Source: a virus. From it: a stretch of 64,000 nt of DNA. The position numbers and the translations under genes were made by a program. The stretch lies in the IMG/VR virus record IMGVR_UViG_3300037493_003260, positions 1 to 64,000 of that record; one strand, written 5' to 3'. The notes below the pieces were generated by a model. That model was not told the DNA's origin, did not search any database, and saw only the letters and a list, made by a program, of their open reading frames with translations. Positions 1-64,000 of the stretch are shown piece by piece; position 1 is the first letter of the stretch; each line of letters opens with the position of its first letter.

Positions 1-90
1 CTTGCCCTTCCCGGGCCCGCTCTTGCTGTTCCCGGGCCCGCGTTCTTGCCCCCATGCCCGCTTTCTTGCACCCGGGCCCGCTCTTGCCCT
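1..90. repeat. Imperfect ~20-21 bp tandem repeat with palindromic core CCCGGGCCCG
   Basis: CCCGGGCCCG at 10, 31 and 71, variant CCCATGCCCG at 51, each followed by a (C)TCTTGC-like tail. Confidence 0.85.
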
Positions 91-240
91 ACTTCTTAAA
101 GCCCTTTAATATATATGTAGTCCCAAGTGTGCCAGTACGACACACAGCAATAATCGTGCCAACCCAGTCTTCCTAAACAAGTTTATTAAGTCCTGCATAG
201 CCAGTGTGCCATACTTACTCACAGCTATTTATAAAGTATA

Positions 241-349
241 CTTACTAAAGGCTTTATAAGAACTTTATAAAGACTTTATAAGTACTTTTATAATCCTTTT
301 ATAAGACTTTTACAAATCTTTGCCAAATCTTTTGCAAAGTCTTTAAGAA
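241..349. repeat. 11-bp phased AT-rich repeat array (CTTTATAAG-like)
   Basis: CTT(T) units begin at 241, 252, 263, 274, 285, 296, 307, 318 and 329 (exact 11-bp period), then 341. Confidence 0.85.
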
Positions 350-623
350 GTCCGTGACGGGCGTGGGTAAACTCCCCCTACCTTACTATCCCTACTACTA
401 TACAGTCTGCTTTCTATGTGCTTTGTCATCCTCTTAGTTTAGGCTATTTAGGCTATTTTGCTTCTCCCTGTCACTTCTGCACTCCTGCTACTCTACGTTG
501 TACTTATGGTCTCTGTTCTTGCCTATCTCTTTAAGCCTGCTTTACCTTACCCTTTAGGTCCTTAACCCTAGTCCTTTGGCTGCCCTTTTTGCGGACTTTG
601 CCGTCCTATTCTCCGCAGCTTTG

Positions 624-780
624 CTTGGGTTATTATTTTTTTGGGTTATTTTGGGTTACTGTGTCGTCCTGTCTCACTGTAACCTTTTGACGCACTTTCC
701 TTTATGACTTCTTGGGTTTAATTGCATCTTGGGCTACGGTTGGGTTTATCTTGGGTTTCCATTGGGTTTATTCTTGGGTT
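624..780. repeat. TTGGGTT repeat cluster, partly phased at 11 bp
   Basis: GGG cores at 627, 643, 653, 714, 731, 742, 753, 764, 776. Confidence 0.75.
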
Positions 781-958
781 ATTTTCATACCCTTTCGGGG
801 TCAGTTTTGGCCAGTTGCTTGGCCGCTTGTACCCGTTCGGGGGCATAGTCCAGCAGTCTATACCCTTTAGGGTCTTATGCATCAGTGCTCATCTTAACGT
901 AAATTTTTGTCCATAACATGGCAATGGCTATTGTGCAATAAACAGTGTGTCAAAATGT

Positions 959-986
959 ACCATATTGGTGACCTCACCAATATGGT
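959..986. other. Perfect 13-bp inverted repeat
   Basis: ACCATATTGGTGA-cc-TCACCAATATGGT. Confidence 0.8.
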
Positions 987-993
987 CTGTAGA

Positions 994-1048
994 CAAAAAA
1001 AGACCTTGTATCGCCCACTCTCGGTGAGCATTAATACAAGGTCTTTTG
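994..1048 (-). terminator. Rho-independent terminator closing the minus-strand transcription unit
   Basis: Minus strand: AAAAGACCTTGTAT / ATACAAGGTCTTTT stem, inner GCTCAC-cgaga-GTGGGC hairpin, running into TTTTTTT. Confidence 0.7.
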
Positions 1049-1373
1049 TGTTTCTAATTGCATAACCCTATCCAAGGCCTATTGGCTGGTTAGGTAGGGA
1101 GTAAAAGCAAAGGGGCAAATGCTTGCAAGCCATTCACCCCAAGCGTATCATTTAATTGCAGCATACCTCGCCAAATTGCTGCCTTTCTGTGTACTTTTGG
1201 CGAGTTATAAGGGTGGGGGACCGCAAACCCCCGTAAGTGTTTTTTTGAGTGGTTCTTGCTCCACTACGGTTTTGGGTCTAGGGCACCTTGTCGGATTGAC
1301 CTAGAATACTAAGACCCAAGAAAGTGTGCCTGTTCGCTTGACAATAGCAGAGGCATCTTAGGTATGTTACTAA

Positions 1374-1445
1374 GGTGGCTATTGGGACTCGAACCCAAAC
1401 TGGCTCCATCACAGGGAGACGTGCAGCCGATTACACTATAGCCAC
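1374..1445 (-). tRNA. tRNA-His(GTG)
   Basis: Cloverleaf: acceptor GTGGCTA/TAGCCAC, discriminator C, anticodon loop CT-GTG-AT, T arm TTGGG-TTCGAGT-CCCAA; CCA not encoded. Confidence 0.92.
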
Positions 1446-1447
1446 AA

Positions 1448-1522
1448 TGGTAGCAGTCCTACGAATCGCACGTAGCTCTCCAACTTATGAGGATGGCATG
1501 GTCACTTGACCACCTGACTGCA
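1448..1522 (-). tRNA. tRNA with CAT anticodon (Met/fMet/Ile2 unresolved), atypical
   Basis: Acceptor TGCAGTC/GACTGCT + ACCA, loop CT-CAT-AA, T arm CTACG-TGCGATT-CGTAG. Confidence 0.8.
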
Positions 1523-1529
1523 AAGTGTT

Positions 1530-1618
1530 ACGGGGGCCAGGTTGCTGATTACCTGCGTTCAGCGTCGAATGCGTCTCTCAGCAGGTGAGTCGTCGGCATT
1601 CTACCTAGTGGTCCCCGT
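1530..1618. ncRNA. Candidate structured RNA: three-way junction with complementary hairpin loops
   Basis: Outer stem ACGGGGGCCA/TGGTCCCCGT; hairpins GCTGA/TCAGC and GAATGC/GCATTC; ACCTGC (1551-1556) complementary to GCAGGT (1581-1586). Confidence 0.55.
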
Positions 1619-1801
1619 TTGTTATAACTGCAGCGAAGTTGCCTACTGTAAGCTTACTATCAGTCATCCAAGCATACTTGGACTCGTAGACTTATGGGGT
1701 CTCCCCCTATATCAGTTTGCAGGACTTACTTCTTCGCCCACTACATTGCCGAGTCTCTTTATGCATGTACCCTGATGGCCGTCAGGACATAAACAGTAAC
1801 A

Positions 1802-2026
1802 CTAGCAATGCTTTAAAACTATGCAAATCAGCCAAATTACAGTGGACACAAAAAGCCACCTTCCTAGCTTTGTTTCGAATAAAAGTCCATAAAATATATC
1901 AATCAATACACAAGCACAAAAACCAACTAATACAAAGAGGCTTTCCAGCAGCTCAAAGAAGCCGTTTACTAATCGGTCAATTGCATCCCTAGTTGTCCTT
2001 AGTCTGTGCATGGTTGAATACCACAC
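1802..2026 (-). CDS. Hypothetical small membrane protein
   Basis: Minus-strand ORF in gene tiling, two hydrophobic stretches; start uncertain. Confidence 0.4.
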   Translation of the reverse strand: MWYSTMHRLRTTRDAIDRLVNGFFELLESLFVLVGFCACVLIDIFYGLLFETKLGRWLFVSTVIWLICIVLKHC

Positions 2027-2372
2027 GGTTGCTTTCTGTCAGTTCAACGCTTCTCTGGCGTATTTTGTTAAGGCCCTTCTCAAAGAATGATTGTGTTACG
2101 TACACTGGCATGATTGGACTGTCAGGCAACGGCGACGTATTGCTTATGCCCGCTGCTAGATATATGTCCATTTTGTTCTTCTCAAAGTTCCACACATGAA
2201 ACGTTGTTATGCCCTGTTGCATTGTGTCTATACGTGCATTGATAATCTTGTAACGCTTTTCCATGCCTACATAAAGTATGCCTGTAATGGCTAGAAGCGA
2301 TAAGGCAACCAAGATTAATGCAGTGCCCACTAGCACAATGGCAAACTTGCTGTCTTCTCTGTCGTAGCTCAT
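1989..2372 (-). CDS. Hypothetical protein with N-terminal TM helix
   Basis: FAIVLVGTALILVALSLLAITGILYV; ATGA-type overlap with upstream gene. Confidence 0.7.
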   Translation of the reverse strand: MSYDREDSKFAIVLVGTALILVALSLLAITGILYVGMEKRYKIINARIDTMQQGITTFHVWNFEKNKMDIYLAAGISNTSPLPDSPIMPVYVTQSFFEKGLNKIRQRSVELTESNRVVFNHAQTKDN

Positions 2373-2782
2373 TGCTTTTGCTCTTTCTTTGGAGCTAAGC
2401 CAACCAGCTTGTTGTCAACCCGTATTTGGCGATACTTCCAAATCATAAGTGACCTAAGCCACAGTCCTATGCAACCAACTCGTTTAGTGGGCGGCCCAAC
2501 AGCCAGCTCTACCCATTTGACGGCTTGAACAAGCATATCTTTGTAGCTCTGTTCATTGTCAGGGTCATAAGGAAACTCTTTGCTGTCTTGCTGCACAACA
2601 GCGACCAGCTCGTATGACTCAATTGACTCTTTGGCTTTCCATGCTTCAACTTCTTCATCAGATTCATCTTCAACAATCTGTGGCTCAATATAACCCAAGA
2701 GAACGCCCTCTTCAAGGTCTATCAATGCCACATTGCCATAGTCACTGCCAACAAAGAACCAGCGTCTACGAGACTTTTTCAT
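2369..2782 (-). CDS. Hypothetical protein
   Basis: Start reset to MKKSRR (2782) immediately after the stop of 2784..3038. Confidence 0.65.
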   Translation of the reverse strand: MKKSRRRWFFVGSDYGNVALIDLEEGVLLGYIEPQIVEDESDEEVEAWKAKESIESYELVAVVQQDSKEFPYDPDNEQSYKDMLVQAVKWVELAVGPPTKRVGCIGLWLRSLMIWKYRQIRVDNKLVGLAPKKEQKQ

Positions 2783-2783
2783 A

Positions 2784-3038
2784 TTAATGCACCTGTCTTT
2801 TCTTGGAGGTTCCATTTGGATTAATGCCTGAGTTTCGATAAATACTGCCTTTGTAATTGTTAACACCTGAAGCCCCTGGTCCATAAATACAGTTAAGAGC
2901 AGCGTTGACATCCTTTGTTATGTTAAACCAATAGTCAAACTTGGCTTTCCATTTCTTATAGCCTGCAGGGTATTTAACTTTAAGCATTCCTGCTTCTTTT
3001 AAATCTTTTAATTGGTCTTGAAGTTCCGTGTTAAACAT
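2784..3038 (-). CDS. Hypothetical protein
   Basis: Tiles between neighbours on the minus strand. Confidence 0.65.
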   Translation of the reverse strand: MFNTELQDQLKDLKEAGMLKVKYPAGYKKWKAKFDYWFNITKDVNAALNCIYGPGASGVNNYKGSIYRNSGINPNGTSKKRQVH

Positions 3039-3041
3039 GGT

Positions 3042-4946
3042 CTAGCTCTCCCTTGGCTTGCTATTCAATCGTAGCGCGTCTAATTCCAAAGTAATATCGC
3101 AAGTTTCATCATCAACTCCTAAGCTGCCTGAGCTAGCGGAAGCTTTAGCGACTGCTTTGCCTGATAGATTAATAAACCAACACGGCGTAGCATCGGGATT
3201 TTCTATAACATTCCCGTCTTCGTCTAGCTTAGCATGAGGAACATACGGAAATTCTGGATGCGCTTGAGAAATGCGTGTAAGCAATTTGTCTATATTCAAG
3301 TCTAGGGTATACAGCTGGCTGCTGAATACTCGGTTAAAACGCGCCCAAATACCCCAACTTCCAGATGACTCATTTACACTAAACGTAGCATTTGGGTCAT
3401 CTTCCCTAATCAGAGCATTTGTATCAGTAATGTATGGGTCCAAAGGAAAGTAAGGATTTGCTGCTCCTGGAGCGTCAAGAGTAACATTAACGTTTAAATT
3501 GCCAGAAATTCCAGCTATTGAAAATCCTAATATAATGCCTAATGCTAGTTCCTGCTGACGTGTATTGTTAAGCTTTATAAGACCAACAGGATTTATCGTT
3601 GTACCCTCGTGAACAATAACAGTGTTAGCAATTCCGCAAAATCGGGTATCTTTGCGAATTAAAAAATTTCTATCTTTAAATAAATCTGGAGTTACTGTTG
3701 CAGGAAATATAAGAGCGTCTGTAGGACCTTGAGATGTTACAATAGGAAAACGTAGCGTATCATATTTCCATTGATGTGCTATACCTAAAGAAGACGTAGC
3801 CAATTGTGCGACAGGGTTTAAACCAGCAAAGTATTTAGAACTCTGGGAACCAACTGCTTGGGCGTTTACGTGTAGTTTTAAGGTTTTAGCATTTGGATTT
3901 AGTACTATTGCTGTATCCTGAGTAGAAGGTTTTACCTCTAAGGAAGCCATTCCTGTTGTATCTACCATGGAAAATTGGGCATCCTGTGTGTAATGCTCGT
4001 AGCCAGTGTCATTAGAAGCTTCTGCAAACCATGTTTTTTGTGGCTTATCTGCTATCTTATAGACACTAGTAATGACACCGCCGTCTGTAGGACAGACATC
4101 GTATCCAGCCAACGGTGCATTACCATAAACGTCTGTTAACGGTGTTACATGGTAGTGGTCCTGTTTAATTGTATGTGTTAATCCATATTCTGTAGACGAA
4201 TCGTAGTAATGTACTGGTGGCTCAGTATGGTCTTCTGGCAATGTGCAGAAGGTTTTGGAATCTGTAATAGACCAGAACTCTTTCCATCCAGCCACTATTG
4301 GATGCCTTAAATCTTCAAAAAGAATGGCCCGCCCCCTGGTTCCTGGTGGTGTTGTGGGGGAAGCCTTTGTCACCCCACTAGGTAAGGTAAACTCAGTGCG
4401 TTCAATAGATTCTGCGTCCAGGTATGGGGCACCTCGTAACACGTCTGTCCATTCAGTCTTATTTGCTACATCATTAGGACCAGCCGACTGAAAACTGCCA
4501 TCCGCATCAGTAGAAAAATACTCTGTTAAATTGCTTCCTATAGCGTCAAGAATTTTCTCTACTGACTGCCTAAGCTCAATGATAAACGTTTTACGAAACC
4601 GATAACTAACTTTGCTGATGTCAGAGAACTTAGTCAATTGGTTTCCAGTTAGTCCAGCGTCTATTTCCTCAGCAGCTCTGGCTAACTGGAGTTCCGTTAT
4701 GTATTTTTTTCTGGCCCTGTCAAATCCTGTGTAGTCTGACCCACTGAGTCCATTTTTAGTCATTACTGGGTCATCAGACCACTGTGGAACGGCTCCGCTT
4801 GTGCTTGTCTTAGCCAAAACTGTGCCATCTCCAAAAGGATTTTGAATAGCAACTGACTCCCCTGCTAACTCTTGTCCTTGGTCTCTATGTGTAGCATCAG
4901 TAGCAATAGGTGAGTGACAGGTAGGGCAAAGTTTTTTGTCAGTCAT
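3042..4946 (-). CDS. Putative tail tip / baseplate-associated protein
   Basis: 634 aa, last gene of the tail module, N-terminal CPTC, beta-rich C-terminal half; function from position only. Confidence 0.55.
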   Translation of the reverse strand: MTDKKLCPTCHSPIATDATHRDQGQELAGESVAIQNPFGDGTVLAKTSTSGAVPQWSDDPVMTKNGLSGSDYTGFDRARKKYITELQLARAAEEIDAGLTGNQLTKFSDISKVSYRFRKTFIIELRQSVEKILDAIGSNLTEYFSTDADGSFQSAGPNDVANKTEWTDVLRGAPYLDAESIERTEFTLPSGVTKASPTTPPGTRGRAILFEDLRHPIVAGWKEFWSITDSKTFCTLPEDHTEPPVHYYDSSTEYGLTHTIKQDHYHVTPLTDVYGNAPLAGYDVCPTDGGVITSVYKIADKPQKTWFAEASNDTGYEHYTQDAQFSMVDTTGMASLEVKPSTQDTAIVLNPNAKTLKLHVNAQAVGSQSSKYFAGLNPVAQLATSSLGIAHQWKYDTLRFPIVTSQGPTDALIFPATVTPDLFKDRNFLIRKDTRFCGIANTVIVHEGTTINPVGLIKLNNTRQQELALGIILGFSIAGISGNLNVNVTLDAPGAANPYFPLDPYITDTNALIREDDPNATFSVNESSGSWGIWARFNRVFSSQLYTLDLNIDKLLTRISQAHPEFPYVPHAKLDEDGNVIENPDATPCWFINLSGKAVAKASASSGSLGVDDETCDITLELDALRLNSKPRES

Positions 4947-4948
4947 GC

Positions 4949-7204
4949 TCAGTCCTGCAAAATTGCGTACTTCCCGCTAGAAGAAGCCTGCTTATCCACG
5001 TTGTCTTTTTGAGAAGCTAAGTCTTTCTTTAGTTGTATGTAGTCCTTGGTTCGTGTGTCCTGATAAATAGATTTATGCATACTTTCTGTTTGCTTGGGCT
5101 GTGCAGCTCCAAAGAATACAGGTGCAAATACAGTGTTCTTAACAAACGGCTCATTGGTTAGGGAAATCGTTGTTGTATAGCCGTTTTGAAAATTATGACT
5201 GACATGGCTAATCTCCAGCAATTGGCCCTTAATACTGACAGATGCACGCAAGTCAATTGTCTCGTCTCCTACCACCGTCAGAGTCCCACTAATTGTAGGA
5301 ATACTAGCCCGTGCCAATTCCGCCAGTGCTCTTACCTGCATTCTGGTTTTAACACTAAATTCATTATTAGAGCCATATGTAGGGTCATTACCAAATTTAG
5401 AGTTACTCCAACCACTCAGGGGAATTGCTACTTGGTTTAAAACGATTTCGTATTGAGTATCTGTAATTGACTTTGCAGGTTCCCCAGACCCCGTGCTTAC
5501 CACAGGAGGGGGATTGTCTACAGTATACTCTACCTCGGTTGTTCCTGTGTAGAAGTCGTAATTTAACAAAATCTCTACTGCCATGGTCCCGCCATTGCCA
5601 AATACATCCTGGGTAGTCCAGTTACCATAAGAATCGTGACTGCTAAAGGTAGCCTTTTTTTGTCCCACAGTTGCACGATTCACCTTGCCATGTTTGGTCA
5701 CAGCATACCATATCTTGGGAACTTCGTTTAAGAACACAGTAGCGTGGTCTGAATCAGTATAAACAACTTTAGCACCAAGTCCGACGCGAACTGGGGCGTG
5801 TGTGGCAATCCTGGTTACAACAGGATACAAAGATGTGTACGTGGAATCATTTAATACTTCTCCTGTGGCGTTTGTCCATCCAAATGCACTGTCTTTAAAA
5901 CCACTTCTAAACTCAGAACTTGATTCGCCAGCCCCCACGAAATCATCTAAACAGACCTGAATTTCTTCATCAAATGTTACTGTGGGCTTAGCCTTCTGCC
6001 ATCCAAACACTTGGATATCTTGCAGATTTGTACCGCTAATCTGAAAGCTCAGAGACATACGCCCGTCAGGGTCCTTTTTAGCTACTACTTGTCCAATAGC
6101 ATATTTTGTTCGATACTTTGTGACGGCACCGACAACCGTGACTTTTTTTACGACATCTATGTATGATTCGTCTATCTTGTAGCTGATGATGTTTTTTCCA
6201 AATTGAAACTGACGCGTCGCAAACCCTAAACTGCCGAATCGGTAAACAGAAGTGGCATCCGTAAGCATGTCGTGATAAAGGCGATAATTACCAATGCGTG
6301 ACAGCACCAGCTCAGCAGCTGCAAGAACAGTTTGGTCTGTTATATCAACATATCCTGGGTATTCGTTAGGACCTCCAGTTACGCCTAGTTTAGTCAAAAT
6401 GTCATATGCACTGGCAGGATTTCTTAAAATAGCTAGCGTTTCAGGCGTGGTATCTGCGGCGTTAAACACGGTATTGATACTATGTGCGTCCGTACTAAAC
6501 AATGTCTCTTGTATCAAATCAGTGATGTTACTATGACACACGTAGTTTATTTGTAGGCCACTAGCATCAATAGAATCATTCTTTATTGTTGTGTGCCCTT
6601 TAAATATTTTACGCCCGTTAATGAATATTTCTACGGGTTCGTCCAATCCAGGAGCTGTTTCTCGTGGGTCAACTGGCAAATTAAATGAAGCCGTTGAAAG
6701 GTCACTGCCAAAACCCAAATCTACAGATTCCAGTATCGCTAAAGGTTGTAGGATACTGTTAATGTAAACCTGGTAAGAGGGGGTTGTAAACCTTGGAGCA
6801 TTAGTATCCAGAGTTGGAGTAGCCGTAGCTACATTTGAATCTGCTGATTCTTGCCCTAGCCCATTGGAAGCTCTAACTACAAAGTCTACGGGAACATCCG
6901 TAACAAGGCCGCCAGCTAAATAGCTTGTTCCAAGTGTGTAAAGATTCGGATTAAGTTTGGTGTATATAGCACCCACTTTTTTATAAATGTTAAAGCTGCT
7001 AGCAGAACTGCTCCAAGAAAGGTTTACTGTGTCTCCAGTGCCCGCATCTACGGCTACTAGTCCTATAGGTGCACTTGGAATTGGATTGAGCATATCTGTC
7101 TGGGCATAAAGGTCTTCTATCTCTGGCTTAGTGATTTGCACTGAGCCGTATAGAAGCATAGGTAATTTTATGACTGCACTAGAAGATATAATTTGTTCTG
7201 CCAT
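4949..7204 (-). CDS. Putative tail hub (Tal-like) protein with N-terminal fibronectin type III domain
   Basis: FN3 pattern PSAPIGL..VNLSW..FNIY..FVVRASN..ESADSN; hub-like C-terminus (LTVVGDETIDL..ISHVSHNF..GYTTTISL). Confidence 0.7.
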   Translation of the reverse strand: MAEQIISSSAVIKLPMLLYGSVQITKPEIEDLYAQTDMLNPIPSAPIGLVAVDAGTGDTVNLSWSSSASSFNIYKKVGAIYTKLNPNLYTLGTSYLAGGLVTDVPVDFVVRASNGLGQESADSNVATATPTLDTNAPRFTTPSYQVYINSILQPLAILESVDLGFGSDLSTASFNLPVDPRETAPGLDEPVEIFINGRKIFKGHTTIKNDSIDASGLQINYVCHSNITDLIQETLFSTDAHSINTVFNAADTTPETLAILRNPASAYDILTKLGVTGGPNEYPGYVDITDQTVLAAAELVLSRIGNYRLYHDMLTDATSVYRFGSLGFATRQFQFGKNIISYKIDESYIDVVKKVTVVGAVTKYRTKYAIGQVVAKKDPDGRMSLSFQISGTNLQDIQVFGWQKAKPTVTFDEEIQVCLDDFVGAGESSSEFRSGFKDSAFGWTNATGEVLNDSTYTSLYPVVTRIATHAPVRVGLGAKVVYTDSDHATVFLNEVPKIWYAVTKHGKVNRATVGQKKATFSSHDSYGNWTTQDVFGNGGTMAVEILLNYDFYTGTTEVEYTVDNPPPVVSTGSGEPAKSITDTQYEIVLNQVAIPLSGWSNSKFGNDPTYGSNNEFSVKTRMQVRALAELARASIPTISGTLTVVGDETIDLRASVSIKGQLLEISHVSHNFQNGYTTTISLTNEPFVKNTVFAPVFFGAAQPKQTESMHKSIYQDTRTKDYIQLKKDLASQKDNVDKQASSSGKYAILQD

Positions 7205-7205
7205 T

Positions 7206-7646
7206 TTAGTTTATAACAGTGCGTCCATCTGCAGTAATACACATGAGACGTTTCTGATTGTGTCCTTCCAAATCTTTATACTGAAAACCTAGAAAATAAT
7301 TGATACCAGGAATTCCGACCTCTTGAAGATGCAAGTCAAAGTCCCGTGTTATTTCTCTGAAATATATAAGTCGATATTTAAGGCCATCCTTTCTAAGCAT
7401 GTCTGCCCTGGGTTCTAGAAAGCAGGCTTCCTCGTAAGGAATTTCATGCCGTGTGATTCCGATTGTCCCGTTCTGAAGGTCTACTTTGTATTGTACTAGA
7501 GAGCGTCTGTTGACCAGCCTAAATTGCACAAGATTGTCTTGGTTGTCAAGTACAAGCTTAAAAGGTACTTCTGTACCGTCGCTGTTGTACTGCCATAAAG
7601 GTTCAGGGTTCCCAGCAAAGTAGGCCCCCCAAATAAGGTCAAACAT
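7206..7646 (-). CDS. Hypothetical protein in tail module
   Basis: ORF with GGGAGG SD and its own consensus promoter. Confidence 0.75.
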   Translation of the reverse strand: MFDLIWGAYFAGNPEPLWQYNSDGTEVPFKLVLDNQDNLVQFRLVNRRSLVQYKVDLQNGTIGITRHEIPYEEACFLEPRADMLRKDGLKYRLIYFREITRDFDLHLQEVGIPGINYFLGFQYKDLEGHNQKRLMCITADGRTVIN

Positions 7647-7701
7647 AGTGCCTCCCGAAGACGAATTGCATTAGATTTACTGCAGAGTGTGCCATATGTA
7701 C

Positions 7702-7730
7702 ATTATAACACAAAAAGAAAAGAATGTCAA
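7702..7730 (-). promoter_or_regulatory. Consensus sigma70-type promoter
   Basis: TTGACA-17 bp-TATAAT with extended -10 TG. Confidence 0.85.
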
Positions 7731-7784
7731 CATTGTATTGCAGACATTCCGAACCCGATTGGCATGGAATTGCCAAGGACGTGC

Positions 7785-8249
7785 TTACGTTTCGTCGTAG
7801 ATTAACTTGAACGTCTTTGTGTTAACCGCGCCTGGGGGCGTGGCGACTGTCGTTTGCAGCTGAAGTGTAATGTAACCACTGTAATCAGGATTAGTCACAG
7901 GTGCACTGGGCACCAGTGCGGACCCTTCCACAGTAGGAACAGCCACGGTAGCTACAGAAGAGGTAGTAGAAACAGGTGTAGCATACGAGGCATTAACCGC
8001 AGCCTTGATTGATTCGCCTGTTACGTAAGACCCAGCCGACTGATAAAAACGTAGATTAGCGACAGACGTAAACGACCCAGAGAACTTTGCACGAATCCAT
8101 TTCTCAAAACTGTTCTGACCCGCTGCGATAGGATTACTTGCAGGTGTCAAGTTCGGAGAATCAATGTTTCCAAAGTTCAGATTACTAAGTGAGTCAGTTA
8201 CAACTGCACTAACTGTATTGGTTTCAGAGAAACTTACTGTTGCTGGCAT
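7785..8249 (-). CDS. Putative virion structural protein (beta-sandwich)
   Basis: S/T/A/V-rich 154 aa, strong AAAGGAG SD, in tail module. Confidence 0.65.
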   Translation of the reverse strand: MPATVSFSETNTVSAVVTDSLSNLNFGNIDSPNLTPASNPIAAGQNSFEKWIRAKFSGSFTSVANLRFYQSAGSYVTGESIKAAVNASYATPVSTTSSVATVAVPTVEGSALVPSAPVTNPDYSGYITLQLQTTVATPPGAVNTKTFKLIYDET

Positions 8250-8282
8250 GAGTGTATCTCCTTTCTTTAGAATTTACTGGAA

Positions 8283-9206
8283 TTACGAATTGAAATCTAG
8301 CCTTATGCGAAATCGAAGATTGATTAACCCACTGGGGGATGTTGTAGCAGGAGCAACAATCCTGAACGATATTTGTTTTGCACAGTTGCTTGGTAACGGA
8401 TTAAGAAAAGTATGCGAAATATTGCCACCAATTTGTGTAAATGCCGCTTCAGCGTCATCCACAATGGTATACGTATAATCTACTAAGACCTCTGTGCTAT
8501 AGTTAGGCAAAGTAGTTCCTAGTGTAATATACCCAGAAACAGAATTAAACGTGCCTCCTGTGTAGTAGTTAGTACCAAGTCTGTGAGAGTCTGTATTCAG
8601 ATAGACCCCAGTAACTGTAAGCAAATGCTTATGTGCTGCTGTAAGATGAAGCTCATCGGTAGACGTTTGACGCTCAAGTGACACAGTGACAGGATTACTG
8701 ACTACGCCAGCTGAACGAATACCAAGCCACGCAAATTCTTGAATTTCTGCTCCGAAGTCAGTTCTATCTGGAGTATACGATATTTCAATAGTGCTACTTA
8801 TCATAGGAATTTTTCCGTTTAAGCCGTCTCCAAATAAAATTGTTCCAGCGTTGTAGTCTACGATGTAGACTTCATCTGAAGAAGTCGAAGAATCAAAGGA
8901 AAATACAGCTGACCAGATAACTCCGTTTACTTTGACTACCACAGGATTAAGTGCATCTCCTGAAATGATAGGCGCGTAGGCTACAGTATAAAGTTGCGAA
9001 GGACTACCATCACTGTATCCAGCCAATTCACCAATCAGGCTCATTCCCAGCACAGATAAAGTGATATCCTTAGCGTCCATTGAGCCACTCAAACCTCCTT
9101 TGTCGTTCCAAAGGTAAAAAGGATTATTGGGGTGCTGAAATTCCTGGCCAGCAATGACTCCTGTAAAGACTACGGGATTCCCTGAATTTCCAATCTCAAT
9201 TTCCAT
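8283..9206 (-). CDS. Putative tail/baseplate accessory structural protein
   Basis: V.VNG..W..Y.VDY..G.I.FGDG..G.IP..I.ISY pattern typical of phage baseplate-associated beta domains. Confidence 0.6.
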   Translation of the reverse strand: MEIEIGNSGNPVVFTGVIAGQEFQHPNNPFYLWNDKGGLSGSMDAKDITLSVLGMSLIGELAGYSDGSPSQLYTVAYAPIISGDALNPVVVKVNGVIWSAVFSFDSSTSSDEVYIVDYNAGTILFGDGLNGKIPMISSTIEISYTPDRTDFGAEIQEFAWLGIRSAGVVSNPVTVSLERQTSTDELHLTAAHKHLLTVTGVYLNTDSHRLGTNYYTGGTFNSVSGYITLGTTLPNYSTEVLVDYTYTIVDDAEAAFTQIGGNISHTFLNPLPSNCAKQISFRIVAPATTSPSGLINLRFRIRLDFNS

Positions 9207-9207
9207 A

Positions 9208-9369
9208 TCATTCCACCATGAACAATCTGACGTTAGGTTCTCCTGTAATTATAACAGCAGAAGAGGTAATTTCTATGCTTCTTACTTGAATAATAAACGC
9301 CTGGGCATCTATTGTCTTATGGCTAGTCCCAGACACGTTAGCTTCTGAATCAATAGTTTTTTCACTCAT
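9208..9369 (-). CDS. Unlisted 53-aa protein made of TI-x-S-x-A-x-I repeats
   Basis: Manual translation MSEKTIDSEANVSGTSHKTIDAQAFIIQVRSIEITSSAVIITGEPNVRLFMVE; fills the gap exactly. Confidence 0.8.
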   Translation of the reverse strand: MSEKTIDSEANVSGTSHKTIDAQAFIIQVRSIEITSSAVIITGEPNVRLFMVE

Positions 9370-9370
9370 A

Positions 9371-10717
9371 TTAGATTACCACGTAAAGCGTTAGAACTGG
9401 TTCAATTTTAAAAATCATTGCCGACGACTCAATGGTTTGACTTGCTTCGATGCATATAGACGCTTGAGAGTTAATAGTTTTCCCCGTGGTCGTCTTGATA
9501 TGTGCACCTGAACTAATTGTGTGCTCTGAAACTAATATGATGTTTGCATTGGAGTCAATGCTAATTTGCGGCGAAAGTATATAGCTATCTGAATCAATAG
9601 TTTGTTCATTTGTTTCGCCGCAAAAGGCACTCGATTGTATAGTGAGTTCAGCAGTACTTTTGATTGCTGCGTTTGAGCCTATTGTTATGAATGCCGTGTT
9701 CAATTCAAACATGAACGTGCCAAAGAGCAAGTCTTTTGAATTGGCATTAGAAGACCAAGTACTACCACTATTGGAACTGTCCCAGCGTTGGCCCAAAGCG
9801 TATTCGTCTACAGTATAGTCATTTCCAAGATTATACCGATGCGTTGCATCTACGTTATTAAATTGCAAAACAATTGCATATTCAGTCCCTGCCAGTAACG
9901 TAGCGGGAGTAGTAAACGTTACATCAACAGGTGTTGATGCAGCATCTGTGGGGATGGCTGTATCAACTAAGGATTGCGTGGCAAGAGCACTTCCAACGGG
10001 TTTGTGACTTCCATCAACAGCATAAATAACAACGTCAGTAGTTCCTGTTGTTTGTCCGTCTACTTTTGTTAGCCAGAATCTGATTTTCTTTAATTGTCCT
10101 GCTACCGAAGGAATAAAAGTTTGTGCACGATAAGCTCCTGCAAGAGCCACCTGATACTCAGCTGGATTTCCTGCACGAGAGCCAAAAATCCATTGGTCTA
10201 ATCCAGGTGTTGCTACAGGTACGTCCATTGTAGTTACAAACGCACACGATTTGGGAGAGGCACTAAACCATGTAGAGCCACTATTATTGCTCCAATATAA
10301 TGTTCCTGCAGTGTAGATAGTGTGCGTTGTGCCCCACCACAAATAACCGTAGAGTGCACATGTGCTAGAAGCAACAATTGCATAGACTGTGCCTGATGTT
10401 AAAGCAGCTGGGCTAGAAAACGTGACAAGAAGTTTTGTGTTTCCGTAAGTGCCAGCAGCAGGAACGTTTCCCTTTGGAATAGTTTGTGTGGCTAGCGGGC
10501 TACCAGTTGGCTTTCCACCAGATGTAGCATAAATTTCAATAATTAAATCAGTATTGGCATCTATTCTAGCTATAGCCAAAGAAACCGAAGTTAAATTGCC
10601 AGTTACACTTGGGGTAAAGCCTTGCGCTAGACGATACGTTGTGTTAATATATACGCCAGAGACGGGTAAATTGGTATCCGTCCAAAGCATGCACTGGTCA
10701 TTAGTTAGCGTAGCCAT
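9371..10717 (-). CDS. Putative receptor-binding/decoration protein: two tandem beta domains plus 7 C-terminal 14-aa repeats
   Basis: Internal duplication (AQGFTPSVTG / AQTFIPSVAG; GTVYAIV / GTEYAIV; NSGSTW x2), followed by TIxSxAxI repeats. Confidence 0.7.
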   Translation of the reverse strand: MATLTNDQCMLWTDTNLPVSGVYINTTYRLAQGFTPSVTGNLTSVSLAIARIDANTDLIIEIYATSGGKPTGSPLATQTIPKGNVPAAGTYGNTKLLVTFSSPAALTSGTVYAIVASSTCALYGYLWWGTTHTIYTAGTLYWSNNSGSTWFSASPKSCAFVTTMDVPVATPGLDQWIFGSRAGNPAEYQVALAGAYRAQTFIPSVAGQLKKIRFWLTKVDGQTTGTTDVVIYAVDGSHKPVGSALATQSLVDTAIPTDAASTPVDVTFTTPATLLAGTEYAIVLQFNNVDATHRYNLGNDYTVDEYALGQRWDSSNSGSTWSSNANSKDLLFGTFMFELNTAFITIGSNAAIKSTAELTIQSSAFCGETNEQTIDSDSYILSPQISIDSNANIILVSEHTISSGAHIKTTTGKTINSQASICIEASQTIESSAMIFKIEPVLTLYVVI

Positions 10718-11187
10718 TACGTAATCTCTGCGCCTGACTGAATTGTTTTACTGGTTACAATGATATTATGCTCAATAGCGTCTGCTACTTGAACGTTTAT
10801 TTTATACTGTTGATAATTTGAACGTTCTTGTGTCTCGAATTGAATACCCTCAACTGTCATCTGCCCTTTATAATATATATGTCGCTGAACACTAATTAAA
10901 TGCAGTTGACCTGGCCCCGTACCGATTCCATTGACAAGATTCTGTCTGGATGTTTCCATGTCATCCCAGCTATTTGTTTTATTGAATAGCACTCCAGTCA
11001 ACTCAATTGCACGTTCATTGAGCGACAAATTTTGAACGACTACCCCATCCATTAGCGGCACAGTTATAACAGCAGTACGCTTCCCAGGAGACGGTCTACG
11101 AATCTCTGGCTTAGGAAAGAACACATAGGTTCCTGCGTCTCCGTTATCTCCACGTCTCCATTCAACTCTTACAGGAACAAATGCCAT
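10717..11187 (-). CDS. Putative distal tail protein (Dit-like)
   Basis: 156 aa directly downstream of tape measure; VPLMDG..R.IEL.G pattern. Confidence 0.6.
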   Translation of the reverse strand: MAFVPVRVEWRRGDNGDAGTYVFFPKPEIRRPSPGKRTAVITVPLMDGVVVQNLSLNERAIELTGVLFNKTNSWDDMETSRQNLVNGIGTGPGQLHLISVQRHIYYKGQMTVEGIQFETQERSNYQQYKINVQVADAIEHNIIVTSKTIQSGAEIT

Positions 11188-11199
11188 AGTTAGTTATCC

Positions 11200-12927
11200 T
11201 TAGACTAGCGGGGCTGCCGCTTTATTTTCTTTTGAAGCTGTCACTGCGTTATTACGAAATAACGAAGCAATTATACTAGGCAACCCTGTAATAACTGCAT
11301 TCCGTACGGCTGTCTGAATTGCTTCTGGCGGCAGATTGAAGTCAATCTGAACATTAAATTTAGGTTGCACCTGGGCCTTGATAGCAGTTTCAATTTCTGC
11401 CCCCATGGCACCATATAGAGCCTTGACCTTACTTAAATCAGACATACCGCTAATATCAGCCATCTTTGTTTTGATGGAGTCTAACGCAATGTCTACTCCG
11501 CTAAATAACGATGAGTAGTTTACGCCAATTTGAGCAAGCATATTAGCTAGATTCTGAGAAATCCCGTAACTTTTGCTAAGTTCTGTTGCTAGTTGCCGCA
11601 CAGGAACATTGGCTTGCTGAGCAGCCTTAACAAGGTCGAGAGCACCTTTAACTTGCCCAAGAAAACCCTTTTTGTCGTTTGCGCCTGACTCGCGTTCACG
11701 CTGTGCATCAAATACTGCTTTTGCGGCTTTCTTAGTTGCAGTAACACGGTCACTCAAAAGCGTCTGAAGTTCTCTCGTAGACCATTGGTAAGACTGTATT
11801 AAAGCTATTTGTTCTTTGCTTAATACATCAACACCATCTCCTTCAGCTACTACCAAGAGGTCTTCTATTTTAGCAAGGTCTCTAGCCATTTGTTGCCGTT
11901 CGTCACGCGTTTTACCCAATCTAAGGGTTGCAAGTTCTAATTCTTTGTCAAAATTAAAGGTAAATTCTTTTCCAGGAGATAACGCCTTTTGAACATCCTG
12001 AACTCCTGTAGCCATCCTAGTTAATAAAGCTATGAAACTTGATAGTCCTGTGCTAGCTAGTAATACTTTTTTAGTTGCATCACTTGTATAAACTAATTCT
12101 CCTGAGTAATTTGCAAGTCCCTTTGATGCTTTATGAAGTCCTTGTACTAAATCTAAAACAAATGTGGCACCCAATATTTTGACATCAGCAATTAATTTTA
12201 AAATGGGTAGGCCAAAAGCTCCTATGCTTTCCTGTGTTTGCTTTTGTACATTTTGTAATAGCTGCAGTTTGCCCGCATAAGTACTAAGTTCATTCGAGGC
12301 GGCCCCTTTGAATTTTTTAGCCAACAAGTCCATTAGAGTTCCTTGTCTAACTGCTTGCTGAATATCAGCCTGTCTAAGGTCTGTTACCTGGGTAAGAATT
12401 CGTGTATATCCTGCCTGTGCCCTGTTTAGAATATTAGTAGCAGTGACCAAATCCATTCCAGTTGCTGCTGCAAAATCTTGTGCAACTGAAACTTGCTTTA
12501 ATGCTAATCGTAAATCTCCTGTGCGCCTAGCCGCAACAGTAACAGCAGATTGAATTTGCTCAGCTGAAAATCTTGTTTTTCGGCTGGCCGTGTCTGCAAA
12601 TTGAGTTACAAGAGATATGTTTTCTTTGGAACTTTTTCCTATGAGTCCCAACTGTGTTCGCATTCGACTGAATGTTACCTCAGCCCTCCCTGCTGCAGGA
12701 GCTGCTTGTACTAAAAATTTAAGAAGGCCAAATCCAGCTTTAGCAATATCAGCAGCAATTAATAAACCAAAAATACGTCCAAGTATTTTACCTTGAACAG
12801 CAAATTTTGCTATTCCTACAGACAGTTTTCCAACCCAGCCAAGCGTAGACGCAAAGCTACCAGCGGCTTCTCGGAAACCTGTACTGTCAAAAACACTGGC
12901 TATTCTAAAAAGAAGACTTGATGCCAT
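11200..12927 (-). CDS. Tail tape measure protein
   Basis: Ala/Leu/Lys-rich helical protein after tail chaperones; TRFSAEQI..VAQDFAAATGMDL..A motif. Confidence 0.85.
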   Translation of the reverse strand: MASSLLFRIASVFDSTGFREAAGSFASTLGWVGKLSVGIAKFAVQGKILGRIFGLLIAADIAKAGFGLLKFLVQAAPAAGRAEVTFSRMRTQLGLIGKSSKENISLVTQFADTASRKTRFSAEQIQSAVTVAARRTGDLRLALKQVSVAQDFAAATGMDLVTATNILNRAQAGYTRILTQVTDLRQADIQQAVRQGTLMDLLAKKFKGAASNELSTYAGKLQLLQNVQKQTQESIGAFGLPILKLIADVKILGATFVLDLVQGLHKASKGLANYSGELVYTSDATKKVLLASTGLSSFIALLTRMATGVQDVQKALSPGKEFTFNFDKELELATLRLGKTRDERQQMARDLAKIEDLLVVAEGDGVDVLSKEQIALIQSYQWSTRELQTLLSDRVTATKKAAKAVFDAQRERESGANDKKGFLGQVKGALDLVKAAQQANVPVRQLATELSKSYGISQNLANMLAQIGVNYSSLFSGVDIALDSIKTKMADISGMSDLSKVKALYGAMGAEIETAIKAQVQPKFNVQIDFNLPPEAIQTAVRNAVITGLPSIIASLFRNNAVTASKENKAAAPLV

Positions 12928-12942
12928 TGCGTATTGCTCCTG

Positions 12943-13185
12943 TTATCCTTCTTCTATAATTCTAAAAGTTGTAGCTTTCTTGGAAGGTCCTGAATGCAGA
13001 CCGCTTCCGACAGCCTCCGAGGTAGCTTCCTCGATGGCTTTATTCATTTTTGCATTAGCGTAGACAAGCACTTTGAATTGCTCAAAAGGCATGTCTTCAA
13101 TGCAGTCAGTTTTAAATACTTTATATCCTAAGGAGTGTGCCACGTTGAACTGAATGGAAAACTGTGGACTCCCTATTAGTTTTTT
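12943..13185 (-). CDS. Tail assembly chaperone, -1 frameshift extension (gpT-like)
   Basis: Open -1 frame from slippery A-AAA-AAC through KLIGSPQFSIQFNVAHSLG into ORF 12943..13143. Confidence 0.8.
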   Translation of the reverse strand, partial: KKLIGSPQFSIQFNVAHSLGYKVFKTDCIEDMPFEQFKVLVYANAKMNKAIEEATSEAVGSGLHSGPSKKATTFRIIEEG

Positions 13186-13745
13186 AGTTCAGTGTCCGTG
13201 AGTACGAAATGTTGCTCCCAACGATTGTAAAGACTATAGATTGTAGCTTCTTCAATGGCAGCTACATCTTCCAGGGTATCAAAGTAACGCCTATTGGGAT
13301 TCTCTTTCTTCTTTAAGACACAAAAAACCGTCATGTATCGTTCTTCTGCAGCTACACGGGCCATAACAATGTCTATATTAAACTTGTACTCCTGGAAGTG
13401 TACAACTGCTTCCGTGATAGCTGCTTTGATGTCATTGACATCTCGATACGTAAGCGGGCTTAAAATGCCCTCAATGCTATCAGCCTCAAGTTTGATTAGC
13501 TCAGCCTTTGCTTCTTCAGCACGGGCTTGTGCTTTGACTTTTTCTGACTCGTCTAGCTTTGGCATGGCCTCTTCGATTGAGAATAACTCAGTCTCTAAGG
13601 CTTCTACTAACGATGTATGACGGTAAACATTAACTAAAAACGGCTTTTTATGGAGTTTCTGAAGTGCATTGGTAACAGCTTGTTCTTTTACCAGGCCATC
13701 CACAAACGCCTTATCTTCCTTTTTACTTTCATTTTCTTTTTCCAT
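13176..13745 (-). CDS. Tail assembly chaperone (gpG-like)
   Basis: Between tail tube and tape measure; start reset to MEKENES after GGGAGG; ends ...ELKN on slippery site. Confidence 0.8.
   Translation of the reverse strand: MEKENESKKEDKAFVDGLVKEQAVTNALQKLHKKPFLVNVYRHTSLVEALETELFSIEEAMPKLDESEKVKAQARAEEAKAELIKLEADSIEGILSPLTYRDVNDIKAAITEAVVHFQEYKFNIDIVMARVAAEERYMTVFCVLKKKENPNRRYFDTLEDVAAIEEATIYSLYNRWEQHFVLTDTELKN
13179..13185 (-). other. Programmed -1 ribosomal frameshift site AAAAAAC
   Basis: CTA AAA AAC TAA, X-XXY-YYZ heptamer in the canonical G/GT position. Confidence 0.8.
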
Positions 13746-13766
13746 AACACCCTCCCGAAGTGTTAG

Positions 13767-13806
13767 GGTGCTGGTCAAGCAGTCGGGAGCCGCTTGACCA
13801 GTCACC
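13767..13806 (-). terminator. Stem-loop after tail tube gene (attenuator/stabiliser)
   Basis: CTGGTCAAGC / GCTTGACCAG 10-bp stem; no clear U tract. Confidence 0.5.
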
Positions 13807-13834
13807 CTTATGTGTGCACAACTACAACTGCAAT

Positions 13835-14599
13835 TTAGCCGAGGTATGCAGTAAACGCCTCAAAAACATCATTCGCTCCAAAATCAGCTTTTGGAACTTG
13901 CACCTTGCTTCCTGTTACGATGGCACCAATGTACTCAGCACCGTTTTTCAACACGTAAATCAGTGACTGGCCGTCCAAAGCGGACTTGGCTGCACTTACG
14001 GTTTGCGGAGTATTATCGACAGTCCATTCATAGTAGTCGTCGCCAGTATCAATTGCAGCAACTTTATCGGCTCTGGAGTTGGCTACATTTTGAGGAAACG
14101 CCGTGCTAGAAGCACGTAGTGCCCTCGTGTATTCCAACGCCACACCTTTCAAACGAAGTACATTCACAGCAACGCCGCTGCGAGAAATCGTGGCTTCATC
14201 TCTTACAGGTTCAGCAACTGCAGCACCCGTCAACCGCACACCTTTGCAAAGCACGGACTGAAAAATCGAATTATCGCTTTTCTTCCGCACGTTCACTACG
14301 ATGCACAGGTCCTTATATTGAGATGGGTCATCCACGGTCGCCGTGGCATTCGGGTCAAGGTCATTGACCACTGCATCGACCAGTTTGCTATCTGAATCAA
14401 AGTGGTCAAAGCGAACTTCAACCCCATTGAAGTTTGTTACAATAGCTACAGCTTCAGGGCTATCGAACTCGAATATCCGCTTCTCATCAAAAGCAGGTGT
14501 GTAATCAAAGGTCTGTGCAAGTGGCACCCGCACAGCTCCATGATTGGCACTCACTAGCTCAATCTTTGTTTGTGTTCCAACAACGAATTCAATCGACAT
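13835..14599 (-). CDS. Major tail tube protein with C-terminal accessory domain
   Basis: Position between tail terminator and chaperones, AAGGAG SD, followed by hairpin. Confidence 0.75.
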   Translation of the reverse strand: MSIEFVVGTQTKIELVSANHGAVRVPLAQTFDYTPAFDEKRIFEFDSPEAVAIVTNFNGVEVRFDHFDSDSKLVDAVVNDLDPNATATVDDPSQYKDLCIVVNVRKKSDNSIFQSVLCKGVRLTGAAVAEPVRDEATISRSGVAVNVLRLKGVALEYTRALRASSTAFPQNVANSRADKVAAIDTGDDYYEWTVDNTPQTVSAAKSALDGQSLIYVLKNGAEYIGAIVTGSKVQVPKADFGANDVFEAFTAYLG

Positions 14600-15114
14600 C
14601 TTTGTTTCTCCTTATTCTTTAGTTTATTTTTTACGATTCTTTCACAGTGTCTGATGAAATCAGAAACTGAAAATTTCAACTTCATTTTGTTACATCTTCC
14701 ACAGCAGGGGGCTACGTTATCGAGAATATAACCCTTACTGTTATCAACTCGGTCCAATCCGATTGTTTCGATTTCCAAGCCACAATACGTACACGGCCTT
14801 TGCCAAAAGGTTATAAACTGCTCAAAGGATAGCTCGAATAGCCTATTGTCAGCCTTGGCATTCTGCACGTATGAGCCATAACGACCTTTAGGACTTTGGC
14901 TATGTCTCACCCGTGTTAACTTAGTTTGAAGAGGATGCTTTTTGTTATACGCTGACGAAATACGAATCCCTTCTTCTTGATGCCTGCTGCAATGGTTCCT
15001 TCTCTTTGCTTTAGTGCACTCTTGACATTCAGGACGTAAATTATTGTAAACTCCTGAGCAGGCATAAAATTGAGACTCGTCTTTTACTTCCTTGCAGCGG
15101 CAACACTTTTTCAT
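14554..15114 (-). CDS. Free-standing HNH-like homing endonuclease
   Basis: N-terminal CxxC pairs; CTYCG..GLDRVDNSKGY..N..CC..CN. Confidence 0.85.
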   Translation of the reverse strand: MKKCCRCKEVKDESQFYACSGVYNNLRPECQECTKAKRRNHCSRHQEEGIRISSAYNKKHPLQTKLTRVRHSQSPKGRYGSYVQNAKADNRLFELSFEQFITFWQRPCTYCGLEIETIGLDRVDNSKGYILDNVAPCCGRCNKMKLKFSVSDFIRHCERIVKNKLKNKEKQRCRLNSLLEHKQRLS

Positions 15115-15692
15115 ACTATCTCGGCATCCGTTTTGATAGTCTTAAATTTTGTTCTTTGTGACAACTCTAACCAAAAAATCCTAACCAGAAGCACATACCG
15201 TTTCAAGTTTTGATTTTGCGGGTCTACTAAAAGCTTTTCGTTTATTGCATTGCTGTTGTTATCTACCCATAGATAACCAATCTGTGGCTTATCGGGGTGT
15301 CCGTAATCCACCAAGGGAATACGACTCACGCTCAAAGCATCTATTACTCGGTCTCTGAAATTACGTACCTTATTGGTAGCAGCCGAGTAATCTGCACTAT
15401 CCTGGTCAGTGCATACTATCTCTATCAATGTTTGATTTTTCGTGCCATAAATCGGGTCATCTCCATCGAATCCGATTAAGCGGTCAAACGCTATTTCGCC
15501 ATAATTAAAAAGGCCAATTTCAGTAATACTGATTGCGGGCGTAGTCAATGGAGCAATAGGAAAATCAAACAGCCAGTAAAATTCCTTGCCAGCAGGCAAT
15601 GGAGGAATGCCTATATGGCCACCCTGAATTGTATGGGTTAGCCAATAGTTCAATGAAGCGATTAAATTTTCTTTTCCATGGAATTTTCTCAT
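15111..15692 (-). CDS. Putative tail terminator protein
   Basis: Position upstream of tail tube; FP..PAISI pattern. Confidence 0.6.
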   Translation of the reverse strand: MRKFHGKENLIASLNYWLTHTIQGGHIGIPPLPAGKEFYWLFDFPIAPLTTPAISITEIGLFNYGEIAFDRLIGFDGDDPIYGTKNQTLIEIVCTDQDSADYSAATNKVRNFRDRVIDALSVSRIPLVDYGHPDKPQIGYLWVDNNSNAINEKLLVDPQNQNLKRYVLLVRIFWLELSQRTKFKTIKTDAEIV

Positions 15693-15733
15693 TTTATATG
15701 TCCAAACCTATCCGCTACTTTACAGCTTTGTCT

Positions 15734-16348
15734 TCAATTGGGTATCTCCTGAACCTCAGGGGGAGGTACAACAGCTCCAGCTTTTTCCATACGAGCAAGC
15801 CACTGCGAAAAGTATTTCTCAAACCAATGTTCTGCTTTGTACAATGCAATATCCGTAAAATGCCGCCCTGGTATAGAGCCAGTACCAAAATCCATAGCAT
15901 CTTTATAGGGTACGGTGTTTTCGATAGCAACCTCAGTGGTTTTAGGTAGGCCGTCTTCTAATTGCGAAAACGCTTTGCCTTCTGCTACTTGGGTAGAATC
16001 AGGGGCATAACTTCGGTATTCTTCGGTCTTGTTTCCTTTTTTCCAGGCTCCGTACAAACTGGTATCGAATATCTGCTTAGAATAGTCGATTTGATATTTG
16101 TCAAGGTAAGCCGTCCAGCCACCCCGTAGTTTTCCTGTGTGTAACGGTGTAACCCGTATGAGGTACTTGTGGCAAACTCCCACTAAATCCTTGTAAAGTT
16201 TGCGATAATACTCGCCAAACTTTGCGAGAGACTTTTCCAAGTCTTTCACTTGTTTAGGATTAGCCACGGATATAGAAAGCCTCAGGGTGCCGCTACCTGC
16301 CTGTTCGGATGCTGAAGGTACCATGACCCCAAACAATCTGTCGGCCAT
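15734..16348 (-). CDS. HK97 gp10-like neck/tail completion protein
   Basis: TPLHTGKLRGGW and IENTVPY..DFGT motifs. Confidence 0.75.
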   Translation of the reverse strand: MADRLFGVMVPSASEQAGSGTLRLSISVANPKQVKDLEKSLAKFGEYYRKLYKDLVGVCHKYLIRVTPLHTGKLRGGWTAYLDKYQIDYSKQIFDTSLYGAWKKGNKTEEYRSYAPDSTQVAEGKAFSQLEDGLPKTTEVAIENTVPYKDAMDFGTGSIPGRHFTDIALYKAEHWFEKYFSQWLARMEKAGAVVPPPEVQEIPN

Positions 16349-16779
16349 TAAGCATTCCCCACTTTTCTAAGAACATAGATGAATGCTTTGTCACGGGCAA
16401 TTAGCGTTTCAGGGTCAAGGCGGCCAACTATTCGATATTCATGTTCACGATAACGAATGCGGTCCCCTTGGCTAGTACCGCCTGTCTGTACAGCGGAATC
16501 CACAAAATTAAGTTTTTGTGTTAATGAAATACGCAAATCTCCAATTTGATAGATGCCACCTGAATAAAGAACGTCGCTAGCTGTCACAGAATCAATAACA
16601 GCCTTCACAGGTGTAATTTTGTAGGCATATTTTGCCTGCACACCATTAAGAGGGTCCCCAGCATCTGCAACGCCCGTGTACTGTTTTAAATACACTTTTT
16701 CTCCATATGGAACGTTTACATCCCGTATACAGTCGTTAACAAAAGCCTGGTCTTTTTCTGAAAACTGCTCTCCTGTCAT
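16348..16779 (-). CDS. Putative head closure (stopper) protein
   Basis: 143 aa beta-rich, GDRIRY...YRI pattern, neck position. Confidence 0.65.
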   Translation of the reverse strand: MTGEQFSEKDQAFVNDCIRDVNVPYGEKVYLKQYTGVADAGDPLNGVQAKYAYKITPVKAVIDSVTASDVLYSGGIYQIGDLRISLTQKLNFVDSAVQTGGTSQGDRIRYREHEYRIVGRLDPETLIARDKAFIYVLRKVGNA

Positions 16780-16791
16780 GCTAGTTTCCTT

Positions 16792-16998
16792 TTAAGCCGC
16801 TGTGGGTGGCTCAGTTGGTTTTTGTAACATTTTGTCAAACTCTGCTTTAGGAACGTCAACCCTGCCAGATTTAGAGAACAAATGTACAATCGTCCGTCCA
16901 TCGTCTGTCTTAGTTTCGCCCTTCTTGATTGCTTCCAGGTCTGCATCCGTAAAGTCTATTCGCTGACCTTTTACAACTACCGAGTAAATCTTTGTCAT
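16792..16998 (-). CDS. Hypothetical protein
   Basis: Tiled ORF with AAGGCGG SD. Confidence 0.65.
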   Translation of the reverse strand: MTKIYSVVVKGQRIDFTDADLEAIKKGETKTDDGRTIVHLFSKSGRVDVPKAEFDKMLQKPTEPPTAA

Positions 16999-17013
16999 GT
17001 TGTACCGCCTTTT

Positions 17014-17706
17014 CTATATGATTTGTGAATTTGATTGAATCGTATCCGTGCCAGTAAAACGCGGCAAAATACGATTCGTTTTGTTGAATGTTCGTAATAC
17101 GTTAATCTCTGCCTGTAACTGTACTTCGTTTTGTTCAATAATTGCATTCAATTGTCCAACTATGTTTGTCTTGTTGATTGAACGTCCTGCGACAGACACC
17201 GAGAAATAATCACGTGCTTCAATCATTAAAGCCTTCAGGACATTTGTGTAAAGCCGCTTACAAATGGCTACTGCGTAATCGTGGGGAATCTGCTCTGAAC
17301 TAATTGGCCTATAAATAAGAACAGAAATTTCTCGCAAAGCCATCCAAGCAAACCTGGAAAGTTGCTCTGCTGTAAAAGGAAAACAGTTATAATCTGCTTG
17401 GATTATATCTGTGGTTGCTACAGGGAATGTTACTGTTCCGCCCGTTAGACTCACTGTGTAGTCAGTACCTTCAAACTGTAAGGTCTCCACTCCTAAGTCA
17501 TTAATGGCAGTAATTCTTGGTGATGGATTTGCATTCCAATCGCCGTGTTTGGCAGTGAATATCGTGCCTGTGGCATTGGGGCGTAAGTCTTCTCCGACTA
17601 TTCTAATAAATAGCATAGAAAGCAGCTGCGTTTTGCAGTGCAAAGCTAATTGGGTAATGCTCATTGGCACCCCTGAAGCTGGTGTCAGATATACCGTCTG
17701 TGTCAT
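17014..17706 (-). CDS. Putative head-tail adaptor with inserted beta domain
   Basis: Helical adaptor-like pattern upstream of stopper, with EGTDYTV..GTVTF..I.ADY insert. Confidence 0.6.
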   Translation of the reverse strand: MTQTVYLTPASGVPMSITQLALHCKTQLLSMLFIRIVGEDLRPNATGTIFTAKHGDWNANPSPRITAINDLGVETLQFEGTDYTVSLTGGTVTFPVATTDIIQADYNCFPFTAEQLSRFAWMALREISVLIYRPISSEQIPHDYAVAICKRLYTNVLKALMIEARDYFSVSVAGRSINKTNIVGQLNAIIEQNEVQLQAEINVLRTFNKTNRILPRFTGTDTIQSNSQII

Positions 17707-17708
17707 GT

Positions 17709-18290
17709 TTAATCTCCGTCCAATGTGTAATGCCCTAGACTATCCACAGTCATTGTGTGAACTTCTGAGATTACACCAGTTTTTCTAAATTCAACTAAAT
17801 AGATTCCCGCAGATAAGAAGAATGTTGCTTTACCATCAGATGCTGTTTGACCAGAGGCAATGATAACCGAAGGATTGTTTTTATCATAAACACTGATGGT
17901 AGCGTCAGGAATAGGCTGCATGGTGGCCGAGTTCTCAACTACGAGAACAATTTCAAATTCGCCAGTTCCAGAGCAGGTATTCACGGGAATAACTCGAAAT
18001 TCTTCGGTAGTGACAGTATCTATTCCGTCAAACACTGTCTTAAAAGTGGTCAAATATTTGGTATATGAGGCTAGCAAAGGAATCGTATATTTATGGTACC
18101 AGCGATTGCTAGACCCTAGTTGTGTCATTGCTATAGGGGCTAAGTCAATTATTTCGCCGCCACCATTCACATGTGTAATTTCCACTGTGGGTACTGAATA
18201 GCGTGAAATATCTGGTATTGTATTGGATAAACTCAATACTGTAAGCATTACAGTATTTAAATCTCCTCGGTTAAAAACAAAGTCACTCAT
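17709..18290 (-). CDS. Virion protein with Ig-like / carboxypeptidase-regulatory-like domain
   Basis: QPIPDATISVY..GQTASDGKATF.L.AG.Y.VEFRK.G. Confidence 0.65.
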   Translation of the reverse strand: MSDFVFNRGDLNTVMLTVLSLSNTIPDISRYSVPTVEITHVNGGGEIIDLAPIAMTQLGSSNRWYHKYTIPLLASYTKYLTTFKTVFDGIDTVTTEEFRVIPVNTCSGTGEFEIVLVVENSATMQPIPDATISVYDKNNPSVIIASGQTASDGKATFFLSAGIYLVEFRKTGVISEVHTMTVDSLGHYTLDGD

Positions 18291-18337
18291 AATGTGCTAT
18301 CCTTTTAGTTTTGTCCAGATTTTTTTTTAAAATTAGT

Positions 18338-19018
18338 TTAAGCAAGCCCAGATACACTTTTAATTGATGCTACGGGAATTCCTGATATACTTTTGATGGA
18401 ATCATAAGGTACCCCCGACACTGATTTTATGTCAGTAACTGGTGGCTTTAATGCCATATGAAAACTATGCCAAGAATTGTTGACGGCGAATGTGCCTGTT
18501 TGGTTTCCAGTTGCACCCGCTGTGGTGTAGATTTTGTTACATTCTGAACCATCACCATGCAAGGTGTAACCTGTGGGGGCTGTCATACCCCCAATAGTAG
18601 ATACATTAAGAAATATGACTAAGGCATTATTAGTGGCTGTTGTGATACTCAAAGCCACACATGCTTTATTACTATGTCCATGATTTGATGCCGCCGTACA
18701 GTCATTTGGGTTACCACTGCTAATGGCACCTGAATATGCATTAACTGTTGCAAGCCTAGTAGCTGAGTTATGAGTCCAAGTCCAGCTTGAACCTTCAGAA
18801 GAGGCTCTCTTCCAATATACACGGGCCTTTGCAGCCCAAGTTTCAAAAGGACTGCCACTGTATTCGGTCCATCCTGAAGGGGCGGTTACGGTAACGTCAC
18901 TGATATAAAAATATGCTACGAGAATATCTCCATCGACTACTCCAGCGGGTTTATTTATTGTTGTATTTACACCTGTTGCGTATGCAAACTTTGTCTGTGA
19001 CCTGTATGCTACTGCCAT
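18338..19018 (-). CDS. Putative fibre-tip/receptor-binding protein with C-terminal IKSxSG repeats
   Basis: KPAGVVDGDILVA..TAPSGWT..VYWKRA beta domain; 3x IKS[VI]SG at 11-aa spacing. Confidence 0.65.
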   Translation of the reverse strand: MAVAYRSQTKFAYATGVNTTINKPAGVVDGDILVAYFYISDVTVTAPSGWTEYSGSPFETWAAKARVYWKRASSEGSSWTWTHNSATRLATVNAYSGAISSGNPNDCTAASNHGHSNKACVALSITTATNNALVIFLNVSTIGGMTAPTGYTLHGDGSECNKIYTTAGATGNQTGTFAVNNSWHSFHMALKPPVTDIKSVSGVPYDSIKSISGIPVASIKSVSGLA

Positions 19019-19020
19019 GG

Positions 19021-20703
<1,683 letters not shown>

Positions 20704-20716
20704 TTATAGCCCCTTT

Positions 20717-21844
20717 TTAAACCTGTTTTTTATTAAGCCAATCTAATTCTGTGCGTTCAGGATGAAGTGCATACCAACCAGTAACTTTATCCATATGTAA
20801 ATTATGAAGCATGTTAAAGTACTCGTTATACATCAAGGCTATACGCTCTTTTGAATGGTTCTGTTCTGCCCACTCACGGCAATCAGAGGGTTTGATATTG
20901 CCAATGTTTTTGGCAGCCCATACGAATTGCTCCAGCGTTCTGCAACGATAGCCCACTTTGCCGTGTGGCACAATTTCAGGGAAAGCCCCAAAGTCTGTAG
21001 TAATCACAGGGGTCCCAGACAATAAAGATTCCATCACTGTACTTCCGAAAGGTTCTACATAAAGTGATGGAATAAACGTTGCCTTTGCTCGACTCATCCA
21101 TTTGGCCCGTTCCTCAATGCTGATAGCACCAATATGGGTCATGCACGGACTGGTAAACGGGGGTGTCCCCTGGCCAGCAACTACCAGTTTGGCACCGAGT
21201 GCCTCACAAGTTTTAATGGCCACTTCCAATCCTTTTAAAGGAGTAGGCCGAGCGATAAAGAAAAAGAAGTTCTCTTTTTTGTCATTGTAAATAAAGTCGT
21301 TTAAATCATAGTATGCAGGAATCACACAGTCATATATAGAAGGGGCCAAATCTTTGCCCTCGGACCCGTAATTCAAATGCATCCATGCATAGCTTTCAAA
21401 TATTCTGAACGGTGCAAACGAATGTTTGTAGCCAATCCCTAGCTCCGTAACGATAAGTGGCTTTACTCCATCGGCAATCGGCTTATGCTGAATTCCAAAA
21501 CTGCACAGCAAAAAGTCCCCAGGCTGTTTTCTTTTATTTATTTCGACGATAGCCCTCCTGACAAATTCTCTATCAGAGGCCGTGTTATGGTCAGTTATAA
21601 ATCCATCTTTTTTCCAGTCATAGCATCCATGCACACTATCAAAGGTTTCGTTACTGAGGACCTCAACGTTCTCCGTACAAACAGGGTCGGAGCCTTCAGT
21701 ACCATAATGATATACAGAATGCCCTTGTTCTACAAGTAATTTACAGAGAACTCTGACTTTCTGTGTAAAGGCCTCGCAACTGTATTCTTTTGTTGTTTTT
21801 GCGTGTGAAAGTCCTAATATGTGAAACCTGAATTTCTTTTCCAT
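20717..21844 (-). CDS. Glycosyltransferase (GT-B fold, GT4-like)
   Basis: R..PLKG, and YVEPFGSTVMESLLSGTPVITTDFGAFPEIV (E-X7-E motif). Confidence 0.9.
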   Translation of the reverse strand: MEKKFRFHILGLSHAKTTKEYSCEAFTQKVRVLCKLLVEQGHSVYHYGTEGSDPVCTENVEVLSNETFDSVHGCYDWKKDGFITDHNTASDREFVRRAIVEINKRKQPGDFLLCSFGIQHKPIADGVKPLIVTELGIGYKHSFAPFRIFESYAWMHLNYGSEGKDLAPSIYDCVIPAYYDLNDFIYNDKKENFFFFIARPTPLKGLEVAIKTCEALGAKLVVAGQGTPPFTSPCMTHIGAISIEERAKWMSRAKATFIPSLYVEPFGSTVMESLLSGTPVITTDFGAFPEIVPHGKVGYRCRTLEQFVWAAKNIGNIKPSDCREWAEQNHSKERIALMYNEYFNMLHNLHMDKVTGWYALHPERTELDWLNKKQV

Positions 21845-21868
21845 GCATACCTCCCGAAGGTATTGTGA

Positions 21869-21900
21869 TGGAGCAGGAGAGTTTTAGCTCTCCTGCTCCA
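21869..21900. other. Perfect 13-bp stem-loop between collagen gene and glycosyltransferase
   Basis: TGGAGCAGGAGAG-6 nt-CTCTCCTGCTCCA; no U tract on the minus strand. Confidence 0.7.
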
Positions 21901-21917
21901 GTAAATCTTTTAGCTAC

Positions 21918-23033
<1,116 letters not shown>

Positions 23034-23066
23034 TTGTTTCTCACTTCCTTTTAAAAGAATTTTGTT

Positions 23067-23315
23067 TTAGCTGCGTTGATATGTCATCAGCACAATATCA
23101 GAGTCGGTTCCCCCCAGAGGGGGATTAGCAAATTGAATTGTACGATTATCTATTTCAGTATAATCTTCTGGGCCAGATAGCTCCAACCCGTTTAAATAAA
23201 CTGCAAGAGTTCCTGCTATGAAAGGGTAGGTTGAACGAAATGTGACGTTAATACCGTTGATTATCCCCAAGGCTGGTTCTTTTTGTAAAACAAGGCCCCC
23301 ACGTAATACTGCCAT
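23067..23315 (-). CDS. Small virion beta-domain protein
   Basis: AVYLNGL..G.DYT..I.F..P, paralogous to the C domain of 21918..23033. Confidence 0.75.
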   Translation of the reverse strand: MAVLRGGLVLQKEPALGIINGINVTFRSTYPFIAGTLAVYLNGLELSGPEDYTEIDNRTIQFANPPLGGTDSDIVLMTYQRS

Positions 23316-23325
23316 TGTTGACTCC

Positions 23326-24162
23326 TTAGACCCTTATCCGTCGATAGGAAGCCAATGCCATCTTGGCTCCTTCTTGATAAGCTTTAATATGGCCTGCGTA
23401 TGGCTGGTCTCCGTAGGACCGAGGAATTTGACCCAGTGTCAACGAGGTAGCCCCAGCTCCCATAAATTGTCCTTTGGTAGCCAAAACTGCTGCAGCTACA
23501 AACTGTGCGCAAGCACTCCGAATTTCTTGTGGAAGAGCCACTTGACTGGCATATCCATAATCGTAGGAGATTTCAATATTGCCGTAGCCTCGAAGCCATG
23601 TGTAATTCCAGAACGGAATCCCTTGATTTTCAAGATAAAGGATTCGTGGAGGAATCGACAGAATACCCAATCGACAATTGACAAATAAATCAGATGATTC
23701 GTATTGTGTAGCACTTGCACTGAAAGTTCCTGTGGGAGTCACTCCAATTAAATCTGCGGGAACAGGTGACCCCGCTGCAAAAGTATACGGGGGCAAAGAA
23801 CTTGGGGTGAGCGGGGATACCCCACCGTATTCGCCCATTTTATTGCCAGTCTGGTCTATGTTATTGATATGAAACCAGCGTTTAAATTCAAACCACTGCA
23901 TGGACGGAATGATACGCAAAACACATTTACGCACAAAGGAAATAGGTCGGTGATTCAAAATGAGTTCAACCGCACCAGAACCATCTAGATGCTCGGTGAC
24001 AGTTGTTGAGTCCAGGTTTTCGCCAATGTACGTATCCACTTGGCGTTTAGCCCACGGAATGTAATTTTGCTCAATCATAAGGTCCAGGGACGGAGGCATG
24101 TCACTAACGTCCATACCCGCGAGCCACTGGAATACTTCATTTTTTGTACAGTATTGAAACAT
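23326..24162 (-). CDS. Putative head-tail adaptor (gp6/gp15-like)
   Basis: N-terminal YCT..EV, VDTYIG, Y.YGY..LPQEIRSA, C-terminal LASYRR; first gene after capsid. Confidence 0.7.
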   Translation of the reverse strand: MFQYCTKNEVFQWLAGMDVSDMPPSLDLMIEQNYIPWAKRQVDTYIGENLDSTTVTEHLDGSGAVELILNHRPISFVRKCVLRIIPSMQWFEFKRWFHINNIDQTGNKMGEYGGVSPLTPSSLPPYTFAAGSPVPADLIGVTPTGTFSASATQYESSDLFVNCRLGILSIPPRILYLENQGIPFWNYTWLRGYGNIEISYDYGYASQVALPQEIRSACAQFVAAAVLATKGQFMGAGATSLTLGQIPRSYGDQPYAGHIKAYQEGAKMALASYRRIRV

Positions 24163-24215
24163 AGAATTGGGGGTCCTTAAACTTGGGTCTTTGGGATTAT
24201 CTTACCTGATATACT

Positions 24216-24245
24216 ATTATAGCACGAATGGTAGGGGTTTGACAA
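24216..24245 (-). promoter_or_regulatory. Sigma70-type promoter
   Basis: TTGTCA-18 bp-TATAAT with extended -10 TG, right after the capsid terminator. Confidence 0.7.
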
Positions 24246-24249
24246 CAGT

Positions 24250-24300
24250 AAAAAGTTGACTAGGTGCCCAAAGATTCCTACTTTGGGCACCATTGTCAAT
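24250..24300 (-). terminator. Rho-independent terminator after major capsid gene
   Basis: TTGAC..GGTGCCCAAAG / CTTTGGGCACC..GTCAA followed by CTTTTT. Confidence 0.8.
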
Positions 24301-24327
24301 TTTTGGACGATTACGATACCACAGCGG

Positions 24328-26514
24328 TTAGGCTGCGATATTGATAATCCTGCCTTGGAACGCTTCGCAGGTCATTTGAAGTACCGAGAATTCGGCAATC
24401 AAAGTCCTGTAAGCAGACTGAAGCAACGCAAGGTCGATAGCTGACAACGGCATGAGGTCAACCATCTGCACTGCGTTACCGTCTTCCAACACTGTTTTGT
24501 CGTCGATGACGAGGGCAAAAGAATCACCATGAACGTCTTCCACAATATAGCGAGAGCCGATAATATCGACCAAGCCAAACGGGGAAAGCCATTTGGTAAT
24601 ACTGATACCAGCGGGAATATCCGCCATCGTACCAGCTCCTGCCTGGAACAGCTTGTAATAGCTGGACATCACCAGTTCGGAAATCTTCTGCAACTCACGA
24701 TAACCAACAACAACAGCTTGAGGCTTCCCACCCTTGTTCACGATTTTCTTGCAAACTGCAGTTAAATCGGAAAGAGCTAAGGGCTGATTAACGCCGCCAA
24801 CTTTGCAGTCTTGAACGTTCGTCACAATCTGTTTGTTAAGACCATCGAACTGAAGCGGAGAGACCGAAGAATCGCCGTTGATAATGGCCCATTCTTCAAT
24901 CAACGCTACGTTCAACATCTTGGTCTTAATTTGGTGCTTCTTAATATCCGTGTACGTCCCGCCAGCCATTTGTTCAAAGAACGAAACGGTAGCAAGGTCG
25001 CCCACACTGACATAAGGAGCCGATTTGTAAACGTAAGACGGCTGAGTAGCAGTCGGAAGCCCACCTTTGGCAAAAAAAGCATCCTCAGGGGCAGTTCCAC
25101 CAAGGAACAGATGACCAGCAGACTGTGCGCCTGCGGAAATGGTCGGAATTAGCTGGTACCAAGCATGCACTAATGTTACGCAATCTTTCGATTGGGATTG
25201 CTATTTCTAGCAACCTCTCATAGTTACCTATGAGGTCGGACTATATCATCACTATACTAGTGTTCGGCGTGTAGTCTCTACGGATTCTACTAGGTATTCT
25301 TAGTAGCCTTTCCTCGGTATTGTCCTTTGCAGGAGGTTCACCGATATAGCCAAATTTTACAAGGCCCATTGTGTTAAGCCTTGCCGTTCCCTTGAATCCG
25401 ATTGAGTCGGTTTCGGAGCGGAGTGTCCGTTGGTGCCATAATCGCCCAAATAAGATTTCTCTTATGGGATTGTTACACTGTAAATTAGCCAGCGGTTAGG
25501 GCATTTCTGCCTAACTCTGCATGTCACCATGCAGTTCGGACTATATCTTCAATTTAAGATTCGTCATGCACTAGGTTTGCGAATGTTGTTAATTTGATTA
25601 CTATATCCGCTAAGCCTTCTTAAATGTGTGGCGTTGAGTCTCTGAGGGAGTAAGTTGATACATTCATCTAAACGGTCTGATTTTCGTTTGATTGAAAATC
25701 GACACCCAGCTCTAATGAAAGAAGCTACGTTGAACCTGTAGTGGACAACTGGCTTAATACTACCTGCAAAGCCACCCTTACAGATTAACGGTTTGGGCCA
25801 AACTGAAACTCCAAGGGAAGTTAAAAGCTTGTTGTATTGAGCAAGTAAATCTGTGTCTGTTGAACAATAGCCTATTTGATGTCTATAGGTATCAAAGTGC
25901 TTCTGTTTAGACTTGCTAATATAACCGTCTCCATCTATAAAGCCAGTGATTAACTTATGCTTTACAATTGGAAGTGCTTCCCAGGTTTCGTCTGGTAAAG
26001 ATGACCCATTTTTCGTTGCCAGCAGTACCCATCGGCAGAGTTCGTCACACCGTACAAAAACGTTGTAAAGGAGCTTTCTAGTGCCCCGTTGCTGTTCAGA
26101 AATAGTAACCTTTCTGCCCAGTAATTTTTGTAAAGTAATTGCGACGGACTCAGCAAAGTCTTTATCGGTAACAGATAAACAAAATCTATAACAGTTATCT
26201 TGTGTAAGATTAATGCATCCATCACTGAAATAAACACCTATGAGATATGCTGTGTTTGAGTCAAGTTTAAATTGTATCATTTTACCTTTCCTGCTGATTG
26301 TCTTCTATACTCTATTATACCATATTTTTACACTTTGGTAATGGTATATTTATCAGAAGATGTTCCAGCAAATAGCCACATTATGAGACAGCGATTAACC
26401 TATCTCAGCTTGGAGGTCCTCACGAACCAACATCAAGCCGTCAACTGGAGTGGAACTAATAGCCTTCTGAATATCTTGAAGTGCTTGTTCTACGAGTTGA
26501 GCATTGTATGACAT
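24328..26514 (-). CDS. Major capsid protein, three exons: 26514-26402, 25446-25377, 25167-24328 (340 aa spliced)
   Basis: ATG 26514 with AAGGAG SD; 113+70+840 = 1023 nt in frame: MSYNAQ..LVREDLQAE-M-AIMAPTDTPLRNRLNRIQGNGKA-HAWYQL; EEWAIINGD..FDGL HK97-fold pattern. Confidence 0.92.
25168..25376 (-). mobile_element. Group I intron 2 of capsid gene (209 nt, no ORF)
   Basis: P1 AAGGCU/GGCCUU with U.G at the splice site; P10 AUG/CAU; R GUAGAGACUACACG; S GAUGAUAUAGUCC; terminal G. Confidence 0.92.
25564..26280 (-). CDS. Intron-encoded two-motif LAGLIDADG homing endonuclease
   Basis: YLIGVYFSDG and LITGFIDGDG. Confidence 0.9.
   Translation of the reverse strand: MIQFKLDSNTAYLIGVYFSDGCINLTQDNCYRFCLSVTDKDFAESVAITLQKLLGRKVTISEQQRGTRKLLYNVFVRCDELCRWVLLATKNGSSLPDETWEALPIVKHKLITGFIDGDGYISKSKQKHFDTYRHQIGYCSTDTDLLAQYNKLLTSLGVSVWPKPLICKGGFAGSIKPVVHYRFNVASFIRAGCRFSIKRKSDRLDECINLLPQRLNATHLRRLSGYSNQINNIRKPSA
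26314..26341 (-). promoter_or_regulatory. Putative intron-internal promoter for the endonuclease
   Basis: Extended -10 TGgTATAAT about 35 nt upstream of the ATG; weak -35 TTACCA. Confidence 0.55.
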
Positions 26515-26552
26515 GTAAATAATCTCCTTTCTTTTAGTATTTTTTGGAGCAC

Positions 26553-27443
26553 TTACAGTGCTTTACCGAATTTTGAGTCCATGCTCTTATTCAGAACATC
26601 TTCACGAACCTTCTCCTGCTCGGCAGTTAAAGGTTTGCCTGACTGCACCCACTTTAGCACTTCTGCTCGTTGATTCTGGAATTGGGAATCATCGTTGTCG
26701 GTACTGTCCGCATTCTTCTCGATTATGCGCTTTCTAGGCATCGGCTTTTTCAAAAGCTCTGTTACCGCGTCGAAACGTTTTCTCAACGTCTCCAATTCAT
26801 TCGTGACCTTTGTTAAGGATTCTTTTTCTTCCTTAGCATCAGCCAATTTCTTTGCTTCTAATTCAGCAAGTTCTCTTTTCTTCTTTTCTTCTTCTGTTTC
26901 AACGACTTCTTCTTTAGATTCAGCTGCTTCTTTAGCAGGTGTTTCAACAGCTTCCTCTTTTGGGTCTTCCTTCTTGGCCTCAATTGCAGCAGCCAATTCA
27001 GCAGGAATAGCCTTGACAACCTCGGTTGCTTCATGTGTCTTAGCCTCTGGCATCACTTCTGCAACAGCCTTTGGTGCTTCAGGAGCACTCGGAGCAACAG
27101 CAGCAGCCTCTACGGGATTACTTGTAGCAGGTAGCACTGTTCCTGTTGGTGCTTCAGGCTGAATGCTTCCAACGCTTACTACAGGAGATGCAACTACAGC
27201 AGATGCCTCAACAGCGGACGGCTTAACTTCTGGCGCATCAGTAATATTACCTGTTGCAGCCCCTGCCATGGCTTTTTCGGTAGAGCTTTCACCCAGCGCG
27301 GGTGTTGCACTTGCGTTCTCTGGAGTTGCTTTAGCCCCTGGAACAGGCCTATAAGCACCTTCAAAAGCTTTTTCAAGAGCTTCGACCTTCTTCACCAAAG
27401 TCTCGATTACTGCACTAAATTTAATCATATCTTCCGTCGTCAT
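26553..27443 (-). CDS. Nested in-frame scaffolding protein (296 aa)
   Basis: GAGGAGG SD upstream of internal ATG (MTTEDM); A/E/K/P-rich, coiled coil. Confidence 0.75.
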   Translation of the reverse strand: MTTEDMIKFSAVIETLVKKVEALEKAFEGAYRPVPGAKATPENASATPALGESSTEKAMAGAATGNITDAPEVKPSAVEASAVVASPVVSVGSIQPEAPTGTVLPATSNPVEAAAVAPSAPEAPKAVAEVMPEAKTHEATEVVKAIPAELAAAIEAKKEDPKEEAVETPAKEAAESKEEVVETEEEKKKRELAELEAKKLADAKEEKESLTKVTNELETLRKRFDAVTELLKKPMPRKRIIEKNADSTDNDDSQFQNQRAEVLKWVQSGKPLTAEQEKVREDVLNKSMDSKFGKAL

Positions 27444-28295
27444 TTCGTTTATTCCTCCTCGGTTTGAAACGTTATGAGTTTGATAAGCAGTGCCAAGTAT
27501 AGCTTGCGCCTTCTTGTGAACAGCCTCAACTTCATCTGGAGTTAAGTTATATTTCTCCATTATTGCCAGTGCCGTTACGGCATGGACCTTATCGGACATA
27601 GGAAGCAGACGCTCTTTGATAAGCATGTCGTCTTTCTTGTACTTGCGAATGACCCCATAGCTGGAGTCTGCAAGCTGGTCAAGTTCTTCCCTGTCCAAAA
27701 CTTTTCTGGTTAAAGAATCCACTTTATCACGGTGGCTATGAATCTCAGCCATTAGCGGGTCCTCAGCCTCTGTAATAACAAGCCTATTAGAGTCCTCGAC
27801 GATTGCCGTTTGAAACGGTACTCCGTCAATGGACTTAACCAACTCAAAAGAGCATCCAGCGTTTGCTGGATTGTCTACAAGGGACAACTCATTCAAGCGG
27901 TATTTTGTGATACGGGTAACAGTGCGAGAACCGCCTGTTGCCAAGTCCTTTACAATCTGGACATTCTTGTGAACAGTCTGCCCACCAATAGAAAATCCAG
28001 TCAGTGTTCCATCCTTGACTTTCTGCCAGGTGTCTTCTGCGCCCTTGGAAATGTAAGCTTCGACCCACATCTTTTTGCTGTCATCATCAGGAATAATTTC
28101 CACAGCTTTGCCAACGGCTTTGGGTTCATGCATCTCTCGGATGTTTTTGCCCCAATTGGAAAAAGCTTCCTTACTGCCAGCATAGTCAACTATCTCGCCC
28201 TGCTTGTCCACAGATTCCGTGGTCGCCCATCCCGCCACAGTGCGCTTTTCCTCGTTTATTTTTGAAATCGGACAGTACAAATTAAAATCATTCAT
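26553..28295 (-). CDS. Prohead maturation protease (S78/XkdF-like) fused to scaffold
   Basis: Start reset to MNDFNLY after AGGAGG; VDKQGEIV, IREMH, LTGFSIGG, ELSLVDNPAN. Confidence 0.9.
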   Translation of the reverse strand: MNDFNLYCPISKINEEKRTVAGWATTESVDKQGEIVDYAGSKEAFSNWGKNIREMHEPKAVGKAVEIIPDDDSKKMWVEAYISKGAEDTWQKVKDGTLTGFSIGGQTVHKNVQIVKDLATGGSRTVTRITKYRLNELSLVDNPANAGCSFELVKSIDGVPFQTAIVEDSNRLVITEAEDPLMAEIHSHRDKVDSLTRKVLDREELDQLADSSYGVIRKYKKDDMLIKERLLPMSDKVHAVTALAIMEKYNLTPDEVEAVHKKAQAILGTAYQTHNVSNRGGINEMTTEDMIKFSAVIETLVKKVEALEKAFEGAYRPVPGAKATPENASATPALGESSTEKAMAGAATGNITDAPEVKPSAVEASAVVASPVVSVGSIQPEAPTGTVLPATSNPVEAAAVAPSAPEAPKAVAEVMPEAKTHEATEVVKAIPAELAAAIEAKKEDPKEEAVETPAKEAAESKEEVVETEEEKKKRELAELEAKKLADAKEEKESLTKVTNELETLRKRFDAVTELLKKPMPRKRIIEKNADSTDNDDSQFQNQRAEVLKWVQSGKPLTAEQEKVREDVLNKSMDSKFGKAL

Positions 28296-28329
28296 GCTAA
28301 GTTTCCTCCTCGGAATCTTTGTTTTATTT

Positions 28330-28611
28330 TTATTTACATCTACTGCAAAGCCATTTGCCATTTTGGTAAGTGGCCTTTGAAACTTGTTGATTGCATTTGT
28401 TACAGATGAGTGCTTTTTTCTCACCGATACCTGAGAAACCTGTAAGCCTCTCACCGTTATTCTTCAAATTTTTAAAGGCGTTGAACTTACGAGAATCGTC
28501 AATTTTACAAGTAAACGCATCCCCGCTTTCGTGTTCAACAACAAATTCGTGAGAACCTGTTCGGGTCATGCTCTTGACTGTATGCCCGTCGTCTACTTTC
28601 TTTTTAGTCAT
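28330..28611 (-). CDS. Small zinc-finger protein
   Basis: CNKC..CSRC; GGAG SD. Confidence 0.7.
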   Translation of the reverse strand: MTKKKVDDGHTVKSMTRTGSHEFVVEHESGDAFTCKIDDSRKFNAFKNLKNNGERLTGFSGIGEKKALICNKCNQQVSKATYQNGKWLCSRCK

Positions 28612-28623
28612 TATCCGTTTCTC

Positions 28624-29535
28624 CTAGGGTGCTACAATCTGGTCGCCATAGCGTAAATCACAACGACATCTCGAAAGACAATTTTGATTTCCGTACTCAG
28701 CTAAAAATTCATCTAGCGTAAACCATTTGCCTGAGTTTGCCTCGCAACCGTCGCAAACTTCGCCACCCTTTCCTTCGTCTGGGTGTATGCTCCAAATGCC
28801 ACCTTTAATTACTCTGTGCCCCTCGGAGGGCTTTGCTTCTTTTAGTGCTCCAATTGTTCCTGCCACTGCAGCTCCAACAATGGCTGCTGCATACATGAGT
28901 GCTCGGCTAAGCTTTGGAGTCTTGACACTGTTGTCGATTGCTTCCATGAGTGCATCATGGGTAGGATACTCTTGGTCTAAAACTTCATCCAGTCCATCGT
29001 TAATGTCATTTCCAAAGCCAGTAAGATACTCAGCGTTATCACTCAACAAGTCTTCGACTTCGGCATCGTTTTCAGGAGTAGTATCCGAATCGACCTCTTG
29101 CCCACTGATGACCTGCCCCCGCATTTTACCAGTTTCATAAGCGGCATAATACGGTTTCTCGGCTGCGTCAGCCAACGAAACCAGCAAACCTGCTACGGCC
29201 CCGTGAACTTTGCTTTTTTGTTCATCAGAGGCTTTGTAAGTTTCCTCTTTAGCAATATCTTGCAAGGCTTCTTTGACATCCTTAAAAGACCGATTCCAAA
29301 CCCGTGTAATTTTTCGTTCGTACGCTGCAATGATTTTGTTGAGTTTCCTAGTTACTTTTGGTTCAATAGCATCCCGTTTAAAAATAAGTTTAGGGTCACC
29401 ATTAAACTCGACTGCCGAAACTTTAGGGTACGATTCAGGAGACGTAATAAAAGTCACGCTATCATTATAGTGCAATCTGGCTTCCTTAATATCCATCGGC
29501 TTATCGAATTTAAGAATCATTAAGTTACACCTCAA
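28624..29535 (-). CDS. MuF-like head morphogenesis protein
   Basis: Helical body, C-terminal VCDGC..G.WF..CLSRCRC, between portal and protease. Confidence 0.75.
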   Translation of the reverse strand: MRCNLMILKFDKPMDIKEARLHYNDSVTFITSPESYPKVSAVEFNGDPKLIFKRDAIEPKVTRKLNKIIAAYERKITRVWNRSFKDVKEALQDIAKEETYKASDEQKSKVHGAVAGLLVSLADAAEKPYYAAYETGKMRGQVISGQEVDSDTTPENDAEVEDLLSDNAEYLTGFGNDINDGLDEVLDQEYPTHDALMEAIDNSVKTPKLSRALMYAAAIVGAAVAGTIGALKEAKPSEGHRVIKGGIWSIHPDEGKGGEVCDGCEANSGKWFTLDEFLAEYGNQNCLSRCRCDLRYGDQIVAP

Positions 29536-30235
29536 TGCTTTGCGTACTACCGTCTAGTTGCAAGCAATTATTTAGTTTTCCTGCAATCCATGCAGGAGAA
29601 TTTACAGTTTGTCCGTGTCTCATATTACCAGAACTGTCGCTTACAGCGATTCCTGTAGCTTCATTTAAATGGTACTGTAAGTATGCGGGTCCAAATAAAG
29701 TTTCTGTTCCCGCGCCTGCAGCATATCTTTGAGCTACTTCTGAAGCAGTTAAAACTCTAGGATATATGATTACCTCGTCAATCCGTCCTGGTAAGTTACC
29801 AGCCCCATACGATGTCCCAATACGCAGCTTTTCTGAATTTTGTATTGTGGCAGTCAGATTGTCCCCCACAACTGAGAGAGTTTTTACTGCGCCATTTACA
29901 TAACCTTTAATACCACTAGCTAGGCTACTTCCATTGTAAGTAAAAATAATGTGTACCCAGGTATTAAACGCAAATATGCCAGAAGCAGTACGGCAATTTA
30001 TAAAATTGTTTGCTCCATTATCGGAACATAGCGATAATCCGATATTACGTCCTGTCCATGTTTGAAGTAGCCACCCACGAAGTAGGGGGCTAGGTCCCAT
30101 ATGATTAACCAAACCACAAGCTTTCATGGAGGTTTGATAAAACCAACATTCCACGCTAAACGGAACATTGCGCTCAAAGTTCCCTATAATTTCTGGGGCC
30201 AAACTACTATACGTTTTTATTCCTAAAGCGTGCAT
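29525..30235 (-). CDS. LamG / concanavalin-A-like domain protein
   Basis: FSVECWF, NTWVHIIFTYNG, YVNG, GRIDEVIIY.RVLTASEV. Confidence 0.85.
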   Translation of the reverse strand: MHALGIKTYSSLAPEIIGNFERNVPFSVECWFYQTSMKACGLVNHMGPSPLLRGWLLQTWTGRNIGLSLCSDNGANNFINCRTASGIFAFNTWVHIIFTYNGSSLASGIKGYVNGAVKTLSVVGDNLTATIQNSEKLRIGTSYGAGNLPGRIDEVIIYPRVLTASEVAQRYAAGAGTETLFGPAYLQYHLNEATGIAVSDSSGNMRHGQTVNSPAWIAGKLNNCLQLDGSTQSIEV

Positions 30236-30262
30236 ATGGGTTTCTCCTTGTATGCATTTTTA

Positions 30263-31840
<1,578 letters not shown>

Positions 31841-31857
31841 TTAATTTAATTCTCCTT

Positions 31858-32088
31858 TTAGTTTACAACTTTTATGGAGGCGGTACCGTCTCCATTATCC
31901 TCGGCTGCAAGGGGAAGGTAGCCTGTGATTTGGCCGCCAGCATCCACAATCGCAATCATCGGGACATAAGTGCTTTTCATATTCTCGTCATAGGGAATCG
32001 CAGGGACTGGCTGTTGCACAGCTGCCATCTGGACATCCTGAGGACGAGTTGTTAATCGTTGAAAAATTTTCTTTAAAAAAGTAAACAT
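31858..32088 (-). CDS. Small protein paralogous to N-terminus of 30263..31840
   Basis: [21 protein letters not shown] shared; start reset to MFTF after AAGGAG. Confidence 0.75.
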   Translation of the reverse strand: MFTFLKKIFQRLTTRPQDVQMAAVQQPVPAIPYDENMKSTYVPMIAIVDAGGQITGYLPLAAEDNGDGTASIKVVN

Positions 32089-32366
32089 TAAGACTCCTTT
32101 TTGTGCTGAGAAAGCCATCGTTTAAGACTAGCCCTTATTTTTAATTTTGTTTCCTTAGTTAATGTTGCACCACCTGGGACTGCTTCTAAAACTAGCATTT
32201 CTGGGTATAGCTGCTGCTTTCTTAAAAGCCTTACCCAACGATGTTTGTAAGTATCAGTTACAACAGTATGGCAATGGGCATAAAGTCTCTGTTCTAAATT
32301 GGCAGTCTGTCCAACGTATCGTACTTCTTTTGTAACTGGATGGCGTAACACATAAATATAAATCAT
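32088..32366 (-). pseudogene. Internally deleted GIY-YIG endonuclease
   Basis: IYVL..RYVGQT..R..H present; catalytic E and N region missing before a NUMOD3-like ETKLKI. Confidence 0.6.
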
Positions 32367-34210
32367 TACTTTTCTTTAGAAGACTCGTTATCAAAAAATC
32401 CGATACGGAGCGTGGCGTTAATTCCTTGTTTTTTCAAGGTATCAATAGTTTTGTCCAGCTGCTCGTATTGTTTTTTGGTTTTCTGTGACCGATTTACTTT
32501 TATGTTTAAATTACCTTCGTTTTGTTTTTGCTCATGGATAGTAGGCCGCCCTGCGTCGCCATTAACTTGTGGCTCAGGTTTCGGTCCAGGAGTATCACCT
32601 GGAATAGAGGCATCTTCCATGCCTGGTTCTGTGGGCATTCCTGGCATCGGAGGCATCCCTGGGGCAACGCCCATTCCAGGAATTGCTGCGGTCGGGTCAA
32701 TCTTTTGTTCGTCAAGTTTATCCAAGTCACTCACGGGCAGCATTCCGACGGCACCCTTAATAGTGTACTCGTCGCCGCCTTCAATTGGCTTGAGGCCGAG
32801 TTTCGTTCGACGTTCATTAATAGAAATCACGCCCGTATCAATGTCGATTTTGTCAATCTGGGCACCCTGGATATTTTCTTTTGCGTCTTCAGTGTTCCAG
32901 GCAAATTTTACGTCGGTAAACTTAAATTCAGTCTTTACAATCTCTTCGTTAAAATACGACTGTAGCAAATTTAGTAGATTATTAACCCCGCGTGCTTTTG
33001 AGAGTTCAACCTGGGATTCCAGATTGGCTTTTCCGAAATCTAGAGTAAACCCAATATCCTGTGGACAAAGCCCATAGCAAGCACATTTAACAGAGGTGGT
33101 CCACTTAAGGTATTCCATCATCTGCATGTCCTGATTTGTTTGGACTCGCATTGGAATAAACTGCATCTTGTCAGAGCCTGACGCAAACACAATCTTGTGT
33201 GCTCCGCCACGACCAAGGACTTCGTTCTCCCACATCTTTTGGAAGATAGCCCGTTGGTCTTCAGTAACACTCTCTCCCAGATTTAAAACGCCTGGGGGCA
33301 CATTGGAATGCTTAAAATATTCGATGTTGTATTCATCAGCGTACAGACTGGCCGTAATAATATAAGCTGCAACTTCAAGTGGACTAAGACCGTATCCTGT
33401 GTGCTGGGGATTCTGGGTAATATATAGAAGCTCGTCATTGGCGAACTCAGCTCTGAGAACACCTTTGTCTTCCCAGGCATAGGCTGCCTCTGGGGACGCA
33501 GGGGCGGTGCCATCTTCGTTTCGGTACAGTTTAACTTCTTGGCCAGGGACTGTGTAAAGCTCTGCAAGGTCTCCATGGTAATTATAGTTCTTTACCAAAG
33601 CCCCTGCATCAAAAATAAGGATGTCTTCCAATAGTAATTCAAGCAAAATCCTAAAGGAGGAGTCTGTGTCACTGGGATGCTCAAAGATATTCTTGACTTT
33701 GTATTTGTGTGACTCGGCAGTATCTCGCACTTTCCGAATCATAATTTTAAAAACCCAGCGAATGCGGTCACGTCTTTGGCTATCGTTGATACCTGTATCA
33801 TCCAAAATCACGTCTACCTTATGCTGAACTTCCTCTTTCAAATCCTTGCTTAGAATCTCGGATTCAAAATCAGGGGTATCAAATTCGTAGGGATTGATGT
33901 AGGCTAAAAGCAGATTTTCCCAACGGTCAAGTTCAGCCTCAACAGCGTCGGTATCGGGCACAATATCCCATGCCACGTTGCTGATGTAGCCTTTTAGAGT
34001 ACGCCGAATCGCCCAGGCAATTGGGTCAGTATTCGCCAGTCTCTTGAGGGTTTCACTATTCAAAACAAAAGTCTTCTGTTGTTTCTTGTTTAGAATAGTA
34101 TTGCTAAAAGCAAATAACCCTTTGCGAGGCATCGGGTTTTCACGCCCAGGGGCGGGCCTGAATGCTTTGTTTAAATTGTTTGTTAAACTTTTGAAGAAGT
34201 CGTTAGCCAT
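32366..34210 (-). CDS. Portal protein
   Basis: YGLSPLE, F..NVPPGVL, DMQMMEY, VISINERR..LGLKPIEGGD. Confidence 0.93.
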   Translation of the reverse strand: MANDFFKSLTNNLNKAFRPAPGRENPMPRKGLFAFSNTILNKKQQKTFVLNSETLKRLANTDPIAWAIRRTLKGYISNVAWDIVPDTDAVEAELDRWENLLLAYINPYEFDTPDFESEILSKDLKEEVQHKVDVILDDTGINDSQRRDRIRWVFKIMIRKVRDTAESHKYKVKNIFEHPSDTDSSFRILLELLLEDILIFDAGALVKNYNYHGDLAELYTVPGQEVKLYRNEDGTAPASPEAAYAWEDKGVLRAEFANDELLYITQNPQHTGYGLSPLEVAAYIITASLYADEYNIEYFKHSNVPPGVLNLGESVTEDQRAIFQKMWENEVLGRGGAHKIVFASGSDKMQFIPMRVQTNQDMQMMEYLKWTTSVKCACYGLCPQDIGFTLDFGKANLESQVELSKARGVNNLLNLLQSYFNEEIVKTEFKFTDVKFAWNTEDAKENIQGAQIDKIDIDTGVISINERRTKLGLKPIEGGDEYTIKGAVGMLPVSDLDKLDEQKIDPTAAIPGMGVAPGMPPMPGMPTEPGMEDASIPGDTPGPKPEPQVNGDAGRPTIHEQKQNEGNLNIKVNRSQKTKKQYEQLDKTIDTLKKQGINATLRIGFFDNESSKEK

Positions 34211-34212
34211 GT

Positions 34213-34635
34213 TTATATCCTTTTGGAAGAACTATAATCTGCATTTTTCTCTAGAGCCTTTACTAGGGCAATGATAATTTCATGTTCTAATTTTTCGATT
34301 TGAATAGTGTAAACAGCCCGTGCTTTTTTATCAGCTATATGCTTTGAAAGAATGTCATCCACAAGAGAAAGAAGCCGATTTAAACGAACGTGCAAAAGTT
34401 CATGTATGATTGTATTATCAATTTCGTTTGGGTCTTTTTTCAGAATGCGCTTGTTTAAAAACATTGCTGCAGAACGGGTTTCTTCATCAGTGCTTACGTA
34501 TCCAAAAGTATCATAATCCGCAGACCCTTGCTTTTTCTTTCCAACCACTAAGCTAATGCTGTAGTCGCTAACCCCTAGCATATTTGCGAATTTGACGAGT
34601 CGTTGTTTTAAGTCTTTTTCAAAAGAACGTATCAT
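34213..34635 (-). CDS. Small zincin-like metallopeptidase domain protein
   Basis: TIIHELLH motif with downstream E. Confidence 0.7.
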   Translation of the reverse strand: MIRSFEKDLKQRLVKFANMLGVSDYSISLVVGKKKQGSADYDTFGYVSTDEETRSAAMFLNKRILKKDPNEIDNTIIHELLHVRLNRLLSLVDDILSKHIADKKARAVYTIQIEKLEHEIIIALVKALEKNADYSSSKRI

Positions 34636-34853
34636 TACTTGGGTACCCGACGATACTTCGTGTCATTCTGCTTTCTAGCGTTTTGCCGCTTGATATTTGC
34701 GTTGTACTTTTTTAGTGCAAAATGGAAATCTAGAATATCGTCCCAAGAGATAGCGGCTTGCCCTGAAGCTATCTTTTCGGCAATCTCATTGAATTCCTCT
34801 GGGTATTTGGGTTTTTCAAAATAATTAGTCATGGGAAAAGAACCTAAGTACAA
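34635..34853 (-). CDS. Hypothetical protein
   Basis: Tiled ORF; likely start MTNY. Confidence 0.55.
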   Translation of the reverse strand: MYLGSFPMTNYFEKPKYPEEFNEIAEKIASGQAAISWDDILDFHFALKKYNANIKRQNARKQNDTKYRRVPK

Positions 34854-34874
34854 AAATTTACAAAATCTTTAAAA

Positions 34875-35147
34875 CTATTGGTTAGGTCCAGCTTGATAGT
34901 ACGACCCAACATTTGGTGAATCGCTGCATGTTCCCATACCCACAGGGGGTGTAATTTTATTCGAGTTCACTGGCTGTTTTTGCTTTTGACCATGAGCCAT
35001 GTGCCGATTCTTGCTGCCAGCTAAATCTTCACGAACCAGCTCAAGGCCAACCACGGGTGTAGCTGAAGTTTCCTTCGACAGCACCGAAAGCTGACCGCAA
35101 AGGTCACGCAATTTTTCTAGAAGCCTCAGCCGAGCAATGCTATCCAC
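34875..35147 (-). CDS. Small protein carrying a copy of the capsid N-arm
   Basis: KETSATPVVGLELVREDL matches capsid KAISSTPVDGLMLVREDL (13/18); probable GTG start at 35147. Confidence 0.75.
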   Translation of the reverse strand: MDSIARLRLLEKLRDLCGQLSVLSKETSATPVVGLELVREDLAGSKNRHMAHGQKQKQPVNSNKITPPVGMGTCSDSPNVGSYYQAGPNQ

Positions 35148-35151
35148 AGTC

Positions 35152-35478
35152 TTAAAATACCTTTGCAACTTTCAAAATTTGGATAACAGTCCAGGTCACA
35201 GCTGCAAGGGCTGTGGCAACTTTTACAACACTTGATAAAAACTCAGATACACCTGTAGATTTCATAAACTTTGTTTCAACGGGTTGCAAACGAGCTTCTA
35301 TGTGTGCGTGTTGTTCTTTGTTGTTTTCATCGAAGGTTGTCAGGGCTACCTTAATATCCTCTAAAGCGTGAGGCAGATGATTAGTCACCTGGGTCTTGAT
35401 GGAAGCAACGTCAGATTTCAAGTCCGACACTTCGGCCTTTACTGCATTTACTTCATCGTGCATTTCCTTGTATCCCAT
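35152..35478 (-). CDS. Coiled-coil protein with C-terminal TM helix (holin/XhlA-like architecture)
   Basis: Heptad N-terminus, VTNHLPH, TM VATALAAVTWTVIQIL. Confidence 0.5.
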   Translation of the reverse strand: MGYKEMHDEVNAVKAEVSDLKSDVASIKTQVTNHLPHALEDIKVALTTFDENNKEQHAHIEARLQPVETKFMKSTGVSEFLSSVVKVATALAAVTWTVIQILKVAKVF

Positions 35479-35487
35479 AAGGTTCCT

Positions 35488-35823
35488 TTATCGTAAGTTA
35501 TTTAACGAATATTTGTTGGCCTCTAATACAGAAGCCCAATCACTAAATTTACATACTGAATGGTCAATAGCTAAATCAAATCGTGGTTTATTGCAAAGAA
35601 TGTTGTTATAAGGAATTTTATTTTTTTGAAGCCATACCTCTGTTGATGGGCCAAGACTTGCATCCCGACAGGTATAAATTAAGATGCGGTGTCCCAGGCT
35701 GGCCATTTTGTCTATGGCTTCCTTTGCGCCTGGAATTAGCGTGCAATATTCTACTTCTGAAAGAGCCATGTAATTTGGCAACGGCGTGCTAATTACGTTA
35801 TCGACTTCGATAGCGATAATCAT
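35488..35823 (-). CDS. HAD-fold phosphatase-like protein, degenerate active site
   Basis: IAIEVDNVI (E for first D), IYTCR, KP..DLAIDH. Confidence 0.7.
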   Translation of the reverse strand: MIIAIEVDNVISTPLPNYMALSEVEYCTLIPGAKEAIDKMASLGHRILIYTCRDASLGPSTEVWLQKNKIPYNNILCNKPRFDLAIDHSVCKFSDWASVLEANKYSLNNLR

Positions 35824-36170
35824 TTTTTGTTAATAGCTGTCCGTTTTACAAACGCCTTGAGCAGCCCTCTTTCGATGAGTTCGTCGTTGTAAGATGTGTC
35901 TTTTCCAGAAAGATAAAGGAACGCAAGATATGTTCCAGATTTCTCGGACTTTAAAGACTTGACGGTTACCTCTTTGTTAAGAAGTTTTTCGGTCAGTGTT
36001 TTCTTTATAAGCGTTGCCTTTTCAGGATTTTTATTTCCACGAAATTCCAAAAAGTCTATTCCTGCAAGCCGAAACTCTTGGTTTTTTAATACTCCGAAAC
36101 CCAGGTCAACAGTAAGGATAAGGCATTCCTCGCTGATAATTTCTGTTACAAGTGCCAGATATTTATGCAT
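35820..36170 (-). CDS. Staphylococcal nuclease (SNase)-like protein, degenerate
   Basis: VDLGFG..RLAGID..N.ELI..G retained; DGDT and DKYGR replaced by SEEC and EKSGT. Confidence 0.7.
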   Translation of the reverse strand: MHKYLALVTEIISEECLILTVDLGFGVLKNQEFRLAGIDFLEFRGNKNPEKATLIKKTLTEKLLNKEVTVKSLKSEKSGTYLAFLYLSGKDTSYNDELIERGLLKAFVKRTAINKK

Positions 36171-38631
36171 GTAAATCTTCCTTTATTGCATCTATTGCGG
36201 CTTTCGCATCAACCAATCCCACGCCGCATTCATCAGCGGTAAAGGCTAGCGGTTTTGCGGTTGTCTTAAGAAGGTGCTTCACTGCAGCACACCGTTCTTT
36301 ATAATCTTTGGTCCAACTTGGAGCCGCCTCAAGAATTAGTGCACAAATTCCTGCAACCACTGGGGTTGCCATAGAAGTTCCACTCATGCGTTGGTAGGGC
36401 ACAGCATCTGATTGAACAGAACAATTATTCATGGGGGTATCGGCACTTTTTACCGATGTAACCCCATTTTCGTAATAGCAACCACCATAAGAAGCTTTAG
36501 TGCCACCGCCTGGGGCTACAAGGTCAGGCTTGGTTAAATTCACACCGTTGAAAATCACAGGGCCACGGGAACTGTAGCGTGTAATCTTGTTGTCCCTGTC
36601 TACTGCACCGACAGTAATTACTTTTGCAGCACAACTAGGGGACCCAATTGTATTTGCTCCAGGGCCTTCATTTCCTGCGGCCACAACTACAACAATGCCT
36701 TCAGAAGCCAGTGCATCTGCTTCCCGTGAGATGGCATCATCAGGAGTTCCTTCGCCACCAAGACTCATGGAGATAATATCGGCTCCTTGGTCGGCAGCCC
36801 ACGACATTCCCTTAATCACGGTATCGTTTGACCCGTGCCCGCTGTCGTTTAAAACCCGTGCATCTATAAGAACAACTTTTGGGGCAACGCCACGATAAAG
36901 TTTTCCACCGCCAGCGATTACGCCAGCACAATGCGTGTTATGAGCAATAAAGCCATTTGCTGTATAGTTATGGTTTTTAGTGACTGTAAAATCATAGAGA
37001 GTGGTGTTCGTATCTTGTATTGAAATATTACAAATCTTGTCAGCAACTCGACGATGGCAGTTTGGATTCTTTAGCTTTTTAAAGTGTAAAAATTTGCCGA
37101 GTTCCGTGTTACAAGAGAGGCCTACAGCGTAGCACATATTTTTATTTCCGAAGGTACTCTTATTAGAGCTGTGTTTACAAATCCAAGAACGAATACCTAA
37201 GGCCTTAAGTAGGGAACAAAGTCCATCGGCAAATTGTTTGCTTCCAGTAATAATTCTAGCTTTGCTATTAATACAGCCATCTCCATCAATGGCCCCAGCC
37301 AAAAAAGAAAAAATAACACTTCGAGGAGACTTAGAAATAACGTAAGGTAACGTGACAGTTAGTGATTTGTTTCCAATAGGAATTCCAAGCTTATTAAATA
37401 AAAATACCAATTCTTTGTTATAGACGGAAACCCTATACGTATTGCGTTGCCTAAGGTCTTTCTTTACTTTCGGGGCATAATCAAATAACTCCTTAAAACC
37501 GTCGCAAAAATTTTGAACCAATTCAAGTGAATTACTAGTAAATTCGATTCTGGCGTTGCATCCAGCCTTCTCTTTTTTTAAATAGGACAAGTGACCGTCA
37601 GTTAATACTAGACCTACTAGGTACGCTAACTTTTCATTAACAGGCAAATTACTACCTCTAAATGGCACATAATGGTAATCATTTATATCTAACGAAGAAT
37701 CTGTAAGTTTGATGCACTCACCGACTTGGAGTTCATCAGCCCGTTTTTCTTTAATTGTCAATTCATGGCCCCTTGTTGAGGTAACCACAAAAACCTTGTG
37801 CCACGGCGTTAGGGCTAAACTACCACCTCTTGTGGTAATAGTGTACAACTTTCCAGTGTAAGGAATTTTATGTACAAATTCCATTTGGTCTGGCTCACAT
37901 ATTCCCTGAAGATTACAAGAAATGGTTTTAATGTTAAATCGTTTAATGTCTTTAACAGTAGAGCCATCCGTTAACTGGTAGGATTCTCCTGGAGATTTTT
38001 CGTATACAGTTTCGATTGTTTGCAATCCGCACAACGATGTGTACACTTTGGTATTGGCAGTTATACAGCCATGACCAACGCCATCCAGTTTTGCAATCTT
38101 GGGTGTTTTGGGGCGATTCCAAAACCATTTGCCAAAATAATCAGGCTGTGAAAAATCATACCGAGCAACTACTTTTCCTGCCAGGTCGGGGTGTCTGTCA
38201 TTGATTCCTGTATCGACGACAGCGACTTTAATTCCCTTTCCTTCGTACCCTGTTGTGGCTCTCAGTACAGAAACTTCTGTCTGAACTGCTGCCCTATCCA
38301 TATAAGCTCTGACTTGTTTCACAGGTTCAATGTCTACGTGGAGTTTCTCCTTGAGCCATTCCATTTGCTCAGAGGTTAACGCTGATTGAAATTCAACAAC
38401 CATGGCGTTAATACGCCGATGGAGTTGAATTAGTTTTCCGCCAAATTTTGCAATATCCTGAAGTTTTACGCCTGCCCGATTAAGAACTAGAAGAGCCGTA
38501 AGAAATGCGACTCCTGCAAGAAGGGGGTGCTTTGTAAAAACAGATTTAATGATTTTGCCAGCTTTAAGATATAAGAAATATCTCGGCAAAACATTTTCTT
38601 GACGTTGTAAATTTGTGATTTCTAAACTCAT
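36163..38631 (-). CDS. Subtilisin-like (S8) serine protease containing an intein
   Basis: VAVVDTGI, HG|TH, AAGN, SGTSMATP; N-terminal hydrophobic segment and propeptide. Confidence 0.93.
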   Translation of the reverse strand: MSLEITNLQRQENVLPRYFLYLKAGKIIKSVFTKHPLLAGVAFLTALLVLNRAGVKLQDIAKFGGKLIQLHRRINAMVVEFQSALTSEQMEWLKEKLHVDIEPVKQVRAYMDRAAVQTEVSVLRATTGYEGKGIKVAVVDTGINDRHPDLAGKVVARYDFSQPDYFGKWFWNRPKTPKIAKLDGVGHGCITANTKVYTSLCGLQTIETVYEKSPGESYQLTDGSTVKDIKRFNIKTISCNLQGICEPDQMEFVHKIPYTGKLYTITTRGGSLALTPWHKVFVVTSTRGHELTIKEKRADELQVGECIKLTDSSLDINDYHYVPFRGSNLPVNEKLAYLVGLVLTDGHLSYLKKEKAGCNARIEFTSNSLELVQNFCDGFKELFDYAPKVKKDLRQRNTYRVSVYNKELVFLFNKLGIPIGNKSLTVTLPYVISKSPRSVIFSFLAGAIDGDGCINSKARIITGSKQFADGLCSLLKALGIRSWICKHSSNKSTFGNKNMCYAVGLSCNTELGKFLHFKKLKNPNCHRRVADKICNISIQDTNTTLYDFTVTKNHNYTANGFIAHNTHCAGVIAGGGKLYRGVAPKVVLIDARVLNDSGHGSNDTVIKGMSWAADQGADIISMSLGGEGTPDDAISREADALASEGIVVVVAAGNEGPGANTIGSPSCAAKVITVGAVDRDNKITRYSSRGPVIFNGVNLTKPDLVAPGGGTKASYGGCYYENGVTSVKSADTPMNNCSVQSDAVPYQRMSGTSMATPVVAGICALILEAAPSWTKDYKERCAAVKHLLKTTAKPLAFTADECGVGLVDAKAAIDAIKEDLHA
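36937..38067 (-). mobile_element. Intein (377 aa) with LAGLIDADG endonuclease in the S8 protease
   Basis: HG|CITANT..LTPWH..LVGLVLTDG..FLAGAIDGDG..YDFTV..IAHN|TH. Confidence 0.93.
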
Positions 38632-38816
38632 ACTGTTTTGTCCTTATTGCCACGAACTGCGCCTTCGGCTGCACCACGAGCAATCGCCTCAGCTAGCAAA
38701 AGCAAAAATGCCCTTTTCTGTTCAGGGGTCATGTCTGCTAAGGCACTTCCTACCAGAGGAATAAGTCTAAGCAGAAAATTTTCAATTGTTTCTTGGACAT
38801 TCTTTGGGTCTGCCAT
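38628..38816 (-). CDS. Small hypothetical amphipathic protein
   Basis: Stop overlaps protease start (ATGA). Confidence 0.6.
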   Translation of the reverse strand: MADPKNVQETIENFLLRLIPLVGSALADMTPEQKRAFLLLLAEAIARGAAEGAVRGNKDKTV

Positions 38817-38889
38817 AAAAGAGTTTCTTTCTTCATCAGAAATACAGGGGGGTATAATCTTGGAAGCTACCCCCCAGGGGCTTCAATAG

Positions 38890-40119
38890 TTATTTCTTTT
38901 CTTCAGGTTCTTTTTTGATATCGTCTTTTGTTGCCTCACATTTATTAGCACCCTGCCTAGCAACGGCAGCTTGCCCAATCGGAGAAGCAACGGCTACGGC
39001 ATCGTCAAAAGCATCTTTCTTTACTGGTTCTTTTACAGAAAGTTCTTGCCATGCAGATTTTGCCATGGCGACAATTTCTTCTTCGCTCAAATCTGTAATT
39101 TCTTTGAGCGTGTCAACTACGCCACGTATAAATTCTTCAGGAGCTTCCGCAGGAAGCGGCTCACCAGCATGGGCTGCGCTCACTTCAGTGGCAGCTGCTT
39201 CAGGAGCCTTAACTTCTGCAGGAATAACAGGAGCGTCAGCGGATTTATTGGTTACAATATTACCAGCTTCCGCAGGTCCAGAACTAGGGACCTTGGGAAT
39301 TTTCGGTTTCTTTGGCTTGGGAAGCAGGTCCGATAGTTGCGTGCCAAGCATATTAGCAGCAACATCAGAAACAAACGCCCCGATACCTTTTTCCGTTTTC
39401 TCGTCTTTTTGAAAACTTTTTACAGCTTTCAAAAGTTCGACATTGGACTGGTTCACATGTTCAAATCTGCCGTCAGACCACTTAACCATCAAACCAACCT
39501 GGCCTGATTTCGTCTGATACACTTTGAGTACATGCCCAACAACTTTGCTGCCATTTGACAAAGTTTTTACAACGATGTCCTGGGTCTTGATGGAGTCATC
39601 GTAATTGGCGTGTTCGGTCATGCGACCCACGCGGTCCTCTTCGTAGTTCTCCTGCGTATGCTTTTTCTCGTCAGCGTCGGCCCATTCCTCTTTGGTTTTG
39701 TCACCGTAGGGCTTGCCTTCGGTCTTTTCTGAAGGAACGGCTTCTTCTTTTTTGTCCGTAATAGCAGCGTCCTTAACAGGAGGAACAACAGCAGCATTGT
39801 CTGTTGCACCTTCTTTGCGTTCAGAAACATCCGCTTTGGAATCATACCCGCCTTCTTTTCCACGATTCTGTGCAGGGACCCCCTCGGTTGCTTTGTCCGT
39901 TGACGGAGCTTTTGGAAGCTCTGGACTCGCAGCTGATTTTCGGATGGCATCACCTGTAGTACTTGTTACTGTTTTGCTAACACATTTTTTAGCATCTAAC
40001 AATTTGTTAAGCGATTCGTTAACTAACTTCTCTTCCTCGTTAGTTAAGGGAATGCAATTCCTGCGCTTTTCGATGATTGCTTCGAGGCTTTTGCTAGTTT
40101 CTGATTTTTCCATTGTCAC
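38890..40119 (-). CDS. Putative internal head protein, low complexity
   Basis: A/E/K/P-rich; N-terminus shares a 21-aa motif with the scaffold C-terminus. Confidence 0.7.
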   Translation of the reverse strand: MTMEKSETSKSLEAIIEKRRNCIPLTNEEEKLVNESLNKLLDAKKCVSKTVTSTTGDAIRKSAASPELPKAPSTDKATEGVPAQNRGKEGGYDSKADVSERKEGATDNAAVVPPVKDAAITDKKEEAVPSEKTEGKPYGDKTKEEWADADEKKHTQENYEEDRVGRMTEHANYDDSIKTQDIVVKTLSNGSKVVGHVLKVYQTKSGQVGLMVKWSDGRFEHVNQSNVELLKAVKSFQKDEKTEKGIGAFVSDVAANMLGTQLSDLLPKPKKPKIPKVPSSGPAEAGNIVTNKSADAPVIPAEVKAPEAAATEVSAAHAGEPLPAEAPEEFIRGVVDTLKEITDLSEEEIVAMAKSAWQELSVKEPVKKDAFDDAVAVASPIGQAAVARQGANKCEATKDDIKKEPEEKK

Positions 40120-40128
40120 TCACCTTTT

Positions 40129-42930
40129 CTATTTAGTTTCTGCCCATACTCTAACGAGTCGAGCTAATTTGATTTTTTTGCTTAACTGGTCAATGCGTGC
40201 CATTTGAAAACTACGCTTAAGTGCATCTTTTAGTCCAGCTTTTCCCAGTGCTGCCATAGCACCAACATTTGTAGATGAACCAGATAAATACCGAAATAAA
40301 ACAATACCTGCAACAGTGCCAAACGCTTGCCAACCAATGTCGGCGATTGTGTCACCTGCAGCACGAGCTAAGCTGCGTCCCGCACGTCCCGCCGTCTGCA
40401 CTGCTATATCCTTCACAGCTCTGGGCAGAACTAAAGCGGCCTCTGATACCTGGCTGTGTGGTTTCTCTGTTGGCTTTTGTGCACCGCCAGGTTTCTGTGC
40501 TCCCGTAGGTTTTGGCCTGCCTCCAAGAGGAACACCCTCGCCAGCCCAACGTTCACGGGCGGCTTCTGCATGACCCTGTGGGTCACCACGCCAGCCACGC
40601 TGGCCTGACCCACCAATGCCAAAAAAACCCTTGTTGATGTCCTGGACTGTATCCGCTTTTTCTGAAAAAGTCGAAGCTGGCTCAGTCAGTTCTCTTTCGG
40701 CTGTTCCTGTACCAGGCGTACGTTCAGGCCCTTGTGGTTTCTTTCGCTGACGCTGCGGGTCATCCGTAGAAGTTTGGTCTTCTGGTAACTCATCGTCAGT
40801 TTCTACAGCCTCAGCTTCAGAATCATCGGCAGCCTCCGTGGGTTGCTCGGCTTCTGGAGATTGTGCTGTGTCACCTTGCAGAGTGGACAACAATTCTTCT
40901 ACTTTTGCTTGAAGAGGTTGAATGATTGCTTGCATCTCATCTTCACTTAAAAGCTGCTGGTCTCTTGCAAGTAATTCCAAATCTTTGAGTGCTCCATGCA
41001 GGGCAACCAAGGAATCATCGACAGACTGGACTTGTGCAATGGATTCCTGGGTGTTTGCTTGGGCTAAATCTTCCGTGGGTTTCTCGACACGGTACACTTT
41101 TGCTAAGCCACGAGAAACGACCAAAGCAGCTGCTTTAGAAAAAGTGCATAATGCCTTCTTATATAGAATGTCCTTCCCCGCCTTTAAATGGTCTTCTACA
41201 ATTTGATTGATAGCTTCATCCGTAAGGTCAGGATGTTCAGCCCGTTCGACGTTAAACATGGCCGTGCGATTTGGAATCATGTCTACGTCTACGATTTCGT
41301 TTTCCTCAGGTTTTTCTGATGTTTTCATAAGGTCTTCCGCTTTCATTCCTTTAGCGTATTCTTTTCGCCACTCGCCTAAAGTTTTTTCACTTGATAAATT
41401 TCTGAACGGTTCTTTAACGCCAAATACCAGGTCGTCTGGAAAATTTTTATTTCGCAAAATGGAATCAAAAGTATCAGCATAATTTCTGGAAGCCGACCCT
41501 TTTGCGTGTTCCATTTCTGTAGACCAATTCCAAAGATTAAGTTTTCCTGGCCCGCTAAGTGTAGGGCTATATGTCATCCGTGCCCAGCGGGTGTCCATGT
41601 CTCCCTGAACCTTTGCTCCATAGTAGTCCACTAGTTGAACAAAAATATCAGAATGTTCTCTGCTAGCAGCACCAACACCGTAGTAGCCGTTTGTACGATT
41701 ATAAAGAATTGCCATTTGGCCAGGAGTAGCCCCCCGTCTAGTGGCATCCCCAACTTCTTTTAGAACGTCTAATCCAAACCCCTCGTCGTGCAGAGCTGGC
41801 TTCCAACTGTGTGGAGCATATTCGTACCGTTCTCGTACTGTGTCAACAAATTTTGCTTGCCCAATCGTGGACGCATTAACAGGAATGTCTTTGCCAGCCA
41901 CGCTATCGTAAATTGCAAGTTGCTTATGCTTTTCTGCAGCCAGTAGGGCTTGATAACGATTGTTATGGGGAACCGATATGTCTAAATGAACCTTGCCCGT
42001 TTCTTTATTATGCCAGGTTCCGAGATAATTTCCTGGTTGTGCCAGGGTTGCTTTATTCTGCTTGATGTAACCATCCACACTGTGTGCAGTAAAGTTTTTT
42101 ATAGGTATAACTTTTTCCTGTGCTTTAAACGGAGAAAACATGTATCGTGCCACGGGGACTTCGCCTGCCATGGAAACCGTGTGGCCACCATTTGCAAGCG
42201 TAGTAGCGTAAGCAGAACGTCCTACGCCGCTGGCTGGAAACCGTGCAGTCACATTTTTGGCAGCGTTTGCTATCAATCCCCTGACAGCTGTACTTCTTAA
42301 AGCAGCGATTCCACCAGCGGCAATTGCCACGATGGCCGCCGTCTTGACAGCGGTTTTTAAACCGTCATGCAAATCTGTTTTGGAACGAGGAGCTGCTGGT
42401 TCATCGACTTCAGGGCCAGGACTGTCACCACGTAATGCGGCTGCTCTGGCGTGTCCTTCAGGGTCACCAAACCAAGCCTTTGCTAAATTTTTTGCAACCT
42501 GGTTACCTTCAAGATATTCAAGCATTCTTCGCTGGGTTTGAATGCCTTCTCTGGTATCAGATTCTCCAACTTTACGATTATCACCAGTGTACAGCACCCA
42601 CTTGTCACCTTCAGTGCGAATCCAATTGCCTCCAGCATCCCGACGTTTCTTTTCAACTTCTTCTTTAGGGGCTTTGGTATCTAGGCCACGTTCGTCTGAC
42701 ATGATAACTGGCACATCTGTGTGCCCAAGTTCTTTTAAAGCAAAAAACCGATGGTGTCCATCGGTTATCATCTTCCCTGGTTTTCCGTCGTTGTCTACTT
42801 CTGAGTAGACTATCGGGTAAACTTTGCCTGTTCGCTGGATTTCGGCTTTGATGTGGGAAACCTTTACAGGGTCGATGTCCCTGTTGTAAGGATTAGTGAG
42901 AAGGTCTTCTATTTTGCAAGTTTCAGTCAT
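40129..42930 (-). CDS. Large multidomain protein with N-terminal ParB/Srx-like domain
   Basis: PIV..ITDGHHR..A..LG..VPV; two W.GDP.GHA.AA motifs; acidic linkers; hydrophobic segments. Confidence 0.75.
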   Translation of the reverse strand: MTETCKIEDLLTNPYNRDIDPVKVSHIKAEIQRTGKVYPIVYSEVDNDGKPGKMITDGHHRFFALKELGHTDVPVIMSDERGLDTKAPKEEVEKKRRDAGGNWIRTEGDKWVLYTGDNRKVGESDTREGIQTQRRMLEYLEGNQVAKNLAKAWFGDPEGHARAAALRGDSPGPEVDEPAAPRSKTDLHDGLKTAVKTAAIVAIAAGGIAALRSTAVRGLIANAAKNVTARFPASGVGRSAYATTLANGGHTVSMAGEVPVARYMFSPFKAQEKVIPIKNFTAHSVDGYIKQNKATLAQPGNYLGTWHNKETGKVHLDISVPHNNRYQALLAAEKHKQLAIYDSVAGKDIPVNASTIGQAKFVDTVRERYEYAPHSWKPALHDEGFGLDVLKEVGDATRRGATPGQMAILYNRTNGYYGVGAASREHSDIFVQLVDYYGAKVQGDMDTRWARMTYSPTLSGPGKLNLWNWSTEMEHAKGSASRNYADTFDSILRNKNFPDDLVFGVKEPFRNLSSEKTLGEWRKEYAKGMKAEDLMKTSEKPEENEIVDVDMIPNRTAMFNVERAEHPDLTDEAINQIVEDHLKAGKDILYKKALCTFSKAAALVVSRGLAKVYRVEKPTEDLAQANTQESIAQVQSVDDSLVALHGALKDLELLARDQQLLSEDEMQAIIQPLQAKVEELLSTLQGDTAQSPEAEQPTEAADDSEAEAVETDDELPEDQTSTDDPQRQRKKPQGPERTPGTGTAERELTEPASTFSEKADTVQDINKGFFGIGGSGQRGWRGDPQGHAEAARERWAGEGVPLGGRPKPTGAQKPGGAQKPTEKPHSQVSEAALVLPRAVKDIAVQTAGRAGRSLARAAGDTIADIGWQAFGTVAGIVLFRYLSGSSTNVGAMAALGKAGLKDALKRSFQMARIDQLSKKIKLARLVRVWAETK

Positions 42931-42950
42931 GGGATTTTGTCTTCTAAAAA

Positions 42951-43184
42951 TTAGGCTAACGGGATAGCGGACCCGCTGGTATTTCCAGACATATTAATTC
43001 GTTGCTTGCCCTCGCCATGGAGACCAGAGAGACACTCTGGATAAGTATACACAACGGGATTTGGCGCAAGGCCCTTGTACGGTGGTGAAAGCAAATTATT
43101 GATGGTCACTACGTTTGCAGCGGTAGGATTTTTATGCCGATTTAAAAGGCCCATTAGATTTCTTAAAGCGTCAATTTTGTTCAT
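42951..43184 (-). CDS. Hypothetical protein
   Basis: Tiled ORF, ATGA overlap. Confidence 0.55.
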   Translation of the reverse strand: MNKIDALRNLMGLLNRHKNPTAANVVTINNLLSPPYKGLAPNPVVYTYPECLSGLHGEGKQRINMSGNTSGSAIPLA

Positions 43185-43384
43185 AAAGTTGTTTGAACCT
43201 GTCCGATAATATTTTGTTTTGTAACTTTGTCCTGGATTGTAGAAAATTGGTAGCCCGACCGTGTTTGATTACAAACAGGGGCGATAAGAAGAAACCCTTC
43301 TTTATCTGAGCCACTGATTTTTCCAATCTTGGTAATGCCCCCAGCTGTGTAACGCACGACCTTGCCAATGGCCAGCGGTGACAC
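43181..43384 (-). CDS. Hypothetical protein (SH3/KOW-like beta pattern); start uncertain
   Basis: IGKVVRY..GKI.G; frame stays open ~30 codons further upstream without ATG. Confidence 0.5.
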   Translation of the reverse strand: MSPLAIGKVVRYTAGGITKIGKISGSDKEGFLLIAPVCNQTRSGYQFSTIQDKVTKQNIIGQVQTTL

Positions 43385-43551
43385 TACTTCAGGGGCCTTG
43401 GTTCCGAGTACTTTGCGGCATTCGTCGTCTGTTATTGGTATCCAATTTCCAGGAGTTCCTAAATATTTTTGTCCGATGGGAAGTTACCTAGCACTTTCTA
43501 AAGAATTTAATTTATAAAAACAAATCCTGCAAGAGTAGTATGTATAAAATA

Positions 43552-43737
43552 TTATATTCTCTTAGCAGGACGTTTGGCCCTCTCCACGTGGATTTTTGTA
43601 GTAGGCCCTTTGTAATATTCGGTCTCGGTTTTTCTTAAACAATGCCCACAGTATTCCACAAGAATCTCATGGCCGTCGCTTGTCAGACGGATAGTTGTTT
43701 GCACTGAGTATGTTATCCCGCACCAATCACACCACAT
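43552..43737 (-). CDS. Small zinc-ribbon protein
   Basis: CDWC..CGHC; AGAGGG SD. Confidence 0.6.
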   Translation of the reverse strand: MWCDWCGITYSVQTTIRLTSDGHEILVEYCGHCLRKTETEYYKGPTTKIHVERAKRPAKRI

Positions 43738-43753
43738 AGGAGTTAGACCCTCT

Positions 43754-44281
43754 CTATTGAAATTTATTGTATTTTTGATGATTTAAAATTGCAGGAATAA
43801 TTTGCAAATTCCATGGAACATGCAAACCGCAAACAAGGCTATTTTTAAGCGGGACGATATGGTCCACGTGATGCAAAATTCCTGTACTTTTAGTCATTTC
43901 TTTACAACGAAGGTAAACAGCTTTTAATTCGTCACTGTTAACCCAGAAAGGTTTGGCGTGCCGTTTGGCAGCTCGGCGACTTGCATGATGAGCATTCATA
44001 ATGCCCAAGTTAGCTTTTCGCCAAGCTTTATTATAGGCTAAAACTTTGCCTTTATTGGCCAAATAGTGCTTGTGCACTTTTGCACGACCTTGTTCTGGAT
44101 GTGTTTTAGAATAATGAGAAACAACTAACTTGTAATGCTCAGAATTTTTAGACTGCCAGGGTCGTACATATTTAGAACTGTGACAGCTTTTGCAATGCGA
44201 ATAAAGTCCGTCTTTTGCTCTACTGTCTTTATAAAAGTCGAGTTTGCTGAAGAAACTCTTGCAAGTTGCACACTGCTTCAT
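43754..44281 (-). CDS. Free-standing HNH endonuclease
   Basis: HVDHIVPL..VCGLHVPWNLQII...N..K.N. Confidence 0.9.
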   Translation of the reverse strand: MKQCATCKSFFSKLDFYKDSRAKDGLYSHCKSCHSSKYVRPWQSKNSEHYKLVVSHYSKTHPEQGRAKVHKHYLANKGKVLAYNKAWRKANLGIMNAHHASRRAAKRHAKPFWVNSDELKAVYLRCKEMTKSTGILHHVDHIVPLKNSLVCGLHVPWNLQIIPAILNHQKYNKFQ

Positions 44282-46965
44282 ACTTTTTTACCATAGAATG
44301 TTAAGTGGCTTTTTTCATCATCATCAGGCCTACGAAAGCCGTTGCTGTTTGCTAACCGTGTGGTTCCTGCAACCCCTGCGCTAAACTGTGCTTTGGCATT
44401 TTTGATGCACAAATTGACAACAGCGGCAACTGCATCTGCAAGGTCCTTGCTTCCTTCTTTGCGACCTTCTTCAAGTGACCTTCGATAAGACATCTCTGGA
44501 TGGTCCACTTTGCCGTTTGGTTTTCGGATGAGTTCTTCGCACTCGCGAATGAAAACTGGGTGGTGATAAATGTCAAGCAAACCTTTGTAGATTTGTTCTT
44601 TCAAGGTGTCGTAGGCTTCGGTACTTCTGTCAACTGATTGTACCTCGGCAGGGATACCTTGCTTAATTAAAAGCTGCACGCTGTCAACAGAGTTGTGAAC
44701 AAAGATACCAGCAGACAAAGCAAAATTATGTGTGGCTGGAACTTCGATGTCGTATACGTCTTCATACCCAGCAAACTCAACAGAGACAACTTTATGGTTG
44801 TTGGCACCGCACTTAGTTTTGCTAATTTTATCCTTGGTTTCTTGGCTTCGTTTTTTGCCCGTCCAATAACCAGGATTGCCCTTGTGAGCATCAGACATCT
44901 TCTTGGCATACACGGGGTCTTGCCAAAGTTTTTTAATGCTAGCACTAATCTTTTTTGCATTGGCAGCATCGGGCGGCTTTAACAGTGCTGGGAGATTAAA
45001 CTTTTTGTTTCTCTCAGCCATCAACTGTGCTTGCCGTTTGCGTTCACCAGGAATGGCCCAACGTTTTTCACTAAGGGCTTTGTGTAGTGCTACGTGTTTC
45101 TTTACGTGAATATAGACCAAGTTTTCTGGGCTATTGTTTAAAGGGTTAAAATCTTTATGATGAACAACAAAATCTTTTGGCTTAGGACCATAGCAGGTAG
45201 CAGCAACTACGTTATGCGTAAAATCCCAGGTTTTAGTCTCAGCATTATAAATCTGTTCATACTGTCGGACAGAGCCATCCTTACGCTTGTAAGGCTTCAC
45301 GTATTTTGTATACAAAGGCATTAAACTGTCACCAGGCTGTAAAAACTGCACCTGTCTGTAGGTGCCATCACGCATGAGTATCGGGTGGTCTGGAGTAAAT
45401 TCAACAGTCTCGCCGCTATCCAAAGTTACACGGTATACGGGAACTTTGGTACCAGTTTTTCTTACAGGCTTACAAAGTGCTGGAACAATGCATCCAGCCT
45501 TTAAATCGTAAGAATATATCCACGTTTCCTTGGTAAGTTCGTCTATTCGTAAGTCGTTACCATTCAACAACTTAACCTTGTTGCTTCCTAAAGTACATTG
45601 CCAGCCATCATACGTAACCATTTTAATATTAAAGCCACTTTTATAAAGACCTTGTATAAACTGACGAAATTCATCAAAAATAATCTCTTGTCCAGGACGT
45701 GCTCGGACCTGCATCATAAAATCAATGACTGCAGCAGGCTGCTTCTGTGTACTAATATTTGCAGTTGAAAGTCCCTCAGCTTTAGTCAATTCTTTTATGT
45801 AGTCGTCGCTGAGATTGATACTCTTATTACGAGTAAAGTGCCCCATGGCAATGCCCGAATAGTCACCAGATTCTTTGCCTTTGGCCAAGTCAATGTGTAT
45901 AAAATAAGGCTGATTCTTAATCGGTCTAAAGAAATCCTTGAATTTCAATTTTAAAATGTCGTTTGTCCAAATGGCATCTCCTTCAACAGGAGACACACGA
46001 TTGGGGTTTATGATGTCCTTGATGCGAGATTTGTATTTAAAATAGCCCTCAGCGGCTGTTGAACCCTCACACTCGTAGATACGCTTTGCGTCTTCAGGAC
46101 TCTTTAAATAGTCATCTGCGAAGTCAGCCTTGGTACGTTTAACATTCCAAACCCACGTTGGGGCTTTCACGCGAAAGGTCTTTGCTTCCTTCTCTGCCTG
46201 CTGATAACGAATCATCATAAAATCGTTGTCGTCACGTTTGTATGATATCAACATCGTTTTACGATTAGAACCAAAGCGCGTTTTTTGAGTGGAGACAAGG
46301 GCTGTGTAGAGCTTGTCGGCCTTGCCTGGGTCAAAACCCCCCACTTCGTCGAAGATGGCCAGAAGAATATTTAAGCCTTCGCCAGTGTACTCTTCGCTAT
46401 CCAGTGAATAAGCCGTGATAGCCTTCGGAAATTTGATTTCACGCGTTTGAATGTCTGCTTTAAGGTCAAGACCGTGTTCCTCAAACCAGTTCTTTTTGGT
46501 TTTTGGATTTCTGCAAACGCGAATCATAGCAATAAGATTTTTAAAGAACACGTCTTTGGCAAGTCGTGCGTTTAGAGAAACGTTAGCTAAGTCGATTGCG
46601 GACTCAGGGGCATCCTCGGAGTTGTTATTGATGCCTAGCATTTTCTGCGGATTTCTCATGCACAGCAATTTATACACACAGTAAAGAAAGACCTTACAAA
46701 TCGTTCGGTCCTTCCCACCCCCCTTGCCCACCAATGCAATACCCTCGTCATATGTGGCATCCCATATCAGTGGGTCAGTGCCAAGCATGGCCTCCACGAA
46801 TTTCTGCTGCTCTGGATAACAAGGCTCGTGCAAAAACTTTTCAAAGAAGACCGAAGGTGAAACTGGAATCTCTTCCCAAGTGTCATCAGTGCGGCGCAAT
46901 GATTTGCTAGCAGCTGACGCTGCATTTTTTACCAGTTCAAAATCACTATTGTCCTGGAGTGACAT
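44278..46965 (-). CDS. terL: Terminase large subunit containing an intein
   Basis: Walker A GKGGGKD, Walker B AIFDE, nuclease HIDLA..D..YDGWQ|S..KDLADAVA. Confidence 0.93.
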   Translation of the reverse strand: MSLQDNSDFELVKNAASAASKSLRRTDDTWEEIPVSPSVFFEKFLHEPCYPEQQKFVEAMLGTDPLIWDATYDEGIALVGKGGGKDRTICKVFLYCVYKLLCMRNPQKMLGINNNSEDAPESAIDLANVSLNARLAKDVFFKNLIAMIRVCRNPKTKKNWFEEHGLDLKADIQTREIKFPKAITAYSLDSEEYTGEGLNILLAIFDEVGGFDPGKADKLYTALVSTQKTRFGSNRKTMLISYKRDDNDFMMIRYQQAEKEAKTFRVKAPTWVWNVKRTKADFADDYLKSPEDAKRIYECEGSTAAEGYFKYKSRIKDIINPNRVSPVEGDAIWTNDILKLKFKDFFRPIKNQPYFIHIDLAKGKESGDYSGIAMGHFTRNKSINLSDDYIKELTKAEGLSTANISTQKQPAAVIDFMMQVRARPGQEIIFDEFRQFIQGLYKSGFNIKMVTYDGWQCTLGSNKVKLLNGNDLRIDELTKETWIYSYDLKAGCIVPALCKPVRKTGTKVPVYRVTLDSGETVEFTPDHPILMRDGTYRQVQFLQPGDSLMPLYTKYVKPYKRKDGSVRQYEQIYNAETKTWDFTHNVVAATCYGPKPKDFVVHHKDFNPLNNSPENLVYIHVKKHVALHKALSEKRWAIPGERKRQAQLMAERNKKFNLPALLKPPDAANAKKISASIKKLWQDPVYAKKMSDAHKGNPGYWTGKKRSQETKDKISKTKCGANNHKVVSVEFAGYEDVYDIEVPATHNFALSAGIFVHNSVDSVQLLIKQGIPAEVQSVDRSTEAYDTLKEQIYKGLLDIYHHPVFIRECEELIRKPNGKVDHPEMSYRRSLEEGRKEGSKDLADAVAAVVNLCIKNAKAQFSAGVAGTTRLANSNGFRRPDDDEKSHLTFYGKKV
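44692..45597 (-). mobile_element. Intein (302 aa) with HNH and NUMOD3-like domains in TerL
   Basis: WQ|CTLGS..TPDHP..VHHKDFNPLNN.PENL..GKKRSQETKDKIS..VYDIEV..FVHN|S. Confidence 0.93.
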
Positions 46966-47569
46966 CTTTTAGCTCTGGTAATTGCAAATTTTCCAAATCG
47001 TCGGCAATCCGATTAAGCAGGTCCCCATCCTGAATATGCTTTTTAAGTATGTTGTTTATTTGTGTAACGTAAAGTACAAATACGTTGTTAGTAATTTGTG
47101 TCTTTGGAGTACTTCGACTATCTAACTTGGCTTTTATTTCTAGCATCTTTGCCAGAGCATCGGTAAACTTCTTTAGGTCAGCTGGATTGGGAAGTTTATG
47201 CTCTTGGTCATTGCACGTTTTCATGTAACGATAAAAAACAGACCGCAGCATCGTAATTTCGTTATCGACAATTGCGATAGAAGATGGGTCTGATTCAACA
47301 ATAGTTTCAAGCCGTTTAAGAATATCGTTTTCGTCAAACTCTGTTGGAGAAAAAGCAATCCGTGGCCTACCTAAACTTGCACCGCCGTGTTCACGACAAC
47401 GCCCTGTTCCAATGTGGTCAGTGCCCTCGCCCGCAGGCCGAACGCAATAGCCATCTTTATAGCGAAGCCGTGCATTGCACAATTGGCCAGGCTCTTTTTT
47501 GACAGGGAGTAATTTACCAGTCTCGGTTACGTCTATTTTGAGGCGTGATTTTTTAGAGTGGGTAGTCAT
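46946..47569 (-). CDS. Putative terminase small subunit
   Basis: C.A..C..GRCREHGGAS (HGGxSTG-type zinc motif) plus helical body, directly upstream of TerL; start reset to MTTHSK. Confidence 0.7.
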   Translation of the reverse strand: MTTHSKKSRLKIDVTETGKLLPVKKEPGQLCNARLRYKDGYCVRPAGEGTDHIGTGRCREHGGASLGRPRIAFSPTEFDENDILKRLETIVESDPSSIAIVDNEITMLRSVFYRYMKTCNDQEHKLPNPADLKKFTDALAKMLEIKAKLDSRSTPKTQITNNVFVLYVTQINNILKKHIQDGDLLNRIADDLENLQLPELKDVTPGQ

Positions 47570-47675
47570 AGGGAGTGTGCCAAAAGGATACAGTGTAGAG
47601 GGGAGAGGCAAAAAAGACGAGAATAGTCCTTCCATGTATAGTAGTACCAAACAGGCTAAAAAACAAGTAGCAGCA

Positions 47676-48107
47676 TTAAAATAGTTTGTCTTTCCTGTAG
47701 GAAACGACTCGTTTACAGTGCTGTAAAAACTGTTCGGTAGTCAAACTAGCCTTTGCTATATTGCATGTACGGCAGCAAGACCTGCAGTTTTCTGGAGTGT
47801 ATCCTAGGGTGCTATCAATTCTATCTATGCCATAGTTGTCATTAGGAGTACCACAATAGCTGCAAGGTTGGCTTCCTATGGATATGAACTGTACTTTTGT
47901 GAGTAACCAGGTGAGCTTTCTACTGGTAGCCCCTGATTTCACACGACCGTAACGCTGGTTTTGCTGCGGGGTCAGGGGCATCGGAAGGCCTAGTAGCGCA
48001 TTGCGAACACAGTGTTTGCATGTTTTAGGATTGCTGTTCTGATACTGTTCCGAAATGGGGTAATATCCACTGCAAGTTTTACAGCGAAATCTAGCACTAT
48101 TGGGCAT
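47676..48107 (-). CDS. Free-standing HNH-like endonuclease
   Basis: CSYCG..GIDRIDS..GY..N..CC..CN. Confidence 0.85.
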   Translation of the reverse strand: MPNSARFRCKTCSGYYPISEQYQNSNPKTCKHCVRNALLGLPMPLTPQQNQRYGRVKSGATSRKLTWLLTKVQFISIGSQPCSYCGTPNDNYGIDRIDSTLGYTPENCRSCCRTCNIAKASLTTEQFLQHCKRVVSYRKDKLF

Positions 48108-48110
48108 AGT

Positions 48111-48488
48111 CTAAGGTTTAGGAGTTTTTTTCGCTGAAAAAAGTTGCTTCTGGATAGCCTTGATTGCCCTGGTCTTTAAATCGTGAACTCCTTGCTGTGT
48201 AATACTAAATTTTTCAGCAATTTGCAGTTCTGTAGATGGCTCGTCATCCCCAAGACCAAATGTCATTGAAAGGACTTGCTGCTGCCGTGGAGTAAGTTTT
48301 TCTATAGCTTCATATACGCTGTCAAGCGCATCGAGTTGATAGGGACTCAGGTTTGACTCTGATGAATTGCTTAGAGAACACATCTTGTCAACCAATTCTT
48401 TTTCAAAGGCGTTTAAAGATTTGTAGCCCCCCGCCCTGCGTTCAAGCGAGTTAAAATCGACTGAATAAATTTTAGACTTTCGTGCCAT
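48111..48488 (-). CDS. Sigma70 region-4-like HTH transcription regulator
   Basis: LTPRQQQVL..FGL..T..QIA..F.IT...V...RA; start reset to MARKSK after AAGGAG. Confidence 0.8.
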   Translation of the reverse strand: MARKSKIYSVDFNSLERRAGGYKSLNAFEKELVDKMCSLSNSSESNLSPYQLDALDSVYEAIEKLTPRQQQVLSMTFGLGDDEPSTELQIAEKFSITQQGVHDLKTRAIKAIQKQLFSAKKTPKP

Positions 48489-49017
48489 TGCCCGTGTCTC
48501 CCTTTCTCCAGGTATCTGTCTTGTGCTCTTCCTGCTTGTCCCAGCCGTCCAATACCCAAAGGCTGGAGCAGAGCGAGCAAATTTCAAGAAAGCTTTCCTC
48601 TGCAATGTTGACTCTCAAATCCATCAGCAGTTCATATATTCGTGCCAGGTACCCCTCACGCTCACATCCCCGTACGGATTCCTCGTTGTACCTCCGCAGT
48701 TTTTCAACGAAGACTGGAAAAAACTCTGTCTTGGTTGCCACGGTTGTGCATTTCATTTCAGCGGTACCCCCTGGGCTAAGGTGATAGCCCCGCTTCAGCC
48801 AGTTGATGTACTGGTAGCAGCCAATTTTCAATAAGTCTTTTTCGAGGGTCATATTACGGTATCGCTTCACGTACTTTGCTTGTGTGCCAATCAGCCAATT
48901 CCAACCGAAGTCTTCCACCAGTTCGTCAGTGGCTTCCTTCCCTGCATTCGTGGAAGCATACTTCACGCCGCCGTACTCAAATTGATTTCTAAGTAAATCA
49001 ATAAACGTAACACTCAT
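48472..49017 (-). CDS. All-alpha protein resembling phage nucleotide-associated domains (DUF3310/DUF5664-like)
   Basis: YGGVKY..NWL.G..KY..RY..DLLK...Y pattern; weak. Confidence 0.4.
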   Translation of the reverse strand: MSVTFIDLLRNQFEYGGVKYASTNAGKEATDELVEDFGWNWLIGTQAKYVKRYRNMTLEKDLLKIGCYQYINWLKRGYHLSPGGTAEMKCTTVATKTEFFPVFVEKLRRYNEESVRGCEREGYLARIYELLMDLRVNIAEESFLEICSLCSSLWVLDGWDKQEEHKTDTWRKGDTGNGTKV

Positions 49018-49541
49018 TTTGGAACTCCTCTATGGTTTAATTTGTGCATTTTATCCTTTAATCGTAATTTAAATTTACCAAGCTGCTTGTGTTTAATAGA
49101 CTTCATTCCCCACAGTTTTCCTTGCAATAAGAGTTGTTCATAATCGAATAAAACAGCCACCTGAGCTTTTTTAATTACAAGATACGGATAAATAGCCTTA
49201 GCAAGGAACAGGGCCTGCTGGTATTGAATTTCCAAATGGTAAATTGTTTTTCTAAACTTGTAATTAAATCCAGGCCCTTCGTAGTATTTACGAACTGTGT
49301 TTTTTGATAAATTATGCTTATTAATGTATCCCCCGAATATCTTGTGCAAGAGTTTGATTATCTTTAGATTTGTATTCGTTACTACAATAAGAGGCACCAC
49401 AGCTACATGCCGTTTGCCAGAACTCCCTAAAGAACTCTTTTTTGTCAACGTGATGCATCCGTCACCATCAATAAAACCCGCAGTATATGCTAGAAAATTA
49501 TCGGAGACCCCATGCGTTCTATCAATAAAAGTTTTTGTCAT
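49014..49541 (-). CDS. Free-standing single-motif LAGLIDADG endonuclease
   Basis: AYTAGFIDGDGCI..NTN..FGG..PYL.IKK.Q. Confidence 0.88.
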   Translation of the reverse strand: MTKTFIDRTHGVSDNFLAYTAGFIDGDGCITLTKKSSLGSSGKRHVAVVPLIVVTNTNLKIIKLLHKIFGGYINKHNLSKNTVRKYYEGPGFNYKFRKTIYHLEIQYQQALFLAKAIYPYLVIKKAQVAVLFDYEQLLLQGKLWGMKSIKHKQLGKFKLRLKDKMHKLNHRGVPK

Positions 49542-49552
49542 GCAGTTTCTCC

Positions 49553-50872
49553 TTAATCGAAATCGTCAGGCCCCAACGGGTTGGAGTCCTGGTTAGGTGC
49601 TAGAAATCCCAGCACTGGTTCTATTTTTTTATTACGTACTTTTTCGATGTTGTTGTAAAAATATTCGGGCTTTAAAATTAGCAACCCCTCACTTGTCAGG
49701 GACTTTTCGTCAATGGCGGTAATTGCAGCCGTGACCACAAGTTCTTTCATGTGTGCGCCAGTATATTTGTCCGTTTTTTGAGCAATGTCTTCTAGATTCA
49801 CGCCATCCATTTTGTAGGTTTTTGTGTACAGTGCCAGCATCCGCAATCTGCCCTCGACACTAGGAAGGCCAATATCCAGGATACGGTCGAAACGCCCAGG
49901 GCGATTTCGCAAGGCGGTTTCTACGTTGTCTACCTGGTTGGTAGTCGCAATCACAATGATAAAATGATTTTCAACAAGGCCGTCCAACTGGTTCATTAGT
50001 TCCCCAAGCAATGAGGCATTCCTAACAGATTGTCTGTCTTCACTGTAGAGGTCAATGTCTTCGAGAAACAGAATTGACGGGGACAACTCACGGGCCATGT
50101 CACAAACTACTTTGACATGCTGGCTGCGCTCTAAAAATCTAGGAGTGACCCACAGAAACGTGCAGTTCGTTGAATTGCAGATAATCTTTCCAATGAGAGT
50201 TTTCCCAGTCCCTGGGGGACCTTGAAGGATTATACCCCTTTTAAATTTGATGTTGTTTTTCCTGTAGACTTCGATATTGCTAATCATTCCGTCGATATTC
50301 AGTTGCAGTTCCGTTTTTACTCTCGTAGGAATAACAACGTCATCCCAGGTATAGTTACTGGTTGGAATAAACGACAGGCTAGCATCAATTTTGGCATTAC
50401 GAAGATAGTTATGTTCTTTGGCAAAAGCTTCCAGGTCCTTTAAAAAGGACTTTGCGCAATCTTCGGCAGTGTCTTGATAGAAAACGGTTACCCACCAACC
50501 CTCGTTATGGTAGCTGTTTTGGAATTCCAAAATAAACCGCGTGTTTTCTTTTTCAAGGAAAAAGCAACCTTCAGTAAGGCAGCTCTTATAGGTCTTGGGG
50601 GCAACCTCAATGTCCTCTTTTTTGGGTGTTTGAAATCCGTTACTGCCGATACTTTTCTGGGCCAGCTTGACAAAGCGGTTTGTTTCAAGAAAAGCGTCTA
50701 AAGAAGTAACAATGATATTACGGAAATATCGTCCAACATACTCCTCGTATACCCGAAAGATGCGGTCTGCTGGGCAGCCAAGAAAGACTTGGGCTTCATG
50801 CAGCATGTAATCATTATGCCAAGCACCCAAACGGATAGCCTGAGCGAGTCCCTCAATAGTTTCTTTTCGCAT
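49553..50872 (-). CDS. Classic AAA+ ATPase
   Basis: GPPGTGKT, LFLEDID, LMNQLDG, TTN..ALRNRPGRFD. Confidence 0.92.
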   Translation of the reverse strand: MRKETIEGLAQAIRLGAWHNDYMLHEAQVFLGCPADRIFRVYEEYVGRYFRNIIVTSLDAFLETNRFVKLAQKSIGSNGFQTPKKEDIEVAPKTYKSCLTEGCFFLEKENTRFILEFQNSYHNEGWWVTVFYQDTAEDCAKSFLKDLEAFAKEHNYLRNAKIDASLSFIPTSNYTWDDVVIPTRVKTELQLNIDGMISNIEVYRKNNIKFKRGIILQGPPGTGKTLIGKIICNSTNCTFLWVTPRFLERSQHVKVVCDMARELSPSILFLEDIDLYSEDRQSVRNASLLGELMNQLDGLVENHFIIVIATTNQVDNVETALRNRPGRFDRILDIGLPSVEGRLRMLALYTKTYKMDGVNLEDIAQKTDKYTGAHMKELVVTAAITAIDEKSLTSEGLLILKPEYFYNNIEKVRNKKIEPVLGFLAPNQDSNPLGPDDFD

Positions 50873-50874
50873 GA

Positions 50875-51105
50875 TTATTTCTTTCTGTTAGAGATTTTGT
50901 GTCGCAACCATCGGTAGAATTTATTATTGTATGCCATCAAACTGTCAATAGCAGTAAACGTAAAACCCATGTCCACCAATAAAATGAGTGCAATGATTAC
51001 TGTTAGGAGATGCTCTGACCATCCCTGAAGCAAGAGAGCAATCAGCACCAACGGTGGAAGCCATTTTACAAAGCCCCGTTGCGGAGGCTTCCGCGCCTTT
51101 AACAT
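50875..51105 (-). CDS. Small membrane protein (paralog B)
   Basis: Two TM segments; GF.F.A.D.L...NNK...W. Confidence 0.7.
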   Translation of the reverse strand: MLKARKPPQRGFVKWLPPLVLIALLLQGWSEHLLTVIIALILLVDMGFTFTAIDSLMAYNNKFYRWLRHKISNRKK

Positions 51106-51386
51106 ACTTTTTTCTTTCGTTTTGTAGTGAATTTCCGTAACACCCAGGTCCGCAGTTTGTTGTTCACTTCTATCAGCCTGTCCAGAGCTGAAAATTCAAA
51201 CCCAATCTCAAACATCAGAATGACCACGATGAAGGCTTCTAAAAGTTGCATGGGACACAGATAAAGAAGTCCTGTCACTCCAATAAGATGCAGCCATTTT
51301 AATGAGTTACGGACAACACGCTTAGTCCGTTTGCCCAGCCGTGCCAAAGAAATCTGGAGAGAAGCAAGCACTTGTTGTATGTTCAT
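51099..51386 (-). CDS. Small membrane protein (paralog A)
   Basis: Same motif as neighbour. Confidence 0.7.
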   Translation of the reverse strand: MNIQQVLASLQISLARLGKRTKRVVRNSLKWLHLIGVTGLLYLCPMQLLEAFIVVILMFEIGFEFSALDRLIEVNNKLRTWVLRKFTTKRKKKVC

Positions 51387-51544
51387 TTTGGGTAGATTAC
51401 TCGCTTTCTGCGTACCACGATTATTCTGTCGCCTTTAATCAAGTGGTAGGCACGGCCTCCTGTAACAAGAATGCGCCCTAAGAACTTTGAGCCATCAATT
51501 ATCTCAAGGCTTTTTACGGGAATGGCTACCCGTACAATACTCAT
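51383..51544 (-). CDS. Unlisted 53-aa basic protein
   Basis: Manual translation MSIVRVAIPVKSLEIIDGSKFLGRILVTGG..YPK fills the gap with ATGA overlap. Confidence 0.55.
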   Translation of the reverse strand: MSIVRVAIPVKSLEIIDGSKFLGRILVTGGRAYHLIKGDRIIVVRRKRVIYPK

Positions 51545-51549
51545 CTTTC

Positions 51550-52122
51550 TCATTTTGTTGCCTCAGTCTCTGGCTTCTTTGAAGCCTTCTCTACATCAAA
51601 CCCTGCCCCGAATTTCTGAATGTGCTCTTTGTATTCTTCGCTCAGAAAATCCGTCAACTGTTTGAAGTTGTGAAAGATTTTTCCGCCATTCTTAAAGTTA
51701 TCTCGTAGCAACGAAAGAATCCAGTCATTGAATTCTGTCACGGCTTGGTAACTCACAGTGTAGATGGGAATGCCCTTTTGCCATGCCTCCACAATTTCGT
51801 GAACAGTTCCGCCATACTTTTTCGCAGGGTCATACAAAAGAATCAGAAACTTTGATGTATTGACGCAAGTTAAATCCGAGCGACGAATATCTGCTAATAC
51901 CCTATCCCAGATTAGCCATTCTCCACCACGTTTCAGATTCTCCAGTTTCTTTTTTTGTTCTTCCATGGTTGTAGCCAAACTGTGGTTGCACTCTGACTTG
52001 CATGGGTCTAAAACAATGAACCCATCATCGGCCAAAGTTTTCGTGAGTTTTTCACGCCAACCGATGCCCCCATCAGCAGCATCCTGGATACTTCCAACTA
52101 AATATGTGCTGTATCTTAACAT
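51550..52122 (-). CDS. Nucleoside 2-deoxyribosyltransferase-like protein
   Basis: YLVGSI..WR..LDP..D...V..S..GT.HE...A...IP. Confidence 0.75.
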   Translation of the reverse strand: MLRYSTYLVGSIQDAADGGIGWREKLTKTLADDGFIVLDPCKSECNHSLATTMEEQKKKLENLKRGGEWLIWDRVLADIRRSDLTCVNTSKFLILLYDPAKKYGGTVHEIVEAWQKGIPIYTVSYQAVTEFNDWILSLLRDNFKNGGKIFHNFKQLTDFLSEEYKEHIQKFGAGFDVEKASKKPETEATK

Positions 52123-52667
52123 GTTTGAATCCTATCCGTATGCCTTGCTATTTGCATACAATGCTCAATAAACTCCGAGCGAGAAGAATCTACTTTCATC
52201 CAGTTACACAGTTTGCAACAAGAAACCAGATTCTCTAAAGTGTACCCTATGGTGTTATCTACACGGTCTAAGCCAATGGTATCAATGGAATTTCCACAAT
52301 AGCTACAGGATTTATTCCAGAATTGCATAAACTCTGCAAAAGAAATATCGAAAGATACTGGCTTGGACCTTTTGGAAGCATTGCGTCTGTAGTTTCCAAA
52401 ACACTGCCTGGGCGACATACGGTACTTTTCCTTGTTTTTGATTTTGTTCTTTCTTTTGTAACCCGCAACAGCTTCTGGATGAGTTGCCTGCCAAGTGGCT
52501 ACCCGTGTCAGTGCAGCATTGGTATGTTTTATATAGTAGGCAGCCTGCTCAAGTTTTATGCATTCTTTACAGAGACACGTAAGTCCGCTTTTTGTAGATT
52601 TGTTATTATAAAACTGCCTTGAAGTTTTAAACTTTTTACAGCAAGGGCACAGTCGGTAACTTCTCAT
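52116..52667 (-). CDS. Free-standing HNH-like endonuclease
   Basis: CSYCG..GLDRVDNTIGY..N.VSCC..CN. Confidence 0.85.
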   Translation of the reverse strand: MRSYRLCPCCKKFKTSRQFYNNKSTKSGLTCLCKECIKLEQAAYYIKHTNAALTRVATWQATHPEAVAGYKRKNKIKNKEKYRMSPRQCFGNYRRNASKRSKPVSFDISFAEFMQFWNKSCSYCGNSIDTIGLDRVDNTIGYTLENLVSCCKLCNWMKVDSSRSEFIEHCMQIARHTDRIQTC

Positions 52668-53644
52668 GCTGTGTATAGCTTTCCGTTAACAAGAAGCTTT
52701 CCCTTGATAATTCGTCTGATACTGGGAAAAAAACTTCCATCAGGCAGATAGTCTACCTCACAAAAAGCGTGGTCCCAGCTATTAGGCTTACCATGCTGCC
52801 ATTCAGGGTTTTTATCGCAAAGACAACCAATGGATGCTGACCAAAATGCTAGTTCCCGTGCAGGTGTCGGCATTGTAAAGACTTGTATTTGATGGGTATG
52901 TCCAAAAATTACGTTTTCGCAATACACACGAGCGTGCTGCATAGCATGGTGAGTACCATAGTAAAAGCCATGTGTGTAATTTAGCTTACCCAACTTAATC
53001 TTATCGTTGTATTTTATGACTATCCAGCCACGCTTAGCGAGACTGAGACGTTCCCGAATATCAATGTGCTTTTTCCAGTAATCGCCATCAGGTTTGGCAA
53101 TAATTTTATCTGCACGGTCTTCGTGATTCCCAAGCAAAAAATACTTTACACACCCTGCAGGAAGAACTTTTTCGACGCTAGAAAGAATTTTGTTAGCCTC
53201 TAGAAATTCTAAGTCTAGTGACTTTAGTTCTTCGGTAGTTAAATTGATTTGACGCTGTTTTTCTTTCCCAAGCAGAGCCGTGTAGTCCATAAAATCCCCA
53301 AAAATCACAGTATGTGTAGGCTGGTAATCCTTGCAACGTTGCAATGCAATGCTAATCGCCTGCTGATTATGGTACGGAATTTGGCAATCACTCCAGCAGA
53401 ACACCCTCTCCAATTTACCAAGGGAAGGAATCTGAGCCTTCTTCAAGGCAGCAGCCGATGGCGTAACCACCAAGGGCTGGTACTCCAAAAGGGTCTTTCT
53501 GCGCTCAAAATCTGTGTCAATATCATACTTCCGACAGGCACGGCGTACACTACTCTCGTCGGTGCCAAGGGCTTCGGCAACATCAAGCTTAACATAGTTA
53601 TGCTTCTTTAGCACTGCTAAAAGCTGAACTTTTGTAAGTTTCAT
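52664..53644 (-). CDS. Calcineurin-like metallophosphoesterase with N-terminal HTH
   Basis: SD.Q.P, GDFMD, GNHE, THG, GHTH; start reset to MKLTK after GGGAGGAG. Confidence 0.88.
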   Translation of the reverse strand: MKLTKVQLLAVLKKHNYVKLDVAEALGTDESSVRRACRKYDIDTDFERRKTLLEYQPLVVTPSAAALKKAQIPSLGKLERVFCWSDCQIPYHNQQAISIALQRCKDYQPTHTVIFGDFMDYTALLGKEKQRQINLTTEELKSLDLEFLEANKILSSVEKVLPAGCVKYFLLGNHEDRADKIIAKPDGDYWKKHIDIRERLSLAKRGWIVIKYNDKIKLGKLNYTHGFYYGTHHAMQHARVYCENVIFGHTHQIQVFTMPTPARELAFWSASIGCLCDKNPEWQHGKPNSWDHAFCEVDYLPDGSFFPSIRRIIKGKLLVNGKLYTA

Positions 53645-53683
53645 ATTTTTATCTCCTCCCTTATTGTTATACCTTCTATTATC

Positions 53684-53713
53684 ATTATACCCTAAATTGG
53701 ACCTGTTTGTCAA
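53684..53713 (-). promoter_or_regulatory. Sigma70-type promoter within the 3' end of sbcC
   Basis: TTGACA-18 bp-TATAAT. Confidence 0.75.
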
Positions 53714-55385
53714 CCCCTGTAATACCGTTTTCTTTTTTAAGCTCTATCCTTTGCTTGAAACAATCCTTTACCTGGGTATGGGTAATTACAAGGATATGCT
53801 TAAATTTTGCTTCCAGGTTAGCTAGGGTATTGAAGAAATTCACCTGGTTAAGCTCATCAAGGCTCCCAAGGCCCTCGTCTATAATGAGGGTTTCCACCTT
53901 AAAGTTGTTCCGTTTGGCTAATAGTTCTGAAAGGCCCAATCGAATAGCCAGGTCGATTAGGAGTTTCTCCCCGCCGCTGTAGTTAACGTACGGCTTGGTT
54001 TCCAGACCATCATTTAGGACAATTTCAAAGGTATCCACCATCTCCCCTTGGCGGCCCTCATGCTGGGTAATAATATCAATGGACAAAGGGAGGTCGGCCA
54101 GCAACTTCAAATTATTGTTAATTGCCACGGCTAACTCCTTAACCACGTTATCCACGACCAGAAGAGGAATGCCCTTAGGTCCGAACGCCTCTTGTAGGCA
54201 TACGTAGACGGCTAGGTTTTTTTGTGCTTTTTCTAGCTGAGCTTGCAATTTTGCAAGGTCCATTTCTAATGTGCTAGAATTGGCAGCAACTGCACCAAAA
54301 GCCTTAATCTCAGCATCCAACATAGTTGTTTGTTTTTCCAACTCCTTAGTGTCGGTCCGTTTAGAGTCCAACTTAAGTAACCGTAACTCCCCTTCCAGTG
54401 TAGCCATTTTAGTTGCGTTATCCACGAGTGAAAAATGGAGAGTTTGCTGCTCTTCTTTTAATGTCGCAATGCTAGCTTTCAGAGTCTCTTGTAGTTCCAA
54501 GAGAAAATCTTCAATCAGTTCCGTTTTGCAAAGAGGGCAATGTGCACCAGTATCATTCCCAAGAACCCGAAGTTGGTCTTCGATTTTTGTTATCTGAGCA
54601 GCTATAGTTGCAAACACAGCATCCTGGGAAGTTCTAAAAGATGACAATTGGGAAAGTTGCTCTAAAATAGTAACGTTCTGAGCTTCAGCTTTAGTAAGAG
54701 CTTCCACGGTTGCCTCATACTGGACCTGGGCAATTTTACGACTCTGTACCTTATCCTGGTAAAGCTGGTTGCTATTCCTATAGGTTTCTAATTGAGTTTC
54801 CAAAGAACTGATGTCTGTTTGAAAATGCCCAATGGAGGCTGCTAAGTTACTGGATTTTTCAGAAGCTAATTTTCGATACTGCCTATATTTGTTAAGCTGA
54901 AGAATATCCAAAATAACATTGGCGGCTTCCGCAGGAGTTAGATTAGAAAAACTATTGGCCTGTCCTTGCTCGATACATGAACTATTTTTAAAAATCTCAT
55001 ACGACATACCAAGCAGATTGACGATAGCAGTTTGTGTGTCTTTTATTGTGGGTCCTGATAAGTCCTCCCAGCGGTCCAACTTCCAAGCATGGAGTTCCAG
55101 TACAGTTTTTGAATCCCTAACACGTGCTCTTGTGACCTTCCAAAGATTTCCACTGACACGAAAAGTCACAGCGACTTCACAGAACGCCTGCCCTGTGGAA
55201 ATCATAGCGTCCCCAGCACCGCTTACCCTGGCTTTTCCCCATAGGCCCCAAGTAATTGAGTCAGAAACGAGCGAAGACTTCCCTGCCCCATTAGGACCAA
55301 AAACACCAACCAGCCCTCCCGAAAGGCTAATGTTGGTGTTTCGGTGTGATAAAAAATTCGTGAGCTGAATGCTCGTTATATCCAT
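53685..55385 (-). CDS. sbcC: SbcC/Rad50 (gp46-like) ATPase
   Basis: GPNGAGKS, Q-loop IEQG, CPLC zinc hook, YSGGE, IIDEG..LD, ITH. Confidence 0.92.
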   Translation of the reverse strand: MDITSIQLTNFLSHRNTNISLSGGLVGVFGPNGAGKSSLVSDSITWGLWGKARVSGAGDAMISTGQAFCEVAVTFRVSGNLWKVTRARVRDSKTVLELHAWKLDRWEDLSGPTIKDTQTAIVNLLGMSYEIFKNSSCIEQGQANSFSNLTPAEAANVILDILQLNKYRQYRKLASEKSSNLAASIGHFQTDISSLETQLETYRNSNQLYQDKVQSRKIAQVQYEATVEALTKAEAQNVTILEQLSQLSSFRTSQDAVFATIAAQITKIEDQLRVLGNDTGAHCPLCKTELIEDFLLELQETLKASIATLKEEQQTLHFSLVDNATKMATLEGELRLLKLDSKRTDTKELEKQTTMLDAEIKAFGAVAANSSTLEMDLAKLQAQLEKAQKNLAVYVCLQEAFGPKGIPLLVVDNVVKELAVAINNNLKLLADLPLSIDIITQHEGRQGEMVDTFEIVLNDGLETKPYVNYSGGEKLLIDLAIRLGLSELLAKRNNFKVETLIIDEGLGSLDELNQVNFFNTLANLEAKFKHILVITHTQVKDCFKQRIELKKENGITGVDKQVQFRV

Positions 55386-55723
55386 TATGGTTTTGGTTTC
55401 AGAAGCTTCGCTATCTCCTCAGCAACCAGCTTCCGTAATCCATCCTCGTTAGATTTGAGAACTTCTGTTGATTCAACGGCCTTAGCTACCTCGTGAAACT
55501 TAGCTACATCTTTAATGGGGGGCAAGAACTGGCAGCTAAATTGCTTCTTGCTTGCGTCAAAGGTGCTAACAATACTTCGGAGTTCGTTGAGAACCTTACT
55601 TAAAAGATTCTGCATCTCGGTGTCATACTTTGATGCATCGTCAACTTTGACTTTGAACTCCAGCGGAATTATCCAAACCTTCTCTTGGTTTAGATTACTT
55701 GGGTTTTCTAACGGGTGTGTCAT
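55385..55723 (-). CDS. Hypothetical protein
   Basis: Tiled ORF with GGAG SD. Confidence 0.65.
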   Translation of the reverse strand: MTHPLENPSNLNQEKVWIIPLEFKVKVDDASKYDTEMQNLLSKVLNELRSIVSTFDASKKQFSCQFLPPIKDVAKFHEVAKAVESTEVLKSNEDGLRKLVAEEIAKLLKPKP

Positions 55724-55938
55724 GGGTGTGTCTCCAGTACTTGTGGCGTTTCAGGCACCTTAGCCTGTTGACTTCCTTCTACTTGGGCATAAATCAGAAC
55801 CGTCCAAAAAGCAAGAATCGGCCCGTACAGAAAGAGCCACTCAGGGGCGTGAAACCTCAGCGTTAAATAAAGCGGAAGAATTACCGAGGTATATAAAGCT
55901 AAAAAAACAATCCAACGTACTGTTTGAACAACGTTCAT
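55720..55938 (-). CDS. Small two-TM membrane protein
   Basis: Start MNVV after AAGGAG; two hydrophobic helices. Confidence 0.65.
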   Translation of the reverse strand: MNVVQTVRWIVFLALYTSVILPLYLTLRFHAPEWLFLYGPILAFWTVLIYAQVEGSQQAKVPETPQVLETHP

Positions 55939-56069
55939 GTTTGCTCCTTTGGGTACACGTCTATTTTGTTGTTGCAATCTTTGCAAAAAACCACGACGGT
56001 ACCCTTTATTTCTCGTTCTTGAACATTCTTGCTGTTACAGAATGGGCATGATTCGTATTTAATTGGCAT
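55935..56069 (-). CDS. Small zinc-ribbon protein
   Basis: MPIKYESCPFC..CKDC. Confidence 0.6.
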   Translation of the reverse strand: MPIKYESCPFCNSKNVQEREIKGTVVVFCKDCNNKIDVYPKEQT

Positions 56070-56283
56070 TGGAAACCCGCCTGCCCTTTCTAGGTGTAGC
56101 ACCTTGCTTTTTATAGTGTCCTGAACAGGATAGGTACCTGGCGTATGCCTCGCCCGACATAGAAGGGACTGAGTTGAGGGCTGCATAGTTAATTGGTGTC
56201 CGTTTTTTAATGGGAAGCTTAGGAAGACCAACCAGCATCTCTTTTTTTGTTCTAAAGCCACCCCAGCGATTTTTAATTGACAT
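56059..56283 (-). CDS. Hypothetical basic protein
   Basis: MSIKNR after GGAGG SD. Confidence 0.55.
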   Translation of the reverse strand: MSIKNRWGGFRTKKEMLVGLPKLPIKKRTPINYAALNSVPSMSGEAYARYLSCSGHYKKQGATPRKGRRVSNAN

Positions 56284-56473
56284 AGCCAGTTCCTCCGCAT
56301 GAAATGCAATCTTCATAATGACAGTCAGCCTCACCAGGCATGTATAAACGTCCTTCGCCACGGCAAATGTTACAGACAGCGGGTGTGCCGTTTTTTCTGC
56401 TAGGTGTAACCCGTGTCTTTGGATTAATGCCCCAGACGTGACGCACTTTAGGTGTTTTCGGTTTTCGGCTCAT
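56273..56473 (-). CDS. Small basic protein with DnaJ-like CxxCxGxG repeats
   Basis: CNICRGEG and CISCGGTG; GGAGG SD. Confidence 0.6.
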   Translation of the reverse strand: MSRKPKTPKVRHVWGINPKTRVTPSRKNGTPAVCNICRGEGRLYMPGEADCHYEDCISCGGTGYVN

Positions 56474-57167
56474 TCTGTATGTCCTCCATAAGTTTTGGAA
56501 ACGTTGCGGGCGTGAGGCATTCATTATGCCCGTACTCTATGACTCGATTATAAAGACGTAGGTAATCATAGGGTTGCCAGGTAGGCTTAACACGGTCTTC
56601 GGGATGGTAGTCTCTGATGATACCCCAGTAGCCCAAGTGGCCAAACGGGGGAACAGCAAGATACCGAACTACCGTATCATTGCGACTAGACCAAACCACA
56701 CAGTACTGTGCTTGCTTGGACATTAGTAATTCATCCAGCCAGTTCTTCTGAATATGAGCAGAAATCACAGCACCAAATAAATGATAGCCCTCAATTTTTA
56801 AACTCCAGGGTCCCCTAGAATTATCTCGAAGAACTTCATGGGAAACCCAAGACCCGAATGAATGGGCAACAATATGCACTTTGTAGTCAGGATAATTACG
56901 GGCAGTTGCCGTAAGAAATGTTCTAAAAAGTTTGGCAGCAAACGGGGCTACAAATTTTGATAGTCCTACCCAAGCCATAGTGTTAATAATAAACGCCCAC
57001 ACAGGGCCAATGATGCCATACGAGAACGGAAGATGCACTAACGTTTTTGATGTCATGTCAGCAGCATAGTTGGCTTTGAGCCACTTGTTAAAATCCATCT
57101 GCCATGCGTCACTAGCATCAATGTTAGAACAAATGCCATGTAGAGTAACGATTAATATTTTATCCAT
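56448..57167 (-). CDS. Alpha/beta-hydrolase fold protein
   Basis: LHGI, nucleophile elbow AHSFG, ND.VV, GH. Confidence 0.75.
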   Translation of the reverse strand: MDKILIVTLHGICSNIDASDAWQMDFNKWLKANYAADMTSKTLVHLPFSYGIIGPVWAFIINTMAWVGLSKFVAPFAAKLFRTFLTATARNYPDYKVHIVAHSFGSWVSHEVLRDNSRGPWSLKIEGYHLFGAVISAHIQKNWLDELLMSKQAQYCVVWSSRNDTVVRYLAVPPFGHLGYWGIIRDYHPEDRVKPTWQPYDYLRLYNRVIEYGHNECLTPATFPKLMEDIQNEPKTENT

Positions 57168-58116
57168 TCAAGGTCTCCTTGATGATTAGCAATCCCTGGG
57201 ACACTAGAGTTTCTTTGTTCAGATGGTCTTTGAAGAATTCTTCTAGTGCCGCTTGCTCCGAAACTGATTCATTGATAACTTCGTTTCGTGGTACTGCTTT
57301 GTCCGTAATATCGAAAGCTATTTTCAAACTGTAAACGCCTCGTGAAGAAAGATACTGATGTAACTGGGCTGAGTCAACTGACTTTAAAGCTTCCCGTGTG
57401 CCAGAAAAAATAACTTTGACCATTGCCCCTGTAAGGTCAACGCCAGACCATGGAGGAACACTGAACTGTGTTTCTGTGACAAGCAGATGGTATTGATACA
57501 TGGGCCTTGTGGGTAAATCTATGCAAGATTCCAATTTTGAATCCGTAAAAACCCACAATCGCTTTTTATCCTTGTCCTCTGCAAACGTGACCTTATCCAG
57601 GCTACCAGCGTAGAATGCTAGGGGCTTCTCTTGCAATATTTGGGGTTTGTGAAGATGCCCAAATGCAAATGTATGACAATCAGGATTCTTTTGAATAATG
57701 TCAGAAAGAGCGTGGCCTTCTGTCATCTTGAATCCATTATCAGCCATGGCCCCAGATATTTGCACATGGTCAAAATAAAATCCATCAAGTTTAAACGGGG
57801 GGTGTACCACGGCAACTTGTGAGGTCGCCAAATCCTGTAAATAGGACAACGCTGAAATATCTCTATCCAGGTCATGGTTGCCTTCTAGTAGAATAATGCC
57901 TGTTCCGACACAATCACGCAAAGCGAGTAGCCAGCGGTTCAAAAGCCGCAACTCACGAGGTGACGGTCGGCGTTTGTCAAAGATGTCTCCCAGGGCTACA
58001 AAATAATCAGGATGAATACGGCCAACCTCTCCAAGAATGTGCTGGAGAAGATTGGCTGTATCAATGTAGCGTCTGTCCTCGTTAATGTGGAAGTCAGCGG
58101 AGACTACCAGCTTCAT
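57160..58116 (-). CDS. sbcD: SbcD/Mre11 (gp47-like) nuclease
   Basis: ADFH, GDIFD, GNHD, GHLHKPQ, YAGS..F.E. Confidence 0.92.
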   Translation of the reverse strand: MKLVVSADFHINEDRRYIDTANLLQHILGEVGRIHPDYFVALGDIFDKRRPSPRELRLLNRWLLALRDCVGTGIILLEGNHDLDRDISALSYLQDLATSQVAVVHPPFKLDGFYFDHVQISGAMADNGFKMTEGHALSDIIQKNPDCHTFAFGHLHKPQILQEKPLAFYAGSLDKVTFAEDKDKKRLWVFTDSKLESCIDLPTRPMYQYHLLVTETQFSVPPWSGVDLTGAMVKVIFSGTREALKSVDSAQLHQYLSSRGVYSLKIAFDITDKAVPRNEVINESVSEQAALEEFFKDHLNKETLVSQGLLIIKETLNG

Positions 58117-58117
58117 G

Positions 58118-58405
58118 TTATTTCTTACTGCCAGGAACCCAGAGCTTATTTTGCTTGCCCTGTTTGGACTGTTCGACTAGCCCCGACAGATGCTTGACGA
58201 CCGCTAATGCCGTCTCATCGTTTTCGTATGTCTTGAACACTCGACTTGTGACATACATGGCCAGAGGTCGTGTCAGGTTCTGAATATTCTGAACTTGAAT
58301 TTCCTGGGTGTCAGGATGATAGGTAATAAGCATCTTGACCGCTTTGGTTTCTCTTGCTATGTCCTCAGGGGTGGATTCCTGGGGTTTCTCAGTTTCGTCA
58401 GCCAT
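58118..58405 (-). CDS. Hypothetical protein
   Basis: AAGGAG SD; C-terminal KLWVPG. Confidence 0.7.
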   Translation of the reverse strand: MADETEKPQESTPEDIARETKAVKMLITYHPDTQEIQVQNIQNLTRPLAMYVTSRVFKTYENDETALAVVKHLSGLVEQSKQGKQNKLWVPGSKK

Positions 58406-58420
58406 TGATTAATCTCCTTT

Positions 58421-58735
58421 TTATTTTAAGTGCAATTTTTTGACTTGCCCCACAAGGGCAATGTCGCCAAAGTCAATCATAAACATTGGCTCTTTACCTT
58501 CTTTTAAAGCCTCATTGTAAATCTTGAACAAGTCGGCACGGTTCAGTTTGTAGGATTGCTTTGCGGTCATCTTGTGCTCAAGCAAGTCGTTAGGGTAAGA
58601 TATGTCCCCCTTTGAAAACGGGGTCGCCCCTGAATTGGGCGTTATCCGACCGCCAGTTTGCTCAGCGATTTTTTTTACTCGTTTATCGCTTTGTTCCCTG
58701 TAGCTTTCCTCGTTATTCATCCACTTTGGTTTCAC
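58421..58735 (-). CDS. PD-(D/E)xK nuclease, archaeal-type Holliday junction resolvase-like
   Basis: NSGA..KGD..LEHK. Confidence 0.7.
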   Translation of the reverse strand: MKPKWMNNEESYREQSDKRVKKIAEQTGGRITPNSGATPFSKGDISYPNDLLEHKMTAKQSYKLNRADLFKIYNEALKEGKEPMFMIDFGDIALVGQVKKLHLK

Positions 58736-58949
58736 GTTTGTTCTCCGTCATCAACCAAGCAGCAAGCATTGTGCACAGCTCGTTGTCACGCTCAAACTCA
58801 GCGTAATCCGTGTAGTGTTGCCAGTTAGCTAAATTAGCTAAAAGGTCTGTGTACAGTTCGTTTGCAATCCCACTCGTGCGCCGTCTGACCATATACGCCA
58901 TAGCATCCTCCGTTAAATCAATTTTAATTTTATTCCAAGTTCTTTCCAA
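58713..58949 (-). CDS. Hypothetical protein
   Basis: Tiled ORF. Confidence 0.5.
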   Translation of the reverse strand: MERTWNKIKIDLTEDAMAYMVRRRTSGIANELYTDLLANLANWQHYTDYAEFERDNELCTMLAAWLMTENKRETKVDE

Positions 58950-59155
58950 ACCTGTTCGATTAAATCAAATTCTTTCAGCTTCTTATTCGTGGCTAGTATA
59001 ATGGTATAGGTGCCACGGGTGTCATAAATTATGACCGTCTTATGAAAGACACGAGTATTGACTTCTACGAGAAGTTGCCAAGTAGTTTCGCTTACTCTAA
59101 ACCAATGCTTAGTTGCTGTTATCGTCTTTTCCATCAGGTCCTTTGATACGCTCAT
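58913..59155 (-). CDS. Hypothetical protein
   Basis: Tiled ORF. Confidence 0.5.
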   Translation of the reverse strand: MSVSKDLMEKTITATKHWFRVSETTWQLLVEVNTRVFHKTVIIYDTRGTYTIILATNKKLKEFDLIEQVWKELGIKLKLI

Positions 59156-59272
59156 TTAAAAAACGGTCAAGTGGGTCGTTAACCATTGGCTGATTGTTAG
59201 CGTGATATTTACAGAAAAATTCGACATGATTTTTCATAATAAAGCAACCGCAGGCGAGGCTCACTGTGTCGT

Positions 59273-60301
59273 TCATTTTTTAGCCTTTACAAGAAGTTTA
59301 GCCACTATCTTTTTCTTTAAGTCGGCCACTACCGTAGGGTTTTCCCGCAGGTAAGCGATAGTCTTCTCTTTGCCGACTACTTCTTCTTTTCCAATTGTGT
59401 AAGTTGCTTTGTTTTGTTCGATAAATCCTGCAATGATACCATAGGCAAACACTTCACGAATATCATCAATCTGGCCTTTGGCGGGGCCATCGGTATAAAT
59501 ATCAAACTCGCCACGCCGATAAGGCGGGAACGTCTTGTTTTTTACCGTTGTGAATTTTATGGTTTGGCCAATAACGGCTTTTTCGTTTTCAGCTGCAGAT
59601 GCTTTAATCCAAGTTTTGTGAAAGTCAATGCGAATAGAAGCCGCATGACGCAGGCCCAGCCCACCTGGAGTTGTCTCAGGATTTCCAAACATCACGCCAA
59701 TCTTTTCACGAATCTGGTTGATAAAAATTACCAGGCAAGCGTTTGGTAGGCAGTCTTCTCCGACCTTCATGTTTAGGGCCGAGTGAAGTTTTCGGACTAG
59801 CCGATTTACCAGCTTAGCCCTGACACCCATCTGTTCAACGTGGTTCATTGCAGTATCAATGTCTTGAAGTGGCACCAGTGCGGCGGTACTGTCCAGTACA
59901 AGGATTCCGCATTCCCCGCTACGAATAACAGCATCCATTACGTCACAAGCCAGTTCTCCTGTTTCAGGCCTTGACAGTTTCAGCTTCTTAAGGTCCACCC
60001 CTAGCAGGGTTGCCCAAACGGGGTCAAAGGAACCTTCGACATCAATCCACACGGCCAGCTTGCCAATTTTTTGAGCTTCGGCCACAGCCTTTAAAGCCAT
60101 AAAAGTTTTACCTGCGGATTCTCTTCCGAATAATTCCACGACTCGGCCACACGGATAGCCCCCGCCAATTTCAATGTCAAGAGACAGACTCCCAGTAGGG
60201 ATGCGGTCTACTTCCATGGCCACAATTTCATCCCCTGAAATGATGGTGTTTTTTCCAAAGTCTTTATTTAACTGGCGTATAATATTGTCTAATTCCGACA
60301 T
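59273..60301 (-). CDS. recA: RecA recombinase
   Basis: IPTGSLSLD, GRESAGKT, VLDS.AAL.P, IFINQIREKIGVMFGNPETTPGG, VKNK..PP. Confidence 0.97.
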   Translation of the reverse strand: MSELDNIIRQLNKDFGKNTIISGDEIVAMEVDRIPTGSLSLDIEIGGGYPCGRVVELFGRESAGKTFMALKAVAEAQKIGKLAVWIDVEGSFDPVWATLLGVDLKKLKLSRPETGELACDVMDAVIRSGECGILVLDSTAALVPLQDIDTAMNHVEQMGVRAKLVNRLVRKLHSALNMKVGEDCLPNACLVIFINQIREKIGVMFGNPETTPGGLGLRHAASIRIDFHKTWIKASAAENEKAVIGQTIKFTTVKNKTFPPYRRGEFDIYTDGPAKGQIDDIREVFAYGIIAGFIEQNKATYTIGKEEVVGKEKTIAYLRENPTVVADLKKKIVAKLLVKAKK

Positions 60302-60369
60302 GTTATTTTCCCCTCTTTGAAATAACGACAGCAATTACACCACCGAGATTTCCGCACCTGCATGAAAAT

Positions 60370-61002
60370 TTATAAATTGTCTGACTCTGACTTTGGCTCA
60401 TTAGGGTTTTTCCTTTTCTTTTCTTTTGGTAATGGCTTTGCAAAGTCACTGGGCGACGGTGGTTCTACGACTTCCATCGAATCCAGTGTTGGTTCCACTA
60501 CAACTTCAGGGGGCCGAAAAGCCCCTGTTACTGCGTGATGATATGCGATTACAACTGCGTCGGCTGCATTATGGTCTTTCAAGCGTCCACGCAATCCAAA
60601 GAACTGATTTACAGCGGTCACAATTTCTTCTTTCTTTGCTTTTCCGCTTAGGCCACCGAGCGACCGCCGTGCACTCATAGCCATATAAAACACGGCATCC
60701 ATACGACGAAGTTTAAACCAGACTGATTGAATATGGCCTGCTAACCTGTTCAATTTTTTTAAGACTGTTGGGTCCTTGCTATAAAAGGTATCTTCTATTA
60801 CAAGGCAGTCTGGTTTAAACAATCGTATAAGCATGTCAAACTGATGTGCAAAAACAAAGAACTTTTCAGACTCGGTGAGACCATCCATAGGCTCAATCAC
60901 TCCATAACGGAGCAATTGCGTCTGCTCTTTTGTAGGGCCAGAGCTTTCTAAGAGGCTCCAGCCCGATGCTACTGTTGAAAGGTCACACCCAATTATTCTC
61001 AT
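60370..61002 (-). CDS. ruvC: RuvC-like Holliday junction resolvase
   Basis: MRIIGCDLS, LVIED, G.AKKEE, HNAADA; start reset to 61002. Confidence 0.88.
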   Translation of the reverse strand: MRIIGCDLSTVASGWSLLESSGPTKEQTQLLRYGVIEPMDGLTESEKFFVFAHQFDMLIRLFKPDCLVIEDTFYSKDPTVLKKLNRLAGHIQSVWFKLRRMDAVFYMAMSARRSLGGLSGKAKKEEIVTAVNQFFGLRGRLKDHNAADAVVIAYHHAVTGAFRPPEVVVEPTLDSMEVVEPPSPSDFAKPLPKEKKRKNPNEPKSESDNL

Positions 61003-61009
61003 GGTTATC

Positions 61010-61783
61010 CTAGAACGGAATGTCGTCCAAGTCAGGTAAGTCAAAACCACCTGGGTTCGGGGGCATTGGCGTTGTCGGCAATTGTGTTTCTTTATCCTGC
61101 TGAAATGGCGACGGTGCTTGTCCTGCAGCAGGGGCAGCCGCACGTGGCGGTGGAACACGGCCTGCAAGATAGGAGTTGATTTTGTCTACGGGTGTGGCTT
61201 TAAAAATCGTAGCCAGCGTAAACAATTTCAATGCCTGTTCTTCTGCTGTTAAAGGCACCACAGCCATAGTCGGGGTAATGCGATATTCTGTATCATCCCG
61301 TTTAAGACCTTTGCGTGAAATCACAATGTCGTACCCATTCGGGTCGCCGTTGATTTCGGCAAACTTCATAATGTCCTCTTTCAGGGTACGGCTGAACTGC
61401 CAAATTTTCATCTGGCCGTCCGTGCGGTCAATCACGTTTACCGCATATTTCAACCTGGGGTCGTAGGTGGAAAACGTCTTACGAAACAGGTCTCTTGCTT
61501 CTTCTTCCTTGCCGCCTTCTCTTAAGGCACGTGCCTGGTCCAGATATTTCTGCTTATCTGGGTGATGGCATACAGGGCAATCTTTGCCAGGGCAGTTTGC
61601 GGTACGTTTGATTTTGTTAAACCAATGCTCATAAAAGTGAAAATAGTGCCCACGAATACGGACACGTGTGTCACCTTCTGGAAGCTTCAGCCTAACAATT
61701 GCGGACCTACCTTCAGGTCCTGATTTCGTTACTGCGTCCTGCTCCTCTGGAGAATCCGCCCAGGGGTTGATTGAGTCTGTCAT
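61010..61783 (-). CDS. Single-stranded DNA-binding protein (gp32-like)
   Basis: HW..C..CPVC, YAVNVIDR, GYDI.I.R.G..TEY; acidic C-terminus DDIPF. Confidence 0.8.
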   Translation of the reverse strand: MTDSINPWADSPEEQDAVTKSGPEGRSAIVRLKLPEGDTRVRIRGHYFHFYEHWFNKIKRTANCPGKDCPVCHHPDKQKYLDQARALREGGKEEEARDLFRKTFSTYDPRLKYAVNVIDRTDGQMKIWQFSRTLKEDIMKFAEINGDPNGYDIVISRKGLKRDDTEYRITPTMAVVPLTAEEQALKLFTLATIFKATPVDKINSYLAGRVPPPRAAAPAAGQAPSPFQQDKETQLPTTPMPPNPGGFDLPDLDDIPF

Positions 61784-62268
61784 TGTTTTTTACTCCTTTG
61801 TCTATTGGTTATTTTTAAACATTGAGACGTAAAGGCTGCTGCTGAGTAGCCCCTTTTCATAAAGTTGCACATCTTACAGCAAGAAACAACATTATCAAAA
61901 GTATACCCAATCGTGTTGTCTACTCGGTCCAACCCGATTGTTTTTATAGGCTCCCCGCAGTAAGTGCATGGGGCCTTCCAAAATGTGTTAAACTGCTCAA
62001 AAGTGAGCGTAAAAATCCGTCCCAAACGTCTGGAGGATTTCTTGTAACAAATGTACTTTCCACGTGGTACGAAAGTCCGATAATACCTGTCGTCTGCTAG
62101 AATCTTTTCCTTGTTATTGTGTCTCCAGATGGCTTTAAATGCTAGGCTACAGGTTTTGCAATACACCGTTAGCTTGTCAAAGTTTCGAGTAGCCTTGTAA
62201 AACTCTGCTGGTGGCAGTACCCGTTGACACTTTGGACAATACTTGGCGTTACCAATCTTGCGGGGCAT
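61780..62268 (-). CDS. Free-standing HNH-like endonuclease
   Basis: CTYCG..GLDRVDNTIGY..NVVSCC..CN. Confidence 0.85.
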   Translation of the reverse strand: MPRKIGNAKYCPKCQRVLPPAEFYKATRNFDKLTVYCKTCSLAFKAIWRHNNKEKILADDRYYRTFVPRGKYICYKKSSRRLGRIFTLTFEQFNTFWKAPCTYCGEPIKTIGLDRVDNTIGYTFDNVVSCCKMCNFMKRGYSAAAFTSQCLKITNRQRSKKQ

Positions 62269-62684
62269 TAGTTTTTATTTTTGCCCATTTCAAGGGAAAG
62301 TACGTCCATAATTTTCTTGCATGTTAAGATGCCCTGTTCGGAAGCATCCTTGTAGGACTCAAGGACTTTTTCGACTTCAACCAGGTCATTGACAGAGTTG
62401 CGTGCTTCTCGTTCACCAACTGCGCTAACAAACTTGTCGCCTGACACGTTGCTTTCCATCTTCAAGCTGATGTATTTGCTAACCTCGTTGTTATCCCGTG
62501 CTGCCTTTGATTCGCCGTAACGACATGAGAGGTACATAAAGTCCCCTGTCAAAACGTTAAGCTTTTCAATATACCAATCAACGGGCCTGAAGGTACTGTT
62601 ACGCATAGCGAGTTCACGTAACTCTTTAGCGATTGCTCCCACACTCTCGAATACTTCTTTATCACTGGCGGTTATCAGGCTCAT
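62268..62684 (-). CDS. Helical protein, possibly UvsY-like recombination mediator
   Basis: 138 aa coiled coil next to SSB/RecA; size and position only. Confidence 0.4.
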   Translation of the reverse strand: MSLITASDKEVFESVGAIAKELRELAMRNSTFRPVDWYIEKLNVLTGDFMYLSCRYGESKAARDNNEVSKYISLKMESNVSGDKFVSAVGEREARNSVNDLVEVEKVLESYKDASEQGILTCKKIMDVLSLEMGKNKN

Positions 62685-62695
62685 CGGTTTTCTCC

Positions 62696-63103
62696 TTATT
62701 TCATTGTGTCGGTGAATTTGTGTTCTTTAAATTCTAGTTCCGACTCTTTAACAACATACTTATTGTACCAGTCCTGTTTGTAAACCTTAATCTTGTTTGG
62801 CACGTAGCGTACTTCTAGAGCCGAGAATTTCAAGTCCTGCCTTGCTAATGCAGGCTGGTCGTTAACAATTTTTCTAAGACCTTCGATAGCCTCTTCCTCG
62901 GTGGCAAATGATATTGGGATTCCCCTGATGCTACTCTTTTTTTGGTACACATGCGGAGACCCAATAGGAGTCCAGAAATACTGCAATGTTTTAGGAGAAT
63001 CTGCGGCTACATTACCGTCCAGTTCCCCAGTAAAATCCCCTGAAATAGGCACTGGCCCTACTGCCCATTTTGTACAAATAATCCATCGTGTCGGTAATGT
63101 CAT
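62696..63103 (-). CDS. Hypothetical protein
   Basis: AAGGAG SD and own promoter. Confidence 0.7.
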   Translation of the reverse strand: MTLPTRWIICTKWAVGPVPISGDFTGELDGNVAADSPKTLQYFWTPIGSPHVYQKKSSIRGIPISFATEEEAIEGLRKIVNDQPALARQDLKFSALEVRYVPNKIKVYKQDWYNKYVVKESELEFKEHKFTDTMK

Positions 63104-63134
63104 AAGTCTCCTTTGTTAATGTGCTATTAATAAT

Positions 63135-63163
63135 ATTATACCACAAAACGGCGTGTATGACAA
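63135..63163 (-). promoter_or_regulatory. Sigma70-type promoter for the recombination operon
   Basis: TTGTCA-17 bp-TATAAT with extended -10 TG. Confidence 0.8.
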
Positions 63164-63170
63164 CAGCTAT

Positions 63171-63758
63171 TTAATCCCGTAGTCCATTTGCCTTCTCTTC
63201 GCTCGGAGGAACGTTTTTTCTATTCCCGTCAGCTAGCAGGTACTCAATTTTACTCCCGTATCGGCACTCTCGTGCAACAGCATACACGAGGTCATCAAAC
63301 TTTTGTTTGCCAGTTTCAAGTTTTTCAAAATTGTAATAGCTCCATACCTGTTTTTTGTTCTCCCTAAAAATTGTAACCACATGGCCAATATTTCTGGTCT
63401 TACTGGAAACACCCAGTAAAAATACATCATGGATTCCCATACGCTTAAGGACCTCAAGGGTAAGGATGGCATAGTCTTCGCAATCCCCTGTACCATCGGT
63501 CAGAGTTGTGTGGGGTTCTTTCCACTCATCAGCGGGCGTGCGGTCTTCCTTATATCTGATATGGGTTGCCAGCCAGCGGGACAGTCCTTTGTAGTTACCT
63601 ACCCCAACCTCATCTGCAATTTGCTGTAGTTGCACGTTCTCTACAGCGGTCTCCTCTGCAGTTTTCGTTTCAATAATATAAGCATTTGCCTTGACATTAA
63701 AATACAAGAAAAAGGCCACAAACAAACTCATTATGACACATATTGATTTTTTGTTCAT
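63171..63758 (-). CDS. Exported transglutaminase-like cysteine protease (BTLCP/C93-like)
   Basis: Signal peptide ending ANA; I.Y..D..DEW..P..T..GDCEDYA; GHVV. Confidence 0.8.
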   Translation of the reverse strand: MNKKSICVIMSLFVAFFLYFNVKANAYIIETKTAEETAVENVQLQQIADEVGVGNYKGLSRWLATHIRYKEDRTPADEWKEPHTTLTDGTGDCEDYAILTLEVLKRMGIHDVFLLGVSSKTRNIGHVVTIFRENKKQVWSYYNFEKLETGKQKFDDLVYAVARECRYGSKIEYLLADGNRKNVPPSEEKANGLRD

Positions 63759-63991
63759 TTTGCTCTCCGTTTTGCCTTATCAACTATTTTTGATTTTTCC
63801 TCAGGAGTTAATTTCCTGTCTTCCATGCCTGCCATCTGCAATTTAATGTAGCGGTCGGCTGAAGCGGCAATCGTTATTGACTGAAAATCTATGTTCTGAA
63901 AATCCCTGACCATGAGAGTGTACTTGCGCTTCCAGTCTACCAGGTTCTTCATGTCGGTATCTTTGACATAAACGGGTTGCCATAAAGGCAC
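63755..63991 (-). CDS. Hypothetical protein, probably truncated by window edge
   Basis: Frame open to the window end. Confidence 0.5.
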   Translation of the reverse strand: MPLWQPVYVKDTDMKNLVDWKRKYTLMVRDFQNIDFQSITIAASADRYIKLQMAGMEDRKLTPEEKSKIVDKAKRRAK

Positions 63992-64000
63992 CTGTGTTAA

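What the first reader, a model, noticed from the sequence alone, without database searches (positions are those of the whole stretch)
36163..38631. Phage-encoded subtilisin with an intein inserted in the catalytic HG|TH motif
Seen: complete D/H/N/S subtilase motifs, an N-terminal hydrophobic anchor and propeptide, and a 377-aa LAGLIDADG intein two residues after the catalytic His. Known: inteins favour conserved sites of essential proteins, mostly nucleic-acid enzymes, and S8 proteases are uncommon in phages. Inference: the protease is important and widespread in this lineage, and splicing gates its activity. A separate prohead protease exists, no endolysin is visible in the window, and a holin-like gene and a zincin lie downstream. 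It may therefore cut a protein envelope (S-layer) for lysis or mature virion fibres.
Basis: partly seen in the sequence, partly recalled or inferred. Interest (0 to 1): 0.75.

Follow-up and report, generated by a model that had tools for sequence, protein, structure and literature searches.

The report
Phage subtilisin gene split by intein
An uncultured phage encodes a subtilisin-type protease whose active site is interrupted by a self-splicing, mobile protein insert (an intein), and the same insert turns out to be common in viral proteases of this type but apparently undescribed.

Summary
ORF 36163..38631 (-) encodes an 822-aa S8 subtilase precursor. A 377-aa LAGLIDADG intein (aa 189-565) sits between Gly188 and Thr566 of the catalytic HG|TH motif. 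A 91%-identical intein-free allele (P0265, 446 aa) reads straight through the site, which fixes both boundaries.

The protease is a conserved gene of one uncultured phage lineage. It always lies in the block between large terminase and portal. Only 2 of 23 alleles carry the intein, and those two are not sisters in the extein tree.

The intein belongs to a large family. Of the 150 best library matches to the intein alone, 84 are followed directly by an S8 domain. Of these, 78 show the same HG|C...N|T junctions. Some viral S8 proteins carry a second intein at the catalytic serine. The nearest non-S8 relatives are mostly ribonucleotide reductase inteins. Six literature searches and one intein survey named no subtilase intein.

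The "N-terminal anchor" is more likely the first helix of a subtilisin-type prodomain.

The protease's role is open. Gene position favours a head or internal-protein role. The lysis idea is neither supported nor refuted, because neither this contig nor a complete 104.8-kb relative shows a recognisable endolysin.

The parts
36163..38631 (-). Whole precursor gene: 822-aa S8 subtilase with an inserted intein (stop codon at 36163..36165).
   Evidence: ORF list and translation. Pfam S8, Intein_splicing and LAGLIDADG_3. AlphaFold2 model with mean pLDDT 85.6.
38311..38631 (-). N-terminal region, aa 1-107. Probably an I9-type prodomain with no signal peptide. It contains the hydrophobic helix at aa 36-52.
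   Evidence: Secondary-structure order in two models is E17-22, H36-52, E66-71, E76-80, H87-97, E99-103. Residue 1 of mature subtilisin aligns at model residue 108. Seven of 14 hits of a profile search, all not significant (E 0.36-1.2), are Tk-subtilisin propeptide chains. Pfam has no I9 hit.
38068..38310 (-). First part of the catalytic domain (aa 108-188) on the N-extein. It carries Asp140 (38212..38214) and His187 (38071..38073).
   Evidence: Motif positions. Both residues are invariant in 22 of 22 clade sequences.
36937..38067 (-). Intein, aa 189-565 (377 aa). Key residues are Cys189, block B T275-x-x-H278, His564-Asn565, and LAGLIDADG motifs at about aa 336-348 (Asp345) and 442-454 (Asp451).
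   Evidence: Boundaries. Pfam. The fold matches homing-endonuclease inteins 7qsu (E 1.9e-27) and 1dq3. G+C is 37.0%, against 42.2% and 48.9% in the two exteins.
36166..36936 (-). C-extein, aa 566-822. It carries Thr566 (the +1 splice nucleophile), the oxyanion Asn654 (36670..36672) and the catalytic Ser753 (36373..36375).
   Evidence: phrog_3677 'protease' at 2.7e-50. In the model the two exteins together align to subtilisin E residues 1-275 (1scj_A: Z 40.0, rmsd 1.7 A, 268 aligned).
38628..38816 (-). Conserved 62-aa ORF. Its stop codon overlaps the protease start codon (ATGA). Function unknown.
   Evidence: ORF list. It is 60-68% identical in five related contigs at the same position, and 31% in L106.
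38890..40119 (-). 409-aa upstream neighbour. It is a candidate internal head protein whose N-terminus repeats the motif that ends the protease-scaffold ORF.
Evidence: Sequences read. A homologue precedes the S8 gene in 7 of 7 related contigs.
35820..36170 (-). 116-aa SNase-like nuclease ORF. It overlaps the protease stop codon by 8 nt.
   Evidence: Pfam SNase at 6.2e-06 and phrog_452. It follows the S8 gene in 5 of 5 related contigs that extend downstream.

Best explanation
The gene encodes a pro-subtilisin (S8A-like, closest solved relative Tk-SP) that a selfish LAGLIDADG intein has invaded between Gly188 and Thr566 of the HGTH motif.

Shown:
- the exact in-frame insertion;
- intact splicing residues (Cys1, block B T-x-x-H, His-Asn at the end, Thr at +1);
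- intact endonuclease motifs;
- an intact catalytic tetrad;
- a near-identical intein-free allele;
- patchy intein occupancy in a conserved host gene.

Inferred:
- The 822-aa precursor is inactive, because Asp and His lie on one extein and Asn and Ser on the other.
- It splices by the standard class-1 route: an N-S acyl shift at Cys189, transesterification to Thr566, Asn565 cyclisation, then an O-N shift.
- The products are a 445-aa pro-protease and a free 377-aa homing endonuclease.
- The endonuclease cuts intein-free alleles during co-infection, and repair copies the intein in.
- The pro-protease then removes its roughly 107-residue prodomain, leaving a mature enzyme of about 338 aa.

Most likely role of the protease (about 35-40%, inferred from position only): a cytoplasmic late enzyme of the head module. 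It would process or accompany the capsid-internal proteins encoded beside it, namely the 933-aa ParB-like protein and the 409-aa protein that carries the scaffold-end motif.
For: Anatomy.

Exact boundaries: P0265 is 91% identical on both sides and contiguous at GHG|T.

Fold: the precursor model has mean pLDDT 85.6. Its intein matches 7qsu (E 1.9e-27, target TM 0.77) and 1dq3. Its exteins together cover subtilisin residues 1-275 (Z 40.0, rmsd 1.7 A). The model of P0265 matches 9ues_B at Z 46.0, rmsd 1.6 A, 289 aligned.

Selfish-element behaviour:
- Two of 23 clade alleles carry the intein.
- The two carriers were monophyletic in 0 of 200 bootstrap trees. P0002 groups with the intein-free P0004 and P0005 at 92/92.
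- Intein G+C is 37%, against 42-49% in the exteins.
- The same genome also carries a terminase intein, at least one group I intron and many free-standing endonucleases.

Intein family: 84 of the 150 best matches to the intein alone are followed by an S8 domain, and 78 have both junctions.

Head-module position:
- The order terminase ... ParB-like protein, 409-aa protein, small ORF, S8, SNase ... portal recurs in G001/L003 and L102-L106.
- An unrelated phage (L004) also places an S8+intein gene between terminase and portal.
- DdrB-like ParB proteins are described as head-packaged and encoded next to virion genes (PMC5512222, passages read).
Against: Splicing, endonuclease activity and protease activity are all untested.

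The functional part rests on gene order alone.
- In four other viral contigs (L006-L009) the S8+intein gene has non-structural neighbours: sugar-nucleotide enzymes, prim-pol and a COOH-NH2 ligase.
- A dedicated prohead protease already exists.
- The N-terminal region of the protease shares no targeting motif with any other protein of the genome.
- Subtilases are not among the four peptidase superfamilies reported in packaged polyvalent proteins. The word 'subtilisin' occurs 0 times in PMC5512222.

The prodomain assignment has no significant sequence support.
Confidence: 0.8

Rival explanations
1. Lysis or egress enzyme. The protease would be anchored in the membrane by its N-terminal hydrophobic helix. 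It would be exported and would degrade a protein layer of the envelope. Splicing and prodomain removal would act as delays.
For: - No endolysin, holin or spanin family was found by Pfam or PHROGs. This covers the 84-kb contig (97 ORFs; 37 plus 39 ORFs) and the ORFs specific to the complete relative G001 (55, 19).
- An Amidase_2 six-frame search of both genomes was negative.
- The window protein's helix reaches Kyte-Doolittle 1.89.
- A conserved 108-aa ORF with a C-terminal hydrophobic helix lies three genes downstream.
Against: - The homologues' helices score 1.05-1.65, and the segment models as helix 1 of a prodomain-like unit.
- The gene lies among head genes, not at the end of a late operon.
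- The host is probably a bacterium with peptidoglycan, given bacterial-type RecA, DnaB, DnaG and a sigma-70 region 4 protein, and peptide deformylase in G001. A subtilase is not known to cut peptidoglycan (recalled knowledge).
- Distant S8+intein proteins have only 42-60 residues before the Asp motif and no hydrophobic segment.
- Export of an intein-bearing precursor through Sec would be unusual (general knowledge).
Confidence: 0.12
2. Packaged or early-acting effector. The protease would be loaded into the capsid with the ParB-like, SNase-like and 409-aa proteins. It would be injected to degrade host defence or other host proteins.
For: The block between terminase and portal holds several enzyme genes. 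These are a ParB-like nuclease, an SNase, a HAD-like phosphatase and an HExxH protein. This resembles the domain sets of head-packaged polyvalent proteins (PMC5512222, passages read). The upstream neighbour carries a copy of the scaffold-end motif.
Against: No capsid-targeting motif was detected on the protease. There is no proteomic evidence. S8 is not reported among polyvalent-protein peptidases.
Confidence: 0.2
3. The intein has been co-opted as a conditional switch, for example one sensitive to redox state or temperature, that times protease activation. It would not be a purely selfish passenger.
For: The intein sits next to the catalytic His. The same site is occupied in at least 78 diverged viral S8 clusters, and some carry a second intein at the catalytic Ser. 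Intein and extein identities fall together (61/54, 43/37 ... 30/32%), which fits long co-residence.
Against: Twenty-one of 23 alleles in this clade lack the intein, including a 91%-identical one. The endonuclease motifs are intact, as expected for an element still in the homing cycle. No feature that suggests regulation was found.
Confidence: 0.1
4. The gene is decaying. The intein no longer splices and the protease is dead.
For: None beyond the general fact that some inteins degenerate.
Against: The 822-codon frame is open. All splicing and catalytic residues are present. The fold models with high confidence.
Confidence: 0.03

Closest known systems
Homing-endonuclease inteins of archaeal V-ATPase A subunits and ribonucleotide reductase (TliVMA 7qsu/7qss, PhoVMA 7qst, PI-PfuI 1dq3, PI-PkoII 2cw7)
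   Same: Same HINT splicing domain with an inserted two-motif LAGLIDADG endonuclease. Sequence E-values are 3.4e-12 to 1.9e-05. Foldseek E-values are 1.9e-27 to 3e-20. Seventeen of the 24 best non-S8 hosts of related inteins are ribonucleotide reductase large subunits.
   Different: The host protein is a serine protease rather than a nucleotide-handling enzyme. The +1 residue is Thr. In the family the penultimate residue is mostly Ser (62 of 78), whereas in the window it is His.
Other proteases known to carry inteins: chloroplast ClpP of Chlamydomonas eugametos, and archaeal LonB
   Same: A protease gene interrupted by an intein. Both are named in PMC4760082 (passages and supplement file 2).
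   Different: These belong to other protease families (S14 and S16). The LonB row is labelled P-loop in that survey. Neither host is viral. No subtilase is listed there.
Pro-subtilisins: Tk-SP of Thermococcus kodakarensis (3afg, 9ues), and subtilisin E, BPN' and Carlsberg
   Same: Same catalytic fold and the same Asp-His-Asn-Ser residues. Matches are 9ues_B at Z 46.0 with 40% identity and 1scj_A at Z 40.0, and sequence E 3.1e-42 to 3afg. The N-terminal unit probably has the topology of an I9 propeptide.
   Different: There is no signal peptide. The prodomain helix is unusually hydrophobic. An intein is inserted. The gene is viral and lies in a head-gene block.
Phage terminase large-subunit inteins (for example in mycobacteriophages, PMC5050341)
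   Same: A phage late gene invaded at a conserved motif. Occupancy is patchy among close relatives. This same genome has one (TerL aa 457-758), which the relative G001 lacks.
   Different: The terminase intein here carries an HNH endonuclease and the host protein is an ATPase-nuclease.
Other phage S8 proteases (phrog_3677 'protease'; Bacillus phages SP-15 and Tsamsa-like; Moorella phage MTATph1)
   Same: Same family: the C-extein matches at 2.7e-50 and the L003 allele at 1.7e-72. tblastn identities are 30-36%.
   Different: None of the 104 matching records among 50,697 covers 80% of the query. Their roles are also unknown.

Membership tests
Subtilase, MEROPS S8 / Pfam PF00082 | Significant match to the family profile | tested here: met
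   Pfam E 5e-57, 193.9 bits against a cut-off of 21.8. phrog_3677.
Subtilase, MEROPS S8 / Pfam PF00082 | Catalytic Asp, His and Ser in that order, plus the oxyanion Asn, each in its motif | tested here: met
   D140 (DTG), H187 (HG|TH), N654 (AAGNEG) and S753 (GTSMATP). All are invariant in 22 of 22 sequences.
Subtilase, MEROPS S8 / Pfam PF00082 | Subtilisin alpha/beta fold | tested here: met
   The model's exteins align to 1scj_A residues 1-275 at Z 40.0, rmsd 1.7 A. The P0265 model matches 9ues_B at Z 46.0.
Subtilase, MEROPS S8 / Pfam PF00082 | Proteolytic activity | not testable with these tools
   Needs an enzyme assay.
Class 1 intein with LAGLIDADG homing endonuclease | In-frame insertion that is absent from an otherwise collinear homologue | tested here: met
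   P0265 is 91% identical and contiguous at GHG|TW. A further 20 intein-free alleles exist.
Class 1 intein with LAGLIDADG homing endonuclease | Splicing residues: Cys or Ser at position 1, block B T-x-x-H, C-terminal His-Asn, and Cys, Ser or Thr at +1 | tested here: met
   C189, T275-P-W-H278, H564-N565 and T566. T275, H278, N565 and T566 are at least 90% conserved in 86 sequences.
Class 1 intein with LAGLIDADG homing endonuclease | HINT fold with an inserted endonuclease domain | tested here: met
   Pfam Intein_splicing at 4.9e-17, LAGLIDADG_3 at 2.6e-13 and Hom_end at 2e-05. Foldseek 7qsu at E 1.9e-27, target TM 0.77.
Class 1 intein with LAGLIDADG homing endonuclease | Two LAGLIDADG motifs, each with its acidic residue | tested here: met
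   LVGLVLTDGH (D345) and LAGAIDGDG (D451), read.
Class 1 intein with LAGLIDADG homing endonuclease | Protein splicing, and cleavage of the empty site | not testable with these tools
   Needs expression and a cleavage assay.
Subtilisin propeptide (MEROPS I9 / Pfam Inhibitor_I9) | Profile match and strand-helix-strand-strand-helix-strand fold ahead of the catalytic domain | tested here: inconclusive
   No Pfam hit at E 0.01 or better. The secondary-structure order fits in two models, with block-mean pLDDT of 50-86 over residues 11-100. Tk-subtilisin propeptide chains make up 7 of 14 hits, but at E 0.36-1.2.
Phage endolysin or signal-anchored (SAR-type) lysis enzyme | Cell-wall hydrolase domain, or a conserved N-terminal membrane helix | tested here: not met
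   There is no cell-wall hydrolase domain. The helix is not conserved as a membrane helix: homologues score 1.05-1.65.
Prohead maturation protease (S78, S77, S80) | Match to those families | tested here: not met
   The S8 gene has no such match. The S78-like protease is a different ORF, 26556..28454.

The most novel reading that the evidence does not exclude
This phage lineage has no conventional endolysin. The doubly locked subtilase, locked by both intein and prodomain, would be part of its egress machinery or another late host-killing step. Protein splicing would serve as a built-in delay, and the large viral S8-intein family would be a partly domesticated zymogen lock rather than a mere passenger.
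Probability: 0.1. Interest if true: 0.8.

Novelty: new member of a known kind. Interest (0 to 1): 0.55.

Why it matters
Known inteins sit overwhelmingly in enzymes of DNA and nucleotide metabolism. A large family lodged at the catalytic His of viral subtilases, with a second site at the catalytic Ser, widens the list of intein hosts to a classic hydrolase.

It also gives a clean natural pair for study. An intein-bearing allele and a 91%-identical intein-free allele allow direct work on homing and on Thr+1 splicing.

It offers a natural template for proteases that switch on only after splicing.

Separately, a conserved pro-subtilisin in the head-gene block of a phage lineage with no recognisable lysis genes is a concrete, testable lead. 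It bears on what phage subtilases do, which is still unknown.

Tried and rejected
Searches that gave nothing or could not run:
- A single-protein scan of viral contigs found nothing.
- The 19-sequence alignment was too diverse for pattern search (error). Smaller alignments were used instead.

Homing site at DNA level:
- The window's flanks match six empty sites at only 46-64 of 90 nt, and 22-24 of the central 30. This is too diverged to define a recognition site or co-conversion tracts.

Public reads:
- One run holds the whole stretch. It may be the source and is labelled sediment metagenome.
- Three runs hold only short N-extein pieces.
- No contig joins across the intein.
- No RNA holder is listed.
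- Nothing follows from this either way.

Other negative or uninformative results:
- The promoter and terminator scan found fewer promoter-like sites than shuffles.
- A shared capsid-targeting motif on the protease was not found.
- The resemblance of 'LTSEQMEWLKEKL' to the scaffold-end motif is better read as the second helix of the prodomain.
- NCBIfam gave only sub-cut-off matches, with mycosin best.
- The context of the Methanofastidiosa virus S8 gene was uninformative.

Host hint:
- An aldehyde dehydrogenase carried by the relative G001 is 73% and 69% identical to two Bdellovibrionota genomes. It is 60% or less to the other 78 loci listed.
- This is one gene of a relative, so it is a weak lead only.

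Structure searches:
- They say nothing about residues 1-107, because the catalytic domain fills the lists.

Literature:
- Six searches were made.
- The one apparent hit, the Salmacisia genome preprint, has its inteins in Prp8 and RPB2, not in subtilisins.
Full report
**What is there.** Window 36163..38631 on the minus strand is one open frame of 822 codons. Pfam finds the subtilase family at E 5e-57, an intein splicing domain at 4.9e-17, and LAGLIDADG endonuclease domains at 2.6e-13 and 2e-05. The subtilase match is in two pieces. Between them lies a 377-residue insert, aa 189-565, window 36937..38067. It begins with Cys, ends with His-Asn, and is followed by Thr. The junctions read GVGHG|CITANT and GFIAHN|THCAGV. 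Asp140 and His187 lie before the insert. The oxyanion Asn654 and Ser753 lie after it.

**Proof of the boundaries.** A search with the N-extein alone among shorter proteins returned 17 full-length subtilases of 437-451 aa, 48-93% identical to it. The closest, P0265 (446 aa), is 91% identical to the window protein on both sides. It runs straight through the site as KLDGVGHG-TWCAGAIAGG. The insert is therefore a precise in-frame addition to an otherwise collinear gene.

**Structure.** An AlphaFold2 model of the precursor, built on 86 aligned sequences, has mean pLDDT 85.6. Confidence is low only at the N-terminus, in two loops and at the two junctions.
- The insert matches solved homing-endonuclease inteins: 7qsu at E 1.9e-27 with target TM 0.77, then 7qss, 1dq3, 7qst and 2cw7.
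- The two exteins together cover subtilisin E residues 1-275 at Z 40.0, rmsd 1.7 A, 268 aligned.
- A model of the intein-free P0265 has pLDDT 81.5. It matches Tk-SP (9ues_B) at Z 46.0, rmsd 1.6 A, 40% identity.

**The N-terminal region.** The hydrophobic stretch is real (Kyte-Doolittle 1.89 in the window). In six homologues it scores 1.02-1.65. In both models residues 17-103 form strand, helix, strand, strand, helix, strand. The hydrophobic stretch is the first helix of that unit, and mature subtilisin begins to align at residue 108. This is the topology of the subtilisin propeptide. Sequence support is weak: Pfam has no hit, and Tk-subtilisin propeptides fill 7 of 14 places in a profile search, but only at E 0.36-1.2. 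I read residues 1-107 as a prodomain without a signal peptide, at moderate confidence. I read the protein as cytoplasmic.

**The host gene in its lineage.** The genome is a single 84,088-bp contig with all genes on one strand. The collection rates it about 80% complete. It is a tailed phage:
- portal (32366..34210);
- a protease-scaffold ORF (26553..28454);
- an SU10-type capsid protein;
- collagen-like fibres;
- a large terminase;
- bacterial-type RecA, DnaB, DnaG, DNA polymerase A and a sigma-70 region 4 protein.

Its relatives among isolated phages are remote, at 24-32% identity.

A relative, G001 (which holds L003), is complete. It is 104,771 bp with 127-bp terminal repeats, and 61 of its 151 ORFs are shared with this genome. 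In G001 and in six metagenome contigs (L100-L105) the subtilase gene lacks the intein (417-451 aa), and the gene order is the same.
- The 409-aa protein's homologue and a small ORF precede the subtilase in 7 of 7 contigs.
- The SNase-like ORF follows it in 5 of 5 contigs that extend downstream.
- Terminase lies upstream and portal downstream wherever the contig reaches far enough.

The small upstream ORF, whose stop overlaps the protease start, is itself conserved. So the protease is a fixed gene of the block between terminase and portal.

**The intein as a mobile element.** Within this clade 2 of 23 alleles carry the intein: the window and P0002. In an extein-only tree P0002 groups with the intein-free P0004 and P0005 (support 92/92). 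The two carriers were never monophyletic in 200 bootstrap trees. So there was more than one gain or loss.
- The intein is poorer in G+C (37.0%) than the exteins (42.2% and 48.9%).
- Both LAGLIDADG motifs keep their acidic residue.
- The genome is rich in such elements. It has a second intein of the HNH type in the terminase (aa 457-758, absent from G001). A group I intron (Rfam, 65.9 bits) and a LAGLIDADG ORF break the capsid gene into three pieces. There are at least six phrog_1035 endonuclease ORFs, a further LAGLIDADG ORF and a GIY-YIG fragment.

**A large, apparently undescribed family.** The first protein search already showed 13 other proteins with both S8 and intein domains. All have the insert at the same HG|C...N|T(S)H position, although they are only 28-55% identical overall.

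Searching the intein alone against one representative per 50%-identity cluster gave 1800 matches at E 0.001 or better, and 51 at 1e-30 or better. The 150 best include the window protein itself.
- 84 are followed directly by an S8 C-extein.
- 78 show both junctions.
- Among those 78, the last two residues are Ser-Asn in 62 and His-Asn in 14.
- The +1 residue is Thr in 74.
- Intein length is 155-479 aa, with a median of about 403.

Five or six of the ten long S8 matches carry a second intein at SGT|C...HN|SMA. There the catalytic serine itself is the +1 residue.

Of the 24 best-scoring non-S8 hosts, 17 are ribonucleotide reductase large subunits. Two are MCM, one is a polymerase A and one is a TubZ-like protein. 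Three show no other domain.

Intein and extein identities to the window fall together (61/54, 43/37, down to 30/32%). This fits long residence in subtilases.

The viral contigs that hold these genes are diverse. One (L004) again has terminase, S8+intein, an endonuclease, then portal. Four others (L006-L009) have metabolic neighbours.

**What is in print.** Six full-text searches that combined intein terms with subtilisin, subtilase, peptidase S8, serine protease or subtilisin-like returned nothing on a natural subtilase intein. The Salmacisia preprint was read in passages. Its inteins are in Prp8 and RPB2. The 2016 survey PMC4760082 was read in passages and in supplement file 2 (file 1 was not searchable). 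It names ClpP and LonB as protease hosts and has no 'subtilisin' or COG1404 entry. PMC5050341 was read in passages and lists no protease host among mycobacteriophage inteins. The intein registry InBase could not be consulted. The library also omits most subscription journals. So 'undescribed' means not found in these searches.

**How it most likely works.** The shown and inferred steps are set out under Best explanation. In short, the precursor cannot be active. Standard class-1 splicing with Thr566 as acceptor would release a 445-aa pro-protease and a free endonuclease. The pro-protease would then shed its prodomain. The endonuclease would spread the intein to empty alleles in mixed infections. 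Since 21 of 23 alleles work without the intein, it is best read as a passenger that the enzyme tolerates, not as a needed regulator.

**What the protease does.** This remains open. ParB-like proteins next to virion genes are described as head-packaged (PMC5512222, passages read). The same paper does not list subtilases among their peptidases.

The lysis idea has nothing direct in its favour. Its proposed refutation also failed. Neither genome shows an endolysin, holin or spanin family by Pfam or PHROGs. Whatever lyses the host in this lineage is unrecognised.

**Verdict.** This is a real and cleanly delimited intein in a phage pro-subtilisin. It is a member of a sizeable intein family in viral S8 proteases that I could not find described. 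As a kind of thing it is a new member of a known kind.

Noticed in passing
window 44692..45597 (-), inside the terminase gene 44278..46965: The large terminase carries its own intein, aa 457-758 (302 aa), with HNH and NUMOD3 domains and junctions DGWQ|C...|SVDS. The relative's terminase (L003, 624 aa) is contiguous at that point.
   Followed up: partly
window 24331..26514 (-): The major capsid gene is in three pieces when compared with the 336-aa protein of G001: aa 1-38 at 26514..26401, aa 39-61 at 25445..25377, and aa 62-336 at 25167..24331. Rfam finds a group I intron at 25217..25418 (65.9 bits). A LAGLIDADG ORF (25564..26280) lies in the larger gap. The Rfam hit overlaps the middle piece, so the exact exon borders are unsettled.
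   Followed up: partly
whole contig G000 and the complete relative G001 (L014-L019): No endolysin, holin or spanin family is detectable by Pfam or PHROGs in either genome. The lysis system of this lineage is unidentified.
   Followed up: partly
L006:9914-13294 (same protein family as P0015), and P0121, P0134, P0163, P0164: Some viral S8 proteases carry a second intein at SGT|C...HN|SMA(T/C)P. There the catalytic serine is the +1 splice residue.
   Followed up: partly
window 14554..15114, 43754..44281, 47676..48107, 52116..52667, 61780..62268; L001:15665-16147: At least six paralogous free-standing endonuclease ORFs (phrog_1035, endonuclease VII/HNH type) are scattered through the genome. There are also a LAGLIDADG ORF (49014..49541) and a GIY-YIG fragment (32088..32366).
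   Followed up: no
window 26553..28454 and 38890..40119 (-): The protease-scaffold ORF ends with ...PLTAEQEKVREDVLNKSMD. The 409-aa protein begins with ...PLTNEEEKLVNESLNKLLD.
   Followed up: partly
window 63171..63758 (-): A 195-aa transglutaminase-like cysteine protease (Pfam DUF553 at 1.9e-10, Transglut_core at 6.1e-07). No homologue was found in G001 and its role is unknown.
   Followed up: no
L014:539-2029 (G001): The relative phage carries a full aldehyde dehydrogenase (Pfam 6.5e-184). It is 73% and 69% identical to two Bdellovibrionota genome entries and 60% or less to the others listed. G001 also carries a peptide deformylase and an M48 peptidase. This is a weak host hint.
   Followed up: partly
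window 19021..23033 and 30263..31840 (-): Three collagen-repeat fibre proteins, with a group-1 glycosyltransferase (20717..21844) between two of them.
   Followed up: no
window 1374..1522 (-): Adjacent tRNA-His (GTG) and tRNA-Met (CAT) genes.
   Followed up: no

Follow-up and report, generated by a model that had tools for sequence, protein, structure and literature searches.

A diverged copy of the scaffold-end hairpin at the N-terminus of a second head-module protein in an uncultivated phage family

In phage P22, the hairpin of the gp8 scaffold engages the coat protein through R293 and K296, which bind D14, E15 and E18 of the coat N-arm (excerpted text of PMC9965877). A common C-terminal helix-and-hook that binds the coat N-arm is present in the 80alpha scaffold gp46 and in the SaPI1 protein CpmB (excerpts of PMC5644958). 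N-terminal capsid-targeting signals have been described for the internal proteins of T4 and for DarB of P1, in which the signal occupies the N-terminal 30 residues (excerpts of PMC9024508). In the phage genome analyzed here, a hairpin related to the scaffold C-terminus was found at the N-terminus of a second head-module protein. All coordinates refer to the window, which is the whole stretch of 64,000 nucleotides under analysis (positions 1 to 64,000 of IMG/VR record IMGVR_UViG_3300037493_003260).

The protease-scaffold fusion and the 407-aa protein

The two proteins that carry the hairpins, and the hairpin modules themselves, are encoded as follows.

26553..28454, minus strand: prohead protease-scaffold fusion, 633 aa from a GTG start (the called gene has 580 aa), assigned with Pfam, PHROG and AF2/Foldseek
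26556..26693, minus strand: C-terminal helix-turn-helix module of the scaffold (residues 588-633), the presumed coat-binding domain, delimited by AF2, conservation and the module profile
38890..40113, minus strand: gene of the 407-aa protein, start ATG 40113 with GGTGAG, supported by 20 homologues, 59 representatives and AF2 domains
39970..40113, minus strand: N-terminal helix-turn-helix module (residues 1-48) of the 407-aa head-module protein, delimited by AF2, conservation and the module profile

The protein taken for a scaffold in the original prediction does possess a scaffold-like tail, but this tail is joined to an S78-type prohead protease. The N-terminal protease is followed by a helical middle, a long disordered acidic and Pro-rich linker and the C-terminal hairpin. 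The fusion was matched by Pfam Peptidase_S78 (E 1.4e-4) and by the head maturation protease family phrog_9427 (E 2.7e-39), and Foldseek matched its AF2 model to the T4 gp21 protease (5jbl, E 1.8e-4). Matches to cultured phages were remote, running through the protease domain only for the scaffold and reaching at most 28% identity for the portal.

Helices were predicted by AF2 at residues 587-605 and 611-629 of the scaffold module with pLDDT values of 79-90, and the module profile matched the scaffold end in this genome with an E value of 3.8e-20. The module lies at the extreme C-terminus in 13 of the 14 distinct scaffold homologues that have a complete C-terminus. The single miss, L039, is the most distant homologue; its ORF is complete, and the module was absent from its C-terminus and from the rest of its 21.5-kb locus. 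L039 was excluded from the profiles. The 27 phmmer rows for the scaffold also included nine duplicate loci already counted, and L004, L027/L057 and L063, which are cut by contig ends.

The true start of the second gene is almost certainly the ATG at 40113, with GGTGAG upstream, and not the GTG; all homologues begin at the equivalent position. The protein therefore has 407 aa, and the stretch flagged in the original prediction corresponds to its residues 22-42. In the AF2 model, the hairpin module is followed by a disordered acidic linker, a small Tudor/SH3-like beta-barrel (Foldseek matches with E values of 1.6e-3 and weaker), a further disordered stretch and a C-terminal helical hairpin, and most of the protein is predicted to be disordered. 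Most family members are acidic, with pI values of about 4.6-5.8, and some relatives contain Cys-rich or very basic inserts.

The N-terminal module is the best-conserved part of this family. AF2 placed its helices at residues 2-18 and 25-45, with pLDDT values of 86-91 over residues 11-40, and the module profile matched this genome at 39970-40107 (E 1.4e-17). A library search with the full-length family profile (A3) recovered 59 representatives, all from one protein family, and in 44 of them the best-matching stretch begins within the first 10 residues. In the remaining 15 it lies outside the N-terminal module, these being fragments or matches to other domains. The module is internal, behind a Cys-rich domain, in the proteins of L020, L052 and L053. 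One sequence that lacks the N-terminus (P0017) was excluded from the N-terminal sets. No Pfam or PHROG family was found for the 407-aa protein or for the hairpin module, and a tblastn search of 50,697 phage records with the protein gave no match.

Relatedness and copy number of the two hairpins

The likeness between the two proteins was originally noticed in a short stretch of each.

39988..40050, minus strand: 21-residue stretch comprising the Pro-Leu-Thr cap and most of helix 2, identical at 11 of 21 positions to scaffold residues 608-628

The sequence of this stretch is PLTNEEEKLVNESLNKLLDAK, which spans residues 24-44 when ORF 38890..40119 is read from its GTG, and its counterpart at 26571-26633 on the minus strand encodes PLTAEQEKVREDVLNKSMDSK (residues 608-628 of ORF 26553..28454). 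The coordinates, the residues and the ungapped identity of 11/21 reported in the original prediction were exact on re-reading. Single-pair BLASTP gave 24.6 bits and an E value of 0.007, which by itself is only marginal once the pair is read as an all-against-all comparison picked post hoc. At the DNA level, 37 of the 63 bases are equal and the same codon is used at 6 of the 11 shared residues; recent gene conversion between the two hairpin copies was ruled out on these grounds.

Whole-library HMMER with the full-length profile of the 407-aa family returned no scaffold among its 59 matches, and establishing the link therefore needs profile-profile comparison or a search within one genome. Comparison of 13 with 24 sequences by hhalign gave a score of 39.8 (P 2.6e-8 over 44 columns), and comparison of 21 scaffold C-termini with 58 N-termini gave 47.5 (P 6.7e-10, probability 96.6%). 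In 400 column shuffles the highest score was 16.8, against 39.8 for the real alignment. When 99 real 60-column windows drawn from three alignments were compared, the highest score of an unrelated window was 17.4, and reversing the alignment gave 7.5. Full-length profiles aligned solely between residues 2-42 of the 407-aa protein and 588-628 of the scaffold (E 9.8e-5). When the N-terminus profile was run against all six-frame ORFs of the 84-kb genome (1877 in number), the best non-self match was the scaffold end at residues 593-631 (E 0.022). The reciprocal search of the same ORFs with the scaffold-end profile found residues 24-44 of ORF 38890..40119 (E 0.13), ranked second behind a spurious 36-aa ORF. 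These profiles, with their shuffle, window and reversal controls, bear out the proposal that the N-terminal stretch is related to the element at the scaffold C-terminus, and show it to be conserved. On this evidence, the 407-aa protein begins with ~45 residues that descend from an old duplication of the scaffold-end hairpin and have since diverged; at profile level, no other part of the two proteins is related.

Both stretches are confidently predicted to form two helices joined by a short turn (AF2 block-mean pLDDT 79-91). The consensus residue is equal in 13 of 41 aligned columns, including the two best-kept, L609/L23 and K628/K42 (scaffold/407-aa protein). The shared and best-conserved residues, namely an L, an NK pair, a D and the final K, sit in helix 2, and a Pro-Leu-Thr cap ahead of this helix is common to both hairpins. 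In distant members of the 407-aa family, helix 2 ends in KKFG, AKFG or TKFG, which is the KFG signature of the scaffold, and the module of the second protein in a distant clade scores up to 88 (17 identities) against the scaffold end of another clade. The similar helix said to precede each stretch was only partly confirmed: both first helices are predicted and align in the profiles, but their consensus residues differ, scaffold W602 aligning with the invariant K16 of the 407-aa protein. Per-column conservation in the two families was uncorrelated (Spearman 0.02, p 0.92). Given the differing first helix and the uncorrelated conservation, the binding surfaces of the two hairpins may therefore not be the same.

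Hairpin pairs from the same genome were weakly more alike than pairs from different genomes (1696 of 40320 permutations across 8 genomes reached the observed value, p 0.042); within clades, 10 of 120 and 4 of 6 permutations reached it. A search of all PDB sequences with the module profile gave ribosomal uL24 as the best match (E 0.011) and no scaffold, and a PHROG search found no family at E values up to 0.1 beyond three single-member matches. Foldseek with the full models recovered the Tudor/SH3-like barrel and the protease domain and not the hairpins.

The relatives belong to an uncultivated family with genomes of 92-105 kb, an HK97-type portal and a protease-scaffold fusion, and their loci were gathered with the portal gene as anchor. 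Scans of viral contigs with a single portal sequence yielded 2 loci only, and scans with the 407-aa family alignment also yielded 2, neither reaching the scaffold gene. Exactly two strong module copies were present in all eight genomes that are at least 80% complete (seven relatives and the present genome), and these were always the scaffold end and one member of the 407-aa family. A weak third copy was found only in G006, as a 60-aa stand-alone ORF (E 6.7e-5), and no further copy was found among the 1877 ORFs of the present genome. In the loci whose portal flank is informative, namely the window, L003, L009, L012, L020, L032, L033, L048 and L052, the 407-aa family gene lies upstream of the portal gene, and five of these loci have a terminase match upstream as well. 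In G004, the family gene is about 22 kb from the scaffold gene.

Proposed docking on the capsid N-arm and alternative roles

Three further features bear on the possible function of the copied hairpin.

26397..26513, minus strand: N-arm-encoding first exon of the major capsid gene, the N-arm being the presumed partner of both hairpins (assigned by sequence reading, with its role by analogy)
39937..39945, minus strand: Ile57-Arg58-Lys59, candidate clip site of the 407-aa protein, a conserved (I/L)-R-K
26715..26723, minus strand: Ile578-Glu579-Lys580, candidate clip site just upstream of the scaffold module, inside a PxPRK...(V/I)EK stretch

Docking in the capsid interior is the most economical reading of the copied hairpin because the P22 hairpin and the 80alpha helix-and-hook bind the coat N-arm. 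The N-arm is presumed to be the partner of both hairpins by analogy with these two systems. Of 12 ORFs that follow the scaffold gene in relatives, an N-arm-like N-terminus was recognized in 9, and these nine N-termini are highly conserved. We regard it as slightly better than an even bet, by analogy, that the duplicated scaffold hairpin docks the acidic, largely disordered 407-aa protein on the inner wall of the prohead. The copy would occupy the same N-arm sites as the scaffold on the inner procapsid face, and the docked protein would be built into the prohead interior beside the scaffold. Within helix 2, the conserved lysines K37 and K42 (scaffold counterparts K623 and K628 in the alignment) may contact the N-arm, which is acidic and highly conserved.

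The prohead protease may later free the body of the 407-aa protein at the (I/L)-R-K motif, as with the capsid targeting sequence of T4. This motif sits twelve residues past helix 2, and T53, G54, R58 and K59 are each at least 90% conserved among 20 homologues; the pattern TG(D/E)x(I/L)RK occurs in most of the 58 N-termini, with exceptions. In the corresponding stretch of 13 scaffolds, R574 and K580 are invariant, and P571, P573, K575 and E579 are at least 90% conserved. The conserved tripeptides are listed as candidate prohead protease clip sites. The freed body could either be kept in the DNA-filled head and ejected as cargo, or leave or be degraded like the scaffold, as an auxiliary core protein. 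Acidity and disorder suit a departing scaffold-like protein as well as cargo, and the terms internal protein and cargo used in the original prediction are tentative.

A broader proposal involves the 90-aa ORF at 34875-35147 beside the portal gene, which encodes a putative N-arm-like protein with homologues in L003, L008, L009 and L030. The hairpin could be a self-sufficient, position-independent loading domain and, with this protein, part of a two-part docking code in which hairpins bind N-arms and N-arm copies bind hairpins. Such a domain would function N-terminally, internally or as a stand-alone protein; joined to a foreign protein, it would carry that protein into proheads of this HK97-type lineage and be clipped off at (I/L)-R-K. 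We consider this extension rather doubtful.

The copied hairpin might instead bind a partner other than the coat, such as the portal, the protease domain, the N-arm-like protein at 34875-35147 or the scaffold hairpin, with which it would form a mixed pair. In that case the 407-aa protein would be anchored at the scaffold core or at the portal vertex, not at the shell. The different consensus of helix 1 and the uncorrelated conservation profiles are consistent with a distinct partner, and a hairpin that binds N-arms could equally bind the conserved N-arm-like protein beside the portal gene. Against this, the best-kept residues shared by the two hairpins lie in helix 2, the region that contacts the coat N-arm in P22 (excerpted text of PMC9965877). 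We hold a non-coat partner to be fairly improbable.

It is unlikely that the 407-aa protein is a second internal scaffold, not delivered as cargo, which competes with or modulates scaffold-coat binding and tunes nucleation, head size or release in the manner of CpmB. The protein is acidic, largely disordered and equipped with the same kind of module as the scaffold, and its single conserved copy per genome would be expected of a core assembly factor rather than of variable cargo; SaPI1 CpmB, acting at the binding site of the 80alpha scaffold, provides a precedent (excerpts of PMC5644958). CpmB is, however, the weapon of a satellite and has a C-terminal motif, whereas the gene described here is the phage's own. 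A pure scaffold would also not need the Tudor/SH3-like barrel, the C-terminal hairpin or the Cys-rich and basic inserts of some relatives.

The original prediction further held that the motif is part of a peptide address system for various cargo proteins. The internal position of the module in L020, L052 and L053, against its N-terminal position in most proteins, argues that it is not bound to one position, and the weak third copy in G006 would fit additional tagged proteins. The genome-wide profile search that had been suggested for such proteins was run, and apart from that one weak extra match it found only the scaffold end and the 407-aa family. With two strong copies in 8/8 genomes and 59/59 representatives in one family, a portable multi-cargo address is largely refuted for this family and has very little chance of being correct. 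Equally remote is the possibility that two charged amphipathic helices of no common origin or function resemble each other by chance or convergence. Both stretches are short, with many E and K residues, the pairwise E value was post hoc and the within-genome values were modest. Against this, P improved to 6.7e-10 as sequences were added, and shuffled, reversed and real helical control windows reached at most 17.4 against 39.8-47.5; the Pro-Leu-Thr cap and KFG ending common to both hairpins, and bridging sequences from a distant clade, also speak against chance.

How proteins are chosen for the head interior is poorly known in tailed phages other than T4 and P1. The uncultivated family described here appears to solve head loading by duplicating the presumed coat-binding hairpin of the scaffold onto one further protein. 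Should docking on the coat be correct, the natural principle seen in the conflict between 80alpha and SaPI1 would also hold within the head assembly of a phage itself, engineered loading with the P22 scaffold tag would have a natural counterpart, and a defined 45-residue tag with a candidate clip site would be available for loading HK97-fold shells. Scanning a genome with the profile of its own scaffold end may also serve as a simple way to detect the internal head proteins of metagenomic phages.

Comparison with known systems

The P22 scaffold hairpin serves as a cargo-loading tag in biotechnology, and we know of no copy of it on another phage protein in nature. Like the present scaffold module, it consists of two helices folded into a hairpin, bears conserved basic residues and forms the very end of the scaffold (PDB 2GP8), the partner here being presumed to be the acidic N-arm (excerpts of PMC9965877 and PMC11456595). 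No sequence relation between gp8 and the present scaffold was detected, and the latter is fused to the prohead protease.

The capsid targeting signal of T4 is about 10 residues long. It is carried by several unrelated proteins, whereas the element described here is a 45-residue folded hairpin found on a single protein family per genome. The likeness to T4 and to DarB of P1 lies in the N-terminal position of the signal on a head-module protein and in its possible removal by the prohead protease just after it (excerpts of PMC9024508).

In a non-exhaustive keyword search of the open-access literature, no paper was found that describes a phage whose scaffold C-terminal hairpin recurs at the N-terminus of a second protein of its own. 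The 80alpha/SaPI1 pair is alike in that the coat-binding end of the scaffold has a homologue in a second protein, which presumably engages the same N-arm site (excerpts of PMC5644958). In that pair, the copy is C-terminal in both proteins, comprises about 16-21 residues and contains an RIIK motif (excerpts of PMC5644958). The RIIK motif was not found in the alignments of the hairpin modules, and the present copy is a hairpin of ~45 residues that is N-terminal or internal. CpmB is encoded by a satellite parasite that changes capsid size (excerpts of PMC5644958), whereas in every relative of the present phage the copy is the phage's own.

Genes carrying the hairpin and their surroundings

The virus record containing the window totals 84,088 bases. 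The genes bearing the two copies of the hairpin, a predicted helix-turn-helix module of about 45 residues, and their neighbours are listed below, together with frames from three related loci.

Features of the window and of related loci
39988-40050, minus strand: 21-residue stretch encoding PLTNEEEKLVNESLNKLLDAK, near the start of ORF 38890..40119
26571-26633, minus strand: 21-residue stretch encoding PLTAEQEKVREDVLNKSMDSK, five residues short of the end of ORF 26553..28454
24328-26513, minus strand: major capsid gene, interrupted (short first exon, intron, micro-exon near 25380-25445, main exon)
25564-26280: LAGLIDADG gene within the capsid-gene intron
28624-29535, minus strand: 303-aa ORF between portal and scaffold, matching part of much larger frames in distant relatives
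36163-38631, minus strand: subtilase (Peptidase_S8, E 5e-57) with an inserted intein that contains a LAGLIDADG endonuclease
40129-42930, minus strand: protein of 933 aa whose N-domain is ParB-like (several PHROGs, E 1e-6 to 4e-8)
L012:11921-14497, L033:12040-16494 and L048:11977-15462, plus strand: large frames immediately following the portal gene, 859 to 1485 codons long

The first gene encodes the protein henceforth referred to, as a working name only, as the cargo. Its true start is the ATG at 40113, which has a GGTGAG ribosome-binding site upstream and is shared by all homologues; the cargo is thus 407 aa long, and the matching stretch comprises residues 22-42. The original prediction placed the stretch correctly within ORF 38890..40119 but took too early a start. 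The second gene had been labelled a scaffold, and its product is indeed scaffold-like in part, but in its N-terminal third it is a prohead protease of the S78 type (Pfam PF04586, E 1.4e-4; phrog_9427, E 2.7e-39) whose AF2 model resembles the T4 gp21 protease (5jbl, E 1.8e-4). Helical and long disordered segments follow, and then the C-terminal hairpin.

The minus-strand gene order is terminase, the 933-aa protein, the cargo, a 62-aa ORF, the subtilase, small ORFs, portal, fibre-like genes, the 303-aa ORF, the protease-scaffold and the intron-split SU10-like capsid gene. The gene for the 933-aa protein, which contains two copies of a GDP(E/Q)GHA..AA motif, lies directly upstream of the cargo gene in both the window and locus L003, and intein-free subtilase homologues adjoin the cargo gene in L003 and L009. 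Comparison with the large frames of distant relatives suggests that the 303-aa ORF represents one domain of a large head protein with several domains, split off in the window genome.

Relationship of the two hairpins

The reported ungapped identity of 11/21 residues between 39988-40050 and the scaffold end was confirmed by translation and by pairwise BLASTP (24.6 bits, E 0.007). Twenty cargo homologues were identified in a 5.8-billion-protein library, and conservation among them is highest in the N-terminal 60 residues. Loci with scaffold homologues were gathered using the portal as anchor. Their scaffold C-termini follow a common pattern of helix, short turn usually with Gly-Lys, Leu then Thr or Pro, and second helix, the latter ending in LNK(M/S)(L/I)DxKFG in most homologues.

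When the C-terminal 50 residues from 13 distinct scaffolds were aligned by hhalign with the N-terminal 62 from 24 cargo homologues, the score was 39.8 (P 2.6e-8, probability 95.2%, 44 columns). None of 400 column-shuffled controls reached this value (mean 9.1, maximum 16.8), the reversed alignment scored 7.5, and of 99 real windows of 60 columns, taken from the alignments for cargo, portal and scaffold and covering the scaffold's own charged helical regions too, the highest-scoring unrelated one reached 17.4. Enlarging the sets to 58 cargo N-termini and 21 scaffold ends raised the score to 47.5 (P 6.7e-10, probability 96.6%). Full-length profiles aligned at cargo 2-42 and scaffold 588-628 only (E 9.8e-5), so the relation is confined to the module. 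In the genome's 1877 six-frame ORFs, the cargo N-terminal profile matched the scaffold end best, self-hits aside (E 0.022). The reciprocal search, with the profile of the scaffold end, ranked the cargo second (E 0.13), below a spurious 36-aa ORF. HMMER run over the whole library with the cargo profile A3, which spans the full length of the protein, returned 59 representatives and no scaffolds, which places the link beyond the reach of plain HMMER across databases. The homology of the module between cargo and scaffold is solid and family-wide.

AF2 models, built with family alignments, contain helices at cargo residues 2-18 and 25-45 (pLDDT 86-91 across residues 11-40) and at scaffold residues 587-605 and 611-629 (pLDDT 79-90), with Pro-Leu-Thr immediately ahead of helix 2 in both. 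In a union alignment the consensus residue is identical in 13/41 columns; the two best-kept shared positions, scaffold/cargo, are L609/L23 (92% and 98% conserved) and K628/K42 (100% and 97%), and scaffold W602 stands opposite the invariant cargo K16. Per-column conservation in the two families was not correlated (Spearman 0.02).

Distant cargo members end helix 2 in KKFG, AKFG or TKFG, the scaffold-end signature. The union profile also located the module in a further clade (L020, L052, L053 and L032), where its sequence is close to that of a scaffold end and the helix 1 Trp is present; aligned with the scaffold end of L009, the L032 module scored 88 and had 17 identities. In three of these loci the module is internal:

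L020:3760-4866, L052:4997-6034 and L053:2806-3948, plus strand: cargo-family genes in which a Cys-rich domain precedes the module

This domain (CPxCA ... PPxxW..C) is C-terminal in other members, e.g. homologues P0014-P0020, and domain and module thus appear permuted between clades. At the DNA level, the two stretches of the window genome are alike at 37/63 bases and use the same codon for 6/11 shared residues; the duplication is therefore old, and recent gene conversion between them is ruled out.

Copies of the module per genome

Whole records were searched with a 47-position module profile built from 23 segments. All seven complete relative genomes (G001-G007) and the window genome contain exactly two strong copies each (E 1e-12 to 1e-21), one at the scaffold end and one on another protein, which in G004 and G007 is the N-terminus of a cargo-family member. 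Two fragmentary records (51% and 37% complete) hold the scaffold copy only. A general peptide address system with further tagged proteins, as originally proposed, fails on this count in 8/8 genomes: profile searches of the 1877 six-frame ORFs of the window genome found no further copy, and G006 alone had a third match, a weak one (E 6.7e-5, 17 columns):

L067:161-343 (G006:C1 about 44860-45042), plus strand: 60-aa stand-alone ORF resembling a small hairpin, far from the head genes

This ORF resembles an additional, free-standing copy of the scaffold-end hairpin, the third in that genome. Besides the scaffold, a single conserved partner carries the module, rather than a group of tagged cargo proteins.

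In the 21.5-kb locus L039, the most distant portal relative, the protease-scaffold homologue (a 685-codon frame) ends without a hairpin, and a module search across the locus found none; this reflects either loss of the module or an erroneous gene model.

Hairpins with a common binding partner might change together. Own-genome cargo-scaffold pairs from eight genomes scored 333 against a permutation mean of 281 (SD 28), a value reached by 1696/40320 permutations (p 0.042); for the two clades taken separately, the corresponding counts were 10/120 and 4/6. The co-variation signal is weak, which is unsurprising because the presumed partner, the N-terminal arm (N-arm) of the major capsid protein, is itself highly conserved in the nine of twelve relatives that gave a readable N-arm.

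Putative docking function and known systems

The P22 scaffold C-terminal hairpin binds the coat N-arm through R293 and K296 against D14, E15 and E18 (PMC9965877); the final 16-21 residues of the 80alpha scaffold bind the N-arm, and SaPI1 CpmB ends in a homologous segment that contacts the N-arm in the same way and can substitute for the scaffold end (PMC5644958). T4 internal proteins and P1 DarB enter the capsid via N-terminal signals (PMC9024508). By analogy, the scaffold C-terminal hairpin would be a coat-binding domain, and its copy would dock the 407-aa protein on the inner wall of the prohead, a docking function that we infer on good grounds. Conserved motifs lie near these elements: TG(D/E)x(I/L)RK twelve residues past helix 2 in the cargo family, PxPRK...(V/I)EK just ahead of the module in the scaffold, and DIQK(A/T) in the capsid N-arm. 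Such conservation would fit cleavage by the prohead protease at hydrophobic-x-Lys positions, for which these motifs are candidates.

Two fates would suit a protein docked in this way. Departure from the head on DNA packaging, as for a scaffold, agrees with the acidity of most family members (pI 4.6-5.8) and with predicted disorder, pLDDT being below 50 for about half of the cargo. Retention as a packaged protein agrees with the extra folded domains, a helical hairpin at 326-360 and a small beta-barrel (about 180-221) whose Foldseek matches, at E 1.6e-3 or weaker, are Tudor/SH3-like, and with the position of the gene in a block with the large ParB-domain protein and the subtilase. A few members (P0138, P0145 and P0154) carry long, strongly basic Arg/Lys/Gly-rich inserts with a net charge of +27 to +45 and may be DNA-binding versions.

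Non-exhaustive keyword searches of the literature found no paper describing a whole-hairpin copy on a second protein of the same phage. Among known cases, 80alpha gp46 with SaPI1 CpmB comes nearest; in function the best parallel is with the T4 and P1 targeting signals, and in structure with the P22 gp8 hairpin. In contrast to all three, here a whole hairpin domain is copied within one phage genome, the copy is N-terminal or internal on a single conserved protein, and the lineage has a protease-fused scaffold.
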